This document shows, piece after piece, positions 1 to 64,000 of a stretch of 64,000 nt of DNA. The position numbers and the translations under genes were made by a program. The stretch comes from an uncultured Candidatus Saccharibacteria bacterium. Its GTDB lineage: Bacteria > Patescibacteriota > Minisyncoccia > UBA6257 > 1-14-0-10-44-23. Location of the stretch: the NCBI GenBank assembly GCA_964549935.1, contig CAZJVT010000003.1:159501-223500 (forward strand), written 5' to 3'. How positions within the stretch are numbered: position 1 is the first letter of the stretch; each line of letters begins with the position of its first letter. Below the pieces are notes generated by a model. The model searched no databases. It saw only the letters and a program-made list of their open reading frames with translations, and was not told the origin of the DNA.

Positions 1-1220
1 CTGATCTCGTTCTTCCGCGGCTTGCCGAGCCGGAGCGCGGTCCGGAGCTGGCGCTGCGGCTTCGCCTCGAGCTTCTCCTCGATCTCGGCGATCTCCGCGG
101 CGGACTTGCCCAGATTGCGCTTCCGGCCCCAGATGCCGTGCCGCCAGATGTGCTTGATGCCGCGCGCTTTCGCTTCGATCTCGACGAGATCCCTCCAGTC
201 GTCGACGAAGACCCCGGGTCCAAGCCGGCGGATCTTCGGGAACAGGATCGTCAGGATGCGGTTCAGCGTGCCGATCGGTGCGCCGTGGCTCACCGACCAC
301 CGGTGACCGGCGGACGGCTGCTTGCCGAAGGCGATCGCGACTTCCTTCAGGGTCAGGCTGCCGCCGATCATCCTGTTCAGCGTGTCGAAGAACTCGTTGA
401 AACTCGGCGCGATCGGGACCGCGGCGTCCTCCGGGTACTTGTTGAGCCACCGCGCCATAAGGGCGATCGATGGGTCGTAGAGCGGCTTGTCGCGCTGGTC
501 TTCCTTGACCAGCTTGGCGAAGGCGAAGCCCGAGATGCCGAGAACGAACTGAAACTCCATCGCGGTGAGACCGAGCTTCTCGCGCAGCGACAGGAGGTCG
601 TTGCCGGTGATCGGCTTGTACGCGCCGCGGAGCCTGATCGTCTTCGGGCCGCTCCCATGCCCCTTCTCGACCTGCGCGCCGGTCAGCGCCGTCTTCGCGC
701 CCTTCTTCTTGGAATAGGGCCAGTCCCCGTGGGACCAGATGTTGGGCGCCCCGCGGGCGAACGCCTCTTCCGAGACGATCCGGATCCATTCCTCGCTGAA
801 GGCCCGGTGCCCGTGCTTCTGGACCTTGCGATAGAGCATCGTGACGATGCGGCCGATGCTGAGCGTGGTCTGCCCGTAGGAGAGCTGTGCCCATCGGTAG
901 CCGGCGGAAACGTCGCAGCCGAGGGCGACCGCGAGGATGCGAGGCGTGACCTCGTCGCCCATGAGACTGCTCAGGAGATCGTGGAACTCCTGGACGCTCT
1001 TCGTAGACTCGAAGGGAACGTCTTCGGGGTACTTGTCGAGCCAGCGCGTGAGCAGGGCCAGCGCAACGTCGGACAGGGGCTCGTTCGGGTTCTTCCGGCC
1101 TTCGTAGAAGGATCCAGTCCAGGTGCCGAGGGCGAAAAGAAGGTCGTCCCGCGTAAGGCCGAGCTTTTCCTGCAGGTCCTTCACGTCGTTGATGTTTACG
1201 GGACGATCGGTCGGTATCAT
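1..1220 (-). CDS. Hypothetical protein, 3' end beyond window. It has two tandem ~190-aa paralogous modules (LGLTxxEFxFVLG ... RWLxKYPED ... GAPIGTLNRI) and a Lys-rich tail.
   Basis: Minus-strand translation from ATG (rc of cat 1218-1220) stays open to position 1. Frame verified at 359 and 119. The long + ORF 138..1319 is its antisense shadow. Not in ORF track because no stop in window. Confidence 0.6.
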   Translation of the reverse strand, partial: MIPTDRPVNINDVKDLQEKLGLTRDDLLFALGTWTGSFYEGRKNPNEPLSDVALALLTRWLDKYPEDVPFESTKSVQEFHDLLSSLMGDEVTPRILAVALGCDVSAGYRWAQLSYGQTTLSIGRIVTMLYRKVQKHGHRAFSEEWIRIVSEEAFARGAPNIWSHGDWPYSKKKGAKTALTGAQVEKGHGSGPKTIRLRGAYKPITGNDLLSLREKLGLTAMEFQFVLGISGFAFAKLVKEDQRDKPLYDPSIALMARWLNKYPEDAAVPIAPSFNEFFDTLNRMIGGSLTLKEVAIAFGKQPSAGHRWSVSHGAPIGTLNRILTILFPKIRRLGPGVFVDDWRDLVEIEAKARGIKHIWRHGIWGRKRNLGKSAAEIAEIEEKLEAKPQRQLRTALRLGKPRKNEI

Positions 1221-1343
1221 CGAGCGGTCCTAACCTTGCTGCGAACGCGATTATTGGCCCGGCAGGGCGCTTTACGATTAAAAGCAAACAGAGTATATCA
1301 TAAAGAGTTTCCCCGATGAAAGGCGCCCCAGGGCGACCACCGA

Positions 1344-2033
1344 ATGACCGAAATCGTGGTGACCGGCTACTTCGCGTACCAGGGCGACCCGCCGAAGGAG
1401 GTCGTGCTCGGAAATATCGCGTCGACGCTCGAGCTGCCGAAGTCCGGCCTCACGCTTTACTACGGCTACCAGTCGACTCTCGCGGCGATGTCCCGGGTGC
1501 GCCAGGCCGCCGAAGCGCAGAAGATGTCGGTCTGCACGGTCTCGGTGACCCTCGAGGTGCCGGAGAACGTCTATGCCCAGCGCATCTACCTCAAGCCCCG
1601 GACGGTCGAGACCAATCACGCCGGAGTGAAGAAGAAGGTGAAGGTGCCGGGCCTGGACCAGATCCAGATGGTCTTCATGGACCGCATCGGCAAGGAAGGC
1701 GTGGACGTCCTCAGCGAGCAGGCGCGGAAGATCCTCGCGCGCAGGGACATCCCCTACGAAGAGGGCTTTGCCTATTCGGGGCGCTTCATGACGGCCCATC
1801 CGTGGTTCCTGGACCAGCTGGTGAAGTCGCCTTACCTGAAGTCGGCGGAAGGCATCTTCTACTGGTCGGTCGAAGACCGGAAGCCGGTGCAGCCGGTGCA
1901 GCTGGTCACCCTGTTCTCGGATGCCTCGGTGACGAAGGTCGACACCCGCGGCGTCCGGACCGTCATCCGCTTTCCCAAGCAGATCCTCTCGAAGTCCGAC
2001 AAGGGCTGGAAGGATCCTCAGGTCTTCGGCTGA
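1344..2033 (+). CDS. Hypothetical protein (229 aa)
   Basis: ORF track. Diverse amino-acid composition, GC3-rich codons. Followed by a stem-loop terminator at 2060-2095. Confidence 0.7.
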   Translation: MTEIVVTGYFAYQGDPPKEVVLGNIASTLELPKSGLTLYYGYQSTLAAMSRVRQAAEAQKMSVCTVSVTLEVPENVYAQRIYLKPRTVETNHAGVKKKVKVPGLDQIQMVFMDRIGKEGVDVLSEQARKILARRDIPYEEGFAYSGRFMTAHPWFLDQLVKSPYLKSAEGIFYWSVEDRKPVQPVQLVTLFSDASVTKVDTRGVRTVIRFPKQILSKSDKGWKDPQVFG

Positions 2034-2059
2034 CGACCCTTACCTAGATCGGGACGATG

Positions 2060-2095
2060 AACGGCGGCACCTGACGGGCCGCCGTTTTCGTTTGC
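2060..2095 (+). terminator. Rho-independent terminator: stem AACGGCGGC / GCCGCCGTT, then T-rich TTCGTTTG
   Basis: Inverted repeat read directly, 27 nt after stop of 1344..2033. Confidence 0.5.
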
Positions 2096-2214
2096 GTCCA
2101 CGGCTTCATGGAGAGCCCCGGGCAAGGCAAATAGGAAAGGAAAGACTGCTCCTTCTTCTTCGCGCTTTCTGATTAATCGTGTACGCTTATGGGTAAGCGG
2201 AGGGAAGGAACAGG

Positions 2215-2847
2215 ATGTCCACAGCGTTCGCCAGGGTCGTTTCCCTGGATGGCAAAGCCATCCCTTCCCCGTCGGCCCCGGGCCATGACGCCAATCAGCG
2301 CTCCAATATCCCGACCCCCCGTCCTCTCACCGGCCTTTGGAGCCGACCGAGCTTCCGTGCCGCCGGCGCCCGCATGATGAACCGCCTCATAGAGCTCAAG
2401 CTGCTTTCCGAGGCAGGCATGCGCGTCCTTTCGGGCATCCTCGACGAGCAGCCTGGACCGGTTTGTCTCGAGGCACTCGACCCGACCCTCTATTTCTCGA
2501 CCGTCGGGGCAGAGGATGCGGCGATCGAGATCCAGGAATGGGTCGGTCGCCTGATCGACGACAGCCGGACCGGTATCCAGGGGGCGCCGGAGGCCGAAGC
2601 CCATGTCTGGGCGGTGCGCCTGGGGCTTCTCCCGGCGGAAACCGGTCATCCGGAGATCGTCGAGGAGCCCGGCCAGACCATGGATCTGGCCCCCGGCACG
2701 ATCGGGCTTTCAGAGATCGACGCCGACGAGATCGCCCAGGAGATCATGCGCGGGGAGCCGCCGTCGGGCGGCACCCCTTCCCCGCTCCCGTCGTCGCTGG
2801 TTCGCCCCGGTATCCCGGACGCCAAGGTTTCCGAGGTGCCGTTCTAG
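2215..2847 (+). CDS. Hypothetical protein (210 aa), Pro/Gly-rich C-terminus
   Basis: ORF track. Competing minus ORF 2173..2649 is Arg-rich junk. Confidence 0.5.
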   Translation: MSTAFARVVSLDGKAIPSPSAPGHDANQRSNIPTPRPLTGLWSRPSFRAAGARMMNRLIELKLLSEAGMRVLSGILDEQPGPVCLEALDPTLYFSTVGAEDAAIEIQEWVGRLIDDSRTGIQGAPEAEAHVWAVRLGLLPAETGHPEIVEEPGQTMDLAPGTIGLSEIDADEIAQEIMRGEPPSGGTPSPLPSSLVRPGIPDAKVSEVPF

Positions 2848-2849
2848 GT

Positions 2850-3368
2850 CTAGCCGACCAATTTCGATTTCTCAGCTCGCGCCTTTCTTCTACGTTCGGC
2901 CTTCTCCTTGACCAGCTCCGCGACAATGTCGGAAGCATCCTTGCGCGAAGCCTGGTTCAGGAAGTGAAGCCCGGCTCGGATGATCTCGCTGTCGTCGACA
3001 TTGGTGCCGATCGTACTCATGAAGTCGACACGCAGACGGTGAATCAGCTGATCGTCACCGACGGTGATGACATAGGTGTTCCGCTTGACCTGGTTCTCTT
3101 CTTCCTTCTGCTGACGCCGCGAAAGAGGACGCTGCTCGACGGCGACAGAAGGCATGACTGGAGCGCTAGGCGGTGGCGGAGCGACGGGAGGCACCAGTGC
3201 GATAGGCGGAGCGGCGGCGGGTGCTAGAGGCGGCGTAGCAGGGCTCGGCTGAGCCTCAGGTGCGGGATCCACCTTTCCCGTCTTCGCGAATTGCTCGATT
3301 TCCTCAGGGCTCACTTTCTGCTTTATGAATGAGCGCGCCGCCGGTGGCATTGAACTTACATTGGTCAT
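2850..3368 (-). CDS. Putative partition centromere-binding protein (ParG/ParB-like partner of ParA). Has a Pro/Ala-rich linker and basic Lys/Arg C-terminus.
   Basis: Immediately downstream of parA with a 2-nt gap. Size and charge pattern are typical of small type Ib partition adaptors. No motif-level proof. Confidence 0.5.
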   Translation of the reverse strand: MTNVSSMPPAARSFIKQKVSPEEIEQFAKTGKVDPAPEAQPSPATPPLAPAAAPPIALVPPVAPPPPSAPVMPSVAVEQRPLSRRQQKEEENQVKRNTYVITVGDDQLIHRLRVDFMSTIGTNVDDSEIIRAGLHFLNQASRKDASDIVAELVKEKAERRRKARAEKSKLVG

Positions 3369-3370
3369 CT

Positions 3371-4051
3371 TTATGCGGCCTTCTGCGTAAGAGGCACTCC
3401 GAGTATCTCCAGTATCTCGTCGGCAACGTCTCTGAACTGCCTGCAGGAAATCGTTCTGCTGCGCGAGTGGATCGCCTCGCCATATCCCTGGATTTGTCGA
3501 AGCACCTGCGCCTGCGAGATCTTCGTTCGAAGCATCTCGATCTCCATGACATTCACGATCTCGAGCGCTTGGGCCATGATCGTGGTCCGCGGCTGATACT
3601 CATTGAGCACAGCTCTCACCTCGACATGGGTGTTGCGATATCTGGCGGCTTCGATCATCTCCTTCATGACCTTGGTCGCGTCCAGGTCGACCCATGCTGG
3701 TTTGATCGGTACGAGTACGAAGTCGGCGGCCATTACAGCAGCCCTCGATTGGGGCGCCTCACGATCAGGTGGACAATCGACGACCACGAAGTCGTTCCGC
3801 CTTGCCTCATCCTGGATTCCGCGCCCGATTGTCTCGCCCATGGCGTAGAGGCTGGAGACCCTCACGGCTAACGGCTTGCCGTCGGGGGCATTCCCTAGCC
3901 AGAACATGGCGGATTGCTGCTTGTCGGCATCGATTAGGGTGACCTCGTATCCCCTTTGCGCAAGCTCGGCCGCCAGGTTCACCGAGACCGTTGTCTTCCC
4001 GCAGCCGCCCTTCTGGTTCGCCACGGCAATGATCTTCTGCTGCATGGCCAT
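3371..4051 (-). CDS. parA: ParA/Soj-family partition ATPase (small type Ib ParA)
   Basis: Deviant Walker A KGGCGKTT near N-terminus (MAMQQKIIAVANQKGGCGKTTVSVNLA). Start ATG verified at 4049-4051. Confidence 0.9.
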   Translation of the reverse strand: MAMQQKIIAVANQKGGCGKTTVSVNLAAELAQRGYEVTLIDADKQQSAMFWLGNAPDGKPLAVRVSSLYAMGETIGRGIQDEARRNDFVVVDCPPDREAPQSRAAVMAADFVLVPIKPAWVDLDATKVMKEMIEAARYRNTHVEVRAVLNEYQPRTTIMAQALEIVNVMEIEMLRTKISQAQVLRQIQGYGEAIHSRSRTISCRQFRDVADEILEILGVPLTQKAA

Positions 4052-4057
4052 CCTCGC

Positions 4058-4425
4058 TATGGCGCGCCATCTCGCATGGCACGCCTCATTTCACGCTCTG
4101 TTCGCCCCCCGAACCGCGCCATCCAGTATTCCTTGCCATCAGGGATGGCGCGCCGGCCGAGGCGGCATGCCATCGAGCGAGGCGTGCCACGATATCGGGC
4201 GTGTCGCCTCGGATGTCCTGGCTGCCCATATGTCATGCCGCCCAGGATGGCGCGCCCCAGATCACTACAAGACATACCGGGTGGCTATCCATATCTTGTG
4301 GATAAGGCTCGTAACTATCGCCATATACTCGTGATTCGGCGAGGTGACAAGCACCATCCCAGGAGGCGCGACGCAATTCGGATTTCGCCAGACGGGATGG
4401 CGCGCCATACAAAATGGCGCGTGAC
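4058..4425. repeat. Array of ATGGCGCGCC(AT) palindromic repeats, candidate partition centromere and/or iterons. Copies at 4058-4070, 4144-4154, 4245-4256, 4394-4410 and 4411-4425, plus degenerate copies.
   Basis: Repeats read directly in the intergenic region upstream of parA. Confidence 0.55.
4285..4306. promoter_or_regulatory. DnaA-box-like pair in inverted orientation: TGTGGATAA (rc TTATCCACA) at 4297-4305, and CTATCCATA at 4285-4293
   Basis: Exact 9/9 match to DnaA box consensus on the minus strand, sitting in the repeat region. Confidence 0.35.
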
Positions 4426-4484
4426 TTCTCAACGGTTGGTACTATCGCGTCGGCACCTTATGATGCGTGAAAGGAGCCGAGCCG

Positions 4485-5654
4485 ATGAACCTCAGAGAAG
4501 TGCTGACCCCCGCCGCCCTGGCGCCGTTGTTCGCTGCCTACGACGACAAGAACGACGGCTACGAGAACTATCGGAAGCAGGTGAAGGGGATCGTCTGGCC
4601 GGCTGTGCAGAGGCATCTCGAAGGGCTACGAGCAGCAGGGAAGCTGGCGCCGATCCCGAACTCGAAGGGACGCAGCTCCAACTTCATGGACGCATGGAAC
4701 GCCATGGTGACGGGGGAGGGGCGGCGGTACAGCGAGCCCCAGTACATGTGGCATGCCATCCTCCAAACGGTCAGCCACGGCCTGGTCTTCGATGCCCTGG
4801 ACGCCATCCGCGAGTCCGCCAAGCTGATGGGGTCCAGAACCGAAGCTGAAAAGATCGCTTGCGAACGTCTCATCGCCGCGATCGAGAAGGGTGACGCGCC
4901 GAAGTACATGAGCGGCGAACACGAATGCACCGTTACCGGAGATCGCCTCTCGCTCGTCATCAAGGATTGGCGGCCATCATTTAGCCATTACCGGGACGGC
5001 AAGCTCGTGCCCATCGAGGAAGTGCCCGAGCCCCGCATCGTCGAGCTCGAGGTCGAGCTGAAGAGCGGCAACCTGCTCATCGCCGACTGGTTCCGCATCG
5101 ACGCCTTTACCAACGCGGTGAAGCTCGAGAAGGAGAGAAGCATCAACTCGGTGCAGGGCTGCCAGGAGTTCACCGAGCGCAGCCTGGCCGAGCATGGCTT
5201 CGTCACCGTCTTCGTCGGCAATTCGAGTCCTCGCATCATCAGCAAGAACGATGCGCTGGTGCTCGGCTACTATGATGAGGACGGCGACGAGGATTTGGCC
5301 GGAAAGGAACTAGGCTCGGTCTGCACGGACCTGTGGTGGGCGACGATCATCGAGCGCGAGCACCTGGTCTCGATCGTTGCGCGGACGCACGGCGAAGAAG
5401 AGGCCGAGCGCCTGGTGGCGGCCTATCTCGTGGAGCATGCGCATGTCGTCAACGAGGTGAAGGTCTCACCCGGCAAGCACATGCTCTACTTTGCCGGCGA
5501 CCCAGAGATCATCGAGGAGAGGTTCGCCGCGAAGGACTTCCCGATGGGCCCGATCGAGCCGTATTTCGTGCTGTCGAACAGGAAGCTGGATCTCGTGGCA
5601 AAGGCACGGCATGTCCAGCCCGAACCGGATAAGCCGGCGAGTCTCGCGCTCTAG
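4485..5654 (+). CDS. Hypothetical protein (about 389 aa) downstream of the repeat array; candidate replication or plasmid-maintenance protein (speculative)
   Basis: ORF track frame 4467..5654. SD AAGGAG at 4471-4476 favours ATG 4485 (MNLREVL). Confidence 0.65.
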   Translation: MNLREVLTPAALAPLFAAYDDKNDGYENYRKQVKGIVWPAVQRHLEGLRAAGKLAPIPNSKGRSSNFMDAWNAMVTGEGRRYSEPQYMWHAILQTVSHGLVFDALDAIRESAKLMGSRTEAEKIACERLIAAIEKGDAPKYMSGEHECTVTGDRLSLVIKDWRPSFSHYRDGKLVPIEEVPEPRIVELEVELKSGNLLIADWFRIDAFTNAVKLEKERSINSVQGCQEFTERSLAEHGFVTVFVGNSSPRIISKNDALVLGYYDEDGDEDLAGKELGSVCTDLWWATIIEREHLVSIVARTHGEEEAERLVAAYLVEHAHVVNEVKVSPGKHMLYFAGDPEIIEERFAAKDFPMGPIEPYFVLSNRKLDLVAKARHVQPEPDKPASLAL

Positions 5655-6991
5655 TCGGTCGGCGTCTTGGGTCTTGCCGCAAGGACGGCCGCGATGTGCT
5701 TGTTCACCTGATCCATATTCGCGATCTCCGCGGATAGATCGATCCAGGCACGAAGCTCCTCGGTGCGAGCGGGCGATTTGGGGATCTTTGGTCGAGGGGG
5801 CCTTGCGCGTTCCTCGGCCGCCTCGTCGAGCTCCATGACGAGGAGTTCCCTTTCATCCTCTTCCGCGCCTTCTTTTTTCTGAACGGGGCGCTGCCGGCCG
5901 TCGGGATCGTCGATCACCTCGATCGCCGTGGCGTCGATCACGTCGTCCTGGTCGATCGGCTTCTGGCTTTCCTGGGCCGGCAGGGACCTCTTCGGATCCC
6001 AGTCGTCGTGGTCGTCCCGCGGCGCCTTGGGCGCGACGAAGGCCCGCCGGACCTCGATGTCTTCCTTCAGGCTGGCGAAGTCGATGCCGGCGTAGGCTTT
6101 CCATGTCCGGCGCCCGCTGATCTCCTCGAGGATCCCGAGCGCCACGAGCTCTTCAAGCATCATGTTCGCGGCACGGACGGTGCAGCCGAAGCGACGTGCA
6201 ACCCCCGCAGGCGTGAGGATGGGCGACGCGGCGGCCTGGTCGATCAGGAGAGGGAGTCGGGAATTCGACCGTCGTTCGCCGGCGCGCCCGTGCCAGGCTT
6301 TCCAGGACAGGGTCAGGGTCCGGAGAAGGCCCAGAAGCTCGACCGCGTCCGCTTCGAGAGCTTCGAGGAAGGCGGCGAGGAACAGGTCCGGCCTTTCCGA
6401 GCCGGTTCGGTGGACCTGGTCCGCGACCAGGAGGATGGGGGAGGGGACCAGGCCGTGCATCGCCAGGCTGGCCGGCAGGCGCTCATGGGCGAGGCCGGCC
6501 GTCATGAGGTTGGACCGGCCTTCATAGAGCTGGGCCGCGACCGCGAAGAGAGCAGGGCCCTTGCCCGCTGGCTGAAGGGGGAACGAGCCCATCAGAGGGG
6601 GTTTTTCATCCGTCTCGGGTGGAGTCTTCGGCCAAGGCGAGGCGGAGAGGGCGAGCAGCCGCCGAGCCCTGCCGATGGCCCGGCGCTCGGCTCCTTTGTC
6701 GGCCATGGCCGGGAGCTGGAGGAGGGCCAGGTGACCCGCGATCCGGGCCTCGTCGACCAGGATCCCGTCGATTTTCGACAGTCGGACAGCCGCATGCAGG
6801 GCTGACCGGCAGGCGAAGGCATCCGAAAGGGGGTGGTTGCGAAGGCTGGTGGAAAGCTCCGCGATCGCCCTGACGCAGGTCTCCAGGCCGCGCAGGACCC
6901 TGTCGGTTCGGACCGACGGGGACGAGAACCTGTGAGGAGGGCCCGCCGGTGCCGGCTCTTGTGCCGGAATCCGCGAAAGAAGGGAAGTCAT
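5651..6991 (-). CDS. Hypothetical protein with winged-HTH-like segment (LEELVALGILEEISGRRTWKAY)
   Basis: ORF track. Start ATG at 6991 directly abuts the palindrome TAGTATACTA. Confidence 0.65.
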   Translation of the reverse strand: MTSLLSRIPAQEPAPAGPPHRFSSPSVRTDRVLRGLETCVRAIAELSTSLRNHPLSDAFACRSALHAAVRLSKIDGILVDEARIAGHLALLQLPAMADKGAERRAIGRARRLLALSASPWPKTPPETDEKPPLMGSFPLQPAGKGPALFAVAAQLYEGRSNLMTAGLAHERLPASLAMHGLVPSPILLVADQVHRTGSERPDLFLAAFLEALEADAVELLGLLRTLTLSWKAWHGRAGERRSNSRLPLLIDQAAASPILTPAGVARRFGCTVRAANMMLEELVALGILEEISGRRTWKAYAGIDFASLKEDIEVRRAFVAPKAPRDDHDDWDPKRSLPAQESQKPIDQDDVIDATAIEVIDDPDGRQRPVQKKEGAEEDERELLVMELDEAAEERARPPRPKIPKSPARTEELRAWIDLSAEIANMDQVNKHIAAVLAARPKTPTD

Positions 6992-6996
6992 GGTTT

Positions 6997-7006
6997 AGTA
7001 TACTAT
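6997..7006. promoter_or_regulatory. Perfect 10-bp palindrome TAGTATACTA in an AT-rich divergent promoter region (6992-7086); related ATATACT at 7071
   Basis: Read directly. Confidence 0.3.
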
Positions 7007-7086
7007 AAAAAATCTCATCCGGTGACATTTTAACCTGCGAAAATGTTCCTTTACGAAGGTGCAAATCGCGTGATATACTCCACTTC

Positions 7087-7494
7087 ATGATGAGAGCCCG
7101 AATATGCAAGCTAAATCAAAGGGTTAAACAGATATTCCGTCCGCTTGCCATGAAACGGAACCTGCAAATGCAGTCTCAAGCTCCCGCCTCCTTCGATCGC
7201 AACCTGACCCTCGAGACCTACGCGCTGGCCTTCGCCGTCGGCCTCCTCGCCGGCATGGTGATCCCGGTCATGGGCTTCGGCCTTGTCGCCAAGCAGGCGT
7301 CGATCCCGGGGACGCTCGCGATGATGTTCGCTCTGTGCATCCCTGCTCCGATCATGTGCCGCCTGGTCGAGGACCGGATCCGCGCGCGTGAGATCGAGCG
7401 CAGCGCCAAGCACGGCCTCCTCTTCGCGCTCGGGTGGGTTCTCACCATGATCGGCGGCTTCTTCCTGGTGCGCTACCTGGTGCTCGGGCTGTGA
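7087..7494 (+). CDS. Small integral membrane protein (2-3 TM); start may be ATG 7150
   Basis: ORF track, hydrophobic segments. Confidence 0.55.
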   Translation: MMRARICKLNQRVKQIFRPLAMKRNLQMQSQAPASFDRNLTLETYALAFAVGLLAGMVIPVMGFGLVAKQASIPGTLAMMFALCIPAPIMCRLVEDRIRAREIERSAKHGLLFALGWVLTMIGGFFLVRYLVLGL

Positions 7495-8210
7495 CCGGCG
7501 TCGCGACAGCTCTGGCGGAAGCGGGTAGGCCCGTACGCCGTCATCCGGCGCTCGCGCTGGGCCCAATTCGCAGGTCCACGCCTACCTATCTCCGCCGGAC
7601 CGGCGAGACCCTCTGCAGCTTCTATATTCAGGTCCCCGATCTCGATGCCGAGATCCATGTCTATTCGACGCTCTATCTCTCGAAGAACGAGAAGGGTGGC
7701 TGGGACGCGCGGATCCATGTCGAGCTTCCGATCAGCGCCGAACCCAGGGCGCCGCTTGAAGAGCTCCGGGCGCGTAAGCGTCAGATCAGGGTGGAGAAGA
7801 TCCAGAAAATCGTCGACGCGCTGACCGCTGCCGGACTCGCATTCGAGGAACGTCTTGGCCCTAACGAGCGGCGCGATCTCTATGTCGGCTCAGGCAGGAC
7901 GCGCGAGCAGGCGGTGGACAGCGCCAGAGAGGCGGCCATTGTGGCTTCGATCGCGCTCCGCGGCGTCGAACCCGTCGTTTGGATCAGGGCCGAGATGGAT
8001 CGCATCCGCGCTCACAACGAGGGTCTCCGTCGACAAGCCGCCGAGCAAGAACGACAGGAAAAGCAGATCGAGGAGAATGAGCGCAGAAATGAGGCGATGC
8101 AGAAGGTGGCGACAGAAGCTCTACGCCTCGAAAACGAAGGTCTCCTCGAGGACTCGAACGTCCTGGCCAGCCTTCGCCAGCTCGTCCTCGATCTCAAGTC
8201 GGTTTCCTGA
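7491..8210 (+). CDS. Hypothetical coiled-coil protein (Glu/Arg/Gln-rich C-terminal half)
   Basis: Frame of ORF 7434..8210. GTG 7491-7493 overlaps the TGA of the upstream gene (GTGA), suggesting translational coupling. No in-frame ATG before residue ~190. Confidence 0.55.
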   Translation: MTGVATALAEAGRPVRRHPALALGPIRRSTPTYLRRTGETLCSFYIQVPDLDAEIHVYSTLYLSKNEKGGWDARIHVELPISAEPRAPLEELRARKRQIRVEKIQKIVDALTAAGLAFEERLGPNERRDLYVGSGRTREQAVDSAREAAIVASIALRGVEPVVWIRAEMDRIRAHNEGLRRQAAEQERQEKQIEENERRNEAMQKVATEALRLENEGLLEDSNVLASLRQLVLDLKSVS

Positions 8211-8212
8211 TC

Positions 8213-8494
8213 TTGCCGCTCTTCATGTGCAGGGTCTGCTTCTGCGTCGAGAACACCGCGGTCTCCGGATACAGCGCCCAGATGCGCCGGGCGATCGCCG
8301 TCGGTGAAGAGCTGAAACCACTCTGCTCCGAGCATTTCCTCGGTGCCTGGCATGGGCGCTTCGAGAAGCGATTGGCCGTTGGTCATCTCGAAGGAATTGA
8401 CGGTTTTCTCTACACGCCAGATGAGGCCGCCGGATCGATGGCAACTCAGGGGCCATTCACCAGCATTACGTTGCCGACATCGACCAGCAGATGA
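8213..8494 (+). CDS. Possible small Cys-containing protein (93 aa); weak
   Basis: ORF track. GC3 bias good in first half only. Confidence 0.25.
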   Translation: MPLFMCRVCFCVENTAVSGYSAQMRRAIAVGEELKPLCSEHFLGAWHGRFEKRLAVGHLEGIDGFLYTPDEAAGSMATQGPFTSITLPTSTSR

Positions 8495-9609
8495 GCGAAC
8501 CCGAGAATCCTGGGGGCGGTCGTCAACAGGGCGGCGCGATCGCGAAGCCCACAGGCTCGGCCGAGATGGTGCCCTACAATGTCGAGCGCCTCAGCAAGCG
8601 TGCCGGCGAGCTGGTCGGGAAGTCGCTCTCGGAATCCACCAAGTCCACCTACGGACGCGCGATCAGGGCCTTCAACGACTGGTGCCTGGAGCGCGGCGCA
8701 TCGAGCCTGCCGGCGACCGACATTACCGTCGCCGAGTTCGTCACCGAAGCGCATGACCGGAAGATCGCGGTCAGCACTCTCTACGTGACCCTGGCCGCCA
8801 TCCGGGCCCGGCACCTGGCGCATGGCCATCCATCGCCGGCCGACGGCGAGCTCATCCGGCGCGTGATGGGCGGCGCCGCGCGCGAGGATGCCGAGTACCG
8901 TGTCGACAGGAAGAAGAAGCCGCTTACCTCACAGGGTCCACTGGTCGAGGTCCTGGAAGCGATCATCGCCGGCATCGATGAGACCCGCGGCTTGCTCCAG
9001 GAGATGAAGGAGGCCGGCGTCCCGACTCGAGGGGCTAGAGCATTCGTCATCGACAAGCGAAAGCTCGAGGCACGGCTTCTTGCCGCGCTGCGCGACAAGG
9101 CTCTCCTCCTGATCGGCTTCGCCGGAGCGCTCCGCCGTTCCGAGCTCGCTGCTATCCGGATCGGTCATGTTCGAAAGGCGGAGAGAGGCATCCTTCTTAC
9201 GGTGCCGCGTTCGAAGACCGACCAGGAAGGCAAGGGACGCACGATCGCCATTCCCTTCGGCAAACGGTTCTGCCCTGTCGCGGCCTATGACGAATGGGTT
9301 GTAGCAGCCGGCCTTCACAACGGTCCGGCTTTCGTGCGGATCTACAAGGATGGCAGGATCGGCATGGAGGCGATCGCCGGCGCGACGGTGGCGGAGATCG
9401 TGAAGATGCGAGCGAAGGCAGCGGGGCTTGATCCCAAGAAATTCTCTGGCCACAGCATGCGCTCCGGTTTCCTTACCAGCGCGGGAAAGAAGGGTGCGAA
9501 CCTCTGGAAGATGATGGACCAGGCTGGCCAGAAGTCGGTGAACACGACCCGCGGCTACGTGCGCGACGAAGAGCTGTTCGAGGACAATGCCGGCGAGGAC
9601 CTCCTGTGA
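8491..9609 (+). CDS. Tyrosine site-specific recombinase / integrase; start could also be ATG 8566 (MVPYNVERL)
   Basis: C-terminal catalytic signature HSMRSGF ... KSVNTTRGYVR (R-H-R-Y). Confidence 0.85.
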   Translation: MSEPENPGGGRQQGGAIAKPTGSAEMVPYNVERLSKRAGELVGKSLSESTKSTYGRAIRAFNDWCLERGASSLPATDITVAEFVTEAHDRKIAVSTLYVTLAAIRARHLAHGHPSPADGELIRRVMGGAAREDAEYRVDRKKKPLTSQGPLVEVLEAIIAGIDETRGLLQEMKEAGVPTRGARAFVIDKRKLEARLLAALRDKALLLIGFAGALRRSELAAIRIGHVRKAERGILLTVPRSKTDQEGKGRTIAIPFGKRFCPVAAYDEWVVAAGLHNGPAFVRIYKDGRIGMEAIAGATVAEIVKMRAKAAGLDPKKFSGHSMRSGFLTSAGKKGANLWKMMDQAGQKSVNTTRGYVRDEELFEDNAGEDLL

Positions 9610-10340
9610 TCGGTCTTCTCGCTGGATTGATCGTCGCCTGGGCTTCGGCTGCGTCGGCCGACGTGCGCTACATGCCGCCTGAGCCGCGACGTGTCGGCAT
9701 CATCGAGATCTTCGGCTCGATCGAGCCGGCTGACGGCGATCGCTTCGCCGATGTCCTCGAGCTCGCCAAGACGTCGGCGAAATCTTTCTACGTCGACGGC
9801 GTGCCGCTCATCATGGTGTCCCTGAATAGCGCTGGCGGCGATGTTGCGACAGCGATGAAGATCGGACGCCTGGTCCGTGCTTCGTTCGCCAATACGAGCG
9901 TCATGACAGGCGGCAGATGCGCTTCCGCCTGCGTCTTCATTCTTGCATCGGGAGCCTTCCGCGTGGTTTCCGCGGACGGACGCGTCGGGCTCCATCGCCC
10001 TGTCTTCGCCGGTCCGGAATTCGGGAAGCTGCCGCCGGCACAAGCCCGGGATCGCTACAATCGCATGCTTCGCGAGATCCGCTCGTTTCTCGCTGGCATG
10101 GGTGCGCCGGACCAGCTCTATCTGGCGATGACGCGGGTGCCGTCGCAAGAGATCCGATGGCTGACGCGGAGGGAGGTCGCCGAGTTCGATCTGGACGGTG
10201 AGGACCCTGCGATCGCCGAATGGATCAGGGCCGCTCAGCGCAACGAGATGGGCGAGGAAATGCAGCGCAAGTTCGACGAGCACAGCCGATGCCTGCAGGA
10301 GGGCCGGGCAGAGCAGCAGTGCAGCAGGCTGCTGGACTGA
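9606..10340 (+). CDS. Secreted ClpP-fold (S14/S49-like) serine-peptidase-like protein with signal peptide
   Basis: Signal peptide MIGLLAGLIVAWASAASA. SAGGDVATAMKIGRLV and GRCASACVFILASGA resemble the ClpP SPGGSV and ASMG motifs. GTGA overlap with recombinase stop. Confidence 0.6.
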   Translation: MIGLLAGLIVAWASAASADVRYMPPEPRRVGIIEIFGSIEPADGDRFADVLELAKTSAKSFYVDGVPLIMVSLNSAGGDVATAMKIGRLVRASFANTSVMTGGRCASACVFILASGAFRVVSADGRVGLHRPVFAGPEFGKLPPAQARDRYNRMLREIRSFLAGMGAPDQLYLAMTRVPSQEIRWLTRREVAEFDLDGEDPAIAEWIRAAQRNEMGEEMQRKFDEHSRCLQEGRAEQQCSRLLD

Positions 10341-10377
10341 AATCGACGAACTCCTTTTCATGGTTCAAGGATCCCAG

Positions 10378-10650
10378 ATGTCCGCGCGTATCCATATCCT
10401 GGGCGAAGAGGGCGAGATCGAGCGCTCGATCTCGTCGATCTCCGAGCTGGCTCTCCTTTGCAAGGGACGTACGGAGCTGATCGCCCGGCGGGAGATCGCG
10501 AACGACCATCGGATGGGCCCCAAGGACCTGGTCCAGGTCGACGTCGAGAAGACGGCCCGGAATGCCGGCTACGAATGCCGGCAGGCGACGATCGCCGACC
10601 AGTTCGCACAGCTCGGCGACTGGATCTGGTGGGCTGAATTCGAGGGCTAA
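10378..10650 (+). CDS. Small hypothetical protein (90 aa)
   Basis: In-frame tail of ORF 10198..10650. SD AAGGA 7 nt before ATG 10378. Confidence 0.5.
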   Translation: MSARIHILGEEGEIERSISSISELALLCKGRTELIARREIANDHRMGPKDLVQVDVEKTARNAGYECRQATIADQFAQLGDWIWWAEFEG

Positions 10651-10681
10651 ACGGAGACTCTCGATTAGCCTTCATACATAT

Positions 10682-10718
10682 TGTGGATAACTTCTAGTCG
10701 ACCGCTACATCTTGTAGC
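10682..10718. promoter_or_regulatory. DnaA box TGTGGATAA (10682-10690) plus palindrome GCTACA-TCT-TGTAGC (10704-10718), upstream of 10757 gene
   Basis: Read directly. Confidence 0.3.
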
Positions 10719-10756
10719 GTTTAAGCTCCCTGCCAGGCAACCACAGGGAGTGCGCC

Positions 10757-11617
10757 ATGACTGCCGTCCGTGTCGCCCAGACCGTCGAAAACCCGTCCCA
10801 TTTCCCCGACCCCACCCGCCAGGCGGTCCCGCTCCTCGATTCCCTGACCGTCGACCACGGCCCGGCGCGCCTCATCACGGAGTTCTTCGCCAGGGCCGAG
10901 GGCCTCATGCGCTCGCACGGCATCCACCTCTGGTTCTCGAACGACTTCCGCGTCCTCGAGCAGATCAACGCCGTGAACGTCGGCAGCTGGTACCGGCTGT
11001 GGCCGGCCTTCACGGCGGAGGGCGGCGCCGGCGCCGACAATGCCTACTTCTTCTTCGGCACCCTCGACGGCCAGGTCGTGGCGACGCAGGTCGGCCGCGT
11101 CTACCGGATGCCCGAGGGGCTGACCGAAAGCTGCAGGTCGCTCCGCTTCATGTATAGCGACCCCGCGACCATGGCGACGCCGGAGGATCGATGCGAGCTC
11201 CTCGGCGAGGCGGCCCTTCATGGAGAGGAGATCCGCGGGACCGTCGTGCAGAGCGGCGGCACCTGGTTCCATACCGAGCACGCCCGCGGCCGCGGCTTCG
11301 CACATGTCTTTCCCAGGCTGTCGCGGGCCTTCGCGCTTGCCCGCTGGGGAACGGACTGGACCGTATCGACCGTCCGCCAGAGCCTGGCCGACATCGGCGT
11401 CGGCAACGCCTATGGCTACAAGAAGCTCTATCCGGAGCTGATCTGGAAGGCGCCGGCCTCGCGCGCCGGCTACACCAAGGACGATCCCCTCAACCTGGTG
11501 AGCCTGGCGCGCGCCGAGACGATCGCGGATCTCGAGGCGGCGGTGGAGTCCCAGCGGTTCGCGGGGTTCGGACCCCGGCGTCCGGACGCTACGCCGCGAA
11601 TGCGGGCGGCGGAGTGA
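10757..11617 (+). CDS. Hypothetical protein (286 aa)
   Basis: ORF track; protein-like composition. Confidence 0.55.
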   Translation: MTAVRVAQTVENPSHFPDPTRQAVPLLDSLTVDHGPARLITEFFARAEGLMRSHGIHLWFSNDFRVLEQINAVNVGSWYRLWPAFTAEGGAGADNAYFFFGTLDGQVVATQVGRVYRMPEGLTESCRSLRFMYSDPATMATPEDRCELLGEAALHGEEIRGTVVQSGGTWFHTEHARGRGFAHVFPRLSRAFALARWGTDWTVSTVRQSLADIGVGNAYGYKKLYPELIWKAPASRAGYTKDDPLNLVSLARAETIADLEAAVESQRFAGFGPRRPDATPRMRAAE

Positions 11618-13151
11618 GCGAGGAGACCGTCACCACGCGCCTGGCGTCGATCGGCACGACCAGGCGGCCGTACCTGGCGATGCGGACGACGCCGGGCGTG
11701 CCGTCGTCGGCGTGCTCGCGGATGCGCGCGCTCACGCGCTCGAAATAGGGCTGCGAGAAGGTCGACGCCTCGACCAGGGCCTTCTCGACCTCGGCGCCAT
11801 AGGCGCTGTCGGGCTGGTCGGAGACGCGCCGGCCGATGGCGTCGAAGGCGAAGCTGGGGCCGTAGTAGTCGGGACCGCCGGGAACGAACTTGAAGGTGGC
11901 GCGACCGTCGTCGATGCCGACGACCCAGAGCCGGTGCGCCAGCCGCCGGTCGATGAGCTCGTTGAAGATGTGCTGGTTCAGGCCGCGGGAGAGGATGTTG
12001 AGCATGGGGCCCAACGGCTCCATCTCGCGCGCCGGAAGGTCGTCGAGGGCGATGCGCTGCGAGCGGTACAGCGGCACGCCGGAACCGGTCTTCTCGAGAT
12101 GGACGAGCTGCACGAGGCGCGCCGCGGCCGTGCTTCCGGTCGGCGCCGGCTCGGAGATCCAGCCTTCGCCCCAATGGATCCGAAGGCGGGCGGGGCCGGT
12201 CTGGCACGCGAGCCACGCGCGGGCATGGATGACGGCGCGCGAGATCGATCCGCGGGCCCGGGCCAGGACATCGATCCGGCCGGCGACGGGCTGGAAGACG
12301 ACGACGTCGAGGTTGCGTGCGAGATAGCGGGCGACGTCGCAGGTGGACTCGGGCGAGATCCCGTACTCGTCCAGCACCTGCTCGTTCAGCTCGCGGATGC
12401 CGTTCTCGTCGGCGATCATCGCCGTTCCCTCGACGAGGCTCCTGAACCGGCCCTGCGTCTCCTTCATCATCCCTTCGATGACGTCGAGCGCGGAGAGGGA
12501 GTTCGACGAGGTCGAGAGCACCGACCGGTCGAGGTCGACGATGCGGAAGTCGCGCCGGTCGGACATCATGGAGAGAAGCCAGTTGCGCAGCGTCCCGAGC
12601 CCGCCGGCGCTCACCGTGCTGGCCTTGAGCTCGACGGTGACGAGATCCCGGCCGAAGCCGACCGTCACCGGATGGGTCGAGGCCGTCCCGTCGATCCGTG
12701 CCCTGACATGCCCCTCGACGTCGATGACGAATCCGTCCTGGCGCCTGGGCTCGCACACGGCGCGGATGTGGTCGGCGAGATGGGCCGCGACCTCGTTGAC
12801 CTCGCCGTACCACATGCGCTTGACGACGCTGAAGGTCAGGTGCGGATGCGCGAGGTGCCGGGTCACGCGCAGGATCTGGCTCTTGACGTTCTCGCCGGCG
12901 CGCGGAACTCCGGCGAGCGCGCGAAGCCGCATCGAGATCTCGCTCCGGACAGCCTGGGCCCCGCTGTCGGGAGCCGATCCTGGGGTCCGCTTCATGGCGC
13001 GCGGCCGCTCCCGTCGGCGGTTGGGATCCGCGGCATCGCAAATTCCCTGAACCCAGCGAGGATCATCGCCCCAAGTTCTCCAGTCCATCCCGTCGGCCGG
13101 TAACTTTAGCGTTAGTCCTGCATTCAGAACAACCTGGAAGCGCTGGCTCAC
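11589..13151 (-). CDS. Hypothetical protein (up to 520 aa; alternative starts at 13088 or 12995)
   Basis: This frame has diverse residues (W, Y, F, H, N, Q). The two overlapping ORFs (11470..13041 - and 11712..13103 +) are Arg-rich or antisense-like. Confidence 0.55.
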   Translation of the reverse strand: MSQRFQVVLNAGLTLKLPADGMDWRTWGDDPRWVQGICDAADPNRRRERPRAMKRTPGSAPDSGAQAVRSEISMRLRALAGVPRAGENVKSQILRVTRHLAHPHLTFSVVKRMWYGEVNEVAAHLADHIRAVCEPRRQDGFVIDVEGHVRARIDGTASTHPVTVGFGRDLVTVELKASTVSAGGLGTLRNWLLSMMSDRRDFRIVDLDRSVLSTSSNSLSALDVIEGMMKETQGRFRSLVEGTAMIADENGIRELNEQVLDEYGISPESTCDVARYLARNLDVVVFQPVAGRIDVLARARGSISRAVIHARAWLACQTGPARLRIHWGEGWISEPAPTGSTAAARLVQLVHLEKTGSGVPLYRSQRIALDDLPAREMEPLGPMLNILSRGLNQHIFNELIDRRLAHRLWVVGIDDGRATFKFVPGGPDYYGPSFAFDAIGRRVSDQPDSAYGAEVEKALVEASTFSQPYFERVSARIREHADDGTPGVVRIARYGRLVVPIDARRVVTVSSLTPPPAFAA

Positions 13152-13353
13152 CGAAAACGTAAGGCGGATCGCCTTGCGAGGGCGGTGGCACCCCGAAAAT
13201 CGGGATGCCGGACGACTTTTCCGGGAAACCGGAATCGGTTACTAGATCATAGGTTTAGAAGCGCTTCTGGACTGCACCGAGGTCGCGGGCGGGCCTCCTC
13301 GGATTTCCCGGGCGATCTCGATCCCCGGCGGCGAGGCCGGCCACGGCGCCCAC

Positions 13354-13710
13354 TTATCCTTGCACGGATCTCACGCGGGCGACATGCGAGCAGGCTTCGA
13401 TCCAATCCTCGTGCTCCTTGCCGGGCATGAATGCGCCGTACTCGATCGCGTGCCTCTCCTTCGTCAGCGCCTCGTGCTGCCCGCGCCAGAAGCGGCGGCC
13501 GTGAAGAATGGAGCTCGCCTCGGAGAGAAAGTCGTCCGGCCTGCAGTCCTGGTCGAGGGCGACGATGTCAGGCGGCCAGGTCAGGTAGGCGGCGAGGGAC
13601 AGGAGAGCCAGGACTGCCTTGATCCTCTGCCCATCGCGATACAGCGAGCGCGCCGTGAATGCCGCCAGCACCAGGAGGATGGAGAGGCCGGCGAACTTGA
13701 GGATGGTCAT
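13354..13710 (-). CDS. Small membrane-anchored hypothetical protein
   Basis: N-terminal hydrophobic helix ILKFAGLSILLVLAAF. Confidence 0.45.
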   Translation of the reverse strand: MTILKFAGLSILLVLAAFTARSLYRDGQRIKAVLALLSLAAYLTWPPDIVALDQDCRPDDFLSEASSILHGRRFWRGQHEALTKERHAIEYGAFMPGKEHEDWIEACSHVARVRSVQG

Positions 13711-13782
13711 CGGGCGATCCGAGCGTTCAGTCGAGAGCGGCTTGCATCCGTCGATCCAGGTCTTCCGCGCCGGTTCAGCGCA

Positions 13783-14562
13783 TCACCCCCGATAATCGTG
13801 CGGCCTCAGCCCCTCCGGCTTCCTCGCGATATCCTCGATCCCGATCTCCACCATCCCGGCCTTCCGCGCCCGCTCCTCGATCTCCCCGAGCTCGGCGCCC
13901 TCCTTGAGCCAGCCGACGCGGACGTCCTTCTCACCGAACCCGAGATCCTCGACCGCCTTCAGCCAGGCGGCATGGACCTCGCCATTGCCGGCGACGTGCT
14001 TCGCCTTCTCGGTGAAACCCCAGCACTTCACCGCGGGGAATCCCAGCAGGCTGTAGGTGCGGCGCTCCCTCAAGGGGCAGTTCCACATGTCGGAGCGCTG
14101 CAGCTTGATGCGGCCGGTCCTGTTCTCGACGAAGGCCCACAGCAGCTGGCGGTACTTCGTCGCCTTCTCGATGTGCTTCGGGCTCCGGAAGTCGCAGTAG
14201 GTCGTCTTCGGCACCAGCATGATCCACGTCGCCTCGGGCTTCGCCCCCAGAGCCGCCGAGACGCCCTCGATCGCCTCGTCGGCCGTCGCGTCGACCCATT
14301 CGTCGCCGCCATCCGCGGTCTCGAGGCGACGGAGCCGGCTGCGGGCCTTGACCTCGATCGCCGCGAAGACGCTGTCGTCGCTTCCGGACTTGGGCGCATC
14401 CACATGCCAGAGCGCGACCAGATCGATGCCGCGCGGTGAGTAGCATTGCGAGATCTTGAAGCGGTCGGTGCGATTGCGATCGCGGCCGATCTTGATGCCG
14501 CGATCGAAGCCGGCGTCCTTGAAGGCGTAGATCCAGCCGGAGCTGGGGGCGTGAGCTGTCAT
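13783..14562 (-). CDS. GIY-YIG-like / T5orf172-type domain protein (N-terminal GWIYAF ... KIGRDRNRTDR)
   Basis: Motif GxIYxF ... KIGRxxN characteristic of the T5orf172/GIY-YIG-like family. Start taken at MTAHAPS (ATG 14562) to avoid 5' overlap with the HNH gene. Confidence 0.55.
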   Translation of the reverse strand: MTAHAPSSGWIYAFKDAGFDRGIKIGRDRNRTDRFKISQCYSPRGIDLVALWHVDAPKSGSDDSVFAAIEVKARSRLRRLETADGGDEWVDATADEAIEGVSAALGAKPEATWIMLVPKTTYCDFRSPKHIEKATKYRQLLWAFVENRTGRIKLQRSDMWNCPLRERRTYSLLGFPAVKCWGFTEKAKHVAGNGEVHAAWLKAVEDLGFGEKDVRVGWLKEGAELGEIEERARKAGMVEIGIEDIARKPEGLRPHDYRG

Positions 14563-14681
14563 GGGACCTTTGGCGACATGGAGAAGGACTGCGTGGACGA
14601 CGCGCGACGGAAAGAATCCTAGCCAATCTCGAATCCGCGATACAACCTTCGATCCCGGTGCCACGGAGTAGGATCGCCTCG

Positions 14682-15092
14682 ATGCCGGATGCGACGGCGA
14701 CGCCCGATCGCGATCTGCCTGACCCCATGTCCGCCTGCTGCCTCTGCGGCCTCGACATCCCCTGCCTCGTCGAGGGCGCCCATGTCCCTGACCGCGCGAC
14801 GGCGCCCGACGACATCGCCCGCCTCTGCCTCCTCTGCCACCGGGCCTACGATCTCGGCCTGATGACCGACGACGAGATCCGCGCCGCGCGCAGCGCCTGC
14901 GACGCCGGCGGCCAGGCGCCGTTCGCCGGCAGGGCCGAGGATCTCCATGCGCTGTGGCGCGGGCGCGATCCCGACTGGTCGCGGCTGCAAAAGGGCGCGC
15001 AGGCGAGGGCAGGGAAGACGATCAGGCGGCGGTCGGCGGCCAGGCGCGCGGCGAGGACGCGATCGGCGAACCGGTCGCCGGCCACGGATTAG
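14682..15092 (+). CDS. HNH endonuclease-family protein (CxxC ... H ... N ... LCxxCH)
   Basis: MSACCLCGLDIPCLVEGAHVPD ... LCLLCHRAYD; start uncertain (GTG 14658 / ATG 14682 / ATG 14724). Confidence 0.6.
   Translation: MPDATATPDRDLPDPMSACCLCGLDIPCLVEGAHVPDRATAPDDIARLCLLCHRAYDLGLMTDDEIRAARSACDAGGQAPFAGRAEDLHALWRGRDPDWSRLQKGAQARAGKTIRRRSAARRAARTRSANRSPATD
14944..15017. repeat. Direct repeat copy A: TCCATGCGCTGTGGCGCGGGCGCGATCCC ... AAGGGCGCGCAGGCGAGGGCAGGGAA, inside the 3' end of the HNH gene
   Basis: Near-identical copy at 19400-19456 (copy B lacks 17 nt). Confidence 0.8.
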
Positions 15093-15133
15093 TCGGATCG
15101 AAGCTCATGCCCAATCCCTGGAAGGAGGCGCTC

Positions 15134-15499
15134 ATGCGGAGCTTGACAGTCTCGGCCCTGATTGCAGCCGCTCTTGCTGCGGTCGCCGCGCCGGCCGTGG
15201 CCCAGGCGATCGTCTGCACGCCTGCCGAGAAGCATTTCTGCCAGCCCGGGTCCGGGTGCCAGCCGGCACAGCTTGGATCCTGGCTGGCGCTCGATCCCGC
15301 GAAGAAGAGCTACGAACGCTGCGACGCCAAGGGGTGCGACAAGTACCAGGCCGACGTGTCGACGTCGGGCGCCTATCTCACCCTCGAGCTTCCGGGCCGC
15401 GCCGCCTTTGCGCGGATCGGCGCCGGCGGCGAGTTCGTGGAGACGGCCTCGCTGGGCCTGGCGACCGTCATCAGCTTCGGCAGCTGCAGGCCGAGCTAG
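15134..15499 (+). CDS. Secreted cysteine-rich small protein (signal peptide MRSLTVSALIAAALAAVAAPAVAQA)
   Basis: SD GAAGGAGG immediately upstream of ATG 15134. Confidence 0.65.
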   Translation: MRSLTVSALIAAALAAVAAPAVAQAIVCTPAEKHFCQPGSGCQPAQLGSWLALDPAKKSYERCDAKGCDKYQADVSTSGAYLTLELPGRAAFARIGAGGEFVETASLGLATVISFGSCRPS

Positions 15500-15552
15500 C
15501 AGGGTCCTGTCATCCGGCTTTCTTCATCCCCGATCCGCGCTATCCTCGCCCC

Positions 15553-16266
15553 ATGTGCGGCCGCTTCTCCAACCGTCTCACCTGGCAAGAGATCCACGAC
15601 CTCTACGCCATCCACGACGACTTCCCGGCGCCGAACCTCCAGCCGCGCTCGAACATCTCGCCGACCCAGGCCGCGCTCGTCGTCCGCCGCGACGCCGACA
15701 CCGGCCGGCGCACCGCCGCCTTCCTCCGCTGGGGGCTGGTGCCCTTCTGGGCCAAGTCCCCGAAGGACGTGAAGATGACCACCATCAACGCGCGCGGCGA
15801 GACCATCGCCTCCAAGCCCGCCTATCGCGAGGCGGTGCGGAAGCGGCGCGCGATCGTGCCGGCCTGCGGCTGGTACGAGTGGACCGGGGAACCTGGCTCT
15901 AAACAACCTTGGCGCTTCGTCCGCACCGACGGCGATCCGCTGAGCCTGGCCGCGGTGTGGGAGCGGTGGTCGCCGAAGCCGGGCGTGCCGGAGGCGGAGG
16001 GGCTGGACCCGGTCGAGAGCTTTGCGATCGCGACGACCGCGGCCTCGCCTGATACAGCCCAGATTCACGATCGCATGCCGGTGGTGCTGGAAAAGCAGGA
16101 CCTCGATCTCTGGCTCGATCCGGATCCGAAGCAACTCGAGCGCCAGTTGGCGCTGATCCGGCCGGCGCCGGCGAAGTCGATCCGGTACTTCCCGGTGTCG
16201 ACGAAGGTCAGCAGCTCAAGGAACGAGGGGCCTGAGCTGGTGGAGGAGATCAGGCTCGAGGCGTGA
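15553..16266 (+). CDS. yedK: SOS response-associated peptidase (SRAP/YedK/HMCES family), abasic-site DNA-protein crosslink enzyme
   Basis: Begins MCGRFS with catalytic Cys2. The SRAP domain spans the whole protein (LRWGLVPFWAK, PACGWYEW). The upstream 200 aa of ORF 14947..16266 is Arg-rich readthrough, not coding. Confidence 0.9.
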   Translation: MCGRFSNRLTWQEIHDLYAIHDDFPAPNLQPRSNISPTQAALVVRRDADTGRRTAAFLRWGLVPFWAKSPKDVKMTTINARGETIASKPAYREAVRKRRAIVPACGWYEWTGEPGSKQPWRFVRTDGDPLSLAAVWERWSPKPGVPEAEGLDPVESFAIATTAASPDTAQIHDRMPVVLEKQDLDLWLDPDPKQLERQLALIRPAPAKSIRYFPVSTKVSSSRNEGPELVEEIRLEA

Positions 16267-16304
16267 TGCAGAGCGACTGTCGCTTTCGAGTCACTGCTCC
16301 TTGC

Positions 16305-17459
16305 TCAGCCCTGGCCTTCCTTCATCGTTTCGTACCATGCGGCGAAGTCCGCCTCTTCGAGCGCATAGGCGCCGCGCGCCGACTGCCAGACGATGCCCTT
16401 TTCGCGCAAAGCCGAGAGCGCGCTTTGCGCGGAAGCAGCGGTGACCTCCTCGCCCATCGCTTTCGAGTATGCGTCGAGCGCGTCCTTGGCAAATGGCTGG
16501 AAACCGTCGCCCTCTTCCGCTAACCGGCCGAGGACCGCCTGCTGCGTCGGCGTCAGGCTCTCCCAGGTCTGGCGATGAGTGTCCCAAATGCGCTTCCGGA
16601 CGATCTCGGCATTGCCGCGAAGCAGCGCGCCCAGACGGTCGGCCGCGTGCTCGCCCAATGCCACATCCTTCAGGAGGTCGACGAGGAATTCCGGCCGGCG
16701 GCCGATGAGCTCGAATGCGATGGCGACGTCGTCCTTGTCGAAGCGATTGCCCTCCGCCAGCCTCTCGTTGAGCCAGTCGGCATAGGCGTTCGTGAAGCTG
16801 CGATCGAGAAGCGGGAAGGGCGTGACCTGGAGGCCGAAGAAGGGCTGGGTACGCTTGTTGACCAGCTGCGCCAGCTTGTCGCGATGGGAGCCGGTCAGCA
16901 CCAGCATCAGGTTCGGCCCGTCATGGGCGTCGTCGCGCTGGTTGAGCGCATCGCGCGCCGCCTTGAGCGCGAACATCGTGGTCGTGCCTGCCTCGGTCGT
17001 CAGCGCATGCTGAGCCTCGTCGACGATCAGGCAGATCCGCTTCCCGGTTCTTTCGAGAAGAGCCTGAAGAGCGTCTGTCAGCGTGGTCCCGTCGACCGCG
17101 CCGATCTTGTCGACGTCGATCGAAGCCCACGAGCCGCCGAGCTTGCTCAAGCCCACCTTACGCGCCAGCTTCTCAGGCATGCCTGCAGCCGCCTTGAACG
17201 TGGCCTTGATGGCGTCAGCGATCAGCCGGGCAGGGTCCTCCTTCTGGTTGGACCAGAGGTCGACGTAGATCGGGAGGATGTTCCGGTTCTCGAGCTCGGG
17301 CACCAGGTCTCGCCGGAGGAAGGTCGATTTGCCGGTCCGCCTCGGGCCGGCAAGGACCAGCGTCCCGCCCGCGGAGAACGGCGTGGATCCTTCGAGCGCG
17401 TCAGCCAAGCTGGTGGCCAGCTTTGGGCGGGAGAAGTGGAAAGGCGCCGATCCAGCCAT
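16305..17459 (-). CDS. AAA-family ATPase (archaeal-type ATPase / DUF4143-like with C-terminal wHTH)
   Basis: Walker A GPRRTGKST, Walker B LIVDEAQ. Confidence 0.85.
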   Translation of the reverse strand: MAGSAPFHFSRPKLATSLADALEGSTPFSAGGTLVLAGPRRTGKSTFLRRDLVPELENRNILPIYVDLWSNQKEDPARLIADAIKATFKAAAGMPEKLARKVGLSKLGGSWASIDVDKIGAVDGTTLTDALQALLERTGKRICLIVDEAQHALTTEAGTTTMFALKAARDALNQRDDAHDGPNLMLVLTGSHRDKLAQLVNKRTQPFFGLQVTPFPLLDRSFTNAYADWLNERLAEGNRFDKDDVAIAFELIGRRPEFLVDLLKDVALGEHAADRLGALLRGNAEIVRKRIWDTHRQTWESLTPTQQAVLGRLAEEGDGFQPFAKDALDAYSKAMGEEVTAASAQSALSALREKGIVWQSARGAYALEEADFAAWYETMKEGQG

Positions 17460-17643
17460 GGGTTATGGTCAATTATGATATCGTCAATAATTTATTGAAT
17501 ACAAACATAATTGTCAATAGAGCACCCAGTCGAGAGAGCCGGAAGATCGTCTTCGACTAAGGCCGCTACGCCGCGGTAAGCGCCTTCATCGACCTGGGCT
17601 CCGACCTGACATTCAATCGGACATTTTCAAGTTCGACATCCTC

Positions 17644-18945
17644 CTAAACCGGCGCCCGGTTGAAGCCCGGGTAGACGAACGCGCCGCGGATCCGCTCGCA
17701 ATCCTGTTCGGACATCCCCTCGGCCCTGGCGAGCTGGTACCACTCGGATGCCACGAGCCGCTGCATCTCGTCGACGATGCGCTCGGCCTCCGCAGGCTCG
17801 AGCGTGAAGCGCCGGCACTGGCTCACCAGGTTCGTCGCATTCGCGATGCGGCCGAGATCGCCGATCTCCATGGCGAGATCGCGCCGGTCGAGCGAGACCG
17901 GCATCGAGGGCGTCAGGTCGTAGGCAGGCGAAATCTGCCACGTCCCGTCCCAGGCGATCACGGCATGGTTGCGCGGATGATCGTCGATGTTGGAGATGAG
18001 CGCATTGAAGCACATCCGTCGGAACAGCTCCTTCGCGTCGGCCGCGGACGTGGCCGAGATGCGGCGGAGCTCCTCGGCCAGAAGCACGTATGACCAGAGA
18101 TGCCGGTCCAGGGGGCCTTCATCGGCCCTGAGCAGGGTGAAGGCGCTCACCATGCGCGCACGGCGCCAGCCTTCGCCCTCGCGCTGGCGATCGAACCGCT
18201 TCACCAGCAGGGCATCGCGGCCGCCGACGTCGACGATGCGGCTGTCGGCGACCGTGATGCCGGCCAGCCGCGCGAGAGCGAGCATCGTCCTTTCCGCGCG
18301 GGCATTGTTGAAGCGATCGTCCGGTCGGTTGAACTTGGCGATCCAGAGCGCTCCATCGTCTTCCACGACTGCCTTCGGCCTGGCACCGCCCATCGAGGTG
18401 CCCAGCAGCAGGAGATCGCCGATCTGCGGCGCGGCGTCGGCCGATGACGCAGGAATGTCCTCGTCGGCGACGACCGCATCGGCTGCGGCCTGCAGCGCTG
18501 CGAGGTCGATCGTCCGGTTGAAGCGGGTCCGCGGAGCAGGAGGCTCGACGTTCCGTCCGAAGCCGAGGGCGCCGGCACGATCGTCGGGCGATTGCAGGAG
18601 ATAGTCGAGCTCGGAGGGCTGGGCGATCCCGGAATGCTTCTCGATCACCCGTCGGCCCCAGTAGTCGGGGCTCGCGTCCCGGATCGCGCCGAACACGCCC
18701 TTGAGCCTGACCGTATCGTAAGCCGTCGCCGCGAGCTTCAGCTCGACGGGATCGAGTTCGACGGCGTCCGGGCGCGCCAGATAGCTCCGTCCGTACACGA
18801 ACCGTCCGCGCGGGATGCCGAGCCCGTCGACCTCGAGGCGGTAGCGAGCGGCCGTTACGCTCGAGGTGGCGCCGGGGAGCGTGATGTAGACGAAGCACTC
18901 GTCGGCGGCGCGGCCAGCTCTGGAGGCCCCGGTCCTAGAAGTCAT
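17644..18945 (-). CDS. hipA: HipA-family Ser/Thr kinase toxin
   Basis: GGARPK P-loop-like motif and catalytic IDDHPRNHA motif. Confidence 0.85.
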   Translation of the reverse strand: MTSRTGASRAGRAADECFVYITLPGATSSVTAARYRLEVDGLGIPRGRFVYGRSYLARPDAVELDPVELKLAATAYDTVRLKGVFGAIRDASPDYWGRRVIEKHSGIAQPSELDYLLQSPDDRAGALGFGRNVEPPAPRTRFNRTIDLAALQAAADAVVADEDIPASSADAAPQIGDLLLLGTSMGGARPKAVVEDDGALWIAKFNRPDDRFNNARAERTMLALARLAGITVADSRIVDVGGRDALLVKRFDRQREGEGWRRARMVSAFTLLRADEGPLDRHLWSYVLLAEELRRISATSAADAKELFRRMCFNALISNIDDHPRNHAVIAWDGTWQISPAYDLTPSMPVSLDRRDLAMEIGDLGRIANATNLVSQCRRFTLEPAEAERIVDEMQRLVASEWYQLARAEGMSEQDCERIRGAFVYPGFNRAPV

Positions 18946-19273
18946 TGCTCATTCCCGAAGAGCGGGCGCGCTTGCGCGTGCGGCCGAGCTCGAGCGCCAT
19001 GCCTTCCTTGTCGAGGTCGGGGGCGGCGACCTCGGCCAGCTGCTGCGAGAGTCCGTAGGCCCAGAGCAGCGCTGCATAGACCGCAATGCCGGTCGAGGGC
19101 TTCCCGTCCTCGGCGTCTGCGATCACGAAGCGGCTGGTCCCGATCTTCTCCGCGACGACTTCCTGGCTAAGCCCGCGGCGGAGCCTGGCCGTGCGCAGGC
19201 TGGCGCCGAGGGTCTTCAGCGTGCGCTCGACCTCGAAGGGCGGGGCGGCAAGGAGCTGGTTGCGGGCGGACAT
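18935..19273 (-). CDS. hipB: HipB-like XRE-family HTH antitoxin
   Basis: HTH LSQEVVAEKIGTSRFVIADAE; overlaps hipA1 start by 11 nt. Confidence 0.8.
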   Translation of the reverse strand: MSARNQLLAAPPFEVERTLKTLGASLRTARLRRGLSQEVVAEKIGTSRFVIADAEDGKPSTGIAVYAALLWAYGLSQQLAEVAAPDLDKEGMALELGRTRKRARSSGMSNDF

Positions 19274-19399
19274 GGTCCGAATATAGGGGGCGGGTACGGA
19301 AATGTCACGATAAGACGTTAGTTCAAGACAACATAAGTGGATTTATTGAGATCTTGAAATAACAAATCTAAAGCCGAACCGGTGCAGCCAGCGGACATT

Positions 19400-19456
19400 T
19401 CCATGCGCTGTGGCGCGGGCGCGATCCCATAAGGGCGCGCAGGCGAGGGGAGGGAA
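19400..19456 (+). pseudogene. Remnant of HNH gene 3' end (direct repeat copy B); reading frame destroyed after HALWRGRDP
   Basis: Sequence identity to 14944-15017. Confidence 0.45.
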
Positions 19457-19508
19457 ACACGTCCGCTCGAGGATCGCCGCGGCCGCTGCCTTCTTCCAGC
19501 GCCTTCGG

Positions 19509-20945
19509 TCACGACGGGAGCCGCCAGCCGCCGGGCTTGTCCTCGAAGCCGAGCACGTCGACCTCGATGCCGAAGCCGAAGGCGTCGTTGAGCAGCTCCA
19601 CCTGGCGTCCGATCGCCGACATGACCCTCAAGGCGACGGGGCCGTATTTCGGCTTGGCGCTTCGCACCTTCTCGGCGACGCCGAGGATCATGGCCGCCGC
19701 CACCCGGAGCCGGCCGAGGATGACGGAGGGGCGGATCCCCATCCGGTTTGCGGCGCGCTCGATCGCCTGCATGTCCAGGTCCTCGAAGCCCTGGTCGTCC
19801 TGGCCCTCCTCGGCGCCGAAGGTGAGCGCCATGCGCTGGCGGTACTGCGGGTAGAGCGCGATCGAAAGCACGTCGTAGAGCGGCGCCAGTCCGGCACGGA
19901 ACGCCCGCCCGTGCAGGAGCGCGTAGTTCTTGGCGTGCGCATCGGCATTGGCGACGAGGAAGTTGAAGATCATCGCGTCCAGCAGGTTGATGCGGAAGAG
20001 CGCGAAGGCGTCGACCTTCTCGAGGGCGAGGAGGTCATCGGCCCGCGGTCCGCCGCGATGGGTGTACTTGCGATCGGACGTGAAGCCGAGCGCCTGGCAG
20101 AAATCCTCCTGGTGGACGCGCCTGACGATGCAGGGACCGGAGATGCCGGCCGCGGCGGGCATGATCGCCCCACGGGGGGATCGTGCAGGCAGGAGACCTT
20201 CGATCTCGCGATCGTATCGAGGCACGACGAGGACCTCGCGGCCCGGCGCGAGCTCGACGATCCGCGGCTCGACGGCATCGAGGCCCATCGCCCGGGCGAG
20301 GTCCAGGCAGAAGGATTCGTTCGCGACCATGCCGGCGAAGGCGGGATCGGGAAGCTTGGCGATATGCGTCGAGGGCGCGCCGCCGCGGGCGCGATGGAAG
20401 CGGCCGTCGGCATCCATGACCACGGCGGCCTTGCCCTGGACGCCCGCGAGCGAGAACTCCTGCCCCTCGCCGGCGGCTCTCGTCCGGTCGATGCCTTTCT
20501 CCATCTGGTCGAGGAGATCGGCGGGGTCGAGGACGTCGTAGTCTTGAGGGAATTCGCCCGGCGTCTTCGCCGGATGCTCTCCGGCGGGCACGATCGAGAC
20601 GGCTCCCGGGCAGTCGCGGCCGACATGCTCGAGGATGCCCATGAGGTCGCGCTCGTCGAGTCCGAGCTGGAGCGCCAGGACCGACAGCCGCTTTCCTTCG
20701 GGCAGGAGGTTCTCGAAGAAGGGGAGGACGTCGCGCGGCCCGTAGACGCGGTTCTGCACCGGCAGCGAGATCGAGAGCGCGGCGCGCGGATAGCTGCCTA
20801 CATAGGCCGGGTCGTAGGCGAAGGTGGTCTCGAGGCCGGTATGCACGAGCCGGCCGGCGACGCCGGTCTGCCCGTCGAGGAAGACGTCGAGGGCGAGCTT
20901 CCGGTCGGACGAGGCTATGGCCTTGCCGGGCAGGCCGCCGGTCAT
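19509..20945 (-). CDS. hipA: HipA-family kinase toxin, second copy (478 aa)
   Basis: FSLAGVQGKA and LVANADAHAKNYAL motifs. Confidence 0.85.
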   Translation of the reverse strand: MTGGLPGKAIASSDRKLALDVFLDGQTGVAGRLVHTGLETTFAYDPAYVGSYPRAALSISLPVQNRVYGPRDVLPFFENLLPEGKRLSVLALQLGLDERDLMGILEHVGRDCPGAVSIVPAGEHPAKTPGEFPQDYDVLDPADLLDQMEKGIDRTRAAGEGQEFSLAGVQGKAAVVMDADGRFHRARGGAPSTHIAKLPDPAFAGMVANESFCLDLARAMGLDAVEPRIVELAPGREVLVVPRYDREIEGLLPARSPRGAIMPAAAGISGPCIVRRVHQEDFCQALGFTSDRKYTHRGGPRADDLLALEKVDAFALFRINLLDAMIFNFLVANADAHAKNYALLHGRAFRAGLAPLYDVLSIALYPQYRQRMALTFGAEEGQDDQGFEDLDMQAIERAANRMGIRPSVILGRLRVAAAMILGVAEKVRSAKPKYGPVALRVMSAIGRQVELLNDAFGFGIEVDVLGFEDKPGGWRLPS

Positions 20946-21289
20946 GACGCGCGTCCTCTCAGAGAGCTGCGGGCGCTTCGGAAGGCGCCGGCCGGCTTGC
21001 CGACGCGATGGCGCCGGCGGACGCCGGCATCGGGCTCGGCGAGGATCTCGTCCGCTTTCCGCAGCGTCTCCTCGGTGACGTCGAAGCGGAGCCGGATCCC
21101 GAGCGCGGCCAGGACATGGATGGCCTTGCCCAGGGCCGCCGTCGGCTTGCCTGCCTCCAGCTCGACCAGGAATCGCGTCCCGACATCGGCGAGGCCCGCG
21201 AGCTCGTGCTGGGCGAGGCCCTGGCGGAGCCGCTCCGCGGCAATCAGGGCGCCGATGGCGCGGGGAGATTGGAGACTGAAATCGGGCAT
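20942..21289 (-). CDS. hipB: HipB-like XRE HTH antitoxin, second copy
   Basis: HTH LAQHELAGLADVGTRFLVELE; ATGA overlap with hipA2. Confidence 0.8.
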   Translation of the reverse strand: MPDFSLQSPRAIGALIAAERLRQGLAQHELAGLADVGTRFLVELEAGKPTAALGKAIHVLAALGIRLRFDVTEETLRKADEILAEPDAGVRRRHRVGKPAGAFRSARSSLRGRAS

Positions 21290-21295
21290 GATGAA

Positions 21296-21449
21296 TTCCC
21301 GAGCGGGAATATATGATCGAGTTACATCGACGTCAATGGTGATAAGTTCCCGCTTGGGATTTTATCAAAGAGGAGTGATGGATTGGAGGGTATAAAATAC
21401 CGAGCGGGAATATATAAGGTGATTATGGTCAATTATCCCGCTGACCATA
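21296..21449. promoter_or_regulatory. Candidate hipB2A2 operator/promoter region. IR TTCCCG-AG-CGGGAA at 21296-21309. A 15-bp exact direct repeat CGAGCGGGAATATAT at 21300-21314 and 21401-21415. IR TCCCGCTTGGGA at 21348-21359. IR TTATGGTCA-N9-TGACCATAA at 21423-21449.
   Basis: Read directly; AT-rich relative to surroundings. Confidence 0.45.
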
Positions 21450-21479
21450 ATTTATCCCGCGGACCATGATGCGCCCCAT

Positions 21480-21941
21480 CTAGAACGACCGGATGGAGCG
21501 GGTGACGACCCCCCAGATCTCGAACCTACGCTCTTCGGTGATCTCGATGTCGGCATAATGCGGGTTCTCGGCGCGGAGGATCAGGCGACCGCCGGATCTC
21601 ACCAGGCGCTTGAGAACGAACTCCCCGTCGAGCACGGCGATGCAGATCGCCCCGTTCACGGGCCGCCTTGCCCGGTTGACCACGACGAGATCTCCATCGA
21701 ACAGGCCAGCTCCCTCCATGCTGTCGCCCTTGATGCGCGCGACGAAGGTCGCGGCGGCGTCCTCGATCAGGAGCTCGTTGAAGTCGATCGGCGCCGCGGT
21801 GAAGTCCTCTGCCGGGGACGGGAACCCGGCTGGAGCCGGAACCAGGAGGAGGGGGATCGCGGCAGGTCTCGAAGCGACGCATGGCGAGAACCCAGCTGAC
21901 GCCAAGTCGCCGATATGCGATTCGGGGATATTGTTCAGCAT
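21480..21941 (-). CDS. umuD: UmuD-like S24 LexA-type autopeptidase (error-prone polymerase accessory subunit); no umuC adjacent
   Basis: GDSMEG (Ser nucleophile) and VLKRL (Lys) motifs. Start MLNNIPE at rc 21939-21941. Confidence 0.8.
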   Translation of the reverse strand: MLNNIPESHIGDLASAGFSPCVASRPAAIPLLLVPAPAGFPSPAEDFTAAPIDFNELLIEDAAATFVARIKGDSMEGAGLFDGDLVVVNRARRPVNGAICIAVLDGEFVLKRLVRSGGRLILRAENPHYADIEITEERRFEIWGVVTRSIRSF

Positions 21942-21947
21942 TTGTTC
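21933..21947. promoter_or_regulatory. Alphaproteobacterial-type LexA box GTTCagcatttGTTC overlapping the umuD start codon
   Basis: Perfect GTTC-N7-GTTC direct repeat read directly. Confidence 0.6.
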
Positions 21948-22046
21948 CGATGATAGGGTGACGGCGCGTCCCTTCGTCAAGCTGCTTTCCGGCGCGTTTC
22001 GGCGCGCGGAACGCGATCGCAGGCAGAGACACGCGAGGAGAGCCCT

Positions 22047-22730
22047 GTGACCGTCCTGGCGCGGCCCGATTTCAGGATCCTGCCGAACGGATACCTGCGC
22101 GACCTCGTCGCGCGACACCGCCGGGAACGCGCCGGCTACGTGGCCGTCGATCTCTACGAGGTCGTCTATGACGTGCCGGTTCTAGGATGGGCGGCGACTC
22201 GCGATGCGGCGCTCCTGGCCGCGCTCGAGCTCCGGCCCGATCGCCGCAATGTCGGTGTCTTCGCCTGCCGGCCCGAGCTCAAGGCGCAGATAGAGGCCGC
22301 GGGCTATGACTTCCAGACGACGAGCATCATGGCGCAGATCGCCGACGGCATCGCCTACGACGTTTCGGAGCTTTACCCGCCGCATGCCGCGCTCGAGTGG
22401 GCGGGCGACGTGGCGTCGTCGAACCGGCGCCTCGAAACGGGCGAAACGGACTGGCCAGCCATGCGGGACCTGCTTGTCCGCATGGGGCTCGCGCACCTCA
22501 GGGGCAGCATGATGGTCGACCTTGCGGAAAGCGGAATGATCGGGTGGACGGAAGAGGCGCCACTTCGGGGGATGGGCATTGCCAGCGCAGGCGGCCTGGC
22601 CCCCTTGTCCTCGCTACTCTTGCAGGCCGAGCGCGAGACGGCAGCAAACCTGAACGCATGGGAAATCGAGACGCAGGTCGGCAATTTTCTCGATGGTCGG
22701 GCCGAGAGCGCCTGGCTCAGGCGCGCCTGA
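22047..22730 (+). CDS. Hypothetical protein (227 aa), divergent from umuD and sharing the LexA-box intergenic region
   Basis: ORF track (GTG start). Confidence 0.5.
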   Translation: MTVLARPDFRILPNGYLRDLVARHRRERAGYVAVDLYEVVYDVPVLGWAATRDAALLAALELRPDRRNVGVFACRPELKAQIEAAGYDFQTTSIMAQIADGIAYDVSELYPPHAALEWAGDVASSNRRLETGETDWPAMRDLLVRMGLAHLRGSMMVDLAESGMIGWTEEAPLRGMGIASAGGLAPLSSLLLQAERETAANLNAWEIETQVGNFLDGRAESAWLRRA

Positions 22731-22817
22731 CGGCTTGTGGCCTGGACACCCCTCCCCTAGGCTGATTTCGTCAGGTTTCGGGGGCGCAGATCACCAAGCG
22801 AGCAGCCGGCTGTTCAT

Positions 22818-22855
22818 CCCATATGGCGCGCCATATGTCGCGACGCGCCATATGG
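22818..22855. repeat. Compound palindrome CCATATGGCGCGCCATATG-TCGCGA-CGCGCCATATGG (three CATATG half-sites). It contains the same ATGGCGCGCCAT core as the parA-proximal repeats.
   Basis: Read directly, between convergent genes. Confidence 0.5.
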
Positions 22856-22858
22856 GTC

Positions 22859-23371
22859 TCAGGCCATCGCCATTTCCTGCCGGGACCGCGGCGGAGGCGC
22901 CAGGTCGCCGAGACGATCCCGGGCATCGCGCATGAGTTCCGGCCTGACCTCGTCGAGATAGGCCATCATGTCGGCCGGGGATACCCAGCATTCGTGCCAT
23001 CGGCCCGGCGTGCCGGCGCAGATGTGCCAGCGTCCGGCATCGCCGCCGCTTCCGTCGGTGACGGCCTTGAACAGGGTCTTGAGGCAGTCCTCGTCGATCT
23101 GGAAGGCTTCGAAGCCGGTCGGTCCGCCGATGATGCGGAGGATCTCGTAGTCGCGGCAGCCGGCGATGGCGGGCTCCACTCGGATCTTGAGTTCGCGCTC
23201 GAAGCTGTCGATCACCGTCTTTCGGGAATCGCGGTAGGTCCAGTGGGACGCAATTGGCCGCTCGAGCCGCTCGAGCGCCGCCTCGGCGGCGAGGCGGCTG
23301 TCGTAGCGCGCCCGCTCCTCCGGGCTCATCGCGGCTATGCGATCGGCGAGCAACTTGGCGAAGTCGACCAT
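22859..23371 (-). CDS. Hypothetical protein (170 aa; start MVDFAKLL)
   Basis: Inner start of ORF 22859..23557 verified at rc 23369-23371. The upstream part of the ORF is low-complexity. Confidence 0.5.
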   Translation of the reverse strand: MVDFAKLLADRIAAMSPEERARYDSRLAAEAALERLERPIASHWTYRDSRKTVIDSFERELKIRVEPAIAGCRDYEILRIIGGPTGFEAFQIDEDCLKTLFKAVTDGSGGDAGRWHICAGTPGRWHECWVSPADMMAYLDEVRPELMRDARDRLGDLAPPPRSRQEMAMA

Positions 23372-23444
23372 CTGACACTCCGACTGAGAATGGCCATCGG
23401 ATGATACAGTGCCGAAGCGATAATACAAAGCCCGACGGGTCCTT

Positions 23445-24203
23445 GTGCCGGGCCATCGAGGCGCCATGAAGCCCCGGGACACCCCGAGTGCGGACGAGAC
23501 GATGGCGGTCCTCCTCTTTCTCCATGAAAGAGGTGGTTCGGTCGCGGAGAAGGGCATGCCTCGTCGCCTGTCCAGGATAGCGTTCGCCCTGTCCTATGGA
23601 GACCTGGTGCAATACCGGGGAGGCAATAGCTTCCGGCTCACGAAGAAGGGAGCCGAGGCTGCCGCCAGGGGCTCTCTCGAACCGGTGCCGGCCGAGCGGC
23701 CGAGGCGCCGTGGCAGGCCGCCGGGCGGCGGCAAGCCCAGGTCCGGCGACGCGGACTGGATGAAGCCGCAATCCAGCCGGTCGACCACCGACGTCGATCG
23801 CGTGGTGGGAAGCAATATCCGCGAGCTTCGTTCGGCTCGGGGCATGTCGCAGACGAGCCTCGGCGAGCTCCTTCACGGGATCACCTTCCAGCAGATCCAG
23901 AAATACGAACGGGGCGACAACCGCATCTCGGCGACGAGGCTATGGCAGCTCGCGAAGGTCTTCGGCATCGACGTCGAGATGCTCTTCGCAGGTCTGGAGC
24001 CCGGCGAGACGGCAATAGACGAGGAGATGCTGACGATCATGGAGAACGCCGAGACGAAAGAGCTCGCGACGAACTTCCATAGGCTGGACCCGATGACGAG
24101 GGGATGCATCCGGAACCTCGTTCGGGAGCTTGGACCTCCTGAAAGGAAAACGAGACGGGCCAGGCGCGGCCGCAGGAGGGCGGATCTGGCGCTGCAGGAC
24201 TAG
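23445..24203 (+). CDS. XRE-family HTH transcriptional regulator (HTH in C-terminal half)
   Basis: VGSNIRELRSARGMSQTSLGELLHGITFQQIQKYERGDNRISATRLWQLAKVFGIDVEMLF. Confidence 0.75.
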   Translation: MPGHRGAMKPRDTPSADETMAVLLFLHERGGSVAEKGMPRRLSRIAFALSYGDLVQYRGGNSFRLTKKGAEAAARGSLEPVPAERPRRRGRPPGGGKPRSGDADWMKPQSSRSTTDVDRVVGSNIRELRSARGMSQTSLGELLHGITFQQIQKYERGDNRISATRLWQLAKVFGIDVEMLFAGLEPGETAIDEEMLTIMENAETKELATNFHRLDPMTRGCIRNLVRELGPPERKTRRARRGRRRADLALQD

Positions 24204-24291
24204 GAGCATCCGGAATCGAGGTAACGGCTCGCTTCCAAGGGGGTGTTTAATCCTGTAGGCTAGGTACCAAAGGCAAATCGAGGAGCCGGCC

Positions 24292-24867
24292 ATGGACGGA
24301 GGCGTCGGGATTCCGCGGCGGATGACGGAAGGCGCGATGCCTGAGGTCGGCTCAAGTCCTCTTCGGATTGGACTGCTGCTCGAGGAAGCGGACCGTCCCG
24401 TGGTCGGCTTGCTCGCGGCTGCGGCCTGGGTGTCGTCGGCCGGCCTCGGCTATCGTACCGTCAACGATCCCGAAACCACCGGCTGCACCGCCATCATGGG
24501 GAGGAAGCCATACGAAGACCTGGATCGGGCCGTGTACGAGGCCGCACTCCACCAGGTCGCGTTCATGACGGAAAAGGTCCGATCGGCACTCGAGGTCGAG
24601 CCATTCAGGGAGGCTTTCGACCGTCTCGTCGAGGTTGCGCGTTCAGCCTGCAGCGAAAGCGGCCTTCATGCCAGTCGCTTCGCAGAAGCCCTCAGGATCA
24701 AGGCGGAGACACATCGGGCCCTCTACGAAGCGGTGACCTCCGTCGGCTTCTTCCTTCCGGCGCCGGTGCGCGAGGCCGCCTGGATGGGAAATGCACAGGC
24801 AGCACTGCTCGAAGCGCTGGAGCCAAGGCCGGAATCGGCCGCCCGGGCTCCGGGTCTCGTCCCATGA
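24292..24867 (+). CDS. Hypothetical protein
   Basis: ORF track. Confidence 0.45.
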   Translation: MDGGVGIPRRMTEGAMPEVGSSPLRIGLLLEEADRPVVGLLAAAAWVSSAGLGYRTVNDPETTGCTAIMGRKPYEDLDRAVYEAALHQVAFMTEKVRSALEVEPFREAFDRLVEVARSACSESGLHASRFAEALRIKAETHRALYEAVTSVGFFLPAPVREAAWMGNAQAALLEALEPRPESAARAPGLVP

Positions 24868-25100
24868 CGATCGACGAGGCCGTCTCCTTCGCCTACTGGG
24901 ACGCCAAGAAGAAGGGGCGCCTCGAGCACGAGGCGATCGAAGCCGCGGTGAAGGTCATCGAGGAGCGCAGCCCGACCACCCCCTTGCCCTACGTCGAGGC
25001 GTTGAGGATCGTCGACTCGGTGGATCCGCCGCCGATCGAGATCGTCGCCCATGCGGACAAGCCGGTCAGCAAGGAGATCCTCGTCGAGCCGGCGACCTAG
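24864..25100 (+). CDS. Small hypothetical protein (78 aa), ATGA-coupled to upstream gene
   Basis: ORF track. Confidence 0.4.
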   Translation: MTIDEAVSFAYWDAKKKGRLEHEAIEAAVKVIEERSPTTPLPYVEALRIVDSVDPPPIEIVAHADKPVSKEILVEPAT

Positions 25101-25115
25101 AAGGAGAGGCGCAGC

Positions 25116-25760
25116 TCAAGCCATCGCTGGCTGCTTGCCGTAGCTGTTGTCGATCATCGCCTCGATGTCGGCGTCCGACATGGGCTCTTCATTGGCCGCC
25201 GCAGGGAGCGGCCGGGTGATTGCGCCGGCGTACTTGTTGGTGAGCTTCGACCATTCCGGCAGGACCGTGTCCATCCCGACGATGCTCTTCTTGGGCTCCT
25301 TGAGAGGCGGCCCGATATAATCGCCCTGCCGCACGATCTCACGGGTCTTGCCCATGGCGTCGACCATGGCGTCGATGACGACGCTGGTCGAGAAGGGCTT
25401 CACGAGCGTCCTGTCCACGCCGGCAAGGCGTGCATGGAAAACGGCTTCCGGGGTCGAGCTTCCGGTAATGCCGATGACTTTCATGCCTTCGCGTCCGCGC
25501 AGGTTGCGCCTGACATGGCGGATTACCTGGAACCCGTTCATCGGCGTCATGAAGAGGTCGGTGATCAGAAGGTCGATGTCTTGGCGCTGCCCCAGGATCT
25601 CGATGGCCTGCTCCCCGTTCTGGGCCTCGTACACCGTGCCGACTTCGGCTTGCCGCACGATCTGGCAAAGGAGCCGGCGGATATAGCTCTGGTCGTCGAC
25701 GACCAGGACCCCCATCGGGCGCGTCTCTTTGGTAAACGAGCGAAGGCGGCCGTCGGTCAT
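25116..25760 (-). CDS. Response regulator with N-terminal CheY-like receiver and uncharacterised C-terminal domain; divergent from the pilus operon
   Basis: VLVVDDQSYIRRL ... DLLITDLFMTPMNGFQV ... KVIGITG; start MTDGRL (or MGVLVV at 25715). Confidence 0.8.
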   Translation of the reverse strand: MTDGRLRSFTKETRPMGVLVVDDQSYIRRLLCQIVRQAEVGTVYEAQNGEQAIEILGQRQDIDLLITDLFMTPMNGFQVIRHVRRNLRGREGMKVIGITGSSTPEAVFHARLAGVDRTLVKPFSTSVVIDAMVDAMGKTREIVRQGDYIGPPLKEPKKSIVGMDTVLPEWSKLTNKYAGAITRPLPAAANEEPMSDADIEAMIDNSYGKQPAMA

Positions 25761-25935
25761 GGTGCCGGTGCAGGTAGTGTGCCGGCGATCACTATAAGCG
25801 TGTAGGCCGCACAGTGTCCACAGAAAGAGCACGATAGGAGAACATCGCCGATCCGGCATGATTTGACCCGAGAAATCAAAGGACTGGAACCTAATTGCCA
25901 TTATCGAGTGTCAGCATGATGTATAGAGAACAGGC

Positions 25936-25965
25936 TTGACGTAAATGCGGGGCCGGCTGGATAAT
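25936..25965 (+). promoter_or_regulatory. Sigma70-like promoter TTGACG-N18-GATAAT upstream of the pilus operon. An IR CCCGCT ... AGCGGG lies at 25980-26002 in the leader.
   Basis: Read directly. Confidence 0.4.
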
Positions 25966-26038
25966 CATTGGGTACGCATCCCGCTTTCATTCTAGGAGCG
26001 GGAAGGTCCGTCGTCAGGGAAGGCAGGATCCTCAGGAC

Positions 26039-27433
26039 ATGAACAAGACCCAGCACGTCCTCCTCGGCGTAGCTCTCGCCGGCATCCTTCTCGGAAGCGG
26101 CTGCACCTCCCTCGGCCTGCCGCGGGAGGCGACGAAGCCCGCGCCGGTGACCTCGGTGAGCGACGCCACCCCGCCTGGGCCCGACAAGACGATCGGAATG
26201 GACCAGACGGCCCTCGTCGACCTCCAGCTCCCGCCTGCCTCCCTCGTTCCCAGGCCCGTCGAGCCCTCGGACAGGGTGCCGGACATCGACGTCCGGAACT
26301 TCAGCGCCTCCGAGGCGAGCTTGATCGAGGCTCTCCAGCTGCTCCTCGGCCGGACCGGCATCCCCGTGACGGTCGAGACCGGTCTCGACACCACGCGCAT
26401 CTCCGCGTTCGGGCTGTCGGGGAAGCTCTCGGACGTTCTCGACCGGCTTTCCGAAGGGGCAGGCGTCTTCTGGCGCTACCGCAACGGCTCTCTTGTCGTC
26501 TCCGGCGATCGGCCCTTCACCGTCGAGATCCCGCCGGTGATGGGCGACGTGGCCGCCGAGGAGATCGTCCGCGGAATCGAAAGCATGGGCGCGCTCCGCG
26601 TTCGCCTCGACCGGACCGCGAGCCTCATCAGCTATCGCGCCGAGCGTCGTGTCCACGACGTCGTCGTCGACTATCTCGAGAAAATCCGGAAATCCAAGTC
26701 GTTGATCGTGTTCCAGGCTTGGCTCCTGGAGGTCACCCTCAACGACCAGCGCCAGCTCGGCATCAACTGGAACGAGCTCGGCTGGAAGTCGGGCGGCGTG
26801 GCCCTCAGCCTGGCCGGGGGCAGCTCCGTCGTCGGCGGCACCACCTTCGGGGCCGTCTATGGCGGCAACCGCTTCTCCATCGACGGCCTGGTCAGCTTCC
26901 TGCAGACGCAGGGCACTCTTTCGACAGTGTCGAAGCCGTCACTCACCATGATCTCGGGCGGCAAGGCCAAGTTCGAGGTCGGCTCGATCGCCCGCTACGT
27001 CAGCAAGGCCGGTTCCAGCACGACGGGATCGACGGTCACCGGAACGACGGAGACCGAGTCCCTCAAGGTCGGCCTGCAGATGGCCATGACCGGCGACTAC
27101 AGCCAGGGCACGGTCTTCTTCAAGGTGGGCCTCGAGATCTCGGACATCACCCGCTTCGATCAGTACGAAGCCTTCGGGCAGCAGCTGAAGCTCCCCCAGA
27201 CGACCAATCGCCTCCTCGAGACGACGGACCGGGCCCGCCCGGGCGACGTGATCCTCCTCGGCGGCATCGTCAGCACACGCGACCAGGTCGACCGGGACGG
27301 CGTCCCGAGCGGCCTTGGGTTCCTTTTTCCCAGGCTCTTCAACGACCAGACCCAGCGTACCGAGCTGGTCGTCGTCTTGATGCCGAAGGTCATCCGTTTC
27401 GTGGACGCCGCGTCCCAGGAGGCCGCACGATGA
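26039..27433 (+). CDS. Lipoprotein secretin of the type IV pilus/T2SS family (BfpB/PilN(R64)/TcpC-like)
   Basis: Lipobox LLGSGC. Secretin C-domain blocks: LIVFQAWLLEVTLND, PSLTMISGGKAKFEVG, VILLGGIVSTRDQVDRDGVPSGLGFLFP. Confidence 0.9.
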   Translation: MNKTQHVLLGVALAGILLGSGCTSLGLPREATKPAPVTSVSDATPPGPDKTIGMDQTALVDLQLPPASLVPRPVEPSDRVPDIDVRNFSASEASLIEALQLLLGRTGIPVTVETGLDTTRISAFGLSGKLSDVLDRLSEGAGVFWRYRNGSLVVSGDRPFTVEIPPVMGDVAAEEIVRGIESMGALRVRLDRTASLISYRAERRVHDVVVDYLEKIRKSKSLIVFQAWLLEVTLNDQRQLGINWNELGWKSGGVALSLAGGSSVVGGTTFGAVYGGNRFSIDGLVSFLQTQGTLSTVSKPSLTMISGGKAKFEVGSIARYVSKAGSSTTGSTVTGTTETESLKVGLQMAMTGDYSQGTVFFKVGLEISDITRFDQYEAFGQQLKLPQTTNRLLETTDRARPGDVILLGGIVSTRDQVDRDGVPSGLGFLFPRLFNDQTQRTELVVVLMPKVIRFVDAASQEAAR

Positions 27434-28068
27434 GGGTCCGTCATTTCTTCCTTGCCGTCGGCGGGCTCGCTGCCATGACCGGTGTCGCGGTGGCCCAGGC
27501 CCCATCGATCCCGATGGCATCGCCACAGGCCGTGACCTCGTTGCCCCAGTCCGGGCCGCAGCCCGGGCCGCTCTCCCTGACGGTGCCGGCGAGCTCTCCG
27601 GGCTCCCTCAACCCCCTGCAGCCTCGTCCCACTCCGCAGGCCATGACGGCCGCGCCGGCCGCGGGCGCCCAGCCCCCGGCAATCGGTGGCCAGGCGCCGC
27701 CTTTCGGACAGACGCTGCCTGCGCCGCCGGCGCTCAACACGCCGGCCCAGGAGGTGAGCTCGAGCGACCTGTCGACGGTCACGATCACCGCGATCATGGA
27801 CGGCGCGGCGGTCCTACGCACCGCCAACAACTCCTACCAGGTCGCGGACAAGGGCATGCTCAGCCACAACGGGCGGCTTTACGGCGTTCGCGTGAAGGAC
27901 GGCGTGGTCACCCTGTTCGACCGCAACCAGCGGCCGGTCTTCGAGGCGACGGTCGGTTCCGGCGTATCGCCCGAACAGCGGTTCTCGTGGACGCGTGCCC
28001 AGTCGTCGTCGGGCAGCGCAACCGGAGCCCCGCCGGCCCCCGCGCCGGCCCCGCTCAAGACGCCCTGA
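27430..28068 (+). CDS. Secreted pilus-assembly accessory protein (Pro/Ala-rich; pilotin or PilP-like?)
   Basis: Signal peptide MRVRHFFLAVGGLAAMTGVAVAQA; ATGA overlap with secretin stop. Confidence 0.6.
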   Translation: MRVRHFFLAVGGLAAMTGVAVAQAPSIPMASPQAVTSLPQSGPQPGPLSLTVPASSPGSLNPLQPRPTPQAMTAAPAAGAQPPAIGGQAPPFGQTLPAPPALNTPAQEVSSSDLSTVTITAIMDGAAVLRTANNSYQVADKGMLSHNGRLYGVRVKDGVVTLFDRNQRPVFEATVGSGVSPEQRFSWTRAQSSSGSATGAPPAPAPAPLKTP

Positions 28069-28070
28069 CC

Positions 28071-29960
28071 ATGCCGGACGACATCCAGCCGACCGAAGGC
28101 CACCAGGCAACCTCCGAACGGCTTGCGCCCGGCCAGCTCGTGGTCTCCGTGACCATGGGGGACGGGACACGGGTCCAGCGGACCGTCATCGGCGGCGAGG
28201 ACCGGACAGTCCATGCCAGGCCGGCGGAACCGGCCAAGGTCAAGCCATCGCAGCTCGCCGTGGCGACGAAGCAGCAGCGGGTCCTTCATGCCGCCGGCGT
28301 CGACAAGGCGATCACCGAGATCCTGATCTCGATGGGCTTCCTGCCGCCGTCCCAGGCGGAGGCCGGATCGGGCCTGTCGAGGCGGAAGCAGGATCCGGGC
28401 GACCTGGTGAGCCTCCGGCTCCAGCAGAACCTTGGCATGAAGATCATGGGCGTCGAACGCGACGTCATATCGGTCGCCCTGACGAAGGCGGCGGACGACT
28501 TCAAGCGGCAGTTGCTCCTCCTCGAAGCCAGGCGTGCCGGCATCGAGGCGAGCCGGATCGAGATCCTTCCGATCGACCGCATGTCGGCGATCGCGCTGCT
28601 CGGCCAGACCCGCGTCGTGCATCGGGACGTGATCGAGAAGCGGATCCAGCGCCTCACCCGCGATCCGGGAGAGGGCTCCCTGCTGCAGCTCATCATCCAG
28701 GAGATCTTCTCCTACGCGGTGCAGATCGATGCCTCGGACATTTCGGTCAAGGTCGAGCCGAGGCATCTGGAGCAGTCGAACGTCGCCTTTCGCGTCGACG
28801 GCACGATGCAGTACGAGTTCTTCCTTCACCCCGACGTCGCCAAGCCGCTCGCGACCAGGCTGAAGGCGATGGCGAACATCGACTTTTCCGACCGCTCGCG
28901 CCCTCACGACAACCGCATCACCCTGCAGGTGGCCGGCCGCGACATCGACGTCCGCGTCGGCGTCGTCCCCACCGATCCAGGGGAGCTCATCACGATGCGC
29001 CTCCTGGACCCCAGGAAGGTTCTCCATATCGGTGATCTGTTCGGATCGATGCCGGCAACCGTCGCCTATATCCGGAGCTTCAATTCCCAGCCGACGAAGT
29101 CGGGCGGCGTCCTGCTGCTTTCGGGCCCCACGGGCTCAGGCAAGACGACGACCCAGAACGCCATCCTCCTCGACGTCGATCGCACCAAGAAAAAGGTCGT
29201 CACGATCGAGAATCCGGTCGAGTACACGATCCCGATGGCGCATCAGATCCAGGTTCAGACCGACGACCAGTGGGCCGAGGCGATGCGCGCCGTTCTTCGC
29301 CACGATCCCGACGTGATCGCGCTCGGCGAGATGCGCGATCGCCGGACGGCCGAGGCATGCAACTCCATGGCCGAGTCCGGGCACAAGGTCACCGTTACCG
29401 TTCATGCCGACGACGGCCCGCAGACGATCAACCGCTTCGCGGACTTCTTCGACGAGAGCAATCGCAAGCATCAGCTGAGCACTCTCGGCTCGCACATCTT
29501 CGGCGTCGTGAACCAGCGGCTTCTCTCGGCGGTGTGCCCTCATTGCTCGAGCAGCGTCGAGGTAGGCGACGAGGGAGCGCACACCACCCGCGAGATCCAG
29601 ATCGCGACGGAGATCCTCAGGATCCCGTCCCGGATGCAGGTGCGCCGGCCGAACCTCGAGGGCTGCGGCCACTGCAACCATACCGGCTACTTCCGGCGGG
29701 TGCTCTCCGTCGAGCAGATCTTCATCCCGCGCGATCATGGCGTCCGGCGCCAGGTGGTCGAGCGCCTGACCGGCGACCTCGTCCATGAGATCGTGGACAT
29801 CGAAGGGGTCTATTTCAGGAGCCACTCGGACCGGATCGTGGAGCTCCTGCAGCAGGGCTACCTCGACCTTTCGATCGCCGCCGGCGTGGTGGAGGCCACG
29901 GGATACGGCTACCGCCGACGAGGGGAGGCGGCCATCGACGTCCGCCAGATTCTCGTATGA
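28071..29960 (+). CDS. GspE/PilB-family pilus assembly ATPase (BfpD/PilQ(R64)/TcpT-like)
   Basis: Walker A GPTGSGKTT. Tetracysteine CPHC ... CGHC zinc motif. Start ATG 28071 just after stop of upstream gene. Confidence 0.9.
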   Translation: MPDDIQPTEGHQATSERLAPGQLVVSVTMGDGTRVQRTVIGGEDRTVHARPAEPAKVKPSQLAVATKQQRVLHAAGVDKAITEILISMGFLPPSQAEAGSGLSRRKQDPGDLVSLRLQQNLGMKIMGVERDVISVALTKAADDFKRQLLLLEARRAGIEASRIEILPIDRMSAIALLGQTRVVHRDVIEKRIQRLTRDPGEGSLLQLIIQEIFSYAVQIDASDISVKVEPRHLEQSNVAFRVDGTMQYEFFLHPDVAKPLATRLKAMANIDFSDRSRPHDNRITLQVAGRDIDVRVGVVPTDPGELITMRLLDPRKVLHIGDLFGSMPATVAYIRSFNSQPTKSGGVLLLSGPTGSGKTTTQNAILLDVDRTKKKVVTIENPVEYTIPMAHQIQVQTDDQWAEAMRAVLRHDPDVIALGEMRDRRTAEACNSMAESGHKVTVTVHADDGPQTINRFADFFDESNRKHQLSTLGSHIFGVVNQRLLSAVCPHCSSSVEVGDEGAHTTREIQIATEILRIPSRMQVRRPNLEGCGHCNHTGYFRRVLSVEQIFIPRDHGVRRQVVERLTGDLVHEIVDIEGVYFRSHSDRIVELLQQGYLDLSIAAGVVEATGYGYRRRGEAAIDVRQILV

Positions 29961-31186
29961 GCAGGTTCTGGCGAACCTCCTTCATGACTGCCGACCGGCC
30001 GGGCATGCCTGCTCGGCGCCTGGAGAAGGAGTTCTTTCTCCCCGACCAGGGTTCGGTACGCCTCGCGGTCGAGCAGATCGGCGGCCGGGTGATCTCCATC
30101 CGGGAGCGGCGCCTTCGGTGGTGGGACGGCGAGATCTTCACCAAGAGCTATCGGCTTCGGTTCCTCCGGACCCTCGGCTTCTTCGTCACCTCGAATTCGC
30201 CCGGCGTCGCCCTGGTGCGAGTCATCGAGACCGAGGAGGACATGCGAAAGCGCGCTCACCTGAACTCGGCCATCGAAGTGATCAACCGAGGCGGGGACTT
30301 CACCCAGGCGGTCCGCTCCATCAAGCTGTTCGACCGCTCGGTGATCGCAATCCTCGAGGCCGGGGAAAGGGTAGGGCGCCTCAGGGAAGCCATCGCCGCC
30401 GCCACCAGCCATGTCGAGAAGCGCGGCAAGAGCCTGAAGATGGTCATGTCTGCGATGGCCTGGTTCTGGATCGACGTCATCTCGACTGTTGCGACCGTGT
30501 TCGAGGTTCATTTCCACGCTCTTCCCTGGATCCGGGAAAACGCCTTCGACGGCGTCAGCGCCGCGAAGAAGGCCGAGATCATGGCTGCCCTCGACCGCGC
30601 GCAGGCGATCAACCTCGGTTTCATGGGGGTGGTCGCGGCCGTCGGCGTCCTGGCGCTTGCGGTCCTGTGGTCGACCTTCCTCGGTCGCGGGCGCGACGAC
30701 AGCGGAAAGCGCAACGTGATGAGCCTGATCCCAGGTCTCAGCACGATGGTCGTTTCCGCCGGCATCGCCGAGACCTTCTCGATCGTCTCACGGATGGTGG
30801 CTGGCTCCGCGCCCTTCTCGGAAGCGGTACGTGCCGCGGAACAGGCGACGATCGTCGGCAGCGTCTCCGGGTTCTGGAAGCGCGTCGGCGAGATGATCGG
30901 GAACGGCTGGGGCATCGACAAGGCGATGGCCAGGCATCCGCTGAGCCATGCCGAACGGATGGAGATCTCCGGCCACCGCAACCTGAGCCAGCTCGTCGAC
31001 GTGATGTCCTCCATCGCCGAGACCCGGGAGCAGACGGCCGAGCGTTACCTCAAGATGATCTCGAGCCTGTCCATCCTGGGGGTCCTGCTGTTCGGAGCCG
31101 GGGTCACCCTCAACGTCCTCTACGTCGTGTGGGTCCAGAACGAAGGCTTCACCAGCTCGATGCAGTCGATCATGGGCGGCGGCTGA
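29957..31186 (+). CDS. GspF/PilC-family inner-membrane platform protein (BfpE/PilR(R64)/TcpE-like)
   Basis: ~409 aa polytopic. Duplicated T2SS-F-like halves. ATGA overlap with ATPase. Confidence 0.85.
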   Translation: MSRFWRTSFMTADRPGMPARRLEKEFFLPDQGSVRLAVEQIGGRVISIRERRLRWWDGEIFTKSYRLRFLRTLGFFVTSNSPGVALVRVIETEEDMRKRAHLNSAIEVINRGGDFTQAVRSIKLFDRSVIAILEAGERVGRLREAIAAATSHVEKRGKSLKMVMSAMAWFWIDVISTVATVFEVHFHALPWIRENAFDGVSAAKKAEIMAALDRAQAINLGFMGVVAAVGVLALAVLWSTFLGRGRDDSGKRNVMSLIPGLSTMVVSAGIAETFSIVSRMVAGSAPFSEAVRAAEQATIVGSVSGFWKRVGEMIGNGWGIDKAMARHPLSHAERMEISGHRNLSQLVDVMSSIAETREQTAERYLKMISSLSILGVLLFGAGVTLNVLYVVWVQNEGFTSSMQSIMGGG

Positions 31187-31277
31187 AGCGGGGTAATCCC
31201 GATTTCCTCGGCATATGGGCCTGCCGGCGCCGAATGTTTCTTTGTATAAGCAGGTGCAAACAGTATAATAGACCGCC

Positions 31278-32132
31278 ATGGCCAGACCGCCCGACAGCTT
31301 CACCCCGGATTCGATCGTCATCGGACACGTACCCCTGGGTGCGGGCTCGGAAGCCCGGGATGCCGCCTACTGGGAGGCGCAGAGGGCCCTGGACGAGGAA
31401 GCGCTCCATCTCCTGCTGGTCGAAGGCCAGGACGAGGTCCGTTTCATGGCGGCGCCCAGTAGGGATTTCGTCGGCGCGCCCTTCGGGGCCACCTCGATCC
31501 TGGCCGCGGCCTTTCCCGGTCATCCAGGGCATGTCGGCGACGGCGCCTATCTCGCGGACGCGCCGACCGGCGTCGCCTGTATCGTCTGCAAGCATGGCGA
31601 GCTTCTTCTTTTCGTGGGCGATCGGAATGCCGTGGAGGCGTTCGCCAGGCATAACGAAGCCGACATCGTAGAGCCGTCGAGCGGTGCCGGACCGGCCTGG
31701 GAAGGCTTCCGCATCGGGTCGCTCCGACGTCATGGCCGGATGGCGATGACCGCGCTTCTTGCCGCCGCCGCCGTCAGTATCGTCATGGCCGTGGTCTGGG
31801 TGGCATCGGCGCTGACCCTTTCCGGATCGGCCGAGGTCGAGGCGCAGATCAGGTCCACCGCGGATGCGGGCATGCGCGCCGCCGCCCAGGAGCTGACCAA
31901 GGCCGTACGCCAGCCCCTGGCCGACGACCTTTCATACTTCCAGCAGATCGCCGCGATCACCGCCGGGACGGGTGGCTGGATCAAGGAATTCAAGATCACG
32001 AACGGCCAGGCCACCTGGTCGGCCGAGTTCCCTATGTGGGTGACCGCCGATCAGCTCCAGGCTCTCGGCCGCAACCTGAAGACCCGGGCCGACGACGCCA
32101 AGGGTGTCGTGATCGTCGAGGGATCGCGCTGA
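31278..32132 (+). CDS. Bitopic inner-membrane pilus biogenesis protein (BfpC/PilM-like candidate)
   Basis: Central TM ALLAAAAVSIVMAVVWVASAL; operon context. Confidence 0.6.
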   Translation: MARPPDSFTPDSIVIGHVPLGAGSEARDAAYWEAQRALDEEALHLLLVEGQDEVRFMAAPSRDFVGAPFGATSILAAAFPGHPGHVGDGAYLADAPTGVACIVCKHGELLLFVGDRNAVEAFARHNEADIVEPSSGAGPAWEGFRIGSLRRHGRMAMTALLAAAAVSIVMAVVWVASALTLSGSAEVEAQIRSTADAGMRAAAQELTKAVRQPLADDLSYFQQIAAITAGTGGWIKEFKITNGQATWSAEFPMWVTADQLQALGRNLKTRADDAKGVVIVEGSR

Positions 32133-32254
32133 TGTCCATGAACCCGAGGACAGTTATCAATGCCGGCAGGGTCGCGGCCGCGATCAGTGTCGCGATGGCG
32201 ACGGTGTGGCTGATCTACCTACTGAAATTGCTGGTCAAGAGCGCCCCGCTATGA
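32132..32254 (+). CDS. 40-aa single-TM peptide (pilus operon small subunit)
   Basis: ATGA overlaps at both ends (32130-32134 and 32251-32254). Confidence 0.4.
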   Translation: MSMNPRTVINAGRVAAAISVAMATVWLIYLLKLLVKSAPL

Positions 32255-32742
32255 ATCCTCTCGTCCGCATCCGGTCCGCTCTCGTCCGCTTCCTGGACGG
32301 TCTCGACGAAACCCGCGGGACGGCCCTTGTCTCCCTCGCTTGGGTCGTCGCCCTGGTCTTTACCGTGGGCGCCGGCTGGCAGGTCCTCGAAGTACGCCGG
32401 ACCTCCGAGCAGATGAAGGTCCTCCAGGTCGGCGCTACCGTGAAGCTGGCTGTGGGCGAGGCTCCGGTCACGGCCGAGGAGATGGGCCGGGTCGCGGCGC
32501 AGGTGAAGCTCATGCATCCCTCGCTGAACGTCGCTTCGGACCCTGAGGGGATCCGCATCACGGCACAGGGGGAAGAGCGCTTCTTCGATTTCCGCTACGC
32601 GATCGCCACCGCGATGAACGCCCTTCCGGACGCCCGATGGAAAGCCCAGACGCTCATGCTCTGCGGCGGAGCGGGATGCCAGGGCTCCAACTACCTCGGC
32701 GTCCTCAAGGCGACCCGCGTGAAGGTGAACGTCACGGGGTAG
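32251..32742 (+). CDS. Bitopic membrane pilus-assembly protein (PilN/PilO/BfpL-like candidate)
   Basis: N-terminal TM ALVSLAWVVALVFTVGAGW; C-terminal Cys pair. Confidence 0.55.
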   Translation: MNPLVRIRSALVRFLDGLDETRGTALVSLAWVVALVFTVGAGWQVLEVRRTSEQMKVLQVGATVKLAVGEAPVTAEEMGRVAAQVKLMHPSLNVASDPEGIRITAQGEERFFDFRYAIATAMNALPDARWKAQTLMLCGGAGCQGSNYLGVLKATRVKVNVTG

Positions 32743-32784
32743 ACGGCACCTCCGACGGCAGTGGCGGGCCCTGCATCGCCGCGC

Positions 32785-32811
32785 TTGAACAGAGGCCGAC
32801 AGGCTTATACT
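32785..32811 (+). promoter_or_regulatory. Possible internal promoter (TTGAAC ... TATACT) ahead of the major pilin gene
   Basis: Read directly; spacer about 15 nt (suboptimal). Confidence 0.3.
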
Positions 32812-32835
32812 ATGGTCAACCAGGAGAATGAACCC

Positions 32836-33570
32836 ATGCGTGCCCAGATGACGAACCTCCTTTCCGGTCTCGGCGTTGCCGGTTTGCCGATCAGGTCCGT
32901 GTCGGCCCGGACTTCCGCGAATGCCGGCTTCGGCACCTCCGCGGTCCTCCTCGTCGTCGTTCTCATCGCAGCGATCGGCGCCTTCTTCGCCTACTCGACC
33001 CGCGGCAGCAACGTGACCTCCGCCCAGTCGACGAATTCCATCGGGGCGACCACGATCATCGACCAGGGCACCCAGATGCGCTCCGGCTTCGAGCGCATGC
33101 TGGCGAACGGCTCGGCCGCGAGCCAGGTGACCTTCGACACGGCGGCGACTACCGGCCTGTTCAATCCGACGACCGGTGGCACGGGCGACCAGCCGCCGCC
33201 GCAGCGGAACCTGACGGACGAGGCGATCGCGGGCTCGGCCCCCTTCGCGGCGGCCGTCACGACCTACAGCTACAAGACGGGCGTGACCGGTCCCGCGAAC
33301 GTCGGCACCGCTGCCGGCCTCAAGTACGGCGTGTTCCTCCCGGGCGTGAAGCTGGCCGTCTGCCAGGCGATCAACAACCAGCTCTACTCGGATTCGCTGA
33401 GCGCGACGCCGGTGGCGAGCGGTCTTGCCGTCACGGCCTTCGTCGGCGGCGCGGCTGTCGACCTGACCGCCGGCGCCATGGCCGCCGGCCTCAGCCAGCG
33501 CTCCGAGGGCTGCATCGGCACCACCAGCGCCAACCAGTACGTCTACTACAAGGTCATGTACGTGCAGTAA
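32836..33570 (+). CDS. Type IVb major prepilin (long leader, about 30 aa, ending ...SANAG|FGTSAVLLVVVLIAAIGAFFAY; C-terminal Cys pair)
   Basis: SD AGGAGA 9 nt upstream of ATG 32836. Hydrophobic alpha1-N after G|F. C...C disulfide region LAVCQ ... EGCIG. Confidence 0.7.
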   Translation: MRAQMTNLLSGLGVAGLPIRSVSARTSANAGFGTSAVLLVVVLIAAIGAFFAYSTRGSNVTSAQSTNSIGATTIIDQGTQMRSGFERMLANGSAASQVTFDTAATTGLFNPTTGGTGDQPPPQRNLTDEAIAGSAPFAAAVTTYSYKTGVTGPANVGTAAGLKYGVFLPGVKLAVCQAINNQLYSDSLSATPVASGLAVTAFVGGAAVDLTAGAMAAGLSQRSEGCIGTTSANQYVYYKVMYVQ

Positions 33571-33572
33571 CG

Positions 33573-34076
33573 ATGGGCTGGATCAGCGCACTCATCGCCG
33601 CGATCGTCCTGAGCGGCGTCGTCGCCGCCTCCCAGGCGCGGAGCGGATCGACGGCCGCGAAGGTCCAGCGCATCGACACGGCTGTCGCCTCGCTCAATGC
33701 GCAGGCGAACATGACCCGTCAGGTGCTGACGCAATGCGCGCTCGACTATCCGTCGGGCGACAACGGCACCGGCTTCACCATCGCCTACCCGGCAGCGACG
33801 GCCGCAACGGCGCTCACCGGGCTGCAGTGCCCGGGGGCGCCTGCCGGCTTCAAGGACTTCTGGGGTGGCCGCAACGGCGTTTTCGAACCCGTGGCGCCAT
33901 CGGGCTTCGGCGCCTGGACCTACCTGAACAATGCCACCGGCGTCAGCCTGACGATCACGGCGGCGAGCGCCGATGCGGCTCTCGTCGCCGCCATGGACCG
34001 GGTGGCAGCGGCTTATTCGGCCACCGAGGCCACCCGCAGCGGGCTTTCACTCACCGTCTGGATCATCCGGCTATGA
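33573..34076 (+). CDS. Minor pilin-like protein
   Basis: N-terminal hydrophobic helix MGWISALIAAIVLSGVVAAS; Cys pair. Confidence 0.55.
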   Translation: MGWISALIAAIVLSGVVAASQARSGSTAAKVQRIDTAVASLNAQANMTRQVLTQCALDYPSGDNGTGFTIAYPAATAATALTGLQCPGAPAGFKDFWGGRNGVFEPVAPSGFGAWTYLNNATGVSLTITAASADAALVAAMDRVAAAYSATEATRSGLSLTVWIIRL

Positions 34077-34732
34077 GCAACGCGCGCAATCGCCAGGGCG
34101 GTTTCGCCCAGACCATCGCCATCGTCGCGATCGGCCTCGCGGCCGCCATCGGTCTTTCGGCTTCCTTCGCCTTCCGTCAGGCCAACGCCACCTCGCGCGG
34201 CCTCCAGAAGGAGCAGGTGAGGGGAGACCTCAGCCAGCTCGCCAAGCAGCTGGCGCTGATGTCGACGCCGGATTCTTCCGGGATCCTGACCGCCCCGGCC
34301 TTCGTCACGCCGACCTCGGGGACGCCGCCGACGAACGGCGGCAAGCTCCCGTCTTCCATCGCGACACGCACGACGACGCCCCAGGGAACCCCGTTCGGCT
34401 ACTGCCCGGTCAAGCTCGGCGATACCGCGGGCGCGGGGAACCGGATCGCCACCGGCGGAACGCCGGGTAGCTCGACGATCCTGTTCGCCCTGATCTCTCC
34501 CGGCGCCGACAGGGTCTTCCAGACCACATGCCCCGATGCGATCGCCGGCACCAGCTTAGGCGACGACGCGATCTTTCGAGCCCGCCACAGCGACGTGCAG
34601 CGCGTGGTCTACGAGGCGGCTGCCGACCGGCTGGGCCATAGCAGCTTCCAGGCCGCGGAGATGCGTTGCGCCGTCGACGGCAAGCTTTTCCAGCCATTCG
34701 CCACGGGCAAGGACGCCCGCGGCTGCAAATAG
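34073..34732 (+). CDS. Minor pilin-like protein (class III signal-like QGG|FAQTIAIVAIGLAAAIG)
   Basis: ATGA overlap with upstream pilin. G|FA motif shared with 32836 and 35271 genes. Confidence 0.6.
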   Translation: MSNARNRQGGFAQTIAIVAIGLAAAIGLSASFAFRQANATSRGLQKEQVRGDLSQLAKQLALMSTPDSSGILTAPAFVTPTSGTPPTNGGKLPSSIATRTTTPQGTPFGYCPVKLGDTAGAGNRIATGGTPGSSTILFALISPGADRVFQTTCPDAIAGTSLGDDAIFRARHSDVQRVVYEAAADRLGHSSFQAAEMRCAVDGKLFQPFATGKDARGCK

Positions 34733-34741
34733 GACCAGCAG

Positions 34742-35212
34742 ATGACCAATCGCATTCCCGTGAAGATCTCGCTCTCGCCCGAATACGACCGCTCCTGGGG
34801 CCCGCCGGGCTACGCCAAGCCCGGCGACGCTGGGTTCGATCTCCGCGCCCTCATCAAGGCGCCGATCGAGATCCGCGCCGAAGAGCAGCACCTGATCCCG
34901 ACCGGCCTCCGCATCGCCGTGCCGCCGGGGTTCGAGCTGCAGGTCCGGCCGCGGTCGGGCCTGGCGCTCAAGCACGGCCTGACGATCGTCAACTCGCCGG
35001 GCACGGTCGATTCCGGCTATCGCGGCGAGGTCGTCATCATCGCCTATCGCCTCAAGGGGCTCGGCGACGACAGCAAGCTCGTCGTCAAGCCAGGCGACCG
35101 CATCGCCCAGGGCGTCATCGCGCCGGTCTACCAGGCCGACTTCGATGTTGTCGACGAGCTCGACGAGACCGAGCGCGGGAGCAGCGGCTTCGGCTCCAGC
35201 GGCAGCAACTGA
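34742..35212 (+). CDS. dut: dUTP diphosphatase (trimeric dUTPase) embedded in the pilus operon
   Basis: All five dUTPase motifs present: GDAGFDL, RPRSGLALKHG, GTVDSGYRGEV, GDRIAQG, RGSSGFGSSG. 10-nt gap to upstream pilin gene, 59 nt to downstream pilin gene. Confidence 0.9.
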   Translation: MTNRIPVKISLSPEYDRSWGPPGYAKPGDAGFDLRALIKAPIEIRAEEQHLIPTGLRIAVPPGFELQVRPRSGLALKHGLTIVNSPGTVDSGYRGEVVIIAYRLKGLGDDSKLVVKPGDRIAQGVIAPVYQADFDVVDELDETERGSSGFGSSGSN

Positions 35213-35270
35213 TCCTTCGACCGGAAGCGCGGCCGGCATGGGTGCCGCGATCATGCAGAAGAGGTGTGCG

Positions 35271-37541
35271 ATGTTCAGCTTCATCAAGACCGGCTTCGGG
35301 ACCCGAGAAAGCCAGCGGGGTTTCGCCGCCGCGACCGTCCTGAGCGGGATCCTCCTCGCCGGCCTCGCCGCCGGCGTCATGTATTCGGGCTGGTCGTCGA
35401 CTCAGCGCACCACCGCCTCCCTGACCAAGTCGTCCAACAACGACTCGCTGATGTCGCAGGTCCGGGCGGCGATCATCTCGGAGCACGCCGATCTCGACGG
35501 CGACGGCACGCCGGAAGGTCCGGCGCCGCTGACCGGGGTCACGCCCATCCCGACTGGCGGCGGGCAGATCCCGGCGAGCTCGAAGGCGCCGAAGACCGAT
35601 GGCTGGGGCACCGCCTTCGGCTATTGCGCCTTCAAGAACGGCTCCGGCGCCGATCGCGCCGGATACATCCGGAACACGGCGACCTCGACCGGCGGCGAGA
35701 TCAGCTTCGCGATCATCTCCGCCGGCTCCGACAAGACGATCCAGACCACCTGCGCGCAGGCACTGACCCAGTCGGCGCAGGGCGACGACAAGCTCGCCAC
35801 ATACTCGCTCGCCGACGTGACGCTGTCTGGCGTCACCTTCAGCGGGGCCGGCTCGGGCACCAACTCCACCGACGTCCAGAACAAGCAGGTCGCCTGCGTC
35901 GCGAGCGGGAAGCTCTACGCAGGCGTCGGCGCGACCGGAGCGGATGCGAACGGCTGCATCGCGCCGGCCGGTTCCGGCGGCGGCATCGTCACCGACGCGC
36001 AGGGCCGCCTGGCGGTCTCCTGCACGCATATCTCGCAGCTCGTGACCAATCCGAGCGACGGCGAGTACATGCTCCTCGGCGTTCCGACCGACGGGTCGCT
36101 GCCGGCGATGTATCCGACGGAATGCGACTTCACCACCTGGGGTGGGAAGTGGACGATGGTCGCGAAGTACGACCCGACAGCGGCCTGCCCGGCCACGATG
36201 AAGGCTGGCGGCGTCTGCTCGGCGCCGTCGGACGGCATCGACCTGATGAACATGAGCCGGATCTCGAACGACATGACGTCGGTCCGGGCTCTCACGAACG
36301 CGCTTCGCTACCTGAAGCCGTTCAGCGAGATCATGATGAAGGACGCGAACGGGTCCTTCATCGTCTGGAACTGCGGCGGGAACCAGAGCCGGTCATGGTA
36401 CGAGCGCTACCTCGTCTATGGCGGAGCCGAGACCTGCTCGATCAGCAGCTCGACCTTCCATAATGGCGGGACCAAGTCGCTCAACACGCTGACGCCGAGG
36501 TTCCAGGTCAACCTGACCGGATTCCGGGAGCTGACTTCGACGCCGTTTTCCTGGTGGTCCTGTCCCGCCTACTCGAATTGCGACGGCGACTGGACCATCC
36601 GGACGACGGTGCAGCGCGACTATCCGGGATATTCGGGCAACTACTATTTCAATGCCGGCTATGTCTACATGCCGGCGCGCGGGACCAACGGCGTGGCCGA
36701 CTGGTACCTCAAGGTCTGCGATCTCTCGACGCTTGAGACGCGTGACGTCGTCTCGCCGATCGGCGGCACCTACGCGAATGGGTGCCAGGCGAGCTGGATC
36801 AGCACCTTCCGGGGACCGTGGAGCTTCACGTCCGGCCCGCGTCACGACTGGAGCTACGCCGTCGACTATCCCGGCGACGAAAACAACATCCTTCCCAGCC
36901 TGGCGCATCTCGCCACGCAGCCGCGGCCGAACCAGAACTGGGCACCGGACTATCAGCTCACGATTGTCTCGCCCGCGGCCATCAACGGCACCGGCTGGCA
37001 TCAGCGACTGAACTTTTCGGCACCGAATCCGTCCGACAGCAACAACGTCTGCAATTTCGGCTATGGCCAGTACGACGCCTACTGGGGCAACGGCGCCGCT
37101 GCCGCGGGAGTCTTCTTCCGACCTACCAGCTATCTCGTCTACGGCAACGGCACGCTCTCGAGCGTCCAGATGGGCTACGCCGGTCCGTGGCAGGATGCCT
37201 ATGCCTACTGGGAGTTCACCGGCGGCACCGGACAGAACTTCGCCATCCCCGGCTATGTCGACCTCAAGTATTCGATGATCAACGGCTCGGGCAACGGGCG
37301 GTCGATCTGTGCCGGTACCCGCAAGCTCTACTGGGGGTACCTGCATCAGGATGGCTACTGCGTCTTCCAGCAATACAAGGACTTCCATGCTTCCGGATAC
37401 TGGATGTGGCAGGACGGATGCCAGGCCCAGCAGGCTTTCAACAAGACCGAGACCGCGTTCAACGCGCTGCCGGGAAGCGTGCCCCTGGGGTTCGTGAAGT
37501 CCTTCATGCCGACGGACATCCGGAAGATCTATATCCGGTGA
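35271..37541 (+). CDS. Large pilin-like protein (756 aa): N-terminal prepilin-type segment RG|FAAATVLSGILLAGLAAGVMY, Cys-rich middle, Trp/Tyr-rich C-terminal domain. Putative tip adhesin / initiator minor pilin (PilV/TcpB/CofB analogue).
   Basis: SD AAGAGG 7 nt before ATG 35271. Multiple Cys pairs. Aromatic-rich C-terminus suggests carbohydrate binding. Confidence 0.65.
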   Translation: MFSFIKTGFGTRESQRGFAAATVLSGILLAGLAAGVMYSGWSSTQRTTASLTKSSNNDSLMSQVRAAIISEHADLDGDGTPEGPAPLTGVTPIPTGGGQIPASSKAPKTDGWGTAFGYCAFKNGSGADRAGYIRNTATSTGGEISFAIISAGSDKTIQTTCAQALTQSAQGDDKLATYSLADVTLSGVTFSGAGSGTNSTDVQNKQVACVASGKLYAGVGATGADANGCIAPAGSGGGIVTDAQGRLAVSCTHISQLVTNPSDGEYMLLGVPTDGSLPAMYPTECDFTTWGGKWTMVAKYDPTAACPATMKAGGVCSAPSDGIDLMNMSRISNDMTSVRALTNALRYLKPFSEIMMKDANGSFIVWNCGGNQSRSWYERYLVYGGAETCSISSSTFHNGGTKSLNTLTPRFQVNLTGFRELTSTPFSWWSCPAYSNCDGDWTIRTTVQRDYPGYSGNYYFNAGYVYMPARGTNGVADWYLKVCDLSTLETRDVVSPIGGTYANGCQASWISTFRGPWSFTSGPRHDWSYAVDYPGDENNILPSLAHLATQPRPNQNWAPDYQLTIVSPAAINGTGWHQRLNFSAPNPSDSNNVCNFGYGQYDAYWGNGAAAAGVFFRPTSYLVYGNGTLSSVQMGYAGPWQDAYAYWEFTGGTGQNFAIPGYVDLKYSMINGSGNGRSICAGTRKLYWGYLHQDGYCVFQQYKDFHASGYWMWQDGCQAQQAFNKTETAFNALPGSVPLGFVKSFMPTDIRKIYIR

Positions 37542-37677
37542 CAGACCGGCCGGCCGGTTCCACCGCTCTTGAACCGGCCGGCTGACGTCGAAAAGGCTTG
37601 ACACCGTCGTTTCTTCCTTGCCCCGTGTAAAACTGTCCGCTATATGCTTTAGGCGACAGAATCATACGGAGCAGACG

Positions 37678-38451
37678 ATGACCACGCATCCCAGCACCCC
37701 GGAGGCTCAAGCCCAGGTGGCTCGGACCTGCGTCGTTCGCTTCTTCCAGACTTTGAAGCCCGAAAACGGACCGCTGAACGAGCTGCCGCCGGTCCTGGCT
37801 AAGCTTCGGACCGCCGCGTTGGCCGCTGGGCTCCTGGGCGCTCTCGGCGCCCATCCGGGTCCCGCGCATGCCGGCGATCCCGCCTCGCAGCTCCGGCTGA
37901 GGGTTGTCGCCGCTGCCGCGATGCAGGGTCTCGTCGCCGACCGGTCCGGACTTCTGCTCGATCTCGAGCTCGCCGAGGCGGCCGGGCGAGCTCAGGCGGC
38001 GCTCCTGGACAAGGGCCCGGGCTCCAGCTCCGGCTGGGCGTCCCGAGACCGCGCGATCGAGGCCAAGACCGGCTACGTGGCGTCGGCGCGGATGCCTGTC
38101 GTGACCTGGCGGAAGGAGTTTCGCGAGTCAGCCGTGCCGGACGCGCGACCGGGCGAGGAATGCGCGGTTCTGGTCACTGCATTCACCGGCTTCCCTGGCG
38201 GCAAGCCCGCCGACATCGCGACGCTGTTCTGCCGGGGGCGCGAAGGCTGGCGCCTGGTGGACATGGGCGACTGGGCGAGGGTCTACGAGTCCCTCCGGGA
38301 TGCGGGGGCCGAGATGCGGAATGCCGCTGCTTCGCCGGCGCCGGTCCATACCGGCGAAAGCGGGGAGCCCTGCCTGGAGACCTCCGAGGAGATCCAGGTC
38401 GGCGGCCGCACGGAGACCGCGTTCGGCATCGCCTGCCGCATGCCGTCGTAA
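37678..38451 (+). CDS. Secreted hypothetical protein, paralog of 39652..40360
   Basis: N-terminal VVRFFQTLKP motif then hydrophobic AALAAGLLGALGA; C-terminal block GEECAVLVTAFTGFPGG ... GWRLVDMG. Confidence 0.6.
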   Translation: MTTHPSTPEAQAQVARTCVVRFFQTLKPENGPLNELPPVLAKLRTAALAAGLLGALGAHPGPAHAGDPASQLRLRVVAAAAMQGLVADRSGLLLDLELAEAAGRAQAALLDKGPGSSSGWASRDRAIEAKTGYVASARMPVVTWRKEFRESAVPDARPGEECAVLVTAFTGFPGGKPADIATLFCRGREGWRLVDMGDWARVYESLRDAGAEMRNAAASPAPVHTGESGEPCLETSEEIQVGGRTETAFGIACRMPS

Positions 38452-38477
38452 CAGCGAAGTTCCTGGAAAATGCCTGA

Positions 38478-38508
38478 GGGCGGCGGATCGATCCGCCGCC
38501 CTTCTTCA
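38478..38508 (+). terminator. Rho-independent terminator: perfect 24-bp palindrome GGGCGGCGGATCGATCCGCCGCCC followed by TTCTTC
   Basis: Read directly, 27 nt after stop of 37678..38451. Confidence 0.6.
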
Positions 38509-38602
38509 TGCCGGCGCGCAGCCCCATGCAAGGGGCTTTGGCGCTTTCTTGGAACGCATGATAAACTGTATTCGCACTTATATTCACCAGGAGCCGTTCG
38601 TC

Positions 38603-38935
38603 ATGACCCTGCACAACGCCAACGCCCTGCCGATGAAAGGCACCTATCGCTCGGTGCCCCTGGCTCTCGGCTGCGCGCTCGCGATCAGCGCCGAGGCCGG
38701 CGCGGCCGTCCTGGGCTACGAGGACGAGCGGTTCAAGGATACGACCCGGGTCCTGCTCTATACCGCGAGCAACAAGATGGTGGCGCAGCTGAAATCGGGC
38801 CGCGCGATCGATCTGGGCGAGGTCGATGTCCAGACCGCGGAGGACATCAAGGGCCTTCGCACCCTCGTCATCTCCCGTCCAGGCGAGAACGCCGGCGAGC
38901 TCGACAGCCAGTTCGTCAGCATCCGACGCATCTAG
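38603..38935 (+). CDS. Small secreted protein (110 aa)
   Basis: SD AGGAG 8 nt before ATG; signal peptide LALGCALAISAEAGAA. Confidence 0.55.
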   Translation: MTLHNANALPMKGTYRSVPLALGCALAISAEAGAAVLGYEDERFKDTTRVLLYTASNKMVAQLKSGRAIDLGEVDVQTAEDIKGLRTLVISRPGENAGELDSQFVSIRRI

Positions 38936-38966
38936 GCCGTTTCCCCAGGTCCAAAGGAGACCTCCG

Positions 38967-39641
38967 ATGAGCACCGCCAACGCCTTCGTCGCCAGCTTCT
39001 TCGCCGGACTCCGTGCCGAGCCCCTCAAGGCTGCCGACAGGGAGTCCGAGAGCCGCACGCCGATCCTCGATCGCCTGCGCGGCGTGGTCGCCGTGGCCAT
39101 CGTCGCCGCGGTCCTGGCACCGACCGGTGCCCAGGCCCAGTCCCTCGGCATCAATACCCCGACGATCATGGGCATCCTCGGCGCCGCCGGCGGCGCATGG
39201 GGCGGCAGCCAGATCGGCCGCGGCGCCGGCAAGACCGCGGCGATCGCCGTCGGCACGCTGCTCGGTAGCGGCCTCGGATGGGAGGCTGGGAAGTACCTGG
39301 ACTCCCAGGGCGAGGCGGCGAAGGTCGCCCTTTCCCAGGCTCAGCTCGGTCAGCGCGTCGCCTGGCAGGACCAGGGCGCGTCCGGCTACTTCATGCCGAT
39401 CCGCGAAGGCGTCTCGATGCAGACCGGGCTGCAGTGCCGCGAGTACCAGACCGAGATCGTCGTGGGCGGGCAGCGCCAGGCCGGCTACGGAACCGCCTGC
39501 CTGCAGCCGGACGGCCACTGGCAGATCGTTTCCTCGGGCCAGGCTCGCCAGGGCGCCCAGTACAATCCGGCGCCGGCCTACGGACAGCCGATGCCTACCT
39601 ATGCCGGCCAGACCGGAATGAGCTACGGCTCGCGCTACTAG
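38967..39641 (+). CDS. Glycine-zipper membrane/surface protein (17-kDa-antigen / SlyB-like Gly-zipper) with Gln/Tyr-rich C-terminus
   Basis: GILGAAGGAWGGSQIGRGAGKTAAIAVGTLLGSGLGW; SD AAAGGAGA; N-terminal FVASFFAGLR motif. Confidence 0.6.
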   Translation: MSTANAFVASFFAGLRAEPLKAADRESESRTPILDRLRGVVAVAIVAAVLAPTGAQAQSLGINTPTIMGILGAAGGAWGGSQIGRGAGKTAAIAVGTLLGSGLGWEAGKYLDSQGEAAKVALSQAQLGQRVAWQDQGASGYFMPIREGVSMQTGLQCREYQTEIVVGGQRQAGYGTACLQPDGHWQIVSSGQARQGAQYNPAPAYGQPMPTYAGQTGMSYGSRY

Positions 39642-39651
39642 GTCCTCGAGA

Positions 39652-40360
39652 GATGACCGAAGCGGTACGCGATCGAACCTCCGCGAGCGACCGGGGAGCC
39701 GCAAGCGCCCTGGTCGCTTCCTTCTTCCGGCACCTGCGACCTGTTGACGATGCTCTCCCGCGGGTCCTGCGCCGGCTCCGCATCGCCGCTCTCGCGATCG
39801 GCCTGCTGTCGACCACGGCCTTCTCGACGTCATCCGTGGCGGATGCCGGGCCCGGCGACGGGCTCAGGCTCGCGACCGCGGCCGCCCTCCAGGCCGTCAC
39901 CGGCGAGCGGGACGGCATGACCTTCGACCTCGATGCCCTCGACGCAGCAAGCCGGGCGCATATGGCTCTCCTCGAAACGGTGTCGAGCGGCCGGACCGGT
40001 GCCGCAAGGGCCTGGACAGGCGACGACGGCCGGACCAGCGGCAAGACGCTGCTCGCGTCCGTGTCTCGTATCGGACAGGGCAAGAGCTTCGAGGACGGGA
40101 AGGACAGAAGCGGCGCGGAATGCGCGGCCTTGATATCGGCGGCCAGCTTCAGCGGCCGTGGCCCCATGGTCTCGGCGACACTCGTCTTTTGCAGGGCGTC
40201 GGGCGAAAGATGGGAGCTCGTGGATGCGGGCTCCAATGTCTCGACTCTTCAGGAGCTGCACAAGAAGCTCGCCGATGCTCTCGCGCGCCCGGACCTGCCG
40301 CGTGCGAGTGCCGAGGCGACCAGCCAGTCCGGCATGTCCGGCATCGGCAGCAGTCTCTGA
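39652..40360 (+). CDS. Secreted hypothetical protein, paralog of 37678..38451
   Basis: LVASFFRHLRP motif then LRIAALAIGLLS; C-terminal GAECAALISAASFSGRG ... RWELVDAG. Confidence 0.6.
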
Positions 40361-40402
40361 AATCGAAGTCGTAGCTTTCGGTCAGCCGCTTCGCCGCAAG
40401 CG

Positions 40403-42127
40403 TCAGCCGGCGAGGCCACCGGCCAACTCGGCATCGACGACGGGCGCCGACCCGGTGCTCTCGATCATGGCGAGCGTTCTCCTGCCGGCCGGATCCATCG
40501 CTGCCAGCAGATCCTCGGCCAGGTTCCTTGCCGTCGAATTCCGGAGATGATCGACCAGCGTCCTGCCCGCCGCGACGACGGCGCGATCGATGTCAGAAAT
40601 CGACAGCCGGTCCGCGTGCGGGACCCGAAGCATGGCAATCCTGGCGGCCGCCTCGAGATCCTCGGAATGGCGCCAGGACCGCTCGACGTCCAGAAGCTCC
40701 CTCGGCGACAGCGCGTGCCAGCTCCGGCCCTTCGCCGTGAGCCTCATGCTCTCGTCGACGAGACGGAGCTCGGCGAAGCGTTCCGCGTGGTCGACCCAGG
40801 TGCTCGGCGAACCCAGCCTCATCGGCGGGCCCTGGAGCCGTTCGAGGCAGGGGCCTCTGGTCAGGGCGACGAAGACCGACTCCTGGATATCGTAGCCACG
40901 GAACCCAGGAGCGATCGCGAGCTGGCTCTGAACCTGCGATCTCGTTCCAGCGGGCGTGACCTGGCGCTTCAGCGGGATCTCTCCCGATGAGCCGAGGGCC
41001 GCTGGCCAGGGAACCCGAATGACGGCGACCTCCTGGACATGAGCCGCGATCGCGTCATAGGCGAGGCGATAGACGATCGAATGGCATTTGCGGCGGAGAT
41101 CGGCGCCGATTTCAGGAATGAAAGGTGCCGGGGCGATCGGATGGAGGGCCTCATGGACCTGGAGGCGATCCATGGGAAGGAATGCGCCTCCCCGAAGCTG
41201 CATCATGTCGCAAAGCCGGTCGAAGGTGTCTTCCGCGAGCTGGCTCGACATCGTCCTTGGATAGGAGATGAGGCCGTCCTGATACAGCTCCTGAAGGGAA
41301 GCCATGATCGACGGATGCGGTGCGAACGTCTCTCGCTTGATCGCGTCGATCGCCGAATCCAGCGCCGGCATGGGCGAGGGGTTTGGAGATCTCTCTCCTT
41401 CCAACGGAGGCATTGCGCTGCCGTCGGCGATCGCCAGCAGCCTGGTCGCCCTGTCGCGGCCGGCAACGGGAATGGTGGCGGAAAAGTCAGGACCTCCGGA
41501 GGCAGATCTCCTCCGTATCGTCACCTCGCCTATCGGGAGCCTTTCGTCATGGGCGGCACCAAGCAAGGCGGTAAGGACCCGGCCGACGGCAATGCCGCGT
41601 CCCGTGCTCCTGTGACGGCTGGAATAGGTCGCCCCGAGGAGGCGGTCGTGCGCGCTCCTGGCAAACCCAGGTATGGCTGCGCCAGGATTGAAGATCTCGG
41701 CGACCTCTAGGGCTCGCCTGATGGACCGCGTATCGATCGAGGAGGGCCGGACCCGGTAGATCGGGCCCCGGAACCCCGATTGAAGCAAGGACCTGGCGGC
41801 GTCCGCGGCGATGACCTCTCCCTCGTCGTCAGCGTCCGTCATCAGCAGGACGGCATGACGATTGACCGCGGCCGATACGATCGCATCGAGCCGATCCTGC
41901 TTGCGCGGCGACCTCGCATGCTCGATGCCCTCGGCGTCGATGCCGACGAGCGACAGGTCGCGGGGACTCGCCATGAGATGGCCCATGGTCGCGACGATCC
42001 ACGGCAGCGTTCCGCCCCAGAGTTCGTTCGCGATTGTCCGGAAGGCGTTTCTCATGGCCTGGAGCTGCCCGAACGACTCGATGACCACGAGCGGAGAGAC
42101 CGGTCCCCGCAGATCGTGAAGCCTCAC
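40403..42127 (-). CDS. Topoisomerase IA-like Toprim-domain protein (short, divergent)
   Basis: LVVIESFGQ ... ATMGH ... LMTDADDEGE (Toprim DxD) and active-site-like GLISYPRT (compare GxITYxRTD). Confidence 0.65.
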   Translation of the reverse strand: MRLHDLRGPVSPLVVIESFGQLQAMRNAFRTIANELWGGTLPWIVATMGHLMASPRDLSLVGIDAEGIEHARSPRKQDRLDAIVSAAVNRHAVLLMTDADDEGEVIAADAARSLLQSGFRGPIYRVRPSSIDTRSIRRALEVAEIFNPGAAIPGFARSAHDRLLGATYSSRHRSTGRGIAVGRVLTALLGAAHDERLPIGEVTIRRRSASGGPDFSATIPVAGRDRATRLLAIADGSAMPPLEGERSPNPSPMPALDSAIDAIKRETFAPHPSIMASLQELYQDGLISYPRTMSSQLAEDTFDRLCDMMQLRGGAFLPMDRLQVHEALHPIAPAPFIPEIGADLRRKCHSIVYRLAYDAIAAHVQEVAVIRVPWPAALGSSGEIPLKRQVTPAGTRSQVQSQLAIAPGFRGYDIQESVFVALTRGPCLERLQGPPMRLGSPSTWVDHAERFAELRLVDESMRLTAKGRSWHALSPRELLDVERSWRHSEDLEAAARIAMLRVPHADRLSISDIDRAVVAAGRTLVDHLRNSTARNLAEDLLAAMDPAGRRTLAMIESTGSAPVVDAELAGGLAG

Positions 42128-42134
42128 GCGCCCC

Positions 42135-45062
42135 TCATCGCGCCATGCTGAGCTGAAGCCCGCCGATCGCAGCGTCCAGGTCGTCGGTATTAGCCGGCAT
42201 GGGAAGGTGGCCGGGCGGGGCCTTGACGCCCGCCATGATCTGGCTCATGGGCGGGATCTGCGGGATGTCGGCAAGGCGTCCGGCTTGCTGCAGGCTCGCC
42301 TTCAGCTGCTCGTGGTTCTGCCTCAGCCGCGCGGGGAGCTGGGTGCAGCGGAGGTCGGCATCGATCCGGCTGACCGCGATCTTGAGCGCGCGCATCGAGC
42401 CGACGACGTAGCAGCGCTGCTTGCCCCGGCTGATGCCGGTGCGAAGGATCGTCCGCTGCAGCAGCGGGTAGTGGCAGGTGTGGAGGGGGATGATGCAGAC
42501 CGGATACTCGGCGCCCTGGCTCTTGTGCAGGCTGATGGCGTTGGCCTGCTCGAGCATCGAGAGGTCCTTCTTGCGATAGCGGACCAGGCCCGAGTCGCCG
42601 TAGTCGACCTCCAGGCCGTATGCGACTTCCTGCCCCATCCCGTTGGGGCTGGTGAAGACGCGGGTGATGAGCCCGACCTCGCCGTTGGCGACGATGCGAT
42701 CCTGCTCGATCTCGAAGCCGTCGAGCATCTCGTAGGCGACCTGCTCGTCCGCGGTGAGCCGCCGGCTCTGGTTCAGTTTTTCGCGGATGCCGGAAAGCAG
42801 CTTCTGGACTTCGCTGTGGTACTTCCAGTTCTCGACGTGGATGACCTTGTCCTGGCGGGAAAAGGTGAGACCTTCGCGCTTGTCGTCGCAGATGTAGGAA
42901 TGGACCGCGTTCAGGTTGATCGGATTGAGGATCTCCTTCAGCGAGATGTTCATCTGGTCGACGCCGATCTTGTTGGCGTAGCCCGGCGACAGGACCTGGA
43001 TGTCCTGCATGGGGTCGTATCCGAGCTGCGGCAGGTCGCGGCTGACCAGGTCGACGACGGCGTCGTGGATCTGCTCCGGATCGTTGATCTCGATGAAGTT
43101 GAACTCGAAGCCGGTTGAGTCCTCGATGCGGCCGATCTGGCGCCCGGGCACCTTGCCTTCGTCGATGGCCTCGACGGCGATCGGAATGCCGGAGCCCTTC
43201 TTCTGGCGATGGATCTTGGTGAGGTGGGCGATGGGAACCGTCCTCGAGTCGATCAGGTCGGCAAGGATCCGTCCTGCACCGACCGAGGGGATCTGCTTGT
43301 GGTCGCCGACGATGATGAGGCGCGTCCGCCGGAAATCGATGGCGCGCAGGGTCGAGAGGAACAGCTTGGCGGCATAGAGGCTCGCCTCGTCGATCACGAC
43401 GACGTCGACGTCCAGCGGATTGTTCTGGTTGTAGGTGAAGCCGCCGCTGCGGCTGAGGTCGTCGTCGGCGTCGCCGAGAGAGCTCGGAACCGCCGCGCTG
43501 CGGTCGCTGTCGGCCTGCGTATAGGGCGTCCAGGCAAGGCCGCGATGGGCAGTGAAGGCAGGAAGGCCGATGCTCTGCGTCATTCGCTTGGCTGCGTTCG
43601 CGGTCGGGGAGATCGGCAGGACCATGGTCCGGCCGGTCTCCGCCAGGGCCTTGATGACCAGGTTGAGGATGGTCGTCTTGCCTCGGCCGGGGCCGCCGGT
43701 GAGGACGGAGACGCGGCTGTTGAGGATGGTGCGCAGCGCCTCGGTCTGGCTCTCGTCCGGGATGAACCCGTCGGCGATCGCCTCGGTCAGGACCTTGCGG
43801 AGACCCTTCCCGATGGCATCGACGTACTGGGCTCGATCGTCGAGGGCGCCTTCGGCCTCGAACATGCCGGCGATCAGCCTCTGGGCGATCTCCTTCTCCA
43901 TCTCGAGCGACGCGTGGGTCCGGACGAGCTTCGGCTCGACCTCGCCCGAGTAGGCGAGGCGGCCGGACTTGACCAGGTCGATCATGCGGGTCTTAACGGA
44001 CTGGCCGTCGAGATCGAGGATCTTCGTGGCGTTCACGATCAGCTGGTGCGCCGGCAGGCCGCAATGCCCCTCCGTCTCCGCTTCGTACAGGGCATGCTTG
44101 ATGCCGGCGGTGATGCGACCCTCGTGGCTGGGATCGATCTTCATGCGCTTGCCGATGTCGTCGGCCTTGAGGAAGCCGATGCCCTGGATCTCGAAGGCGA
44201 GGGCCCAGGGATCGCTCTCGACCTGGTGGCGGCTCTTCGCGCCGTAGCGCTCGACGATCTTGTCGATGGTGCGGGCACCGAGGCCGAGGCCGGAAAGAAA
44301 CATCCGGACATTCTGGAGAGGGTTGTCGAGGTTCCTGGTGTAGCTCTCGACGATGGCGCGGGCTTGCCGCTCGCCGATGCCGGCGCGGACGAGCTCTACC
44401 GGATCCTTCAGGGCCTCGGGCAGCCGATCTCCGAAATAGGCGAAGAGCTTCTCCGCCGTTGCCGGACCGGTACCGGGGACGCCTCCGTTCGAGCCCCGTG
44501 ACAGCCACTTGACCACGCCTTCGACGCCGATCGGCGGAAGGATGCTGATGTCGGCCGCCTTCCAGCGACGGCCCCACTTGGGGTCGTCGTTCTCCTTGAG
44601 GTTGGCGGCCTGGTAACGATCGCCGGCGCCGACCGGCTGGTCGTCGCCCTTCTTCAGGAAGGCGGTGATGGTCTTGACCTGCCCGTCGCGGTTCCGGCCT
44701 TCGAACAGAAGCCAGCCGGAGTCGATGTTGCGCTTGATGACCCGGATGACCTCGCCATCCTCGAGATTGGACGGGGTTCGGGACCGGCGGCGCTCGGTCG
44801 ATTCCAGCCGCTGACCGTCCCCGGCTTCGCCGGCGCGGCCGGCGGCAGCGAGGCCGTCGTCGGCTCCGGCGCCAGAACCCTCCGTACCGTTGGCTGCAAG
44901 CCGGGCGAAACCACCGCGGCGAACCTGCGCCGCCGCCCCGGCCTGCTCGCCCTGGGCGGCGACCGTCTCGGAAACCTGGTCGGCGACGTCGTCGGTAACG
45001 TCGCGAGGTTCCTCGACCATCAACCTGCGGAAACCACGGCCTTCGCTGGCGGCGCTTGGCAT
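42135..45062 (-). CDS. RecD2-like SF1B DNA helicase (975 aa) with extended low-complexity N-terminus and SH3/OB-like N-domain
   Basis: Walker A GGPGRGKTT, DEAS box VVVIDEASLY, motif VI AISLHKSQGAEYP. Confidence 0.85.
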   Translation of the reverse strand: MPSAASEGRGFRRLMVEEPRDVTDDVADQVSETVAAQGEQAGAAAQVRRGGFARLAANGTEGSGAGADDGLAAAGRAGEAGDGQRLESTERRRSRTPSNLEDGEVIRVIKRNIDSGWLLFEGRNRDGQVKTITAFLKKGDDQPVGAGDRYQAANLKENDDPKWGRRWKAADISILPPIGVEGVVKWLSRGSNGGVPGTGPATAEKLFAYFGDRLPEALKDPVELVRAGIGERQARAIVESYTRNLDNPLQNVRMFLSGLGLGARTIDKIVERYGAKSRHQVESDPWALAFEIQGIGFLKADDIGKRMKIDPSHEGRITAGIKHALYEAETEGHCGLPAHQLIVNATKILDLDGQSVKTRMIDLVKSGRLAYSGEVEPKLVRTHASLEMEKEIAQRLIAGMFEAEGALDDRAQYVDAIGKGLRKVLTEAIADGFIPDESQTEALRTILNSRVSVLTGGPGRGKTTILNLVIKALAETGRTMVLPISPTANAAKRMTQSIGLPAFTAHRGLAWTPYTQADSDRSAAVPSSLGDADDDLSRSGGFTYNQNNPLDVDVVVIDEASLYAAKLFLSTLRAIDFRRTRLIIVGDHKQIPSVGAGRILADLIDSRTVPIAHLTKIHRQKKGSGIPIAVEAIDEGKVPGRQIGRIEDSTGFEFNFIEINDPEQIHDAVVDLVSRDLPQLGYDPMQDIQVLSPGYANKIGVDQMNISLKEILNPINLNAVHSYICDDKREGLTFSRQDKVIHVENWKYHSEVQKLLSGIREKLNQSRRLTADEQVAYEMLDGFEIEQDRIVANGEVGLITRVFTSPNGMGQEVAYGLEVDYGDSGLVRYRKKDLSMLEQANAISLHKSQGAEYPVCIIPLHTCHYPLLQRTILRTGISRGKQRCYVVGSMRALKIAVSRIDADLRCTQLPARLRQNHEQLKASLQQAGRLADIPQIPPMSQIMAGVKAPPGHLPMPANTDDLDAAIGGLQLSMAR

Positions 45063-45160
45063 CAGACCCTCCGGGGAGCGTCACGCCCCTATTCCGGGAT
45101 CGCGAACGCATGGTATCATAATGTGACTTCAAGATTATAGCGGACTGCGGAGAAAGCACG

Positions 45161-46054
45161 ATGTCGAAATTTCGGTTCCTGGCGACGCTGTCGCTCCTGG
45201 CGATCGCCATGCTCCCCGTGGCCGTCCGCGCCCAGCCCTCCCAGGGCGAAGCCATTCCCGCCGCCCTGGCTCCGCTTGCTCGGGACGGGGCCCGTCTTGC
45301 ACCGATCGGGAAGCTGGGAGGGCTCGATGGATGGCTCGCCAAGAAGGGCGACATGGTCCAGACGGTCTACCTGACACCGGACGGCAGGCACTACATCGCC
45401 GGCATCGGCTTCTCCCAGGATGGCCGAAACGCCACCGCCGAAAGCCTCGATGCCGCGATGAAGAAGGGGGATCTGGCCGCGCTCGGCATCGAGCCGAGGG
45501 CTACCTCCCAGGCGGCCCTGCCTCAGGTCCCGTCCCAGCAGTCGTCGGTGACGAAGACCGCAGGCGATGTGCGCATGCCCTCCCAGGCAGGCGACCAGAT
45601 CCTTGCCGCGATCGAGGCCGATGCCGCCCTGCCGCCCGAGAAGCGGGTGCTGACCTGGCTCAGCTTCGGCAGGGTCGGCGCGCCGGTCGTCTACATGGCG
45701 GCCGATCTCTCCTGTCCCTATTGCAAGCGCGCCTGGACCCAGCTCTCGCCCGAGGTGGATGCAGGGCGCATCGAGCTCCGCATCATCCCCGTCGCGCTGA
45801 TCTCGCCCGCCAGCAAGGGGCAGGCGATGGCTCTGTTCGACGCCGAGGATCCACGCAAGCTGTGGATCGACAACGTCAGGTCCAGCATCCCTCCGGCGCA
45901 GGTCGGCTCGGAAGCGGCGATGGCCGCGATCGAGGCGAACAACGCCTTCTTCGGTCAGTCCTTGAAGGGCACGCCGAGCTTCTGGCTGCGAAAGAGCGGA
46001 CGGCCACAGGCGGTGGCGGGCCTGCCGCACGACCTGGGCTCGATCCTGCCGTGA
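45161..46054 (+). CDS. DsbC/DsbG-like periplasmic thiol:disulfide isomerase (TrbB-like)
   Basis: Signal peptide; thioredoxin CPYC active site. Confidence 0.8.
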   Translation: MSKFRFLATLSLLAIAMLPVAVRAQPSQGEAIPAALAPLARDGARLAPIGKLGGLDGWLAKKGDMVQTVYLTPDGRHYIAGIGFSQDGRNATAESLDAAMKKGDLAALGIEPRATSQAALPQVPSQQSSVTKTAGDVRMPSQAGDQILAAIEADAALPPEKRVLTWLSFGRVGAPVVYMAADLSCPYCKRAWTQLSPEVDAGRIELRIIPVALISPASKGQAMALFDAEDPRKLWIDNVRSSIPPAQVGSEAAMAAIEANNAFFGQSLKGTPSFWLRKSGRPQAVAGLPHDLGSILP

Positions 46055-46434
46055 TGTGGATGAAGCCGACGACCGTGCGAAGGGCAATGGGACGACCGAC
46101 GCCGAATGTCCACCTCTCGATCGACTACGACGAAGACCCGAAGCGGCCGTCCTATCGGTCGGTGGTCGTCAGGGGTCCTGGCAGATTCGAAAGCCGCTAT
46201 GCCTCGAATGATCCGGTGACGGACTTCAGGAAGGGCCTGGTCCTCGCCCGGCGGAAGGCCCGGGTGGGCCGCTGCCGCCTGCTCGCCAGCTCGAGCCTCA
46301 CCCATTTCGTCTTCGACGTGCCGGGCTACCGGTTCGTCGGGCATCCCGTCTTCGGCGAGTTGCTCGCCAGGGACCCACGCGACGGACGGCGTCGCTTCAA
46401 GCCACGGAAAGGTCCATCCCATCATGAGCGCTGA
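46054..46434 (+). CDS. Small basic hypothetical protein (126 aa)
   Basis: ATG overlaps the upstream TGA (TGATG). Reading frame is the tail of ORF 45331..46434. Confidence 0.4.
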   Translation: MWMKPTTVRRAMGRPTPNVHLSIDYDEDPKRPSYRSVVVRGPGRFESRYASNDPVTDFRKGLVLARRKARVGRCRLLASSSLTHFVFDVPGYRFVGHPVFGELLARDPRDGRRRFKPRKGPSHHER

Positions 46435-47578
46435 GACGTCCCCGGCCGCGGCCCCGAAGCAGGCTTCGCTCTATTTCACCGATGGTCGGTCCGACAAGGA
46501 GTACCACGCGAAGCTCGAGACGTCGGGCGGCGGCTGGGTGGTGAACTTCGCCTATGGACGGCGAGGCGCGTCGCTGACCACCGGAACCAAGACGTCATCC
46601 CCCGTCTCCTACGAAAAGGCCCTCAAGGTCTTCGACGGCCTGGTGAAGGAAAAGACGGCGAAGGGCTATGTTCCCGATGAGGCCGGCCGGCCGTTCTCGG
46701 TCGGAGATGCGTCCGGACGGAAGTCCGATTTTCTGCCCCAGCTCTCGAATCCCATCGACATCGAGGGGCATGCCCTCGACGCGGTGATCGACGGCATGAT
46801 CGCATCCGACGAATGGTACGCCCAGCAGAAGCACGACGGCGTCCGGATGGCCATCGAGATCTTCGATGACGGCGCCCGCGGCATCAACCGCCGGGGGCTG
46901 TTCGTTGACCTCCCTCCGGCCGTCGCCGCGGCCTATGCGCTCCATCCGGTCGGCACGCTCGTCGACGGCGAGCTGGTCGGCGACGTCCATCATGCGTTCG
47001 ACGTCGTCAGGATCGGTGCCCGCTCCCTGATGGACCTGCCTTTCAGGAATCGCATCGTCGAGCTCGATCGGGCCCTGCGCCAGCATTCTGTCGACGACGC
47101 CGGCGCCGTCCGCTTCGTGCCCGCGATGTCCAGCTTCGCCGAGAAGCGCGAACTCCGCCGAAACGTCGAGGGGAGCAATGGCGAGGGTCTCGTCTTCAAG
47201 CGGGCCAGCGCGGTCTACCGACCCGGCCGGCCCGCGCGCGGCGGCGACTCGATCAAGCTCAAGTTCTGGGAGAGCGCGACCGTCCGCGTCGCCGGCGTCA
47301 ATGCCGGCAAGCGCTCCGTCTCCATGGAGATGCTCGACGGCAAGGGCTGGTCGACGGTCGGGAACGTAACTGTTCCGAGCAACCAGGAGATCCCGGCCGA
47401 AGGATCGTTGATCGAGGTCCGGTATCTCTACGCCATGCTGCCGAGCAAGGCGCTGTTCCAGCCCGTCCTCCTCGGATCTCGCGCGGACATGGAGCTCGCC
47501 GACTGCAGCGTCTCGCAGCTGAAGTTCAAGGCCGAGCCCGAGATCGCCTCCACATCCCTCGGTCCTTCCATGGGCTGA
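46424..47578 (+). CDS. ATP-dependent DNA ligase with N-terminal WGR domain
   Basis: WGR signature KEYHAKLETSGGGWVVNFAYGRRG. Ligase motif I QQKHDGVR (KxDG). OB-fold C-terminus. Confidence 0.85.
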   Translation: MSAETSPAAAPKQASLYFTDGRSDKEYHAKLETSGGGWVVNFAYGRRGASLTTGTKTSSPVSYEKALKVFDGLVKEKTAKGYVPDEAGRPFSVGDASGRKSDFLPQLSNPIDIEGHALDAVIDGMIASDEWYAQQKHDGVRMAIEIFDDGARGINRRGLFVDLPPAVAAAYALHPVGTLVDGELVGDVHHAFDVVRIGARSLMDLPFRNRIVELDRALRQHSVDDAGAVRFVPAMSSFAEKRELRRNVEGSNGEGLVFKRASAVYRPGRPARGGDSIKLKFWESATVRVAGVNAGKRSVSMEMLDGKGWSTVGNVTVPSNQEIPAEGSLIEVRYLYAMLPSKALFQPVLLGSRADMELADCSVSQLKFKAEPEIASTSLGPSMG

Positions 47579-47665
47579 TCGTTGACGCGGCTCGCCGGCA
47601 GGGATTTCATCTTCCTCCCTAAGTAGCAGAGGGCCGACGACGGCCCCAACCGGGAGGACGGAACC

Positions 47666-47860
47666 ATGGCGGCCAAGAAGACGACGGGCGGCAACAGGAA
47701 GACCCTGACGTCGAAGAACGATGTCGAGAAGAAGCCCATCGATACGGGTGGAAGTCCGAAGAAAGGGCGCCAGGTCGTGAAGACCAAGCCGAAGGCCGGG
47801 AGGAAGCCGATCGACGAACGGCCCAGGATGCCGCCCGGCAAGACGCTCCTGAAGGGCTAG
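47666..47860 (+). CDS. Small Lys-rich basic protein (64 aa), possible nucleic-acid-binding
   Basis: SD GGGAGG 8 nt before ATG. Confidence 0.45.
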   Translation: MAAKKTTGGNRKTLTSKNDVEKKPIDTGGSPKKGRQVVKTKPKAGRKPIDERPRMPPGKTLLKG

Positions 47861-48573
47861 GCTTTAAGCTGCCTGCGAAGCCTGACGCTGGGCATCGTCG
47901 CCTGCGTCAGCTTCCAGCCACTACCGCGGCGCTCGAAGAAGAGGGTGTCCTGACGCGATCCGGGTCCCTCGAATTCCGGGAACACCCGGGCATTGAACAA
48001 TTCCTCCGCCCAGCGCGGGGCCAGGCCGGAAGGCCAGTCGGGAATCGACTGAATGAGGCAGCAGCAGCCGGCCGCATCCTCGGTCACCCGCGCGTCATGG
48101 ATCTGGGTCAGCTTGCGGCCGACCGACTGGAAGATGCCCGTTTCCGCATCGTAGCTGAGGCCATGACCGTTGAGCGAGACCGTGATCGAGCCGTCGAAGG
48201 AGGCCGCCGACGTCTTCAGGAGCCCGGCGTCGACGAGGGCACGGAGCTTCACCACTTGCTGGGGACCTAGGTCGCCCAGGCCGGACATCTTGATCTTCAG
48301 GGGAAACCTGATCGGTTTTCCCATCGCGAGGGACAGCCGGATCTCCTTGAGCTCGCCGGCGGCTGCCAGCCGGACCGCATCGAGCTCGTCGCCCGCCACC
48401 GGCCGGCCTGCGGGAAGTCCTTCGAGGGTTCCGGATTTCTCATCTTCGGCGTTCGCGATCGCGCCGGCCCCCGACCTTGCGACGACCGGCGCGACCAGTG
48501 CGACCGATCCCACGATGCCGAGGGCGGAAAGCATGACCGATCTGCGGGTGAGCATCGTCATGTGGCGCCTCAT
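47857..48573 (-). CDS. Periplasmic hypothetical protein with Tat-like signal (MRRHMTMLTRRSVMLSALGIVGSVALVA); contains CCC motif
   Basis: ATGA overlap with recJ stop. Confidence 0.5.
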   Translation of the reverse strand: MRRHMTMLTRRSVMLSALGIVGSVALVAPVVARSGAGAIANAEDEKSGTLEGLPAGRPVAGDELDAVRLAAAGELKEIRLSLAMGKPIRFPLKIKMSGLGDLGPQQVVKLRALVDAGLLKTSAASFDGSITVSLNGHGLSYDAETGIFQSVGRKLTQIHDARVTEDAAGCCCLIQSIPDWPSGLAPRWAEELFNARVFPEFEGPGSRQDTLFFERRGSGWKLTQATMPSVRLRRQLKA

Positions 48574-50480
48574 GGTTCCGACGGCTCGTGCTTGGCGTAG
48601 GACTTCGCCTCGCCGGGTGCGCTTCGGCCCGGCTGCGAGCCGATCTCGAAGCTCGGCGAAGATTCGCGCGCGTCCTCGAGGAGCATCTCGACGTTGACGT
48701 AGCCGTTCCACTCGTTGACCCGGAGCTTGCCGGCGACGTCGAGACGACCGCCTTCGGCCGCGAGGAGAGCGTCTCCCAGGGGTGTGCCGACGGCTCCGAA
48801 GGCCATCGCCTTGGTCCTGGAGCGGCGGCCGTCGCCGCTGACCAGGTCGAGACGGATATGACGGTCCTTGAGCACCTTGACGGCGGAGACGGTGACGTTG
48901 GTGAGAGCGACCCTGGGTTCGGGGTTGCCCTGGCCGAAGGGCTCGAGGACCTTCATGTCCTCGAGATCGGCGACGTCGATCTCGCCGGGCGAGACCGCGA
49001 GGTCGATGGAGTAGGAGCGGGCATCTCCATGCTCGAAGACCGGGGCCGCGGCGTCCTCGAGATAGCGGGAGAGCTCGGGAAGCCGGTTACTTGCGATGCT
49101 CAGGCCGGCCGCCATCGGATGGCCGCCGCCATGGCTGAGGATGCCTTGCTGGCGAGCAGCGATCACGGCGCGGCCGAGATCGAAGCCGGTGACGCTCCGG
49201 GCGGATCCCTTCCATGAGGTGGCGGCGCCGTCGCTCGCACCGAGCACCAGTGCCGGACGGTCGTAGCGCTCCTTGAGGCGTGAGGCGACGACGCCGACGA
49301 TGCCCGGATGCCAGGACGGCTTGCCGACCACGAGGAAGGCGTCGCCGGCATGAGCCCACACCTCGTCGCCATTCGGTTCGCCGGCCGTACCGCCCGCCTC
49401 GATCGCCTGGACCGCCTCATCGAGGGTCTCGTCGCACAGGCGGCGACGCTCCTCGTTGATGCGATCGAGGGACTCGGCGATCGCCTTGGCCTCCGCCGGA
49501 TCGTCGGTGGTGAGAAGGCGAGATCCGAGGCCGCAGTCGTCGATGCGCCCGGACGCGTTGACCCGCGGCCCGAGAACGAAGCCCAGATGCCACGCCTTGA
49601 TCTCGGACTCTTCGACGTAGCGCAGAAGCGCGGCGATGCCGGCATTCTGGCGCCTTTCCATGACCTGCAGGCCGAGGGCGACGAGAGGTCGGTTGAAGCC
49701 GATCAGCGGCACGACATCGGCGACTGTGCCGAGCGCCACCAGGTCGAGGAGGGACGAGAGCCTCGGGCGATCGCGATTGGCGAAGACGCCGGCGTCGCCG
49801 AGGGCCTTGTCGAGCGCGACGCAGAACAGCCAGGCGATCCCGGCCGTACACATGTAGCCGTGGTCGCCGGCTTCCCTGGGCTGGTCCGGGCGGTTGGGAT
49901 TGACGATCGCTGTCGCGGGCGGCAGCGCGTGCTCGGCGACGTGGTGGTCGACCACGACGATATCGAGGCCGGCATCGGCTGCGGCGGCGAGGGGTGCATG
50001 GGCCGTGGTCCCGGAATCCAGGCAAAGGACCAGGTCGATGCCTTCGTTCTTGAGCTTGAGGAGGGCAGGGGCGTTCGGCCCGTAGCCTTCCTTCATGCGG
50101 TCGGGAATGTAGATGAGGGGTTCCGGCGCATCGGGGCATGCCATGCGCACGTAGCGCTGCACGATGGCGCTCGAGGTGGCTCCGTCGACGTCGTAGTCGC
50201 CGAAGAGGGCGATGCGCCCGCGCTTCGCGAGCAGGTCGGCAACGCGATCGACGGCCTTCCCCATGTCGATGAAGGAAAGCGGGTTCGGCATGCCTTGCAG
50301 GGTGTGCCTGAGGAAGCCCGGCCTGGCCTCGTCGTCGATGCCGCGCTGGCGCAGCACTTCGTCGAGGGTCCAGGCTCCGCGGCGTGCCGAGCCCGGAGCT
50401 TCCCGGAAACGCCATCCGAGGCCGCGGTAGGAGCGGTGGGGCTTCTTGTCGTCGGCTTGCGAAAGGGCGGCGGTGCTCAA
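48570..50480 (-). CDS. recJ: Single-stranded-DNA-specific 5'-3' exonuclease RecJ
   Basis: DHH motifs FGDYDVDGATS and VVDHH; DHHA1 GGGH. Start codon is TTG at the ORF edge. Confidence 0.9.
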   Translation of the reverse strand: MSTAALSQADDKKPHRSYRGLGWRFREAPGSARRGAWTLDEVLRQRGIDDEARPGFLRHTLQGMPNPLSFIDMGKAVDRVADLLAKRGRIALFGDYDVDGATSSAIVQRYVRMACPDAPEPLIYIPDRMKEGYGPNAPALLKLKNEGIDLVLCLDSGTTAHAPLAAAADAGLDIVVVDHHVAEHALPPATAIVNPNRPDQPREAGDHGYMCTAGIAWLFCVALDKALGDAGVFANRDRPRLSSLLDLVALGTVADVVPLIGFNRPLVALGLQVMERRQNAGIAALLRYVEESEIKAWHLGFVLGPRVNASGRIDDCGLGSRLLTTDDPAEAKAIAESLDRINEERRRLCDETLDEAVQAIEAGGTAGEPNGDEVWAHAGDAFLVVGKPSWHPGIVGVVASRLKERYDRPALVLGASDGAATSWKGSARSVTGFDLGRAVIAARQQGILSHGGGHPMAAGLSIASNRLPELSRYLEDAAAPVFEHGDARSYSIDLAVSPGEIDVADLEDMKVLEPFGQGNPEPRVALTNVTVSAVKVLKDRHIRLDLVSGDGRRSRTKAMAFGAVGTPLGDALLAAEGGRLDVAGKLRVNEWNGYVNVEMLLEDARESSPSFEIGSQPGRSAPGEAKSYAKHEPSEP

Positions 50481-50609
50481 CGGAAGATCCCGGTTCCGGT
50501 TCGTTCCGTTCGATGATACCGGCCGGGGGCGAAAGTTACAATCGTGTCGGCATCATGCTAAACATAACCCGCCGCGGGCGTGCTTGCCGGAACAGCCTGG
50601 ACCGGCAGC

Positions 50610-50870
50610 TCATTCTCTCGGCAGCTTGGGAAGCCTGCCTTCGGCCTCGGCGGGGACGGTCGATTGAACGACGACGTATCGGGCTCCGATGCGCCGCCTG
50701 GCGGTCGCGCGCCTGAGCAGCCGGGAGCGGACGATGCCGATGGCCCCGGTTTCGTCCGGAGACGACAGCCTGACGGTTCTATTCCATCCGCCTATGCGGC
50801 CATAGGTAAGGTCGATCGTATGGTGGCCGAACAGGTCCGGGGCAACCTCGACATTGTACCGGCGGGCCAT
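50610..50870 (-). CDS. Standalone WGR-domain protein (86 aa)
   Basis: HTIDLTYGRIGGWNRT WGR signature. Inner ATG verified at rc 50868-50870. Upstream part of ORF 50610..51434 looks non-coding. Confidence 0.6.
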   Translation of the reverse strand: MARRYNVEVAPDLFGHHTIDLTYGRIGGWNRTVRLSSPDETGAIGIVRSRLLRRATARRRIGARYVVVQSTVPAEAEGRLPKLPRE

Positions 50871-51029
50871 GTTTCGCTCGGTGTCGACGGCTTTCAGATC
50901 GATCGCGATGTCCAAGCCTGGCCTCCGTGAGAACAAACGGAGAATACCATGAGGATTCCAGGTCTCGCCAGAGTCCCCTCTATATGCAGGGTGCAAAAGA
51001 CCGTCTATATTGGTCCACCGCACAGAACG

Positions 51030-51521
51030 ATGGCGCATCCGGGGCGCCTCTTGATCTCGAACCAGACAAGATCCCTCGCAGAGCTCTTCGAGACCGTCCA
51101 CCGTCATATCTACGGCTGGGACGTCCGAGAGGGCTTGACCTGGTTCCAGTGGAGCTGCCTCCGGTACTTCGATCGCGTTGCGCCGGAGCAGCGCTCGATC
51201 GCGGGCTATCACAATGCCTTCCAGGTCGCGAGCTCCACGGCATCGCGAATGGTCAACGGACTGGCCAGCAAGGGCTATCTCAAGCTGACTCGCCCAAGCG
51301 GACCGAGGTCCTCCAAGGTCGAGCTGACCGCCCGCGGTCGTGACAAGCTGAAGAAAGATCCCCTGATCCCGCTGGGCAAGGAAATCGACAAGCTGCCGGA
51401 AACCCAGCGCAACGCGATACGCGCGGGGCTGCATACGCTGCTCAAGGCAGCGGTCCTGCTCGATGCGGGACTGGATATCGACGAGACCGCAATCGGGAAG
51501 AAGACCCGCGGCCGGAGATGA
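51030..51521 (+). CDS. MarR-family transcriptional regulator
   Basis: wHTH IAGYHNAFQVASSTASRMVNGLASKGYLKL. Confidence 0.75.
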   Translation: MAHPGRLLISNQTRSLAELFETVHRHIYGWDVREGLTWFQWSCLRYFDRVAPEQRSIAGYHNAFQVASSTASRMVNGLASKGYLKLTRPSGPRSSKVELTARGRDKLKKDPLIPLGKEIDKLPETQRNAIRAGLHTLLKAAVLLDAGLDIDETAIGKKTRGRR

Positions 51522-51530
51522 TCGTCCGCC

Positions 51531-51914
51531 TCAGGCGGCCAGGATCTCGTTGACCTTCTGGAGCAGCGCTTCGTTGGCGAAAGGCTTGTGGAGGACCGCG
51601 TCCGCTCCATACGCCTCCGCCAGCACCAGCGAGGAATGCGACGGCATGTGCGGCCGCCCCCCGGAGATCAGGAGGCAGCGCTGACCGGGCTTGTCCACCC
51701 TGATCCGCTTCATCATCTCGATCCCGTCAAGCTCGGGCATCCAGACGTCGGTGACGATCAGGTCGAAGCTCTGGGAAAGCGCCGCGGCGAGACCTTCCGC
51801 TCCGTTGGTTTCCAGCTGGACGTCGTAACCTGCCGAGGTCAGCTGGATGCGCAGCGACTCCCGGATGGCCGGCTTGTCGTCGACGACGAGGACCTTCTTG
51901 CGGCCCGCGCTCAT
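51531..51914 (-). CDS. Single-domain CheY-like response regulator receiver
   Basis: VLVVDDKPAIRESL ... DLIVTDVWMPELDG ... LISGG. ATGA-coupled to the kinase gene. It is the 3' end of the otherwise Arg-rich ORF 51531..54212. Confidence 0.85.
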   Translation of the reverse strand: MSAGRKKVLVVDDKPAIRESLRIQLTSAGYDVQLETNGAEGLAAALSQSFDLIVTDVWMPELDGIEMMKRIRVDKPGQRCLLISGGRPHMPSHSSLVLAEAYGADAVLHKPFANEALLQKVNEILAA

Positions 51915-54901
51915 GGAGAGGACTCCTCGGCCTCGCTGTAGAACGGCAGGTAGATACGGAAAATTGTACCGACGCCCAGTTGCGTGGCAACCTCGATTGC
52001 ACCCTTCATGGACTTCACGATCTCGTAGACGATCGGCAGGCCGAGGCCGGTCCCCAGGTGGCCCTTGGTCGTGAAGAACTGCTCGAAGATGCGCTTCCGG
52101 ATATCTTCGGCCATGCCCTCTCCGTTGTCCTGGATCGTCATCCGGACATAGCGGCCGGGTGGCGCCGGTGCCACGTCGGGAGCCGGCTGCGGTATCTCGG
52201 TCGCGGTCGTCACGTCCTCGAGCACGACTGAGATGATGCCGCCGGCCTTGGTGGCGTGGTTCGCATTGATCGTCAGGTTGGAAACGATCCTGTTGACCTC
52301 TTCCGGCGAGATCTTCACCCGCGCACCCGGGGGCAGGTCGTTGGTGTACCTGATCTCCCTGTCGATCATCGAGTTCATCTGTACGTCCATGAGGCCCCTG
52401 ACCTCGTTCGCGATGTCGAGGGGTATGCGGGTGGCCATGTCCGCCCTCGACGAGGCCAGCACGCGGTTGGCGACGACGCTCGCCTCTCCGGTGGCCCTGA
52501 GGACGAACCGGTTCCATGCGATGAGATCCGGATCTCCCTTGTCCTTGATCCGGTCGCGGATGAATTCCGAGAAGCTCTGGATCGCCTGGAGCTGGTTGTT
52601 GAATTCGTGCGCGATCATGCCGACCCTGTTTCCAAGGACGATGAAGCGCTCGATCTCCTGCCGCCTTGCGCTGTCCGCGACCTCGGCGGTGATGTCGGTG
52701 CTGGCACCTCGATAGCCCTTGAGCTTTCCCTCTGAAATGAAGGGCGTGCCGTTGGAGCGCACAATCCGCTTCTTGCCGTCGGGAAGAAGGATCGTATGGA
52801 CATGACCGCGAAACGGCTGTCCGTCGCGAAGGGCCTTGAACGTCTTTGCGATCTGTTCCCGGCCGGCACCGCTGGCGAACATCTTCAGGATCGATGCACC
52901 AACGAACAGCGAGGGATCGACGTCGAAGACGTCCCTGACCCTGTCGGCAACCTCGGAGATACGGAAATCGCGATCGATTTCCCAGTGGAAGTCGGTGGCG
53001 CAGGCGGTGATGTCGCGGAACTTGCTCTCGCTCCGCTGCAGCCGGAAATGCGCATAGACGCGTTCGGTGATGTCGATGATCGCCGTCATCGTCGCAGACT
53101 TGCCCAGCCAGTCGATCGGCAGGGACCGGTAGTCGACGCAGATCCTGCGGCCGCCGGCATTCTTCACCCAGCGCTCCTCGCCGGAAACTGGCGCGCTGCC
53201 TTCCCCCAGGTCGCCGAACAGGCTCGGCTCGCTGCCGTCGGGAGACGCGGGCTGCTCGAGGAGTCCGTCGGCGTCGCTGTAGCTCCACAGGTCGCGGAAG
53301 GCGCTGTTGCAGAAAAGGACCTTTCCCTCGAGGTGGATCACCGTCGCCTGAAGCGAGCCGTCGACGATGGTCTTCAGGCTCGCTTCGGATCGCCGGAGCT
53401 TGTCCTCCGCTTCCTTGTCCTTGGTGATGTCGGTGATGAGCGTCGCGATCCCGCCGGAGCGCGTACGCTGGTCGCGGAAGGACAGCAGGCGACCGTCCGG
53501 CATCGAGACCTCTACGGGGTCGTCGTTGCCTTCGCTGCGGCCGCGGCGCCGGCTTTCGCTCCACACCTTGGACTTGCCGGCGGCCTGCCGCCTGAGGGCG
53601 AGGGCGATCTCGGCCGTGCTCCGACCGACGAGGGACCTGCCCCGAAGGGACTCGAACATCTCCAGGTATCGCCCGTTGTGGGCGATGATCCGGTCGTCCG
53701 GCCCCGAGAGGACGAAGCCGTCGCCGAAGCTCTCGATCGCTTCCCGGAGAGCATCCTCTGTCCGTCTGACCGTGGTGACGTCGGTACAGATCGCGGCGCG
53801 CCCGCCCCCTCTGGTGCGCAGGCACCGGACCCCGATCACGCGGCCGTCGACCAGCTTGAGCTCGCGCGAGTAGTTCTGGTCCGAGCGCCAGATCTCGATC
53901 GAGCGCCTGAAGGCGGCGGCATACTCCTCGATATCGGTCGGGGCCTCGTAGACCGCCCCCATGACCTGCTTCAGCATGTCCTCGAAAGCGAGGCCGCGAA
54001 AATCCGTGGCTTGCCTTCCTGGAAAATGGAGGTCGGCATAGCGCGAATTGTAGAGGATGAGACGATCGTTCTCGTCCCACAGCGACAAGGCTTCGCCGAT
54101 ATGCTCGATCGAGTCCGAGAGCATGGACTCGGCGCGCTTCTGCGCGGTGATGTCGAGGCGGATCGTGGCGAGGCCGCCATCCGGCGTGCGACGTTCGTAG
54201 ACGGCCGCCCATTGGCCGTTCGGCCTGCGATAGACATGAGGCTCCGCCGGCGGATTGATCCGGCGCGCGAGGCGGCGGGCGATGAAGGTCTCGGTGTCCT
54301 CGTGAGACCCGCTTTGCGCCAGTCCCGCCCGTATCGAAGCCGCGATGAGGTCGGCCCCCTTGGCGCCGATCGGATTGCCGCCCGAGCGAAAGCTGTCGCT
54401 GTACTCCCTGAGGTAGGTCTGGTTCGCGAGGATCAGCCTGTCGCTCGGATCGAACAGGGTGAATCCGCCCGGGATGCTTTCGATGGCGCCAAGGATCCGT
54501 CGCTCCCGTGCAAAGCGTTCGGTCGTCTCCGACAGGCGGAGAAGCCGCAGGTCCTCGGTCACGATCTCCGACAGGTCGAAAGCCAGATCCCCGAGCCGGA
54601 CGGTCCTCCCGGAGAGGGAATAAGACTCGCCCGCGATCCGCCGCAGGTCATCCAGGCCGCCGTCCCTGTCCATGACGACGATCGATGGCATGGCGACGCC
54701 GGGTTCGATCGAGGAAAGCTCGGGGAAAAGGGAGGCGGCCCTGGGATTCGCGGCCTGGATACGCCATTCGTGATCGACGAGGATGAGGGCATCGTCGGCA
54801 AGCTCGAAGAGCAGCCGGCGCAGATCGCTTCGATCGCCGGACGTATCCGGCTTCTGCCAGGCACGCGGGAAGGCGCTGATATGCTTTCGATCGGCGGTCA
54901 C
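51911..54901 (-). CDS. Multi-PAS/PAC sensor histidine kinase (996 aa)
   Basis: HisKA H-box IAHEFNNQL; HATPase_c GTGLGLPIVYEIV; several PAS-like repeats. Confidence 0.9.
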   Translation of the reverse strand: MTADRKHISAFPRAWQKPDTSGDRSDLRRLLFELADDALILVDHEWRIQAANPRAASLFPELSSIEPGVAMPSIVVMDRDGGLDDLRRIAGESYSLSGRTVRLGDLAFDLSEIVTEDLRLLRLSETTERFARERRILGAIESIPGGFTLFDPSDRLILANQTYLREYSDSFRSGGNPIGAKGADLIAASIRAGLAQSGSHEDTETFIARRLARRINPPAEPHVYRRPNGQWAAVYERRTPDGGLATIRLDITAQKRAESMLSDSIEHIGEALSLWDENDRLILYNSRYADLHFPGRQATDFRGLAFEDMLKQVMGAVYEAPTDIEEYAAAFRRSIEIWRSDQNYSRELKLVDGRVIGVRCLRTRGGGRAAICTDVTTVRRTEDALREAIESFGDGFVLSGPDDRIIAHNGRYLEMFESLRGRSLVGRSTAEIALALRRQAAGKSKVWSESRRRGRSEGNDDPVEVSMPDGRLLSFRDQRTRSGGIATLITDITKDKEAEDKLRRSEASLKTIVDGSLQATVIHLEGKVLFCNSAFRDLWSYSDADGLLEQPASPDGSEPSLFGDLGEGSAPVSGEERWVKNAGGRRICVDYRSLPIDWLGKSATMTAIIDITERVYAHFRLQRSESKFRDITACATDFHWEIDRDFRISEVADRVRDVFDVDPSLFVGASILKMFASGAGREQIAKTFKALRDGQPFRGHVHTILLPDGKKRIVRSNGTPFISEGKLKGYRGASTDITAEVADSARRQEIERFIVLGNRVGMIAHEFNNQLQAIQSFSEFIRDRIKDKGDPDLIAWNRFVLRATGEASVVANRVLASSRADMATRIPLDIANEVRGLMDVQMNSMIDREIRYTNDLPPGARVKISPEEVNRIVSNLTINANHATKAGGIISVVLEDVTTATEIPQPAPDVAPAPPGRYVRMTIQDNGEGMAEDIRKRIFEQFFTTKGHLGTGLGLPIVYEIVKSMKGAIEVATQLGVGTIFRIYLPFYSEAEESSP

Positions 54902-54988
54902 CGGGGGATCATTCCCTCAATTACCGCGGGTTGCAAACTTTCCATGTAGTTAGAGGTTGTTGCTGGCATCGCGGACGGCGGCCGGGGT

Positions 54989-55678
54989 CTAGACCGCGAT
55001 CTCCCTGATCCGATGCCCTTCGCGCCTCGGCAGCACGCGTTCGCCGGTGCGGACGCGGCGCGTCCGGAACATGTCGCGGCGATGCGGATTGTTGTGGAGC
55101 CAGAGGCGGGCATAGTAGGCGACGAAGTTGTTGTTGACCTTGAAGCCGCGGCCGCCGCGGGTCACGACATCGCACTCCCACCGGATCCGGTGCATGACCT
55201 GGTCCGCGGAGATCCGCTCAAGACCCCGGTCGATGACCTCTCGCATGAAGGTCGTGAAGAGTTCGTAAATGGCCGGGTTCTCCTCATGGAAAGCCCAGAA
55301 GGCACGTTCGAGGTCCGTCACGTTGCCCGGAAGGGGGCAGGGCCCTGCCCCTTCGGTCGCGCCAACCGGTTCCAGGAGAGGATCCGGCGCTCCGGCTCCA
55401 GCCTCCATTCCCGCTGCGGGCGGCGTCACATCCATGTCGGCGTCGGACGTCGCCGTCGCCGCGCGATCCTCGAAAGCGCGTCGAAGGACTGGCCCGAGGA
55501 CCGGACGTTCCATCCGCACGGGAAATTCGTTGGAGCCGTGGGCCGGCGGAGCCGGGGCGGGTGCCGGCGCGGCTGGGCCTCGATCTTCGCCAGGCGGCCT
55601 TAACGCCTGAAGACCCTCGCCCTCGAGGGCATGGCGAGGGGGCCGGGTATCGCGATCGAGGGGGATGGCAGTGGTCAT
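54989..55678 (-). CDS. Hypothetical protein (conserved-looking C-terminal 100 aa; real start possibly MERPVL near 55519)
   Basis: ORF track. Confidence 0.45.
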   Translation of the reverse strand: MTTAIPLDRDTRPPRHALEGEGLQALRPPGEDRGPAAPAPAPAPPAHGSNEFPVRMERPVLGPVLRRAFEDRAATATSDADMDVTPPAAGMEAGAGAPDPLLEPVGATEGAGPCPLPGNVTDLERAFWAFHEENPAIYELFTTFMREVIDRGLERISADQVMHRIRWECDVVTRGGRGFKVNNNFVAYYARLWLHNNPHRRDMFRTRRVRTGERVLPRREGHRIREIAV

Positions 55679-55788
55679 GCGCGGTCCGTCGTCCAGGAAT
55701 ATAAAAGCATATACTATATGCGATAGACGAGAAACCGCTTTGTGCTTTCTCTTCCATTTGCTCTAGTGGGGGGAGGAGGTGCATCCAC

Positions 55789-56103
55789 ATGAACGCTGTC
55801 AGAACCAGTCATTCCCAGGCTGCCGGCAAGATCGTGCCGGTCGCGGTCACCGGCTTCGCGCAGGTTGCCGCTGCGCTTGCTTCCGCGAGCGGAAACGAGA
55901 CTATTGCGGCTCGCCTGGCCTACATCACGGAGTTCGAGAAGGACGGGGCGAAGGCTCTCGTGACCTCGTTCGGTTTCGAAGGCGGCGAGTCGGCGACCTT
56001 CGCCTGGCCTGACCGCCAGACTTTCGAGAACTTCCTCGGGTCACCGGAATTCACGGGCCGACCGGCTTCGGTATCCGCCCCCGGCCAGGCCGCCAGGACC
56101 TGA
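55789..56103 (+). CDS. Hypothetical protein (104 aa)
   Basis: SD GGAGGAGG before ATG. Confidence 0.55.
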   Translation: MNAVRTSHSQAAGKIVPVAVTGFAQVAAALASASGNETIAARLAYITEFEKDGAKALVTSFGFEGGESATFAWPDRQTFENFLGSPEFTGRPASVSAPGQAART

Positions 56104-56106
56104 GCC

Positions 56107-56706
56107 ATGGCCATCGAGCGACCGCACATCTGGCAGCTGCAGCGGGACACCGTCATCACGAACCTGCTGAACGTCAACGTCCGGCCGGACCTGCTCGTAG
56201 CGCTCTATCCCGACTACAAGCGCGGACCGAAGCCGCTCCCTCCGCCGGACCATGCTCCCATCGTCTGGGATACGGTGCGGAGCCTCGGTGCCAAGATCGA
56301 GATCCCCGATCCCTTCCTCTCCGCGGCCTTCCGCCAGGACATCACCGCCCGCTGGCTTCGTTCGGTCGAGGCGGCGATGGAAGCGCGCATGCCGGTGCCT
56401 CCGGCGATCATCAAGGAAGCCGCCGGCGCCTCGCCTTCGATCCGCAACATGCAGACCCAGAAGATCGCCAGGGAGCTCCAGGGGGCCGTCGAGGACCTCG
56501 GTTCCAGCATGAAGGCGATGGACACCGACGCTTTGGCGGAAGACCTCACGCGGATTCGCTCCAAGCTCGCGTCGCTTGCCGACATCGCAACGCCCGAGAT
56601 GAGCCGCGGCATCAAGGAAGTCATCGAGCTCGTCGACCAGTCGGCGAAGAAGCATGGCATCCGCCTCGAGCAGGGCGGCGGCCGCGGCCCTTCACCGGGC
56701 TTCTGA
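56107..56706 (+). CDS. Hypothetical protein (199 aa)
   Basis: ORF track, 3-nt gap to upstream gene. Confidence 0.55.
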   Translation: MAIERPHIWQLQRDTVITNLLNVNVRPDLLVALYPDYKRGPKPLPPPDHAPIVWDTVRSLGAKIEIPDPFLSAAFRQDITARWLRSVEAAMEARMPVPPAIIKEAAGASPSIRNMQTQKIARELQGAVEDLGSSMKAMDTDALAEDLTRIRSKLASLADIATPEMSRGIKEVIELVDQSAKKHGIRLEQGGGRGPSPGF

Positions 56707-56715
56707 GGCCGTAAA

Positions 56716-57225
56716 GTGTCGACGAAGCTCCCGCAATTCGCGCTGCAGCTCAGCGTGTGGCATCTGGGCGAGGAGGCGATCAGGCAGATCGCCTCCGATG
56801 CCCCGGAAGCCGATCCGACCTTCCCCTGGTCCTTCGACGGCACCGGCGACGAACAAAAGATCGGCCGCATCGTCGATCTCATGGCGAAGGGCCTCTATGT
56901 CAAGGCGGCCAGCCTCCACCTGCCTGACATGCCGCTCTCGGAGGCCCTGGGCTTCGCCTACATGGCGACGATGAGCATCCAGGCGCCCTGGTACGGGCCG
57001 TCGCGGCAGTCGAAGGGCTACATCGTCGAGCCCAGCGGCTGGTCGAACAGGAACACCTCGATCGGCGACGTCATCATGGCGTCGGACCGTATGGTCCATG
57101 CCTGCTGCTCGACCGGGTGGCGAGACGTCGGTCCGGCGCCCGAGATCATGCTGGATCTGGATTCCGCGGTCGGCATCGATGTCGCGCGCGCCGGGAAATC
57201 CCTACTGGCGGGAATGTCGCCCTAG
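56716..57225 (+). CDS. Hypothetical protein (169 aa, GTG start)
   Basis: ORF track. Confidence 0.5.
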   Translation: MSTKLPQFALQLSVWHLGEEAIRQIASDAPEADPTFPWSFDGTGDEQKIGRIVDLMAKGLYVKAASLHLPDMPLSEALGFAYMATMSIQAPWYGPSRQSKGYIVEPSGWSNRNTSIGDVIMASDRMVHACCSTGWRDVGPAPEIMLDLDSAVGIDVARAGKSLLAGMSP

Positions 57226-58550
57226 CTCGGCATCTTCGTATTGAAGAGCGTCGCACCTGACAGCAGCGCGCCCTGCAGGCTGGCCGCCGTCAGGTCGCTG
57301 AAGCTGAGGTCGGCGCGTGTCAGGTCGGCGCCACGAAGGTCCGCGCCAACGAGGTTGGCGTAGCGGAGCTTGGCGCCGACGAGCCTCGCCGGAAGCGTCT
57401 TGTTGCCCTGAAGCGGCAAGGGCGAAAGCATCGCCGAGCTCAGGTCGGCATGGTCGAGGCGCGCATTGGTGAGATTGATGCCTCGACAATCGGCCCCGCG
57501 CAGCGCGAGCTCCCGCGCGTCGACGTTGGCGAAGGTCGCCGCCTGGAGCTGCGACCCGGAAAAGTCGATCTTGTAGAGATTGGCGCCCTCCGCCTTGATC
57601 GCGACCAGGACCCTTTCCTTGAACGGGCCTTCCGCCCTGAGATCGAATCCGGTGAGATCGAGCGCGCTCCCCTGGGATCCCCGGGAGGAGACGAATAGCT
57701 CATGGGCTTCGACGAGTTGGGCGAGCGGCTTGCCGAGCTCGGAGATCTTCCGGCCCGTCGCGCTGTCCGTCAGGGCACCGGACATGTTGGCATTGTCGAG
57801 GTGCGCGATCTTGAGATCGACGCCTACCAGGATCGCGTCCTTGAGAACCGCTCCTCGCAGATCGGCGTTTGCGACCTTGGCTCCCTCGAGGTTGGCGCGC
57901 GTCAGGTCCGCGCCCTTCAGGTTGGCGCGCGTCAGGTCCGCGCCTTTCAGGTTGGCGTCGGTGAAATCGGTGTGAGAGACGACGGAGCCGCCCAGCTTCG
58001 CGCCGCTCAGGTCGCTCTTGGCGAAGTTCGCGGCGGTGCCATCGTCCTTGTCGTCCATGCTGCGAACCTGGATGTCGCGTCCCTGGGTGCGGTCGGCGAC
58101 GGCGCCGTCCCGGAGGTCGGCGCCCATGAGCTTCGCGTTCTGGAGATTGGCTCCGCGGAGCCGCGAGCCGCGGAGATCGGATTTCGACAGATTGGCGCCG
58201 ACGAACGACGCACGCCTGAGGTCGCAGGCGAAGAGGGTCGCTCCCTCCAGCGAGCAGCCATCGAGGACCGCCCCCTCGAGCGAGGCGCTCGAGAACGTCG
58301 CCTGGTTCAGGTTGCGCCCGGTGAGAACCAGGCCGCGAAGGTTCGCATTGGTGAAGTCGGCGCGGATGCCGCCGGGGATGCCGTTCAGGAACATCTCGTG
58401 GCGAAGGACGATGTTGTTCACGTCCGACTGGCTGAGATCGACTCGGGCGAAGCCTGCGGGCCTGCCGGCGCCGTTCGACTGCACGGACCCCACGGGACCG
58501 AGACGCGGCGACTCGCTCGTCGGCTGCGGGAATACCAGGGCGCTGCTCAT
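57222..58550 (-). CDS. Pentapeptide-repeat protein (443 aa)
   Basis: Runs of A(D/N)L(S/T/R)xA-type pentapeptides. Inner ATG MSSALVF at rc 58548-58550. The upstream part of the ORF overlaps dnaQ in another frame. Confidence 0.8.
   Translation of the reverse strand: MSSALVFPQPTSESPRLGPVGSVQSNGAGRPAGFARVDLSQSDVNNIVLRHEMFLNGIPGGIRADFTNANLRGLVLTGRNLNQATFSSASLEGAVLDGCSLEGATLFACDLRRASFVGANLSKSDLRGSRLRGANLQNAKLMGADLRDGAVADRTQGRDIQVRSMDDKDDGTAANFAKSDLSGAKLGGSVVSHTDFTDANLKGADLTRANLKGADLTRANLEGAKVANADLRGAVLKDAILVGVDLKIAHLDNANMSGALTDSATGRKISELGKPLAQLVEAHELFVSSRGSQGSALDLTGFDLRAEGPFKERVLVAIKAEGANLYKIDFSGSQLQAATFANVDARELALRGADCRGINLTNARLDHADLSSAMLSPLPLQGNKTLPARLVGAKLRYANLVGADLRGADLTRADLSFSDLTAASLQGALLSGATLFNTKMPS
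57891..57960. repeat. 30-bp tandem DNA repeat (about 2.3 copies) GTTGGCGCGCGTCAGGTCCGCGCC(C/T)TTCAG inside the pentapeptide gene
   Basis: Read directly. Confidence 0.7.
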
Positions 58551-58578
58551 GGAGTGCTTCCTCTCTGCTGACCTGATG

Positions 58579-59415
58579 TCACGGGCCCGGCGTCCCGCCT
58601 GCATCGCTTTCGGGCTTCTTGCCGTCGGCGACCTTGTCCCACAGCGGATTCTTGATCTCCGACCGGACATGGTTCCTATGCGCTTCCGTCTCGGCGGGAT
58701 CGAACTTGAAGACCCGTGCCGGACGGATGCCGGCGGCCCCGGTCTTCGCAGGGGCGCCGGCGGGACCGTCGACGCGGCCGTCTGCGGCGACCGGTCCCGT
58801 GGTTGCGCTTCCTTGCTGGGCATCGCCCGATTTCACCGCCGAAATTCCGAAGAGATCCCTCGGATCGGCACCAGCCAGGCAGGCGAAGACCTGCGCGAGG
58901 ATCTGGGCGTCGATCAGGCCGCCGTGCAGCGTCCGCCCTTCGGTCGAGACTCCATATCGCCTTGCGACCCGAGAGAGGTTCACCTGGGTTCCGGGGAACT
59001 TTTCCTTCACCATCGGGATCGTGTCATGGACCCGTTCGTGCGCGATTCCGGGCCTGCCGATACGTGCGAGCTCCTCGTCGAGGAAGCCGACGTCGAAGGG
59101 CGCGTTGTGGATGACGAGCCTGGCATCGCCGAGGAAATCGACGAACCCGGAGGCGACCTCCTGAAACCGCGGGAAGTTGAGAAGGAACTGCCTCGAGAGG
59201 CCGTGGACCTGAAACGCCTCCCTGGGGACCGCTCGATCGGGGTTGATGTAGGTGTGGTAGGTGCGCCCCGTGATCTTGCCGTCGATGAGCTCGACGCCGC
59301 CGATCTCGATCACGCGATCGTTCTTCGGATCGAGTCCGGTCGTCTCGGTATCGAGCGCGACAAACCGTCCCGAAAGGGAGATGTCGAGCGCCGATGGGCG
59401 GCCGTTGCCGCTCAC
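58579..59415 (-). CDS. dnaQ: DnaQ-like 3'-5' exonuclease (DNA polymerase III epsilon family)
   Basis: Exo I FVALDTETTGLDP, Exo II HNAPFDVGFL, Exo III HGGLIDAQILAQVF. GTG start at rc 59413-59415 overlaps the upstream TGA (GTGA). Confidence 0.8.
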   Translation of the reverse strand: MSGNGRPSALDISLSGRFVALDTETTGLDPKNDRVIEIGGVELIDGKITGRTYHTYINPDRAVPREAFQVHGLSRQFLLNFPRFQEVASGFVDFLGDARLVIHNAPFDVGFLDEELARIGRPGIAHERVHDTIPMVKEKFPGTQVNLSRVARRYGVSTEGRTLHGGLIDAQILAQVFACLAGADPRDLFGISAVKSGDAQQGSATTGPVAADGRVDGPAGAPAKTGAAGIRPARVFKFDPAETEAHRNHVRSEIKNPLWDKVADGKKPESDAGGTPGP

Positions 59416-60806
59416 GACCGATGATCCTCGGGAAAGAAGCGCACGACGATGCGGCCGGGAGCGCCCATCCATCTCGGGTCCGGATCCTCGATCCACAGCG
59501 GCATCGTCATGACACCGAAATCCGTGACGGCCAAAACCCGAAGGACGAACTCCTCGCTGGATGACGGCCTGGACTGGCTGCCGAGAAGGAAGCTGCGGCC
59601 GCCGATGATCACCCGCTGCGAACCGATGGGCGAGGACGCCTCGCCCCCGATGCCGGCGTAGCCGTTCCAGTCCGGATCGCGGGTGCCGCCGGGCAGCCTG
59701 CCGAGACCGCGATCGCCATGGCGGAGCGCGGCCGAGATGTCGACGAAGCTCGAGCTGCCGCCGCCGCCACCACCGCCGCCGACCCTGCAGTCTCCAGGGC
59801 CGTCGCGAGTGGTTTCGCAGGCGATCAGGCCGGCGCTTCCCCCGCCCGCGCCAGCAAGACCGGAGCCGCCGGGTCCGCCATGGCCGATCGGAGCCAGGTT
59901 GAAGGCAAGCCGGTCGACCTGCGGACGGATCGCGGATCGGATCCCCGCGAAGGTTGGGTTGTCGTCGATCGAGGCGAAGGTCCTGACGATCCGCCAGGGA
60001 ACGCCGCCGCGGCCGCCGCAGAAATTGGTCCCGCGCTCGCCTGCCTCGCCTTGCTCGAACTCGCCTTCCGGGTTCGGGTATCCGCCACGGCCTGGATTGT
60101 TGCCGCGCGACGCAGCGCCGCCCTGTCCGGCGAGAGGACCGCTTCCGTTGCGCCCGGGCTCGCCGATGTTTCCCGGGGACGGCGCGGCGCGCGTCGAGAT
60201 CGCGTCAGGCGAGGGCGGCAGGATGTCGTTGCCGCCTGCCGCTCCGCCATCGCCGCCGTCGGTGACGGTGCCGGCCGCTCCGCCGGCGCCGCCGCTTCCG
60301 GCCGTGGCGACGTTCCTGCCTGCGATCGAGAGGAAGGTCTCGCCGCCGCCTTGCATGAGGCTCCCGCCGCAGCCGGCGACGATGGCGATCTCGTCGCCCG
60401 CACGAACCAGGTGCCTGAAGAACAGGAACTCGCCGCCGCCGCCGCGGCCGCCGCGTGCGAGATAGCTTGGATGGCCGGCGCCGGCGCCAGCCCCCCAGAG
60501 CTTGGCTTCCATCCAGCCGCAACCCGGCGGAACGACAAGCCGCCGGCTGTCGGGACCGTCTACGACGATGGCTCCGGACGGACACCCGTCGGCGCTACGG
60601 AAGGGTTGGCCGCCGGTACCGGTAGCAGGCGGCAGGGCAGGGGATGCAGGTGTGGCCGCGGGTCTCGCCGCGTCGGTCGCCGTCGATGACTTCGGCGCCG
60701 GCGGCGCGGGCTGCGGCACCCAGATCTGCTGGCCCTGCGCACCGGATCCTGCAAGGAGCAGGAAGCCGCAGAAGAGAAGCGAGCCGAGGCGCGAAGCGTA
60801 GATCAC
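59412..60806 (-). CDS. Secreted glycine-rich protein (GGxGG/GxGxG repeats), signal peptide IYASRLGSLLFCGFLLLAGSGAQG
   Basis: Long ORF 59412..60845. GTG at rc 60804-60806 with SD GAGG lies downstream of the peptidase stop. The other frames are Arg-rich. Confidence 0.5.
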   Translation of the reverse strand: MIYASRLGSLLFCGFLLLAGSGAQGQQIWVPQPAPPAPKSSTATDAARPAATPASPALPPATGTGGQPFRSADGCPSGAIVVDGPDSRRLVVPPGCGWMEAKLWGAGAGAGHPSYLARGGRGGGGEFLFFRHLVRAGDEIAIVAGCGGSLMQGGGETFLSIAGRNVATAGSGGAGGAAGTVTDGGDGGAAGGNDILPPSPDAISTRAAPSPGNIGEPGRNGSGPLAGQGGAASRGNNPGRGGYPNPEGEFEQGEAGERGTNFCGGRGGVPWRIVRTFASIDDNPTFAGIRSAIRPQVDRLAFNLAPIGHGGPGGSGLAGAGGGSAGLIACETTRDGPGDCRVGGGGGGGGSSSFVDISAALRHGDRGLGRLPGGTRDPDWNGYAGIGGEASSPIGSQRVIIGGRSFLLGSQSRPSSSEEFVLRVLAVTDFGVMTMPLWIEDPDPRWMGAPGRIVVRFFPEDHRS

Positions 60807-60813
60807 CGATGCC

Positions 60814-61560
60814 TCAGGAGATGAGGCCGGCGACGTCCGCCGCATGAGCGATCAGCGCTGCGATGCCAAGGAATGGCGCGAGCCGAAGTCTCCAGGACGA
60901 GCGTTCGTCCGCCTTCAGCATGAAGAAGGGAGCGAGCGCGAGGGCGGAAGCGACCGAGACGGCGATCAGCACCGGCGCCATGCCCAGCAGGGCGCCCATC
61001 CCGAGAACCATCTTGGCGTCTCCGCCGCCGATGAGATCGCGCATGGAGATCTCCTCGCCGAGCCTTTGGCGCGCCATCGCCAGGAAGAAAGCCGACCCCT
61101 CGACCGTGAGCCATCCAACGGCAGCGCCGAGGATCGCATCGCTCGGGAAGAGGGGCCAGAAGGCGTCGAGCCACGGAACGGCGACCGGCGCCAGGAGGCC
61201 GAGCCAGAGAAGGGAGCCGGTCAATGCCGGAGGAAGCTGTCCGGTCCTTGCGTCGGCGATCATGAGCATGGCGACGAGCGCGAAGGCGGCGGCATGGACG
61301 GCGCCGACGACCGTAGCTCCATGGATCATCACCGGCATCGCCACGATCGCGGAGAGCATGAGCCTGAGGGCGAGGTCCTCGCCGAGGCCCGATCGCACGC
61401 AGGCTCGGACGACGTCACCGATCTCGTGGCCCTCGATATGACGGTCGCGCTCGATGCAGTCGGCGAGGGTCGAGCTCAGCCTGATCGAGCCGGGGCAGGC
61501 AACGAAGGCCAGGGCACCGGCGGCGGCGGCGGCGCCGAGGGTCTGGAGGATCATTGTCAT
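60814..61560 (-). CDS. Prepilin peptidase (A24 family, short form without N-terminal Zn/methyltransferase domain)
   Basis: Catalytic Asp motif GGGDAKM and polytopic TM profile. Inner ATG MTMILQTLG verified at rc 61558-61560. The upstream part of ORF 60814..61944 is Arg/Pro junk. Confidence 0.85.
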   Translation of the reverse strand: MTMILQTLGAAAAAGALAFVACPGSIRLSSTLADCIERDRHIEGHEIGDVVRACVRSGLGEDLALRLMLSAIVAMPVMIHGATVVGAVHAAAFALVAMLMIADARTGQLPPALTGSLLWLGLLAPVAVPWLDAFWPLFPSDAILGAAVGWLTVEGSAFFLAMARQRLGEEISMRDLIGGGDAKMVLGMGALLGMAPVLIAVSVASALALAPFFMLKADERSSWRLRLAPFLGIAALIAHAADVAGLIS

Positions 61561-61582
61561 GATGCTTGCGGCCGTGCCGTAG

Positions 61583-62644
61583 TCAGGTGAGCGCCGGGCC
61601 GGCGTAGGCGGGGACCCTGGCCTTGCCCGCATCTTCGGATGCGGGTCCCGGCGATGCCGTGTCGGGCTCGGCGTCGGGCGCCGGCACCTGGCGCAGGCCC
61701 TCGGCTTCCGTCTCGTCGAGCCCGATGTCAGAGGTTCCGGCGGCGGGAGGAACCTTGGGTTCGGGTCCGCGCGGAGCGACAAGGGGCGAGGCCGGCATCG
61801 TCCGGAAGGAGATTGACCTGGTGCCTTCCGGGGCGGCGGTCGCGTCGGCTGCCGGAGCGGAGGGTTTCTGGACGGACGGCGGCGGCGGGATCTCCAGGGT
61901 CCGATCGACCTTGGAAGCGGCGCCCTCCGGCGCGGGCTCCACAACGCGCTCGCCGGGCAGGTCGATGAGCGGAGCTTCGCGCGCCCTGGCCTTTTCCCTG
62001 CTCAGGCGGCTGACTTCCGCGGTGTCCTTCGGCGTCGGCTCGTATCCGGTCGTCTGGATGCCCGCCTGCTGGAGGGCGATCCATGCCTTCCGGCGGAACT
62101 CGTCGGTCCCATCCAGCTTCACGGCTTCCCAGTCATGGGCCTGAACCATGGCCAGCATCACCTCGATCGCCTCGTCGGTGGCTTTCGAGACGTCGATGCG
62201 GCTGGCGAAGTCGTCGACATTCGCACCGTCCCGGGTGCTGATGCGTCGCATGTCGAGATCGATCGACGACACCATGGAGAAGAGATCGGAATCGATGCCG
62301 GAGCCGGGGAAGAGCTTCGACCACTTGGCCTTGATGACCTCCTCCTCGTCTCCCGGCACCCGCTGCTTCTTCCGGAAGATGCGAAACCTGTGCGCGAGAC
62401 GGGTCAGCAGCCCGTCGTCCGGATCGGCGGAAGCGACCCTGGCCGGCCTGCGGGGCTCCTCCATCCGATCGAAGACGGTCGCCGCGGCCTGGTCGCCGGC
62501 GTCGGCGTCGTCGATGTTCTTTCGGTCTTCGGGATCGCCGGCGGCCTTGGAAGCGATCGGCGGGGCGGCGCGGCCGCCAAGGTCTTCTCCGGCAGGCGAG
62601 GGCTTCGCCTCGAGGCCGACTGGGGTAATTGTGCCGACCGGCAT
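61583..62644 (-). CDS. Hypothetical protein with LPD7-like (relaxase/primase-associated) central domain; Pro/Ala-rich termini
   Basis: DWEAVKLDGTDEFRRKAWIALQQAGIQTTGYEPTPKD resembles the LPD7 GY-P motif region; tentative. Confidence 0.45.
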   Translation of the reverse strand: MPVGTITPVGLEAKPSPAGEDLGGRAAPPIASKAAGDPEDRKNIDDADAGDQAAATVFDRMEEPRRPARVASADPDDGLLTRLAHRFRIFRKKQRVPGDEEEVIKAKWSKLFPGSGIDSDLFSMVSSIDLDMRRISTRDGANVDDFASRIDVSKATDEAIEVMLAMVQAHDWEAVKLDGTDEFRRKAWIALQQAGIQTTGYEPTPKDTAEVSRLSREKARAREAPLIDLPGERVVEPAPEGAASKVDRTLEIPPPPSVQKPSAPAADATAAPEGTRSISFRTMPASPLVAPRGPEPKVPPAAGTSDIGLDETEAEGLRQVPAPDAEPDTASPGPASEDAGKARVPAYAGPALT

Positions 62645-62728
62645 TTATCTACCTTTCATAAGAAGCCGACACGATATTATAGGATGATGCCCAGGAAGCG
62701 GGAAGCCCGATCTGGCCGCATTCGCGAA

Positions 62729-62743
62729 TATCGCATAATGCGA
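62729..62743. promoter_or_regulatory. Perfect 15-bp palindrome ATCGCATAATGCGAT (plus TTCGCGAA at 62720-62727) in the divergent promoter region 62645-62846
   Basis: Read directly. Confidence 0.35.
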
Positions 62744-62846
62744 TTTATGGAAAATTTCCCGCAGGAGACGGTTTGCGGATCGTCTTGGCGGCAGGAGCGC
62801 TGAAGGAAGTTGCCGGCCCGATTATTTATCGTGCATACTATAGCTT

Positions 62847-63368
62847 ATGCTGATGAAAGCCGCCCGCGACGCCTCCGAACCCCAGACGCTGCCGGTCCTG
62901 TCGGCCGGCGTGAGGGCCCTGATCGATCGCCGCGGCGTCACGTTCGCTTCCGGGACGCTGATCCTCACGAGCCAGGAAGTGGGCGATCCGTTGGGCCTTC
63001 TTCCCTACCTGATGCTCGATGCCGCGAAGATCTGGTCCGAAGCCACGGGTACGCGGCTCGGCGTCCGCGTCTTCGAGGATCCGGAAGCAGGCTTCAACCT
63101 CCGATGCGGCGAACCGCTCTGCCCGGCGACGATCGCGTTGCTCGCCCTCGACATGTCCATCGAGGAAGCGATCGCGGTGCAGGGCTTCGAGAACGCGATG
63201 TTCGCGGCCGGTCATGCAGAAGCGGCCAGCCCGCATCGAAGGATCATCCGCTACGGCAGCCGTCTTGCCTCATGGGCTCGCGCCGTGCATCGCGCCCGGA
63301 CGCTTCGGCTCGAGGCGGACGTTGCCGCCGCCGAGATGGGCCGGCGCGGTTCCTCCGGAGAAACCTGA
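62847..63368 (+). CDS. Hypothetical protein (173 aa), first gene of + strand transfer-like operon
   Basis: ORF track. Confidence 0.5.
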   Translation: MLMKAARDASEPQTLPVLSAGVRALIDRRGVTFASGTLILTSQEVGDPLGLLPYLMLDAAKIWSEATGTRLGVRVFEDPEAGFNLRCGEPLCPATIALLALDMSIEEAIAVQGFENAMFAAGHAEAASPHRRIIRYGSRLASWARAVHRARTLRLEADVAAAEMGRRGSSGET

Positions 63369-63877
63369 TGGGTTACGTGCTCTCCGCCCTCGCCGCCGCC
63401 TGTGCGTCCGCAGCGGCGAACCTCTACCAGCTGCCGCAGCCGATCCTGCCGATCCTCCTCGATCTCGAGGGCGGCACCGTCGGCGCCGTCTCCCGCAACA
63501 CGAACGGTACCGTCGACATCGGCCCGATGCAGGTCAACTCGCACTGGGTCCCGAAGCTCGCGAGGCGTTACGGCGTCGCTCCAGATGTCGTCTATTCGAA
63601 GCTCCTCAACGACGAGTGCTACAACATCCATGTCGGCGCCTGGATACTGAAGACCGAGATCGAGCTCGCCCAGGGCGATTTCTGGGAGGGTGTCGGCCAC
63701 TACCACTCCCGCTCACCGGTCCATAAGCGCCGCTACATGCAGAATGCGGTCAGGGCCGCGGTAAAGAGGTTCGGGGACGGGATCTTCCAGTCGACCCGTC
63801 CGGTGCGGACGGCGATGGCCGATGCTCCGCCCGGTCCCGCTGTGCCGCAGGCCGCCTCGCCCGCGAGGAGCCGCTGA
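63368..63877 (+). CDS. VirB1/TrbN-like lytic transglycosylase (SLT domain)
   Basis: GPMQVNSHW and HYHS motifs. ATG overlaps the upstream TGA. Confidence 0.8.
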   Translation: MGYVLSALAAACASAAANLYQLPQPILPILLDLEGGTVGAVSRNTNGTVDIGPMQVNSHWVPKLARRYGVAPDVVYSKLLNDECYNIHVGAWILKTEIELAQGDFWEGVGHYHSRSPVHKRRYMQNAVRAAVKRFGDGIFQSTRPVRTAMADAPPGPAVPQAASPARSR

Positions 63878-64000
63878 TGTCGGGCTCGCAGAAGGGCCAG
63901 GGCCAAGGAGGCGAAGATCCGCTCTTCTACATGGCGCTGTTCGGAATTCTTGCCGTCGTCGTTTCCCTCCTCGTCTGGAAATACGAAAGCAGCGTCCACT
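63877..64000 (+). CDS. Membrane protein, 5' part only (MSGSQKGQGQGGEDPLFYMALFGILAVVVSLLVWKYE...). Likely next T4SS component (VirB2/VirB3/TrbC-like).
   Basis: ATG overlaps the upstream TGA; hydrophobic helix; runs off the window. Confidence 0.4.
   Translation, partial: MSGSQKGQGQGGEDPLFYMALFGILAVVVSLLVWKYESSVH

Follow-up and report, generated by a model that had tools for sequence, protein, structure and literature searches.

The stretch of DNA analysed here (64,000 nt, hereafter the window) contains, between positions 40403 and 50870, a group of genes that an initial annotation had described as a self-contained set of six genes for DNA end processing. All six genes are present, with the catalytic motifs intact in every enzyme of the cluster, and five of the identities proposed for their products were retained (the Topo IA-like protein, the RecD2-like helicase, the WGR-ligase, RecJ and the WGR protein), whereas the sixth, DsbC, is better described as a DsbG-like protein. 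The end coordinate of the WGR gene was extended by 45 nt, and the gene list was incomplete, as four further ORFs (orf126, orf64, orf234 and orf190) are also present. The features of the locus and of the flanking regions are as follows:

26039..40360, plus strand: type IVb (R64-like thin) pilus operon, with secretin, T2SSE ATPase, T2SSF and pilin-like proteins
40403..42127, minus strand: core-only type IA topoisomerase (mini-Topo IA, hereafter mini-Topo), 574 aa, assigned by Pfam, fold and family alignment
42135..45062, minus strand: RecD2-like SF1B helicase, 975 aa, assigned by TIGR01448, Pfam domains and motifs
45063..45160, no strand: divergent intergenic region between the helicase and DsbG operons, 98 bp, AT-richer than its surroundings
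45161..46054, plus strand: DsbG/TrbB-like periplasmic thiol:disulfide isomerase, 297 aa, assigned by NF008657, signal peptide and CPYC motif
46054..46434, plus strand: orf126 (GC3 0.80), with no Pfam, NCBIfam or PHROG match
46424..47578, plus strand: WGR domain plus minimal ATP-dependent DNA ligase, 384 aa, assigned by Pfam WGR and DNA_ligase_A_M
47666..47860, plus strand: orf64, Lys/Arg-rich basic protein (GC3 0.89), also a gene call in the Logan assembly
47857..48561, minus strand: orf234, secreted protein with a twin-arginine-like signal (TRRSVML), from translation and gene call
48570..50480, minus strand: RecJ 5'-3' ssDNA exonuclease, 636 aa, assigned by TIGR00644, Pfam and motifs
50610..50915, minus strand: stand-alone WGR protein, 101 aa, borderline in Pfam WGR (21.8 vs cut-off 22)
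50949..51521, plus strand: orf190, a further ORF
58579..59415, minus strand: DnaQ/RNase T-like 3'-5' exonuclease, 278 aa, Pfam RNase_T 1e-34, DTE motif at residue 22
63368..63877, plus strand: SLT lytic transglycosylase, gene 1 of the coupling-complex operon

The mini-Topo exceeds the Pfam cut-off for Toprim (27.7 bits vs 23.1) and falls just below that for Topoisom_bac (32.7 vs 35.1), while its best NCBIfam Topo IA match reaches 35.5 bits against cut-offs of 456-1265 (topA, topB, rgy). Since the latter two scores lie below the curated thresholds, the protein represents a divergent subfamily rather than a TopA, TopB or reverse gyrase. It lacks a Zn-ribbon C-terminal domain and carries a helical C-terminal region in its place. 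The acidic cluster comprises VIES, with E17, and TDADDEGE at residues 97-104; in the family alignment (35 sequences), D98, D100, E102, Y289, R291 and H447 are invariant, and E17 and H325 nearly so. In a profile comparison with PDB sequences, the protein matched reverse gyrase and Topo I, and Y289, within the GLISYPRT block, aligned to the catalytic Tyr; thus, the Tyr-containing motif pointed out initially does correspond to the active site. The segment SYPRT (Y289, R291) aligned to TYHRTD of Thermotoga maritima reverse gyrase, in which the Tyr position is occupied by Phe in the Y851F variant. An AF2 model (pLDDT 83.9, pTM 0.86) had as its top Foldseek matches the 67K fragment of E. coli Topo I, reverse gyrase and Topo III (E 1e-17 to 1e-13, ~600 columns, TM ~0.55), and predicts a complete four-domain toroidal Topo IA core. 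The family comprises 244 cluster representatives at E<1e-10, and its members lie within transfer regions of plasmids of the MPF_I type, pND6-2 among them; sequence comparison indicates that it is a family of its own, as yet uncharacterised. A contig scan with a generic Toprim motif pattern returned only canonical TopA/TopB proteins of 620-916 aa and is uninformative on this family, and a search for related loci with a narrower family alignment sampled its LGRPSTQ subfamily only. Our literature search found no paper on the mini-Topo or on a RecD2-topoisomerase pair in T4BSS elements.

The helicase gene ends 7 nt before the topoisomerase start, and the two form a two-gene operon. The protein scores 488.9 bits against TIGR01448, whose cut-off is 500, with an end-to-end alignment over residues 103-911, flanked by a ~100-aa Ala/Gly/Glu-rich N-terminal extension and a ~65-aa C-terminal tail. 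Pfam reported the domains HHH_RecD2, AAA_30 and UvrD_C_2, and not OB_YrrC or SH3_13; motifs I, II, III and V are intact (GGPGRGKT at 456, VIDEAS at 556, GDHKQ at 586 and HKSQGAE at 846). Its nearest full-length relatives are only ~32% identical, and a contig scan of 185,579 species representatives yielded no relatives. The 98-bp region upstream of this operon presumably carries the promoters of both divergent operons, a role that we infer, as a sigma-70 consensus scan gave no match there; repeat, promoter and terminator scans of the interval gave nothing above chance, except for a promoter-like site upstream of recJ (50541-50513).

The product of the divergent gene is DsbG-like and not DsbC, as indicated by its match to NF008657 (129.1 vs cut-off 124), its signal peptide (MSKFRFLATLSLLAIAMLPVAVRAQ) and the CPYC motif at residue 185. 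This protein and orf234, which lies directly 3' of the recJ gene and matches no family, are the periplasmic products of the cluster, and neither is a DNA enzyme. orf126 overlaps both the DsbG stop and the ligase start, and is thus apparently coupled translationally to both genes. For orf64, a DNA-binding function is possible, judging from its composition. RecJ exceeds the TIGR00644 threshold (466.4 bits vs cut-off 396.9), with DHH, DHHA1 and RecJ_OB domains and motifs DHH at 178 and GGGH at 451.

The ligase combines a WGR domain (Pfam, 30.4 vs 22) with DNA_ligase_A_M (36.9 vs 26.2) and displays the motifs KHDGVR at 136 (K136), DGELV at 181 and EGLVFK at 254. There are 968 homologues of the same architecture at E<=1e-3; this architecture corresponds to the NT-OB_2-WGR group (Williamson and Leiros, 2020; PMC7470946), noted there as uncharacterised, and the protein shares size and about 45-48% identity with many of its members. 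The other members, however, occur in a different conserved neighbourhood, with Mg-chelatase-like, DUF2997, HATPase_c and AAA genes. The stand-alone WGR protein starts at a TTG, which accounts for the 45-nt extension of its gene. A longer 274-aa ORF was rejected, its upstream extension being unlikely to be coding because of a GC3 of 0.58. In tblastn searches, relatives of the 101-aa protein were annotated as "WGR domain-containing protein" on 65 plasmids, mostly alphaproteobacterial. The co-occurrence of two WGR proteins had been considered unusual; their WGR domains are not paralogues, and the observation therefore carries little weight.

Comparison with related elements revealed that the clustering extends beyond chance for part of the set, since the adjacency of helicase and mini-Topo was found again in four further elements, with identities of ~25-34% in three. 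At L003/L004 the mini-Topo directly follows the helicase (helicase 91% and topoisomerase 55% identical), and the distal genes of the pilus operon are kept beside the topoisomerase. The same order is found in L081, L083 and L093, with topoisomerases 27-32% identical; the helicases of L081 and L083 are 28-34% identical, and that of L093 was identified by Pfam domains only. In L081 and L083, a DsbG-like gene is also found divergent from the helicase. A small ORF located between helicase and topoisomerase in these two loci was considered and has no counterpart in the window. Genes for PilO, PilS, PilM, PilV, IcmW, TraW-like and TraX-like proteins also occur at the helicase-mini-Topo loci. RecJ displays a looser linkage: it is found together with a RecD2-like helicase and the mini-Topo within 20-35 kb in three alphaproteobacterial replicons, Methylobacterium extorquens AM1, Rhizobium leguminosarum pRlX5 and Bosea pANAM02, RecJ and helicase being 8-35 kb distant from the mini-Topo. 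In L092, RecJ and the mini-Topo are ~8 kb apart, and no RecD2-like helicase was observed. The helicase-topoisomerase adjacency was absent from the pND6-2, Xanthomonas, Yersinia, Bordetella and Burkholderia plasmids and from L102, L104, L108 and L109, the metagenome loci with enough flanking sequence, which points to an arrangement limited to the subclade nearest to the mini-Topo of the window. In the loci compared, the ligase and WGR genes had no recurrent linkage to the rest of the set. Synteny thus indicates that the conserved core consists of the DsbG/TrbB-like gene divergent from the helicase-mini-Topo operon, with the ligase and WGR genes scattered, and the set as a whole is not self-contained.

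The surroundings of the cluster are those of a conjugative element, of which ~84 kb out of at least 132 kb are visible. The gene set has the type IVb pilus operon on one side and the genes for the coupling complex on the other. The pilus operon, which also encodes an embedded dUTPase and a 767-aa protein, adjoins the topoisomerase gene at its 3' end in convergent orientation. On the other side, the SLT gene is followed, past the window, by a DotM/TrbA-like gene (DotM_C, 136 bits), a 201-aa ORF and a gene for a 912-aa TrbC/DotL-like T4CP, only ~2 kb past the right end; the latter matches NF041447 (TrbC_conju) with an E of 1.7e-100 and 337 bits, below the equivalog cut-off of 800. The initial statement that no relaxase or coupling protein lies in the window thus holds for the window itself, while SLT, the DotM-like gene and the T4CP begin at its right edge or shortly beyond it. 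Together, a DotL/TrbC-type T4CP, DotM and a type IVb pilus with a prepilin peptidase (Peptidase_A24) are the hallmarks of MPF_I. The prepilin peptidase gene is an operon mate of the DnaQ-like gene, together with genes for LPD7, Gly-rich and pentapeptide-repeat proteins; this exonuclease, located outside the initially annotated interval, counts among the same repertoire of DNA enzymes as the cluster. Within the visible ~84 kb, no scanned protein had a Pfam or NCBIfam relaxase match, nor the domain or histidine triad of HUH (MOB) relaxases, and no oriT was found; a regular-expression search for the MOBP/MOBQ histidine motif matched mostly other-frame ORFs overlapping called genes, none of them convincing. 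A megablast search of the interval against PLSDB returned no match. The dUTPase and the numerous ORFans might suggest a prophage; this reading was discarded, as the PHROG matches were to secretin and secretion ATPase, with no capsid or terminase.

With the integration of these findings, we read the interval as one segment of the mosaic backbone of a large MPF_I conjugative element (IncI/Dot-Icm-type T4BSS plus type IVb pilus), probably an alphaproteobacterial plasmid; this reading, together with the mechanism outlined below, has a probability of roughly 0.6. Most likely, its DNA-processing enzymes act on the element's own DNA as it is transferred or becomes established. A function on transferred DNA had been among the initial suggestions, and is the best-supported one given the transfer-gene context and the partial synteny. 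We infer the functional steps, including whether each would take place in the donor or in the recipient, from computed evidence, namely gene identities, intact active sites, the predicted Topo IA fold, the conjugative context and partial synteny. The helicase would act as a 5'-3' unwinding enzyme on the element's DNA, like the RecD-like domains of the relaxases TraI (F) and TraA (Ti), and the topoisomerase would relax, unlink or decatenate the single strands thus exposed, as has been suggested for Topo III homologues of plasmids, RP4 TraE among them. RecJ and the DnaQ-like exonuclease would trim flaps or ends of ssDNA, the sealing or binding of nicks may fall to the WGR-ligase and the small WGR protein, and the DsbG/TrbB-like isomerase would serve the assembly of the envelope machinery. 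Li et al. (1997), as cited in PMC9791958, suggested that RP4 TraE resolves intermediates that arise in vegetative or conjugative replication. In pND6-2, typed as MPF_I, the mini-Topo lies inside the transfer region near SLT, IcmO and DsbG, the latter beside the T4CP; this plasmid is experimentally conjugative (PMC6133989), as is its relative pS04 90 (PMC11826091). Against this reading stand the restriction of the helicase-topoisomerase adjacency to one subclade, the missing linkage of the ligase and WGR genes, and the canonical Topo III that many carriers encode in addition to the mini-Topo, next to which a plain Topo III-like role would be redundant.

The same enzymes might instead serve the vegetative maintenance of a large low-copy replicon, with helicase and Topo IA decatenating or resolving intermediates in the manner of RecQ-Topo III, RecJ acting in gap or end repair and the ligase sealing nicks. 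This is consistent with the presence, in the same window, of ParA and of a gene of the RHE_PE00001 family (plasmid replication region), with the size of the mini-Topo carriers (115 kb to 1.3 Mb), with L092, which couples the mini-Topo to RecJ, GyrA and GyrB, and with the resolution of vegetative replication among the roles proposed for TraE. At nearly every locus compared, however, the mini-Topo is found in or beside transfer operons (T4CP, SLT, TraW-like, IcmW, pil) and not adjoining rep or par genes, so that we regard maintenance as unlikely. A defensive function against phages or plasmids, or an anti-defence or establishment cassette expressed soon after entry into the recipient, in which the ligase would reseal restriction cuts, the pentapeptide protein would act as a DNA mimic and the exonucleases would protect or repair incoming DNA, is very improbable. 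The helicase, RecJ and ligase belong to PHROG families of enzymes used by mobile elements, genes for a pentapeptide-repeat protein, LPD7 and the DnaQ-like exonuclease are found at a distance of 7-12 kb, other plasmids carry ArdC-like genes along with the mini-Topo, and the Bosea RecD2-like gene lies among methyltransferase, DEAD-helicase and GIY-YIG genes. Conversely, the conserved partners are transfer genes and not defence genes, the cluster spans both strands and at least four transcription units with two periplasmic products, and PADLOC-DB 2.0 returned only generic RecD-family and WGR/ligase-domain matches, no system, and nothing for the topoisomerase, DsbG, RecJ or the 101-aa WGR protein; a defence system, one of the possibilities raised initially, is therefore not supported. 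A fortuitous assembly of cargo or housekeeping genes that share no function, suggested by the unrelated neighbourhoods of the ligase and WGR genes elsewhere and by the interspersed two-component system and periplasmic proteins, is extremely improbable for the whole. It is refuted for the core by recurrent synteny, namely the helicase-topoisomerase adjacency at 25-34% identity, twice with the divergent DsbG-like gene, and the co-occurrence of RecJ with the mini-Topo in four further elements; it is tenable only for the WGR-ligase and the small WGR protein, whose distribution indicates independently mobile accessory genes located here by chance.

A further alternative is that the mini-Topo, with the RecD2-like helicase where present, would be a non-HUH relaxase equivalent, a nicking and piloting enzyme. 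It would cut ssDNA at oriT, become joined to it through a 5'-phosphotyrosyl bond and, once in the recipient, close the strand again. Topo IA chemistry gives the same 5'-phosphotyrosine polarity as relaxases. All ten inspected replicons with a full-length mini-Topo had no MOB-suite relaxase type despite carrying MPF_I and T4CP genes; pND6-2 has no annotated relaxase, a Pfam search of its 10 largest hypothetical proteins revealed none, our literature search found no paper on a relaxase for plasmids of its type, and such plasmids conjugate experimentally. Moreover, no mini-Topo hit came from enterobacterial plasmids, among which those of IncI use the NikB relaxase, and the mini-Topo coexists with a canonical Topo III, with which its role is therefore not redundant. 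The helicase-then-nickase pair also resembles the relaxase-RecD-like fusions TraI and TraA, the helicase matching TIGR02768 at 4e-11. Against this, the toroidal Topo IA core is conserved in its entirety, which argues for strand passage, not needed by a relaxase; a conventional relaxase that went unrecognised among the many hypothetical proteins is a simpler explanation, and the absence of a MOB-suite type, for elements with no known oriT, is negative evidence only. We thus consider it quite improbable that a subgroup of MPF_I elements lacks an HUH relaxase and uses a relaxase of Topo IA fold to nick the transfer strand, attach to its 5' end and reclose it in the recipient; if true, conjugative relaxases would include a novel class based on the Toprim/Topo IA fold. 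In a milder version, helicase and core-only topoisomerase would be an obligate two-protein machine for conjugative ssDNA, comparable to reverse gyrase or RecQ-Topo III.

Accessory genes for helicases, topoisomerases, ligases and DsbC-like proteins are known from conjugative elements, and the cluster as a whole is ordinary in this respect. The compact Topo IA family is worth following up: it is widespread in Dot/Icm-type plasmids, including carbapenemase-carrying pND6-2-type Pseudomonas plasmids, it often lies beside a canonical Topo III, and the relaxase is unrecognised in every replicon inspected. Defining its role in the conjugative handling of DNA could explain DNA processing in "relaxase-less" yet conjugative plasmids, and together with the helicase it would add a second case from nature of a helicase and a Topo IA dedicated to each other.

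Among known systems, plasmid Topo III of the RP4 TraE/TopB type resembles the mini-Topo in being a type IA topoisomerase in or beside a transfer region with the same catalytic residues and a YPR-type motif (TYPRSD in Topo III, SYPRT here), and differs in that the latter, with 574 aa, has neither a Zn-ribbon nor the Topo III C-terminal domain, falls below all NCBIfam Topo IA cut-offs, forms its own family and often coexists with a canonical Topo III on one plasmid. RecQ-Topo III and reverse gyrase likewise pair a helicase with a type IA topoisomerase, and the topoisomerase domain of reverse gyrase, core-only as well, is the best PDB and NCBIfam match of the mini-Topo; here, however, the helicase is SF1B (RecD2) and not SF2, the two proteins are unfused, with no SF2 module at the N-terminus, the latch/Zn-finger element is missing and the similarity does not extend beyond the topoisomerase core. 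TraI (F) and TraA (Ti) share the coupling of a RecD-like SF1B 5'-3' helicase to a 5'-phosphotyrosyl ssDNA cleaver, but two polypeptides are involved here, and the fold is Toprim/Topo IA instead of HUH. R64 (IncI1) has a TrbC/DotL-like T4CP, DotM/TrbA-like and TrbB/DsbG-like proteins and a thin pilus with prepilin peptidase, in a different gene order (trbA-trbB-trbC/pil); it possesses the NikAB relaxase and the Sog primase and is not known to carry a mini-Topo or the RecD2 pair. The pND6-2-type plasmids of Pseudomonas and the related MPF_I plasmids of Xanthomonas, Yersinia and Bordetella have a comparable backbone, with the Dot/Icm T4BSS, type IVb pilus, SLT, IcmO/TrbC T4CP and DsbG, and encode members of the same mini-Topo family (~25-30% identity over >=80% of the length, labelled "toprim domain-containing protein"). 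In these plasmids, instead of an adjacent RecD2-like helicase, RecJ and WGR-ligase, the mini-Topo is followed by a small ORF, Topo III and ArdC.

The interval 40403-50870, which the initial annotation described as a self-contained set of DNA end-processing genes, encodes all six of the proteins named there, and active-site motifs are intact in all of its enzymes. Gene limits were set by codon-position GC and by gene calls on identical public contigs, with a G+C content of 62-71% across the whole window. The genes are the following:

40403-42127, minus strand: Toprim/Topo IA-like protein, 574 aa (mini-Topo, a name also used here for its family)
42135-45062, minus strand: RecD2-like helicase, 975 aa
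45161-46054, plus strand: DsbG-like isomerase, previously labeled DsbC
46424-47578, plus strand: WGR domain and ATP-dependent ligase (WGR-ligase)
48570-50480, minus strand: RecJ
50610-50915, minus strand: stand-alone WGR protein, 101 aa (WGR101)

Four more ORFs are present, and the interval comprises at least four transcription units: helicase and topoisomerase, separated by a 7-nt gap; DsbG, orf126 and ligase, whose stop and start codons overlap; WGR101 by itself; and recJ followed by orf234, preceded by terminator-like and promoter-like sites. The gene for orf234, a Tat-signal protein, 47857-48561(-), is co-transcribed with recJ, and a gene for a 64-aa Lys/Arg-rich basic protein, 47666-47860(+), converges on it with a 4-nt overlap. 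Since orf234 and the DsbG-like protein carry export signals, the interval does not consist of DNA enzymes alone.

When 5.8 billion proteins were searched by word index, a single relative of mini-Topo was recovered (55% identity), and an exhaustive profile search gave a family of 244 cluster representatives at E<1e-10, mainly of 500-650 aa. Across 35 aligned members, D98, D100, E102, R157, D161, R162, R183, Q279, Y282, Y289, R291, G439, P441 and H447 are invariant, and E17 and H325 nearly so. In a profile comparison with PDB sequences, residues 76-436 aligned to the reverse gyrase topoisomerase domain (E 1e-13), with HEALHP opposite HEAIRP and SYPRT opposite the catalytic TYHRTD motif; alignment had been proposed as the test of whether the catalytic tyrosine is kept, and the invariant Y289 confirms that it is. 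In a confident AlphaFold model (pLDDT 83.9, pTM 0.86), the fold aligns over ~600 columns with the entire Topo IA core of E. coli Topo I, reverse gyrase and Topo III. From this model the protein is predicted to be a complete yet compact type IA topoisomerase core lacking the Zn-ribbon C-terminal domains; its sequence is so divergent that it reaches none of the curated thresholds for TopA, TopB or reverse gyrase.

The helicase-topoisomerase pair is kept in a sister element (L003/L004), together with the distal pilus-operon genes and a dUTPase. Comparison of 40403-45062 and its neighbors with this element gave 91% identity for the helicase, 66-82% for neighbor genes and 55% for the topoisomerase. 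Of the genes in the block the topoisomerase gene thus evolves fastest, with divergence in the middle domains and conservation in the Toprim region. In three more distant loci (L081, L083 and L093), a RecD2-like helicase of 842-946 aa is likewise encoded directly upstream of a mini-Topo 27-32% identical to that of the window. In L081 and L083, whose helicases share 28-34% identity with the window helicase, a small ORF separates the two genes, and a DsbG-like gene is divergent to that of the helicase, in the very arrangement that the window shows; in L093 the two genes overlap, the helicase being called from Pfam domains only. PilO/PilS/PilM/PilV, IcmW, and TraW/TraX-like or LPD7 genes surround these three loci. 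No such helicase adjoins mini-Topo in the gamma- and betaproteobacterial plasmids inspected, nor in the four metagenome loci of another subfamily that had sufficient flank.

On plasmids, family members lie in transfer regions, annotated as 'toprim domain-containing protein'. Those of pND6-2-type Pseudomonas plasmids, typed MPF_I (the IncI/Dot-Icm-type transfer system), lie close to SLT, the IcmO coupling protein (T4CP) and DsbG; Xanthomonas, Yersinia, Bordetella and Burkholderia plasmids carry mini-Topo, in many cases with a small ORF, canonical Topo III and ArdC after it; and the Acetobacter, Methylorubrum, Rhizobium and Bosea replicons also have it in their transfer regions. Canonical Topo III adjoins mini-Topo in many carriers, and among gamma- and betaproteobacterial MPF_I plasmids the order mini-Topo, overlapping small ORF, Topo III (~820 aa) and ArdC-like zincin is repeated (L096 3032-10142; L097 9013-15782; L099 5989-12452; L108 9230-16571). 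No matches came from enterobacterial IncI-type plasmids.

RecJ is more loosely associated. In the Methylorubrum, Rhizobium and Bosea replicons, mini-Topo has both a RecJ 38-43% identical to that of the window and a RecD2-like helicase at a distance of no more than 20-35 kb, and in a further locus (L092) RecJ lies ~8 kb from mini-Topo. In L092, 769-11779, one 11-kb stretch of a single contig encodes RecJ, GyrA/ParC-like and GyrB-like proteins, a 167-aa ORF and mini-Topo, and would be a mobile-element-like locus carrying its own type IIA topoisomerase. A 1459-aa protein that begins with a Prim-Pol domain, and that the PLSDB table leaves unannotated, is encoded at 4550-8929(-), downstream of RecJ, in the M. 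extorquens AM1 megaplasmid element (L089); on the same replicon an A24 peptidase gene immediately precedes that of the RecD2-like helicase.

Neither the WGR-ligase nor WGR101 was found beside mini-Topo elsewhere among the loci compared, and no paralogy was detectable between their WGR domains. The ligase has >900 homologues, whose conserved neighborhood differs, with Mg-chelatase-like, DUF2997, HATPase_c and AAA genes. Two such loci (L085 1077-11071; L086 6819-16355; ligases 47-48% identical) share the order 260-aa ORF, 104-aa ORF, ligase, ~140-aa ORF, Mg-chelatase-like protein, DUF2997, HATPase_c protein (~530 aa), AAA ATPase (~500 aa) and ~320-aa protein, an uncharacterized set unrelated to the window's context. 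The WGR101 family consists of small proteins annotated on 65 plasmids, mostly alphaproteobacterial. Synteny among homologues is mixed: the DsbG/helicase/mini-Topo block is syntenic in some relatives, whereas ligase and WGR101 are unlinked elsewhere.

To the left, the interval is flanked by a 14-kb type IVb pilus operon (secretin, T2SSE ATPase, T2SSF protein, pilin-like proteins) with an embedded dUTPase gene, 34742-35212(+), odd company for pilus genes, whose product is 79% identical to one at the equivalent position in L003. Farther left the window encodes ParA, an RHE_PE00001-family protein and a tyrosine recombinase. Two HipA/HipB-type toxin-antitoxin modules (HipBA) also lie there in tandem, adjoining genes for SRAP (SOS-response-associated peptidase) and a UmuD/LexA-like S24 peptidase; this group occupies 17644-21289(-), 15553-16266(+) and 21480-22118(-). 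To the right, a two-component system precedes an operon, 57222-62644(-), encoding LPD7, a prepilin peptidase (A24), a Gly-rich protein, a DnaQ/RNase T-like exonuclease and a 442-aa pentapeptide-repeat protein, possibly a DNA mimic. From the right edge outward follow SLT, a DotM/TrbA-like protein, a 201-aa ORF and a 912-aa TrbC/DotL-type coupling protein. The two-component system is a PAS-rich histidine kinase with a single-domain response regulator, 51531-54901(-), and the pilus operon has a further, orphan response regulator gene upstream of it, 25116-25901(-); response-regulator and kinase genes also lie beside the T4CP of Bosea pANAM02, which suggests that transfer genes are under two-component control. 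The interval and its flanks are the backbone of an MPF_I conjugative element. Exact copies of the proteins are confined to a few Logan and NCBI contigs, none longer than 224 kb, and the top hits for RecJ, WGR101 and the RHE_PE00001 protein indicate a probable alphaproteobacterial host.

The most fitting reading of the interval is a three-layer mosaic: a conserved backbone block, with a DsbG/TrbB-like gene divergent from a helicase-mini-Topo operon; a loosely linked RecJ; and element-specific accessory genes (WGR-ligase, WGR101 and unknown ORFs), so that the set is not self-contained. From family knowledge and context, its likeliest function would be processing of the element's own DNA in transfer or establishment. 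The helicase would unwind 5'-3' in the manner of the RecD-like TraI and TraA domains, the topoisomerase would work on single strands thus exposed, and trimming and sealing would fall to RecJ, the DnaQ-like exonuclease and the ligase. The earlier proposal of establishment or repair of transferred single-stranded DNA remains plausible as regards such a conjugative role. The main rival is vegetative maintenance, namely decatenating a large replicon and repairing its gaps. A defence system, as in the proposed anti-phage or anti-plasmid module, is unlikely: PADLOC matched only generic domains, and the genes that keep company with the set elsewhere serve transfer.

It was also considered whether mini-Topo substitutes for a relaxase in carrier elements. 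Like relaxases, type IA topoisomerases become joined to DNA through a 5'-phosphotyrosyl bond, and a helicase-then-nickase gene pair resembles relaxase-helicase fusions. All 10 inspected replicons with a full-length mini-Topo, comprising pND6-2 (L087, L094, L095, L098) and nine other plasmids (L088-L091, L096, L097, L099-L101), were assigned no relaxase type by MOB-suite yet carry T4BSS (Dot/Icm-type secretion) and T4CP genes; in pND6-2 no relaxase is annotated, and Pfam found none in the 10 largest hypothetical proteins. Conjugation has been seen experimentally for pND6-2 and its relatives pS04 90 and pPAD8 (PMC6133989; PMC11826091). However, the full toroidal core is conserved, which favors strand passage, and a conventional relaxase gone unrecognized is the simpler explanation, so we regard the substitution as quite improbable. 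Processing of the element's own DNA stays the preferred reading; the under-studied component that merits experiments is the compact topoisomerase with its RecD2-like partner, and the cluster as a whole represents accessory DNA-processing genes of a conjugative element, of a kind already known.

Follow-up and report, generated by a model that had tools for sequence, protein, structure and literature searches.

A rare five-gene operon with a prepilin peptidase lies back-to-back with the coupling-complex operon of a type IVB secretion system

Results

Five minus-strand genes, running from position 62644 to 57222 of the window (the whole 64,000-nucleotide stretch that was analysed), are best read as a lineage-specific conjugation-auxiliary operon carried by an IncI-like conjugative element (type IVB, Dot/Icm-type), which is probably integrative and most likely comes from an alphaproteobacterium; we give this reading a probability of about 0.55. 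The genes encode, in order, an LPD7 protein, a type IV prepilin leader peptidase of family A24, a Gly-rich exported protein, a DNA polymerase III epsilon paralog (DnaQ) and a pentapeptide-repeat protein. The operon is real and very rare in databases, but its components are of known types, and it does not constitute a novel class of system. All five genes listed in the initial annotation are indeed on the minus strand within 57222-62846, and profile matches bear out each of its family assignments. The intergenic gaps are 22, 7, -4 and 28 nt in operon order and GC3 is uniform among the five genes (0.81-0.86), so the proposed operon-like architecture also holds. The genes had been described as linked by GTGA/ATGA couplings; one GTGA start/stop overlap is found (59415-59412, between the Gly-rich gene and dnaQ), and no ATGA coupling is found within the operon. 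Terminator-like sites within the operon are about as frequent as expected by chance (5 seen versus 3.0 ± 2.1 expected). The five genes are probably co-transcribed, and the individual roles that we infer for the products beyond the family level should be taken as putative.

The gene order recurs in one other lineage, represented by the Logan contigs L004 and L005, where the first four genes can be seen. The identities to this lineage are 77% for DnaQ, 73% for the Gly-rich protein, 73% for orf173 (the first gene of the facing operon), 69% for the A24 peptidase and 51% for the LPD7 protein, and the promoter blocks are kept as well. The pentapeptide gene is unconfirmed there because the contigs end inside dnaQ. 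At 51-77% identity in one relative, the conserved synteny could simply be inherited and is therefore a weak argument for functional coupling. The A24 peptidase and the Gly-rich protein are absent from 72,556 plasmids, and none of the A24 peptidases of PLSDB plasmids matches this one (tblastn, E<1e-3). Within 10 kb of 80 related coupling-protein loci from genomes, none of the five operon genes is found. In the three annotated type IVB plasmid regions that were examined, none of the other four genes is present; two of these regions encode their own A24 peptidase, unrelated to the one here. The module is thus dispensable for this T4SS family.

The operon adjoins the coupling-complex operon back-to-back and, as initially described, diverges from a transfer operon, with which it shares a 202-bp control region (62645..62846). 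Alignment with L004 shows three conserved blocks in this region: the surroundings of a palindrome, GGCTTCCCGCTTCC plus CTATAATATCGTGTCGGCTT, and TTATTTATCGTGCATACTAT directly ahead of the orf173 ATG. The perfect 15-nt palindrome ATCGCATAATGCGAT noted earlier is present at 62730..62744, its single occurrence in the window; it falls within a ~30-nt conserved block, keeps 6 of 7 arm pairs in L004 and is adjoined by a second short palindrome, GGAAAATTTCC (62749-62760). Perfect 7-1-7 palindromes are not rare in themselves (18 in the window versus 7.3 ± 2.8 in shuffles), so ATCGCATAATGCGAT draws its weight from its place between two operons and its partial conservation in the relative. A regulator may bind at this candidate site, which lies about 50 nt upstream of the LPD7 operon's -10 box. 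This -10 box is a perfect TATAAT (62676..62681, minus strand), located 31 nt before the ATG and kept in L004. The -35 is poor and is overlapped by a conserved repeat, GCTTCC-C-GCTTCC, and a consensus scan found no full sigma-70 match; the poor -35 makes the promoter assignment tentative. A single promoter in the 202-bp region would give one transcript comprising all five genes. Judged from sequence, this layout is compatible with co-regulation of pilin processing and conjugative DNA metabolism.

The facing operon starts with orf173 (62847..63368, plus strand, 173 aa, GC3 0.80), which has no family match in Pfam, NCBIfam, PADLOC or PHROGs. Next is a TrbN/VirB1-like lytic transglycosylase of 169 aa (63368..63877, plus strand; TrbN, 3.9e-24), so the VirB1-like gene that had been said to head this operon does exist, as its second gene. 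Past the window follow genes for DotM/IcmP (NF033890, 6e-36), for a protein of 201 aa and for a DotL/TrbC-type coupling protein of 912 aa (TrbC model NF041447, 1.7e-100 on L001). The presence of DotM and a DotL/TrbC-type coupling protein identifies the secretion system as type IVB (IncI/Dot-Icm-like), and a VirB-type system was rejected for this reason.

The A24 peptidase (60814..61560, minus strand, 248 aa; PF01478, E = 3e-10) has intact catalytic residues, Asp103 (ADARTGQLP) and Asp181 (GGGDAKM), both invariant in alignment with PilD-type enzymes. Its N-terminal domain is truncated by a ~45-aa deletion in the A24_N_bact region. Its lineage is isolated: 1.84 billion representatives include a single relative at E<1e-10. 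In agreement with the initial annotation, HMM scans of six-frame ORFs show that this second gene of the operon encodes the sole prepilin peptidase of the window, and no further one is found in the 8.9 kb past its end (73 kb scanned). Its reported separation from the pilin genes is also evident, as these are encoded 25 kb away. There, a type IVb pilus cluster (26-37.5 kb) contains a secretin, a T2SSE ATPase, a T2SSF platform protein and three prepilins with a G↓F cleavage site (the arrow marks cleavage), and is without a peptidase of its own. From their translations, the presumed substrates, all on the plus strand, are a long-leader type IVb-like prepilin (...SANAG↓FGTSAVLLVVVLIAAIG; 32836..33570), a minor prepilin (MSNARNRQGG↓FAQTIAIVAIGL; 34073..34732) and a large prepilin-like protein (...ESQRG↓FAAATVLSGILLAG; 35253..37541), which shows a weak fibrinogen-like GGGWT match and is possibly a pilus-tip adhesin. 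The peptidase may thus be a PilU-like leader peptidase that processes the type IVb pilins of the element itself by cutting their G↓F leaders, a relationship that we infer. The missing canonical Glu5 of the pilins counts against this link, which is also not exclusive, since the host chromosome may encode its own PilD.

The LPD7 protein (61583..62644, minus strand, 353 aa; PF18821, E = 8e-14, residues 138-210) has a conserved core at about residues 93-225, which holds the LPD7 domain, flanked by divergent, Pro/Ala-rich and probably disordered arms; residues at the extreme C-terminus are conserved. It is 51-56% identical to its L004 relative with a nearly invariant core, for which the predicted structure is not reliable (pLDDT 53). 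An RBS-like AAAGG lies 8 nt upstream of its ATG. In all five plasmids inspected, the LPD7 gene is found directly after the coupling-protein gene virD4. Such associations hint that the protein might be a DNA-transfer accessory tied to the coupling protein, or else a passenger protein. The exported Gly-rich protein (59412..60806, minus strand, 464 aa) matches PF21722 (Gly_rich_2) just over the cut-off (24.4 versus 24.3 bits) and has a Sec-type signal peptide (cleavage AQG↓QQ), in keeping with its description as a GGxGG-repeat secreted protein. It further comprises a Pro-rich linker, a Gly-rich domain and six invariant Cys, all six of which are kept in its relative P0005 (72-73% identity). Only 2 clusters of this protein were found among 5.8 billion proteins, and the predicted structure is not reliable (pLDDT 29). 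It could be a disulfide-bonded surface or periplasmic protein, possibly an adhesin, though we suggest this only weakly.

DnaQ (58579..59415, minus strand, 278 aa), whose start forms the GTGA overlap with the Gly-rich gene stop, matches RNase_T (1e-34) and NF004316 (207.8 bits, over the cut-off of 196), and scores 209.4 against TIGR01406, under the cut-off of 222.7. It keeps the DEDDh motifs and a C-terminal motif P..E..AH...W. Its closest relatives are alphaproteobacterial (43-60% identity) and, where named, DNA polymerase III subunit epsilon. The proposed proofreading-type exonuclease is thus upheld and, by its motifs, is more specifically a complete, full-length Pol III epsilon paralog with the C-terminal tail motif. 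Such a proofreading subunit of the epsilon type could bind the Pol III alpha of the host while the element or the transferred strand is being replicated. The cytoplasmic pentapeptide-repeat protein (57222..58550, minus strand, 442 aa; PF00805, 3e-63, 7 stretches) has three repeat blocks with non-repeat linkers between them; its gene is preceded by an RBS, GAGAGGA, and at its stop shares 4 nt with the end of a convergent gene. It has tandem pentapeptide repeats, presumably forming a right-handed beta-helix, in common with Qnr/MfpA/McbG-type proteins, which are of ~180-220 aa. The suggested Qnr/MfpA-like identity fails (76 bits versus a cut-off of 240 for the Qnr model, 90 versus 360 for MfpA), and these scores together with the double size reduce topoisomerase protection to an analogy. 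The protein may be a DNA-mimic-type modulator of some DNA enzyme.

Discussion

The genes could instead form a mosaic of unrelated accessory or cargo genes that became one transcription unit only through the history of the element, with the peptidase serving the pilus and the other four having independent roles unrelated to transfer. We regard this as the most serious competitor, with a probability of about one in four, clearly less probable than an auxiliary operon. The five families are without a known functional link, the module is missing from all of the 80 related T4SS loci and its A24 and Gly-rich genes from the plasmids searched, and dnaQ resembles a captured host epsilon gene, given its similarity to alphaproteobacterial proteins. 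The GTGA translational coupling and very short gaps, the conservation of the coding sequences (51-77%) together with the promoter blocks in the second lineage, and the recurrent association of LPD7 with coupling proteins all speak against a mosaic. Rather doubtful, and less probable again, is an establishment or anti-defence module, in which the LPD7, DnaQ and pentapeptide proteins would be produced for the type IVB system or even be translocated by it, and would protect and convert the incoming single strand in the recipient, like leading-region genes or polyvalent proteins. Repeat proteins are typical Dot/Icm substrates, and an LPD7 domain fused to ankyrin repeats is found in a Cupriavidus plasmid; the disordered arms and conserved extreme C-terminus of the LPD7 protein would also fit. 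Polyvalent proteins, from which the LPD domains were defined, are presumed to act soon after entry, and LPDs on their own are found in T4SS neighbourhoods as likely facilitators of early invasion (Iyer et al. 2017, PMC5512222). Against such a module, no oriT or relaxase was located, PADLOC returned nothing specific, and a membrane peptidase and a Sec-exported protein in the same operon do not fit.

Two narrower explanations seem very improbable. The A24 peptidase might be dedicated to the neighbouring Gly-rich protein as a two-gene secretion/maturation pair and not serve the pilins, given that the genes are adjacent (7 nt apart) and both are confined to the same two lineages. The signal peptide of the Gly-rich protein, however, is an ordinary Sec one with the site A-x-G/A↓QQ, a G↓F-hydrophobic prepilin motif is missing from the protein, the mature N-terminal sequence from QQIWVPQP onward is invariant, and the element has three proper prepilins. 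Slightly less credible still is that DnaQ and the pentapeptide protein, alone or together with the others, are anti-phage defence cargo: DEDDh exonucleases do occur in defence contexts and generic PADLOC matches were obtained (DEDDh, 7e-35; PDC-S48, 3e-31), but these are confined to the exonuclease domain, no other operon gene was matched, and DnaQ is a full-length epsilon with a Pol III tail.

A conjugation-auxiliary operon, the reading that we prefer, can be compared with several known systems. Solo LPD7 proteins encoded after virD4 in MPF_T/MOBP plasmids (Xylella pXF-RIV19 and plasmids of Leisingera, Sphingobium, Burkholderia and Moraxella) have a domain 30-40% identical to that of the LPD7 protein, with unrelated flanking regions. 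In both settings the LPD7 gene adjoins a conjugative coupling-protein gene; in those plasmids it is co-directional with and downstream of a VirD4-type coupling protein, often beside the relaxase, whereas here it leads a divergent operon that faces a DotL-type coupling complex. The DEDDh domain of DnaQ is 43-60% identical to that of chromosomal alphaproteobacterial epsilon, and the C-terminal motif common to both corresponds by position to the Pol III alpha-binding tail. Unlike chromosomal epsilon, the element's DnaQ is encoded on a mobile element, is extended by 15 aa at its N-terminus and has a longer linker of divergent sequence.

Among type IVB plasmids, those of Methylibium petroleiphilum (RPME01), Thalassospira xiamenensis, Roseomonas and Bosea encode coupling proteins 34-38% identical to that of this element, and none has LPD7, Gly-rich, DnaQ or pentapeptide genes nearby. 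The order x-SLT-DotM-x-T4CP is common to the Methylibium plasmid and this element, and gene positions together with a partial DotM_C similarity indicate this layout for the Thalassospira and Roseomonas plasmids too. The compact T4P cluster of Methylibium is 29-33% identical to the element's and likewise has no annotated peptidase, and the divergent operon of Methylibium encodes a prepilin-type protein and an ankyrin protein instead; in Thalassospira, unlike here, the peptidase lies within the pilus cluster. The IncI1 plasmid R64 combines a Dot/Icm-like Tra/Trb transfer system with a type IVb thin pilus and its prepilin peptidase PilU, and its TrbA and TrbC correspond to DotM and DotL. R64 is not known to have an epsilon paralog or a pentapeptide protein at the corresponding position. 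Like R64, this element pairs type IVB secretion with a type IVb pilus that comprises a secretin, an ATPase, a platform protein, pilins with long leaders and a large adhesin-like one. Each also encodes a small lytic transglycosylase and a short A24 peptidase that lacks a functional N-terminal methyltransferase domain. In R64, pilU is part of the pil operon and stands between pilT and pilV, whereas the peptidase gene here is 25 kb from the pilins and is grouped with the LPD7, Gly-rich, DnaQ and pentapeptide genes.

Five genes form a predicted operon divergent from a type IVB transfer operon

The five minus-strand genes that the initial annotation had placed at 57222-62846 are all present, and Pfam and NCBIfam scans match each of its family calls. 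In order, they encode an LPD7 protein (62644-61583; PF18821, E 8e-14), an A24 prepilin peptidase (61560-60814; PF01478, E 3e-10), a Gly-rich protein (60806-59412; PF21722), a DnaQ exonuclease (59415-58579; RNase_T, 1e-34) and a pentapeptide-repeat protein (58550-57222; PF00805, 3e-63), and every one of them is assigned to a known family. The boundaries were taken from reading of the sequence together with independent gene calls on L001, an identical public contig. In operon order, the first three genes are separated by 22 and 7 nt, Gly-rich and DnaQ overlap by 4 nt (GTGA), and 28 nt lie between DnaQ and the pentapeptide gene. The claim of GTGA/ATGA couplings between these genes was overstated, because the operon has a single overlap; the GTGA overlap stands, and the other junctions have none. 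GC3 is uniform over the five ORFs (0.81-0.86), terminator-like hairpins within the operon are at chance level (5 vs 3.0 ± 2.1 expected), and no structured RNA was found in the region with Rfam. With one strand, short or overlapping junctions and no internal terminator, the five genes have the features predicted for an operon.

The facing plus-strand operon had been described as VirB1-like. It is a transfer operon, and a TrbN/VirB1-like lytic transglycosylase gene is indeed its second gene, but it starts with orf173 (62847-63368, plus strand, 173 aa). Past the window end, it continues on L001 with a DotM/IcmP homolog (NF033890, 6e-36), a 201-aa protein and a 912-aa DotL/TrbC-type coupling protein (NF041447, 1.7e-100); both NCBIfam scores are below the equivalog cut-offs and, together with a precomputed Pfam DotM_C match, give support at the family level. 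Because of these DotM/IcmP and DotL/TrbC homologs, the secretion system is assigned to type IVB (Dot/Icm, IncI-like) and not to the VirB type. Internal genes of this coupling-complex operon overlap by 1 nt (TGATG).

The 202-bp control region between the two operons has three blocks shared with a second lineage, represented by the Logan contigs L004 and L005 and the accessions ERR14949496/7. One block surrounds the perfect palindrome ATCGCATAATGCGAT, of whose 7 arm pairs the second lineage retains 6. Another consists of GGCTTCCCGCTTCC and a perfect TATAAT (62676-62681), which lies 31 nt ahead of the start codon of LPD7. The block before the orf173 start codon (62822-62849) contains a TACTAT ending 5 nt upstream of that codon and is without a Shine-Dalgarno sequence, and because of this the coupling-complex operon may start with a leaderless mRNA. 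The palindrome itself was correctly reported and occurs once, at 62730-62744; such perfect 7-1-7 palindromes are not unusual in the window (18 vs 7.3 ± 2.8 in shuffles). We rejected ATCGCATAATGCGAT as a repeated operator, as it is single-copy in the window even when 3 mismatches are allowed. An AT-rich perfect palindrome, GCATATACTATATGC, is also present at 55707-55721 in the divergent gap between 54989-55678 (minus) and 55789-56103 (plus), and is possibly another site for a regulator of the element. The minus-strand gene at this gap encodes a 229-aa protein, the C-terminal 90 residues of which match the phage family phrog_13625 (E 2e-21).

Conservation and rarity of the operon

In L004/L005, orf173 is found on one strand and LPD7, A24, Gly-rich and DnaQ on the other, with their order kept. 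The identities are 73% for orf173, 51% for LPD7, 69% for A24, 73% for Gly-rich and 77% for DnaQ; these contigs end inside DnaQ, and the comparison covers the first four operon genes. Megablast of the 6-kb region against plasmids gave no match, and neither did tblastn searches of plasmids with orf173 or the Gly-rich protein, or of 72,556 plasmids with the A24 peptidase. A search of species-representative genomes with the coupling protein yielded 80 loci (34-41% identity), and within 10 kb of these loci all five genes are absent. Homologs of LPD7, Gly-rich, DnaQ and the pentapeptide protein are likewise absent from the annotated type IVB plasmid regions that were inspected in Bosea, Thalassospira and Roseomonas.

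The best-supported reading of these results is a lineage-specific conjugation-auxiliary operon, standing back to back with the coupling-complex operon. The five genes may work as one functional unit; we also considered that they could be an inherited mosaic without any functional link, or an establishment or translocated-effector module. According to the paper in which the LPD domains were defined, solo LPDs are found in T4SS neighbourhoods and may aid the early phase of invasion (PMC5512222). A PHROGs scan led us to reject a phage origin. A known anti-phage defence system was rejected as well; PADLOC gave matches for DnaQ only, all of them generic DEDDh.

LPD7 genes recur beside coupling-protein genes

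The LPD7 protein scores 51.8 bits against PF18821 (gathering cut-off 27). Its core (residues ~93-225) is nearly invariant and the flanking Pro/Ala-rich arms are divergent, with a few conserved residues at the extreme C-terminus. A PDB sequence search returned nothing meaningful for this protein, and an AlphaFold model of the core from the single sequence was too poor for a fold search (pLDDT 53). LPD7 domains are found in 176 plasmid records, most of them conjugative. In all five plasmids opened (Xylella, Leisingera, Sphingobium, Burkholderia and Moraxella), virD4 is immediately followed by the LPD7 gene. In the window, the LPD7 gene and the DotM/DotL operon are arranged head-to-head, with ~3 kb between LPD7 and the coupling gene. 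Because LPD7 genes adjoin coupling-protein genes in every plasmid inspected, a link between this LPD7 protein and the coupling protein is plausible, and the recurrent position provides a testable lead for the function of the domain. On a Cupriavidus metallidurans plasmid (L100, 162-175 kb), LPD7, ankyrin+LPD7, DUF5710 and LPD1 form a run in one orientation, in which LPD7 is fused to effector-like (ankyrin) repeats among other LPD proteins.

A truncated A24 peptidase and a peptidase-less pilus cluster

The A24 protein scores 40.9 bits against PF01478 (cut-off 26.5), and its relative P0002 scores 44.9 bits. An alignment with PilD-type enzymes shows both of its catalytic Asp residues, D103 (ADARTGQLP) and D181 (GGGDAKM), to be invariant. 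Its hydrophobic windows form five groups, with starts at residues 2-8, 63-86, 113, 182-199 and 227-230, the pattern predicted for a polytopic inner-membrane protein. The N-terminal domain of bifunctional PilD-type enzymes was not found (no PF06750, A24_N_bact, match at E<0.01), and the region carries a ~45-residue deletion with Cys at two aligned positions only, where the bifunctional PilD motif has four (CxxC...CxxC); A24_N_bact is present in the closest distant relatives of this peptidase. The lineage is very isolated. Among 5.8 billion proteins it comprises two clusters, and a full HMMER scan of 1.84 billion representatives gave a single relative below E 1e-10, with the next at 3e-9.

The peptidase had been called the only one in the window, and a search of six-frame ORFs with an HMM built from four A24 enzymes bears this out, finding no second one; a second HMM scan found none in the 8.9 kb of L001 past the window end. 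The window also contains a compact type IV pilus cluster (26039-34076, plus strand), which encodes a secretin, a small protein, a T2SSE ATPase, a T2SSF platform protein and four small proteins, and has no peptidase of its own. Three proteins of the pilus cluster have a prepilin-type N-terminus (G↓F followed by a hydrophobic helix). These candidate prepilins are found at 32836 (...SANAG↓FGTSAVLLVVV), at 34073 (...NRQGG↓FAQTIAIVAIG) and at 35253-37541 (plus strand, 762 aa), the last with the leader ...ESQRG↓FAAATVLSGILL, the mature part of which begins FAAATV. The 762-aa protein also shows a weak match to a fibrinogen-like GGGWT domain. We regard it as a candidate for the adhesin at the tip of the type IVb pilus, a role like that of R64 PilV.

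Our firmest functional assignment is that the A24 protein would process the type IVb pilins of the element itself, as a PilU-like leader peptidase, because there are one peptidase, three candidate substrates, a pilus cluster without a peptidase and an intact active site. As its operon and the coupling-complex operon have one control region in common, pilus maturation would be tied to the expression of the transfer motor. The genes of the pilus machinery need not form one block in type IVB (IncI-like) elements beyond the enterobacteria and can be split up, as they are here.

The Gly-rich protein, the epsilon paralog and the pentapeptide protein

The Gly-rich protein matches PF21722 (Gly_rich_2) at 24.4 bits, barely over the cut-off of 24.3 (E 3.5e-5). 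It has a predicted ordinary Sec signal peptide, a mature N-terminus invariant from QQIWVPQPAPPAPKSS and six invariant cysteines, with 72-73% identity to its sole relative, P0005. The Sec-type signal peptide led us to reject maturation of this protein by the A24 peptidase. No relatives were found in species-representative genomes (a collection without the source genome), and PDB sequence searches returned no sequence-related solved structure. The AlphaFold model, from a 2-sequence alignment, was too poor for a fold search (pLDDT 29). The role of the Gly-rich protein can be inferred only at the family level.

The proofreading-type exonuclease of the initial annotation is confirmed. The DEDDh motifs of DnaQ are kept in alignment (DTETTG, ExoI; HNAPFDVGF, ExoII; HGGLIDA, ExoIII). 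It scores 207.8 bits against NF004316 (cut-off 196) and 209.4 against TIGR01406 (cut-off 222.7), both aligning over positions 1-186 only. The closest relatives are alphaproteobacterial (43-60% identity) and, where the source gives a name, are DNA polymerase III subunit epsilon. The C-terminal residues P240, E242, A245, H246 and W259 (P..E..AH...W) are shared without exception by seven alphaproteobacterial epsilon-type relatives, of which the sources name five DNA polymerase III subunit epsilon. We take the position of this motif to be that of the segment tethering epsilon to alpha in E. coli epsilon (...DEEIAAHEARLDLV...CLW). Because the DEDDh motifs and the C-terminal tethering motif are both kept, DnaQ is predicted to be a complete Pol III epsilon paralog, which goes beyond a stand-alone exonuclease domain. 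Such a complete epsilon on a mobile element is one of few cases. Matches to DnaQ were found in 57 of the 72,556 plasmid records, mostly chromids or mislabelled chromosomes, and genuine plasmid copies of epsilon-type genes are uncommon; none of the plasmid matches has a pentapeptide neighbour. The Methylorubrum extorquens AM1 megaplasmid (L097, 674959-675693), an alphaproteobacterial, MPF_I-typed replicon, also encodes a full-length DnaQ paralog, which has 36% identity across 95% of the query and does not adjoin the coupling-protein gene.

The pentapeptide protein has 442 aa and three repeat blocks, with 209 bits to PF00805 in 7 stretches. Its description as Qnr/MfpA-like does not hold (76.5 vs 240 for Qnr and 90.1 vs 360 for MfpA); Qnr and MfpA form a single beta-helix of about 180-220 aa, in contrast to the three blocks here. 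For both the epsilon paralog and the pentapeptide protein, roles can be assigned only at the family level.

A more far-reaching joint reading, to which we would give roughly one chance in eight, is that the element has its own replisome-tuning pair, epsilon and a pentapeptide DNA mimic, and that the Gly-rich protein is a mating adhesin of a new type. The element's full-length epsilon would dock on the host alpha subunit, with the large three-block DNA mimic as its partner; expression of the pair would go with that of the transfer genes, and LPD7, as a client of the coupling complex, might accompany them. During conversion of the transferred strand to duplex, proofreading would be altered or DNA enzymes protected. 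The Gly-rich adhesin would share its maturation and display with the type IVb pilus. If the element's epsilon does join the host replisome, it would bear on how such elements influence replication fidelity.

The surrounding mobile element

The window is a mobile element. It encodes a tyrosine recombinase (8491-9609) and, downstream at 14947-22118, a SRAP (SOS-response-associated peptidase) fusion protein, two HipA-type kinases and an S24 LexA/CI-like repressor, which is consistent with an integrative element. Each HipA-type kinase gene adjoins an HTH gene, as in HipAB-like toxin-antitoxin pairs. A dUTPase and a PAS histidine kinase are also encoded, as are HTH and response-regulator proteins, for example at 23445-24203 and 25116-25901. 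There are no tRNA genes in the window, and no relaxase or oriT was identified in either the window or the 8.9-kb extension. A DNA-processing block at 40403-50480 encodes a Toprim/topoisomerase-like protein, a 975-aa RecD2-like helicase, a WGR/ligase-like protein and RecJ; counterparts of the Toprim protein and the helicase (27-29% identity) are found beside the coupling gene of the Bosea plasmid pANAM02.

Comparison with known systems

No known principle is altered by the operon. What is new is the relocation into it of a highly divergent, N-terminally truncated peptidase, the company that this peptidase keeps, including the complete epsilon paralog, and the way in which LPD7 is consistently placed beside coupling-protein genes. 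An architecture of IncI-like T4SS, type IVb pilus and A24 peptidase is already known in R64. The gene order x-SLT-DotM-x-T4CP is the same on the Methylibium plasmid RPME01, where DotM/IcmP is annotated; Thalassospira and Roseomonas plasmids also have this layout, and their protein in the DotM position matches our DotM_C region. The coupling proteins of these three are 34-38% identical to the one here. The pilus cluster of RPME01 (L095, 361-370 kb; L096) is syntenic with that of the window, with 33% identity in the secretin, 32% in the ATPase and 29-33% in two further proteins. The neighbour divergent from the operon on this megaplasmid encodes a prepilin-type protein and an ankyrin-repeat protein. 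Thalassospira has its own unrelated prepilin peptidase inside the pilus cluster, and in Bosea an A24 peptidase of its own is encoded ~6 kb away from the coupling gene.
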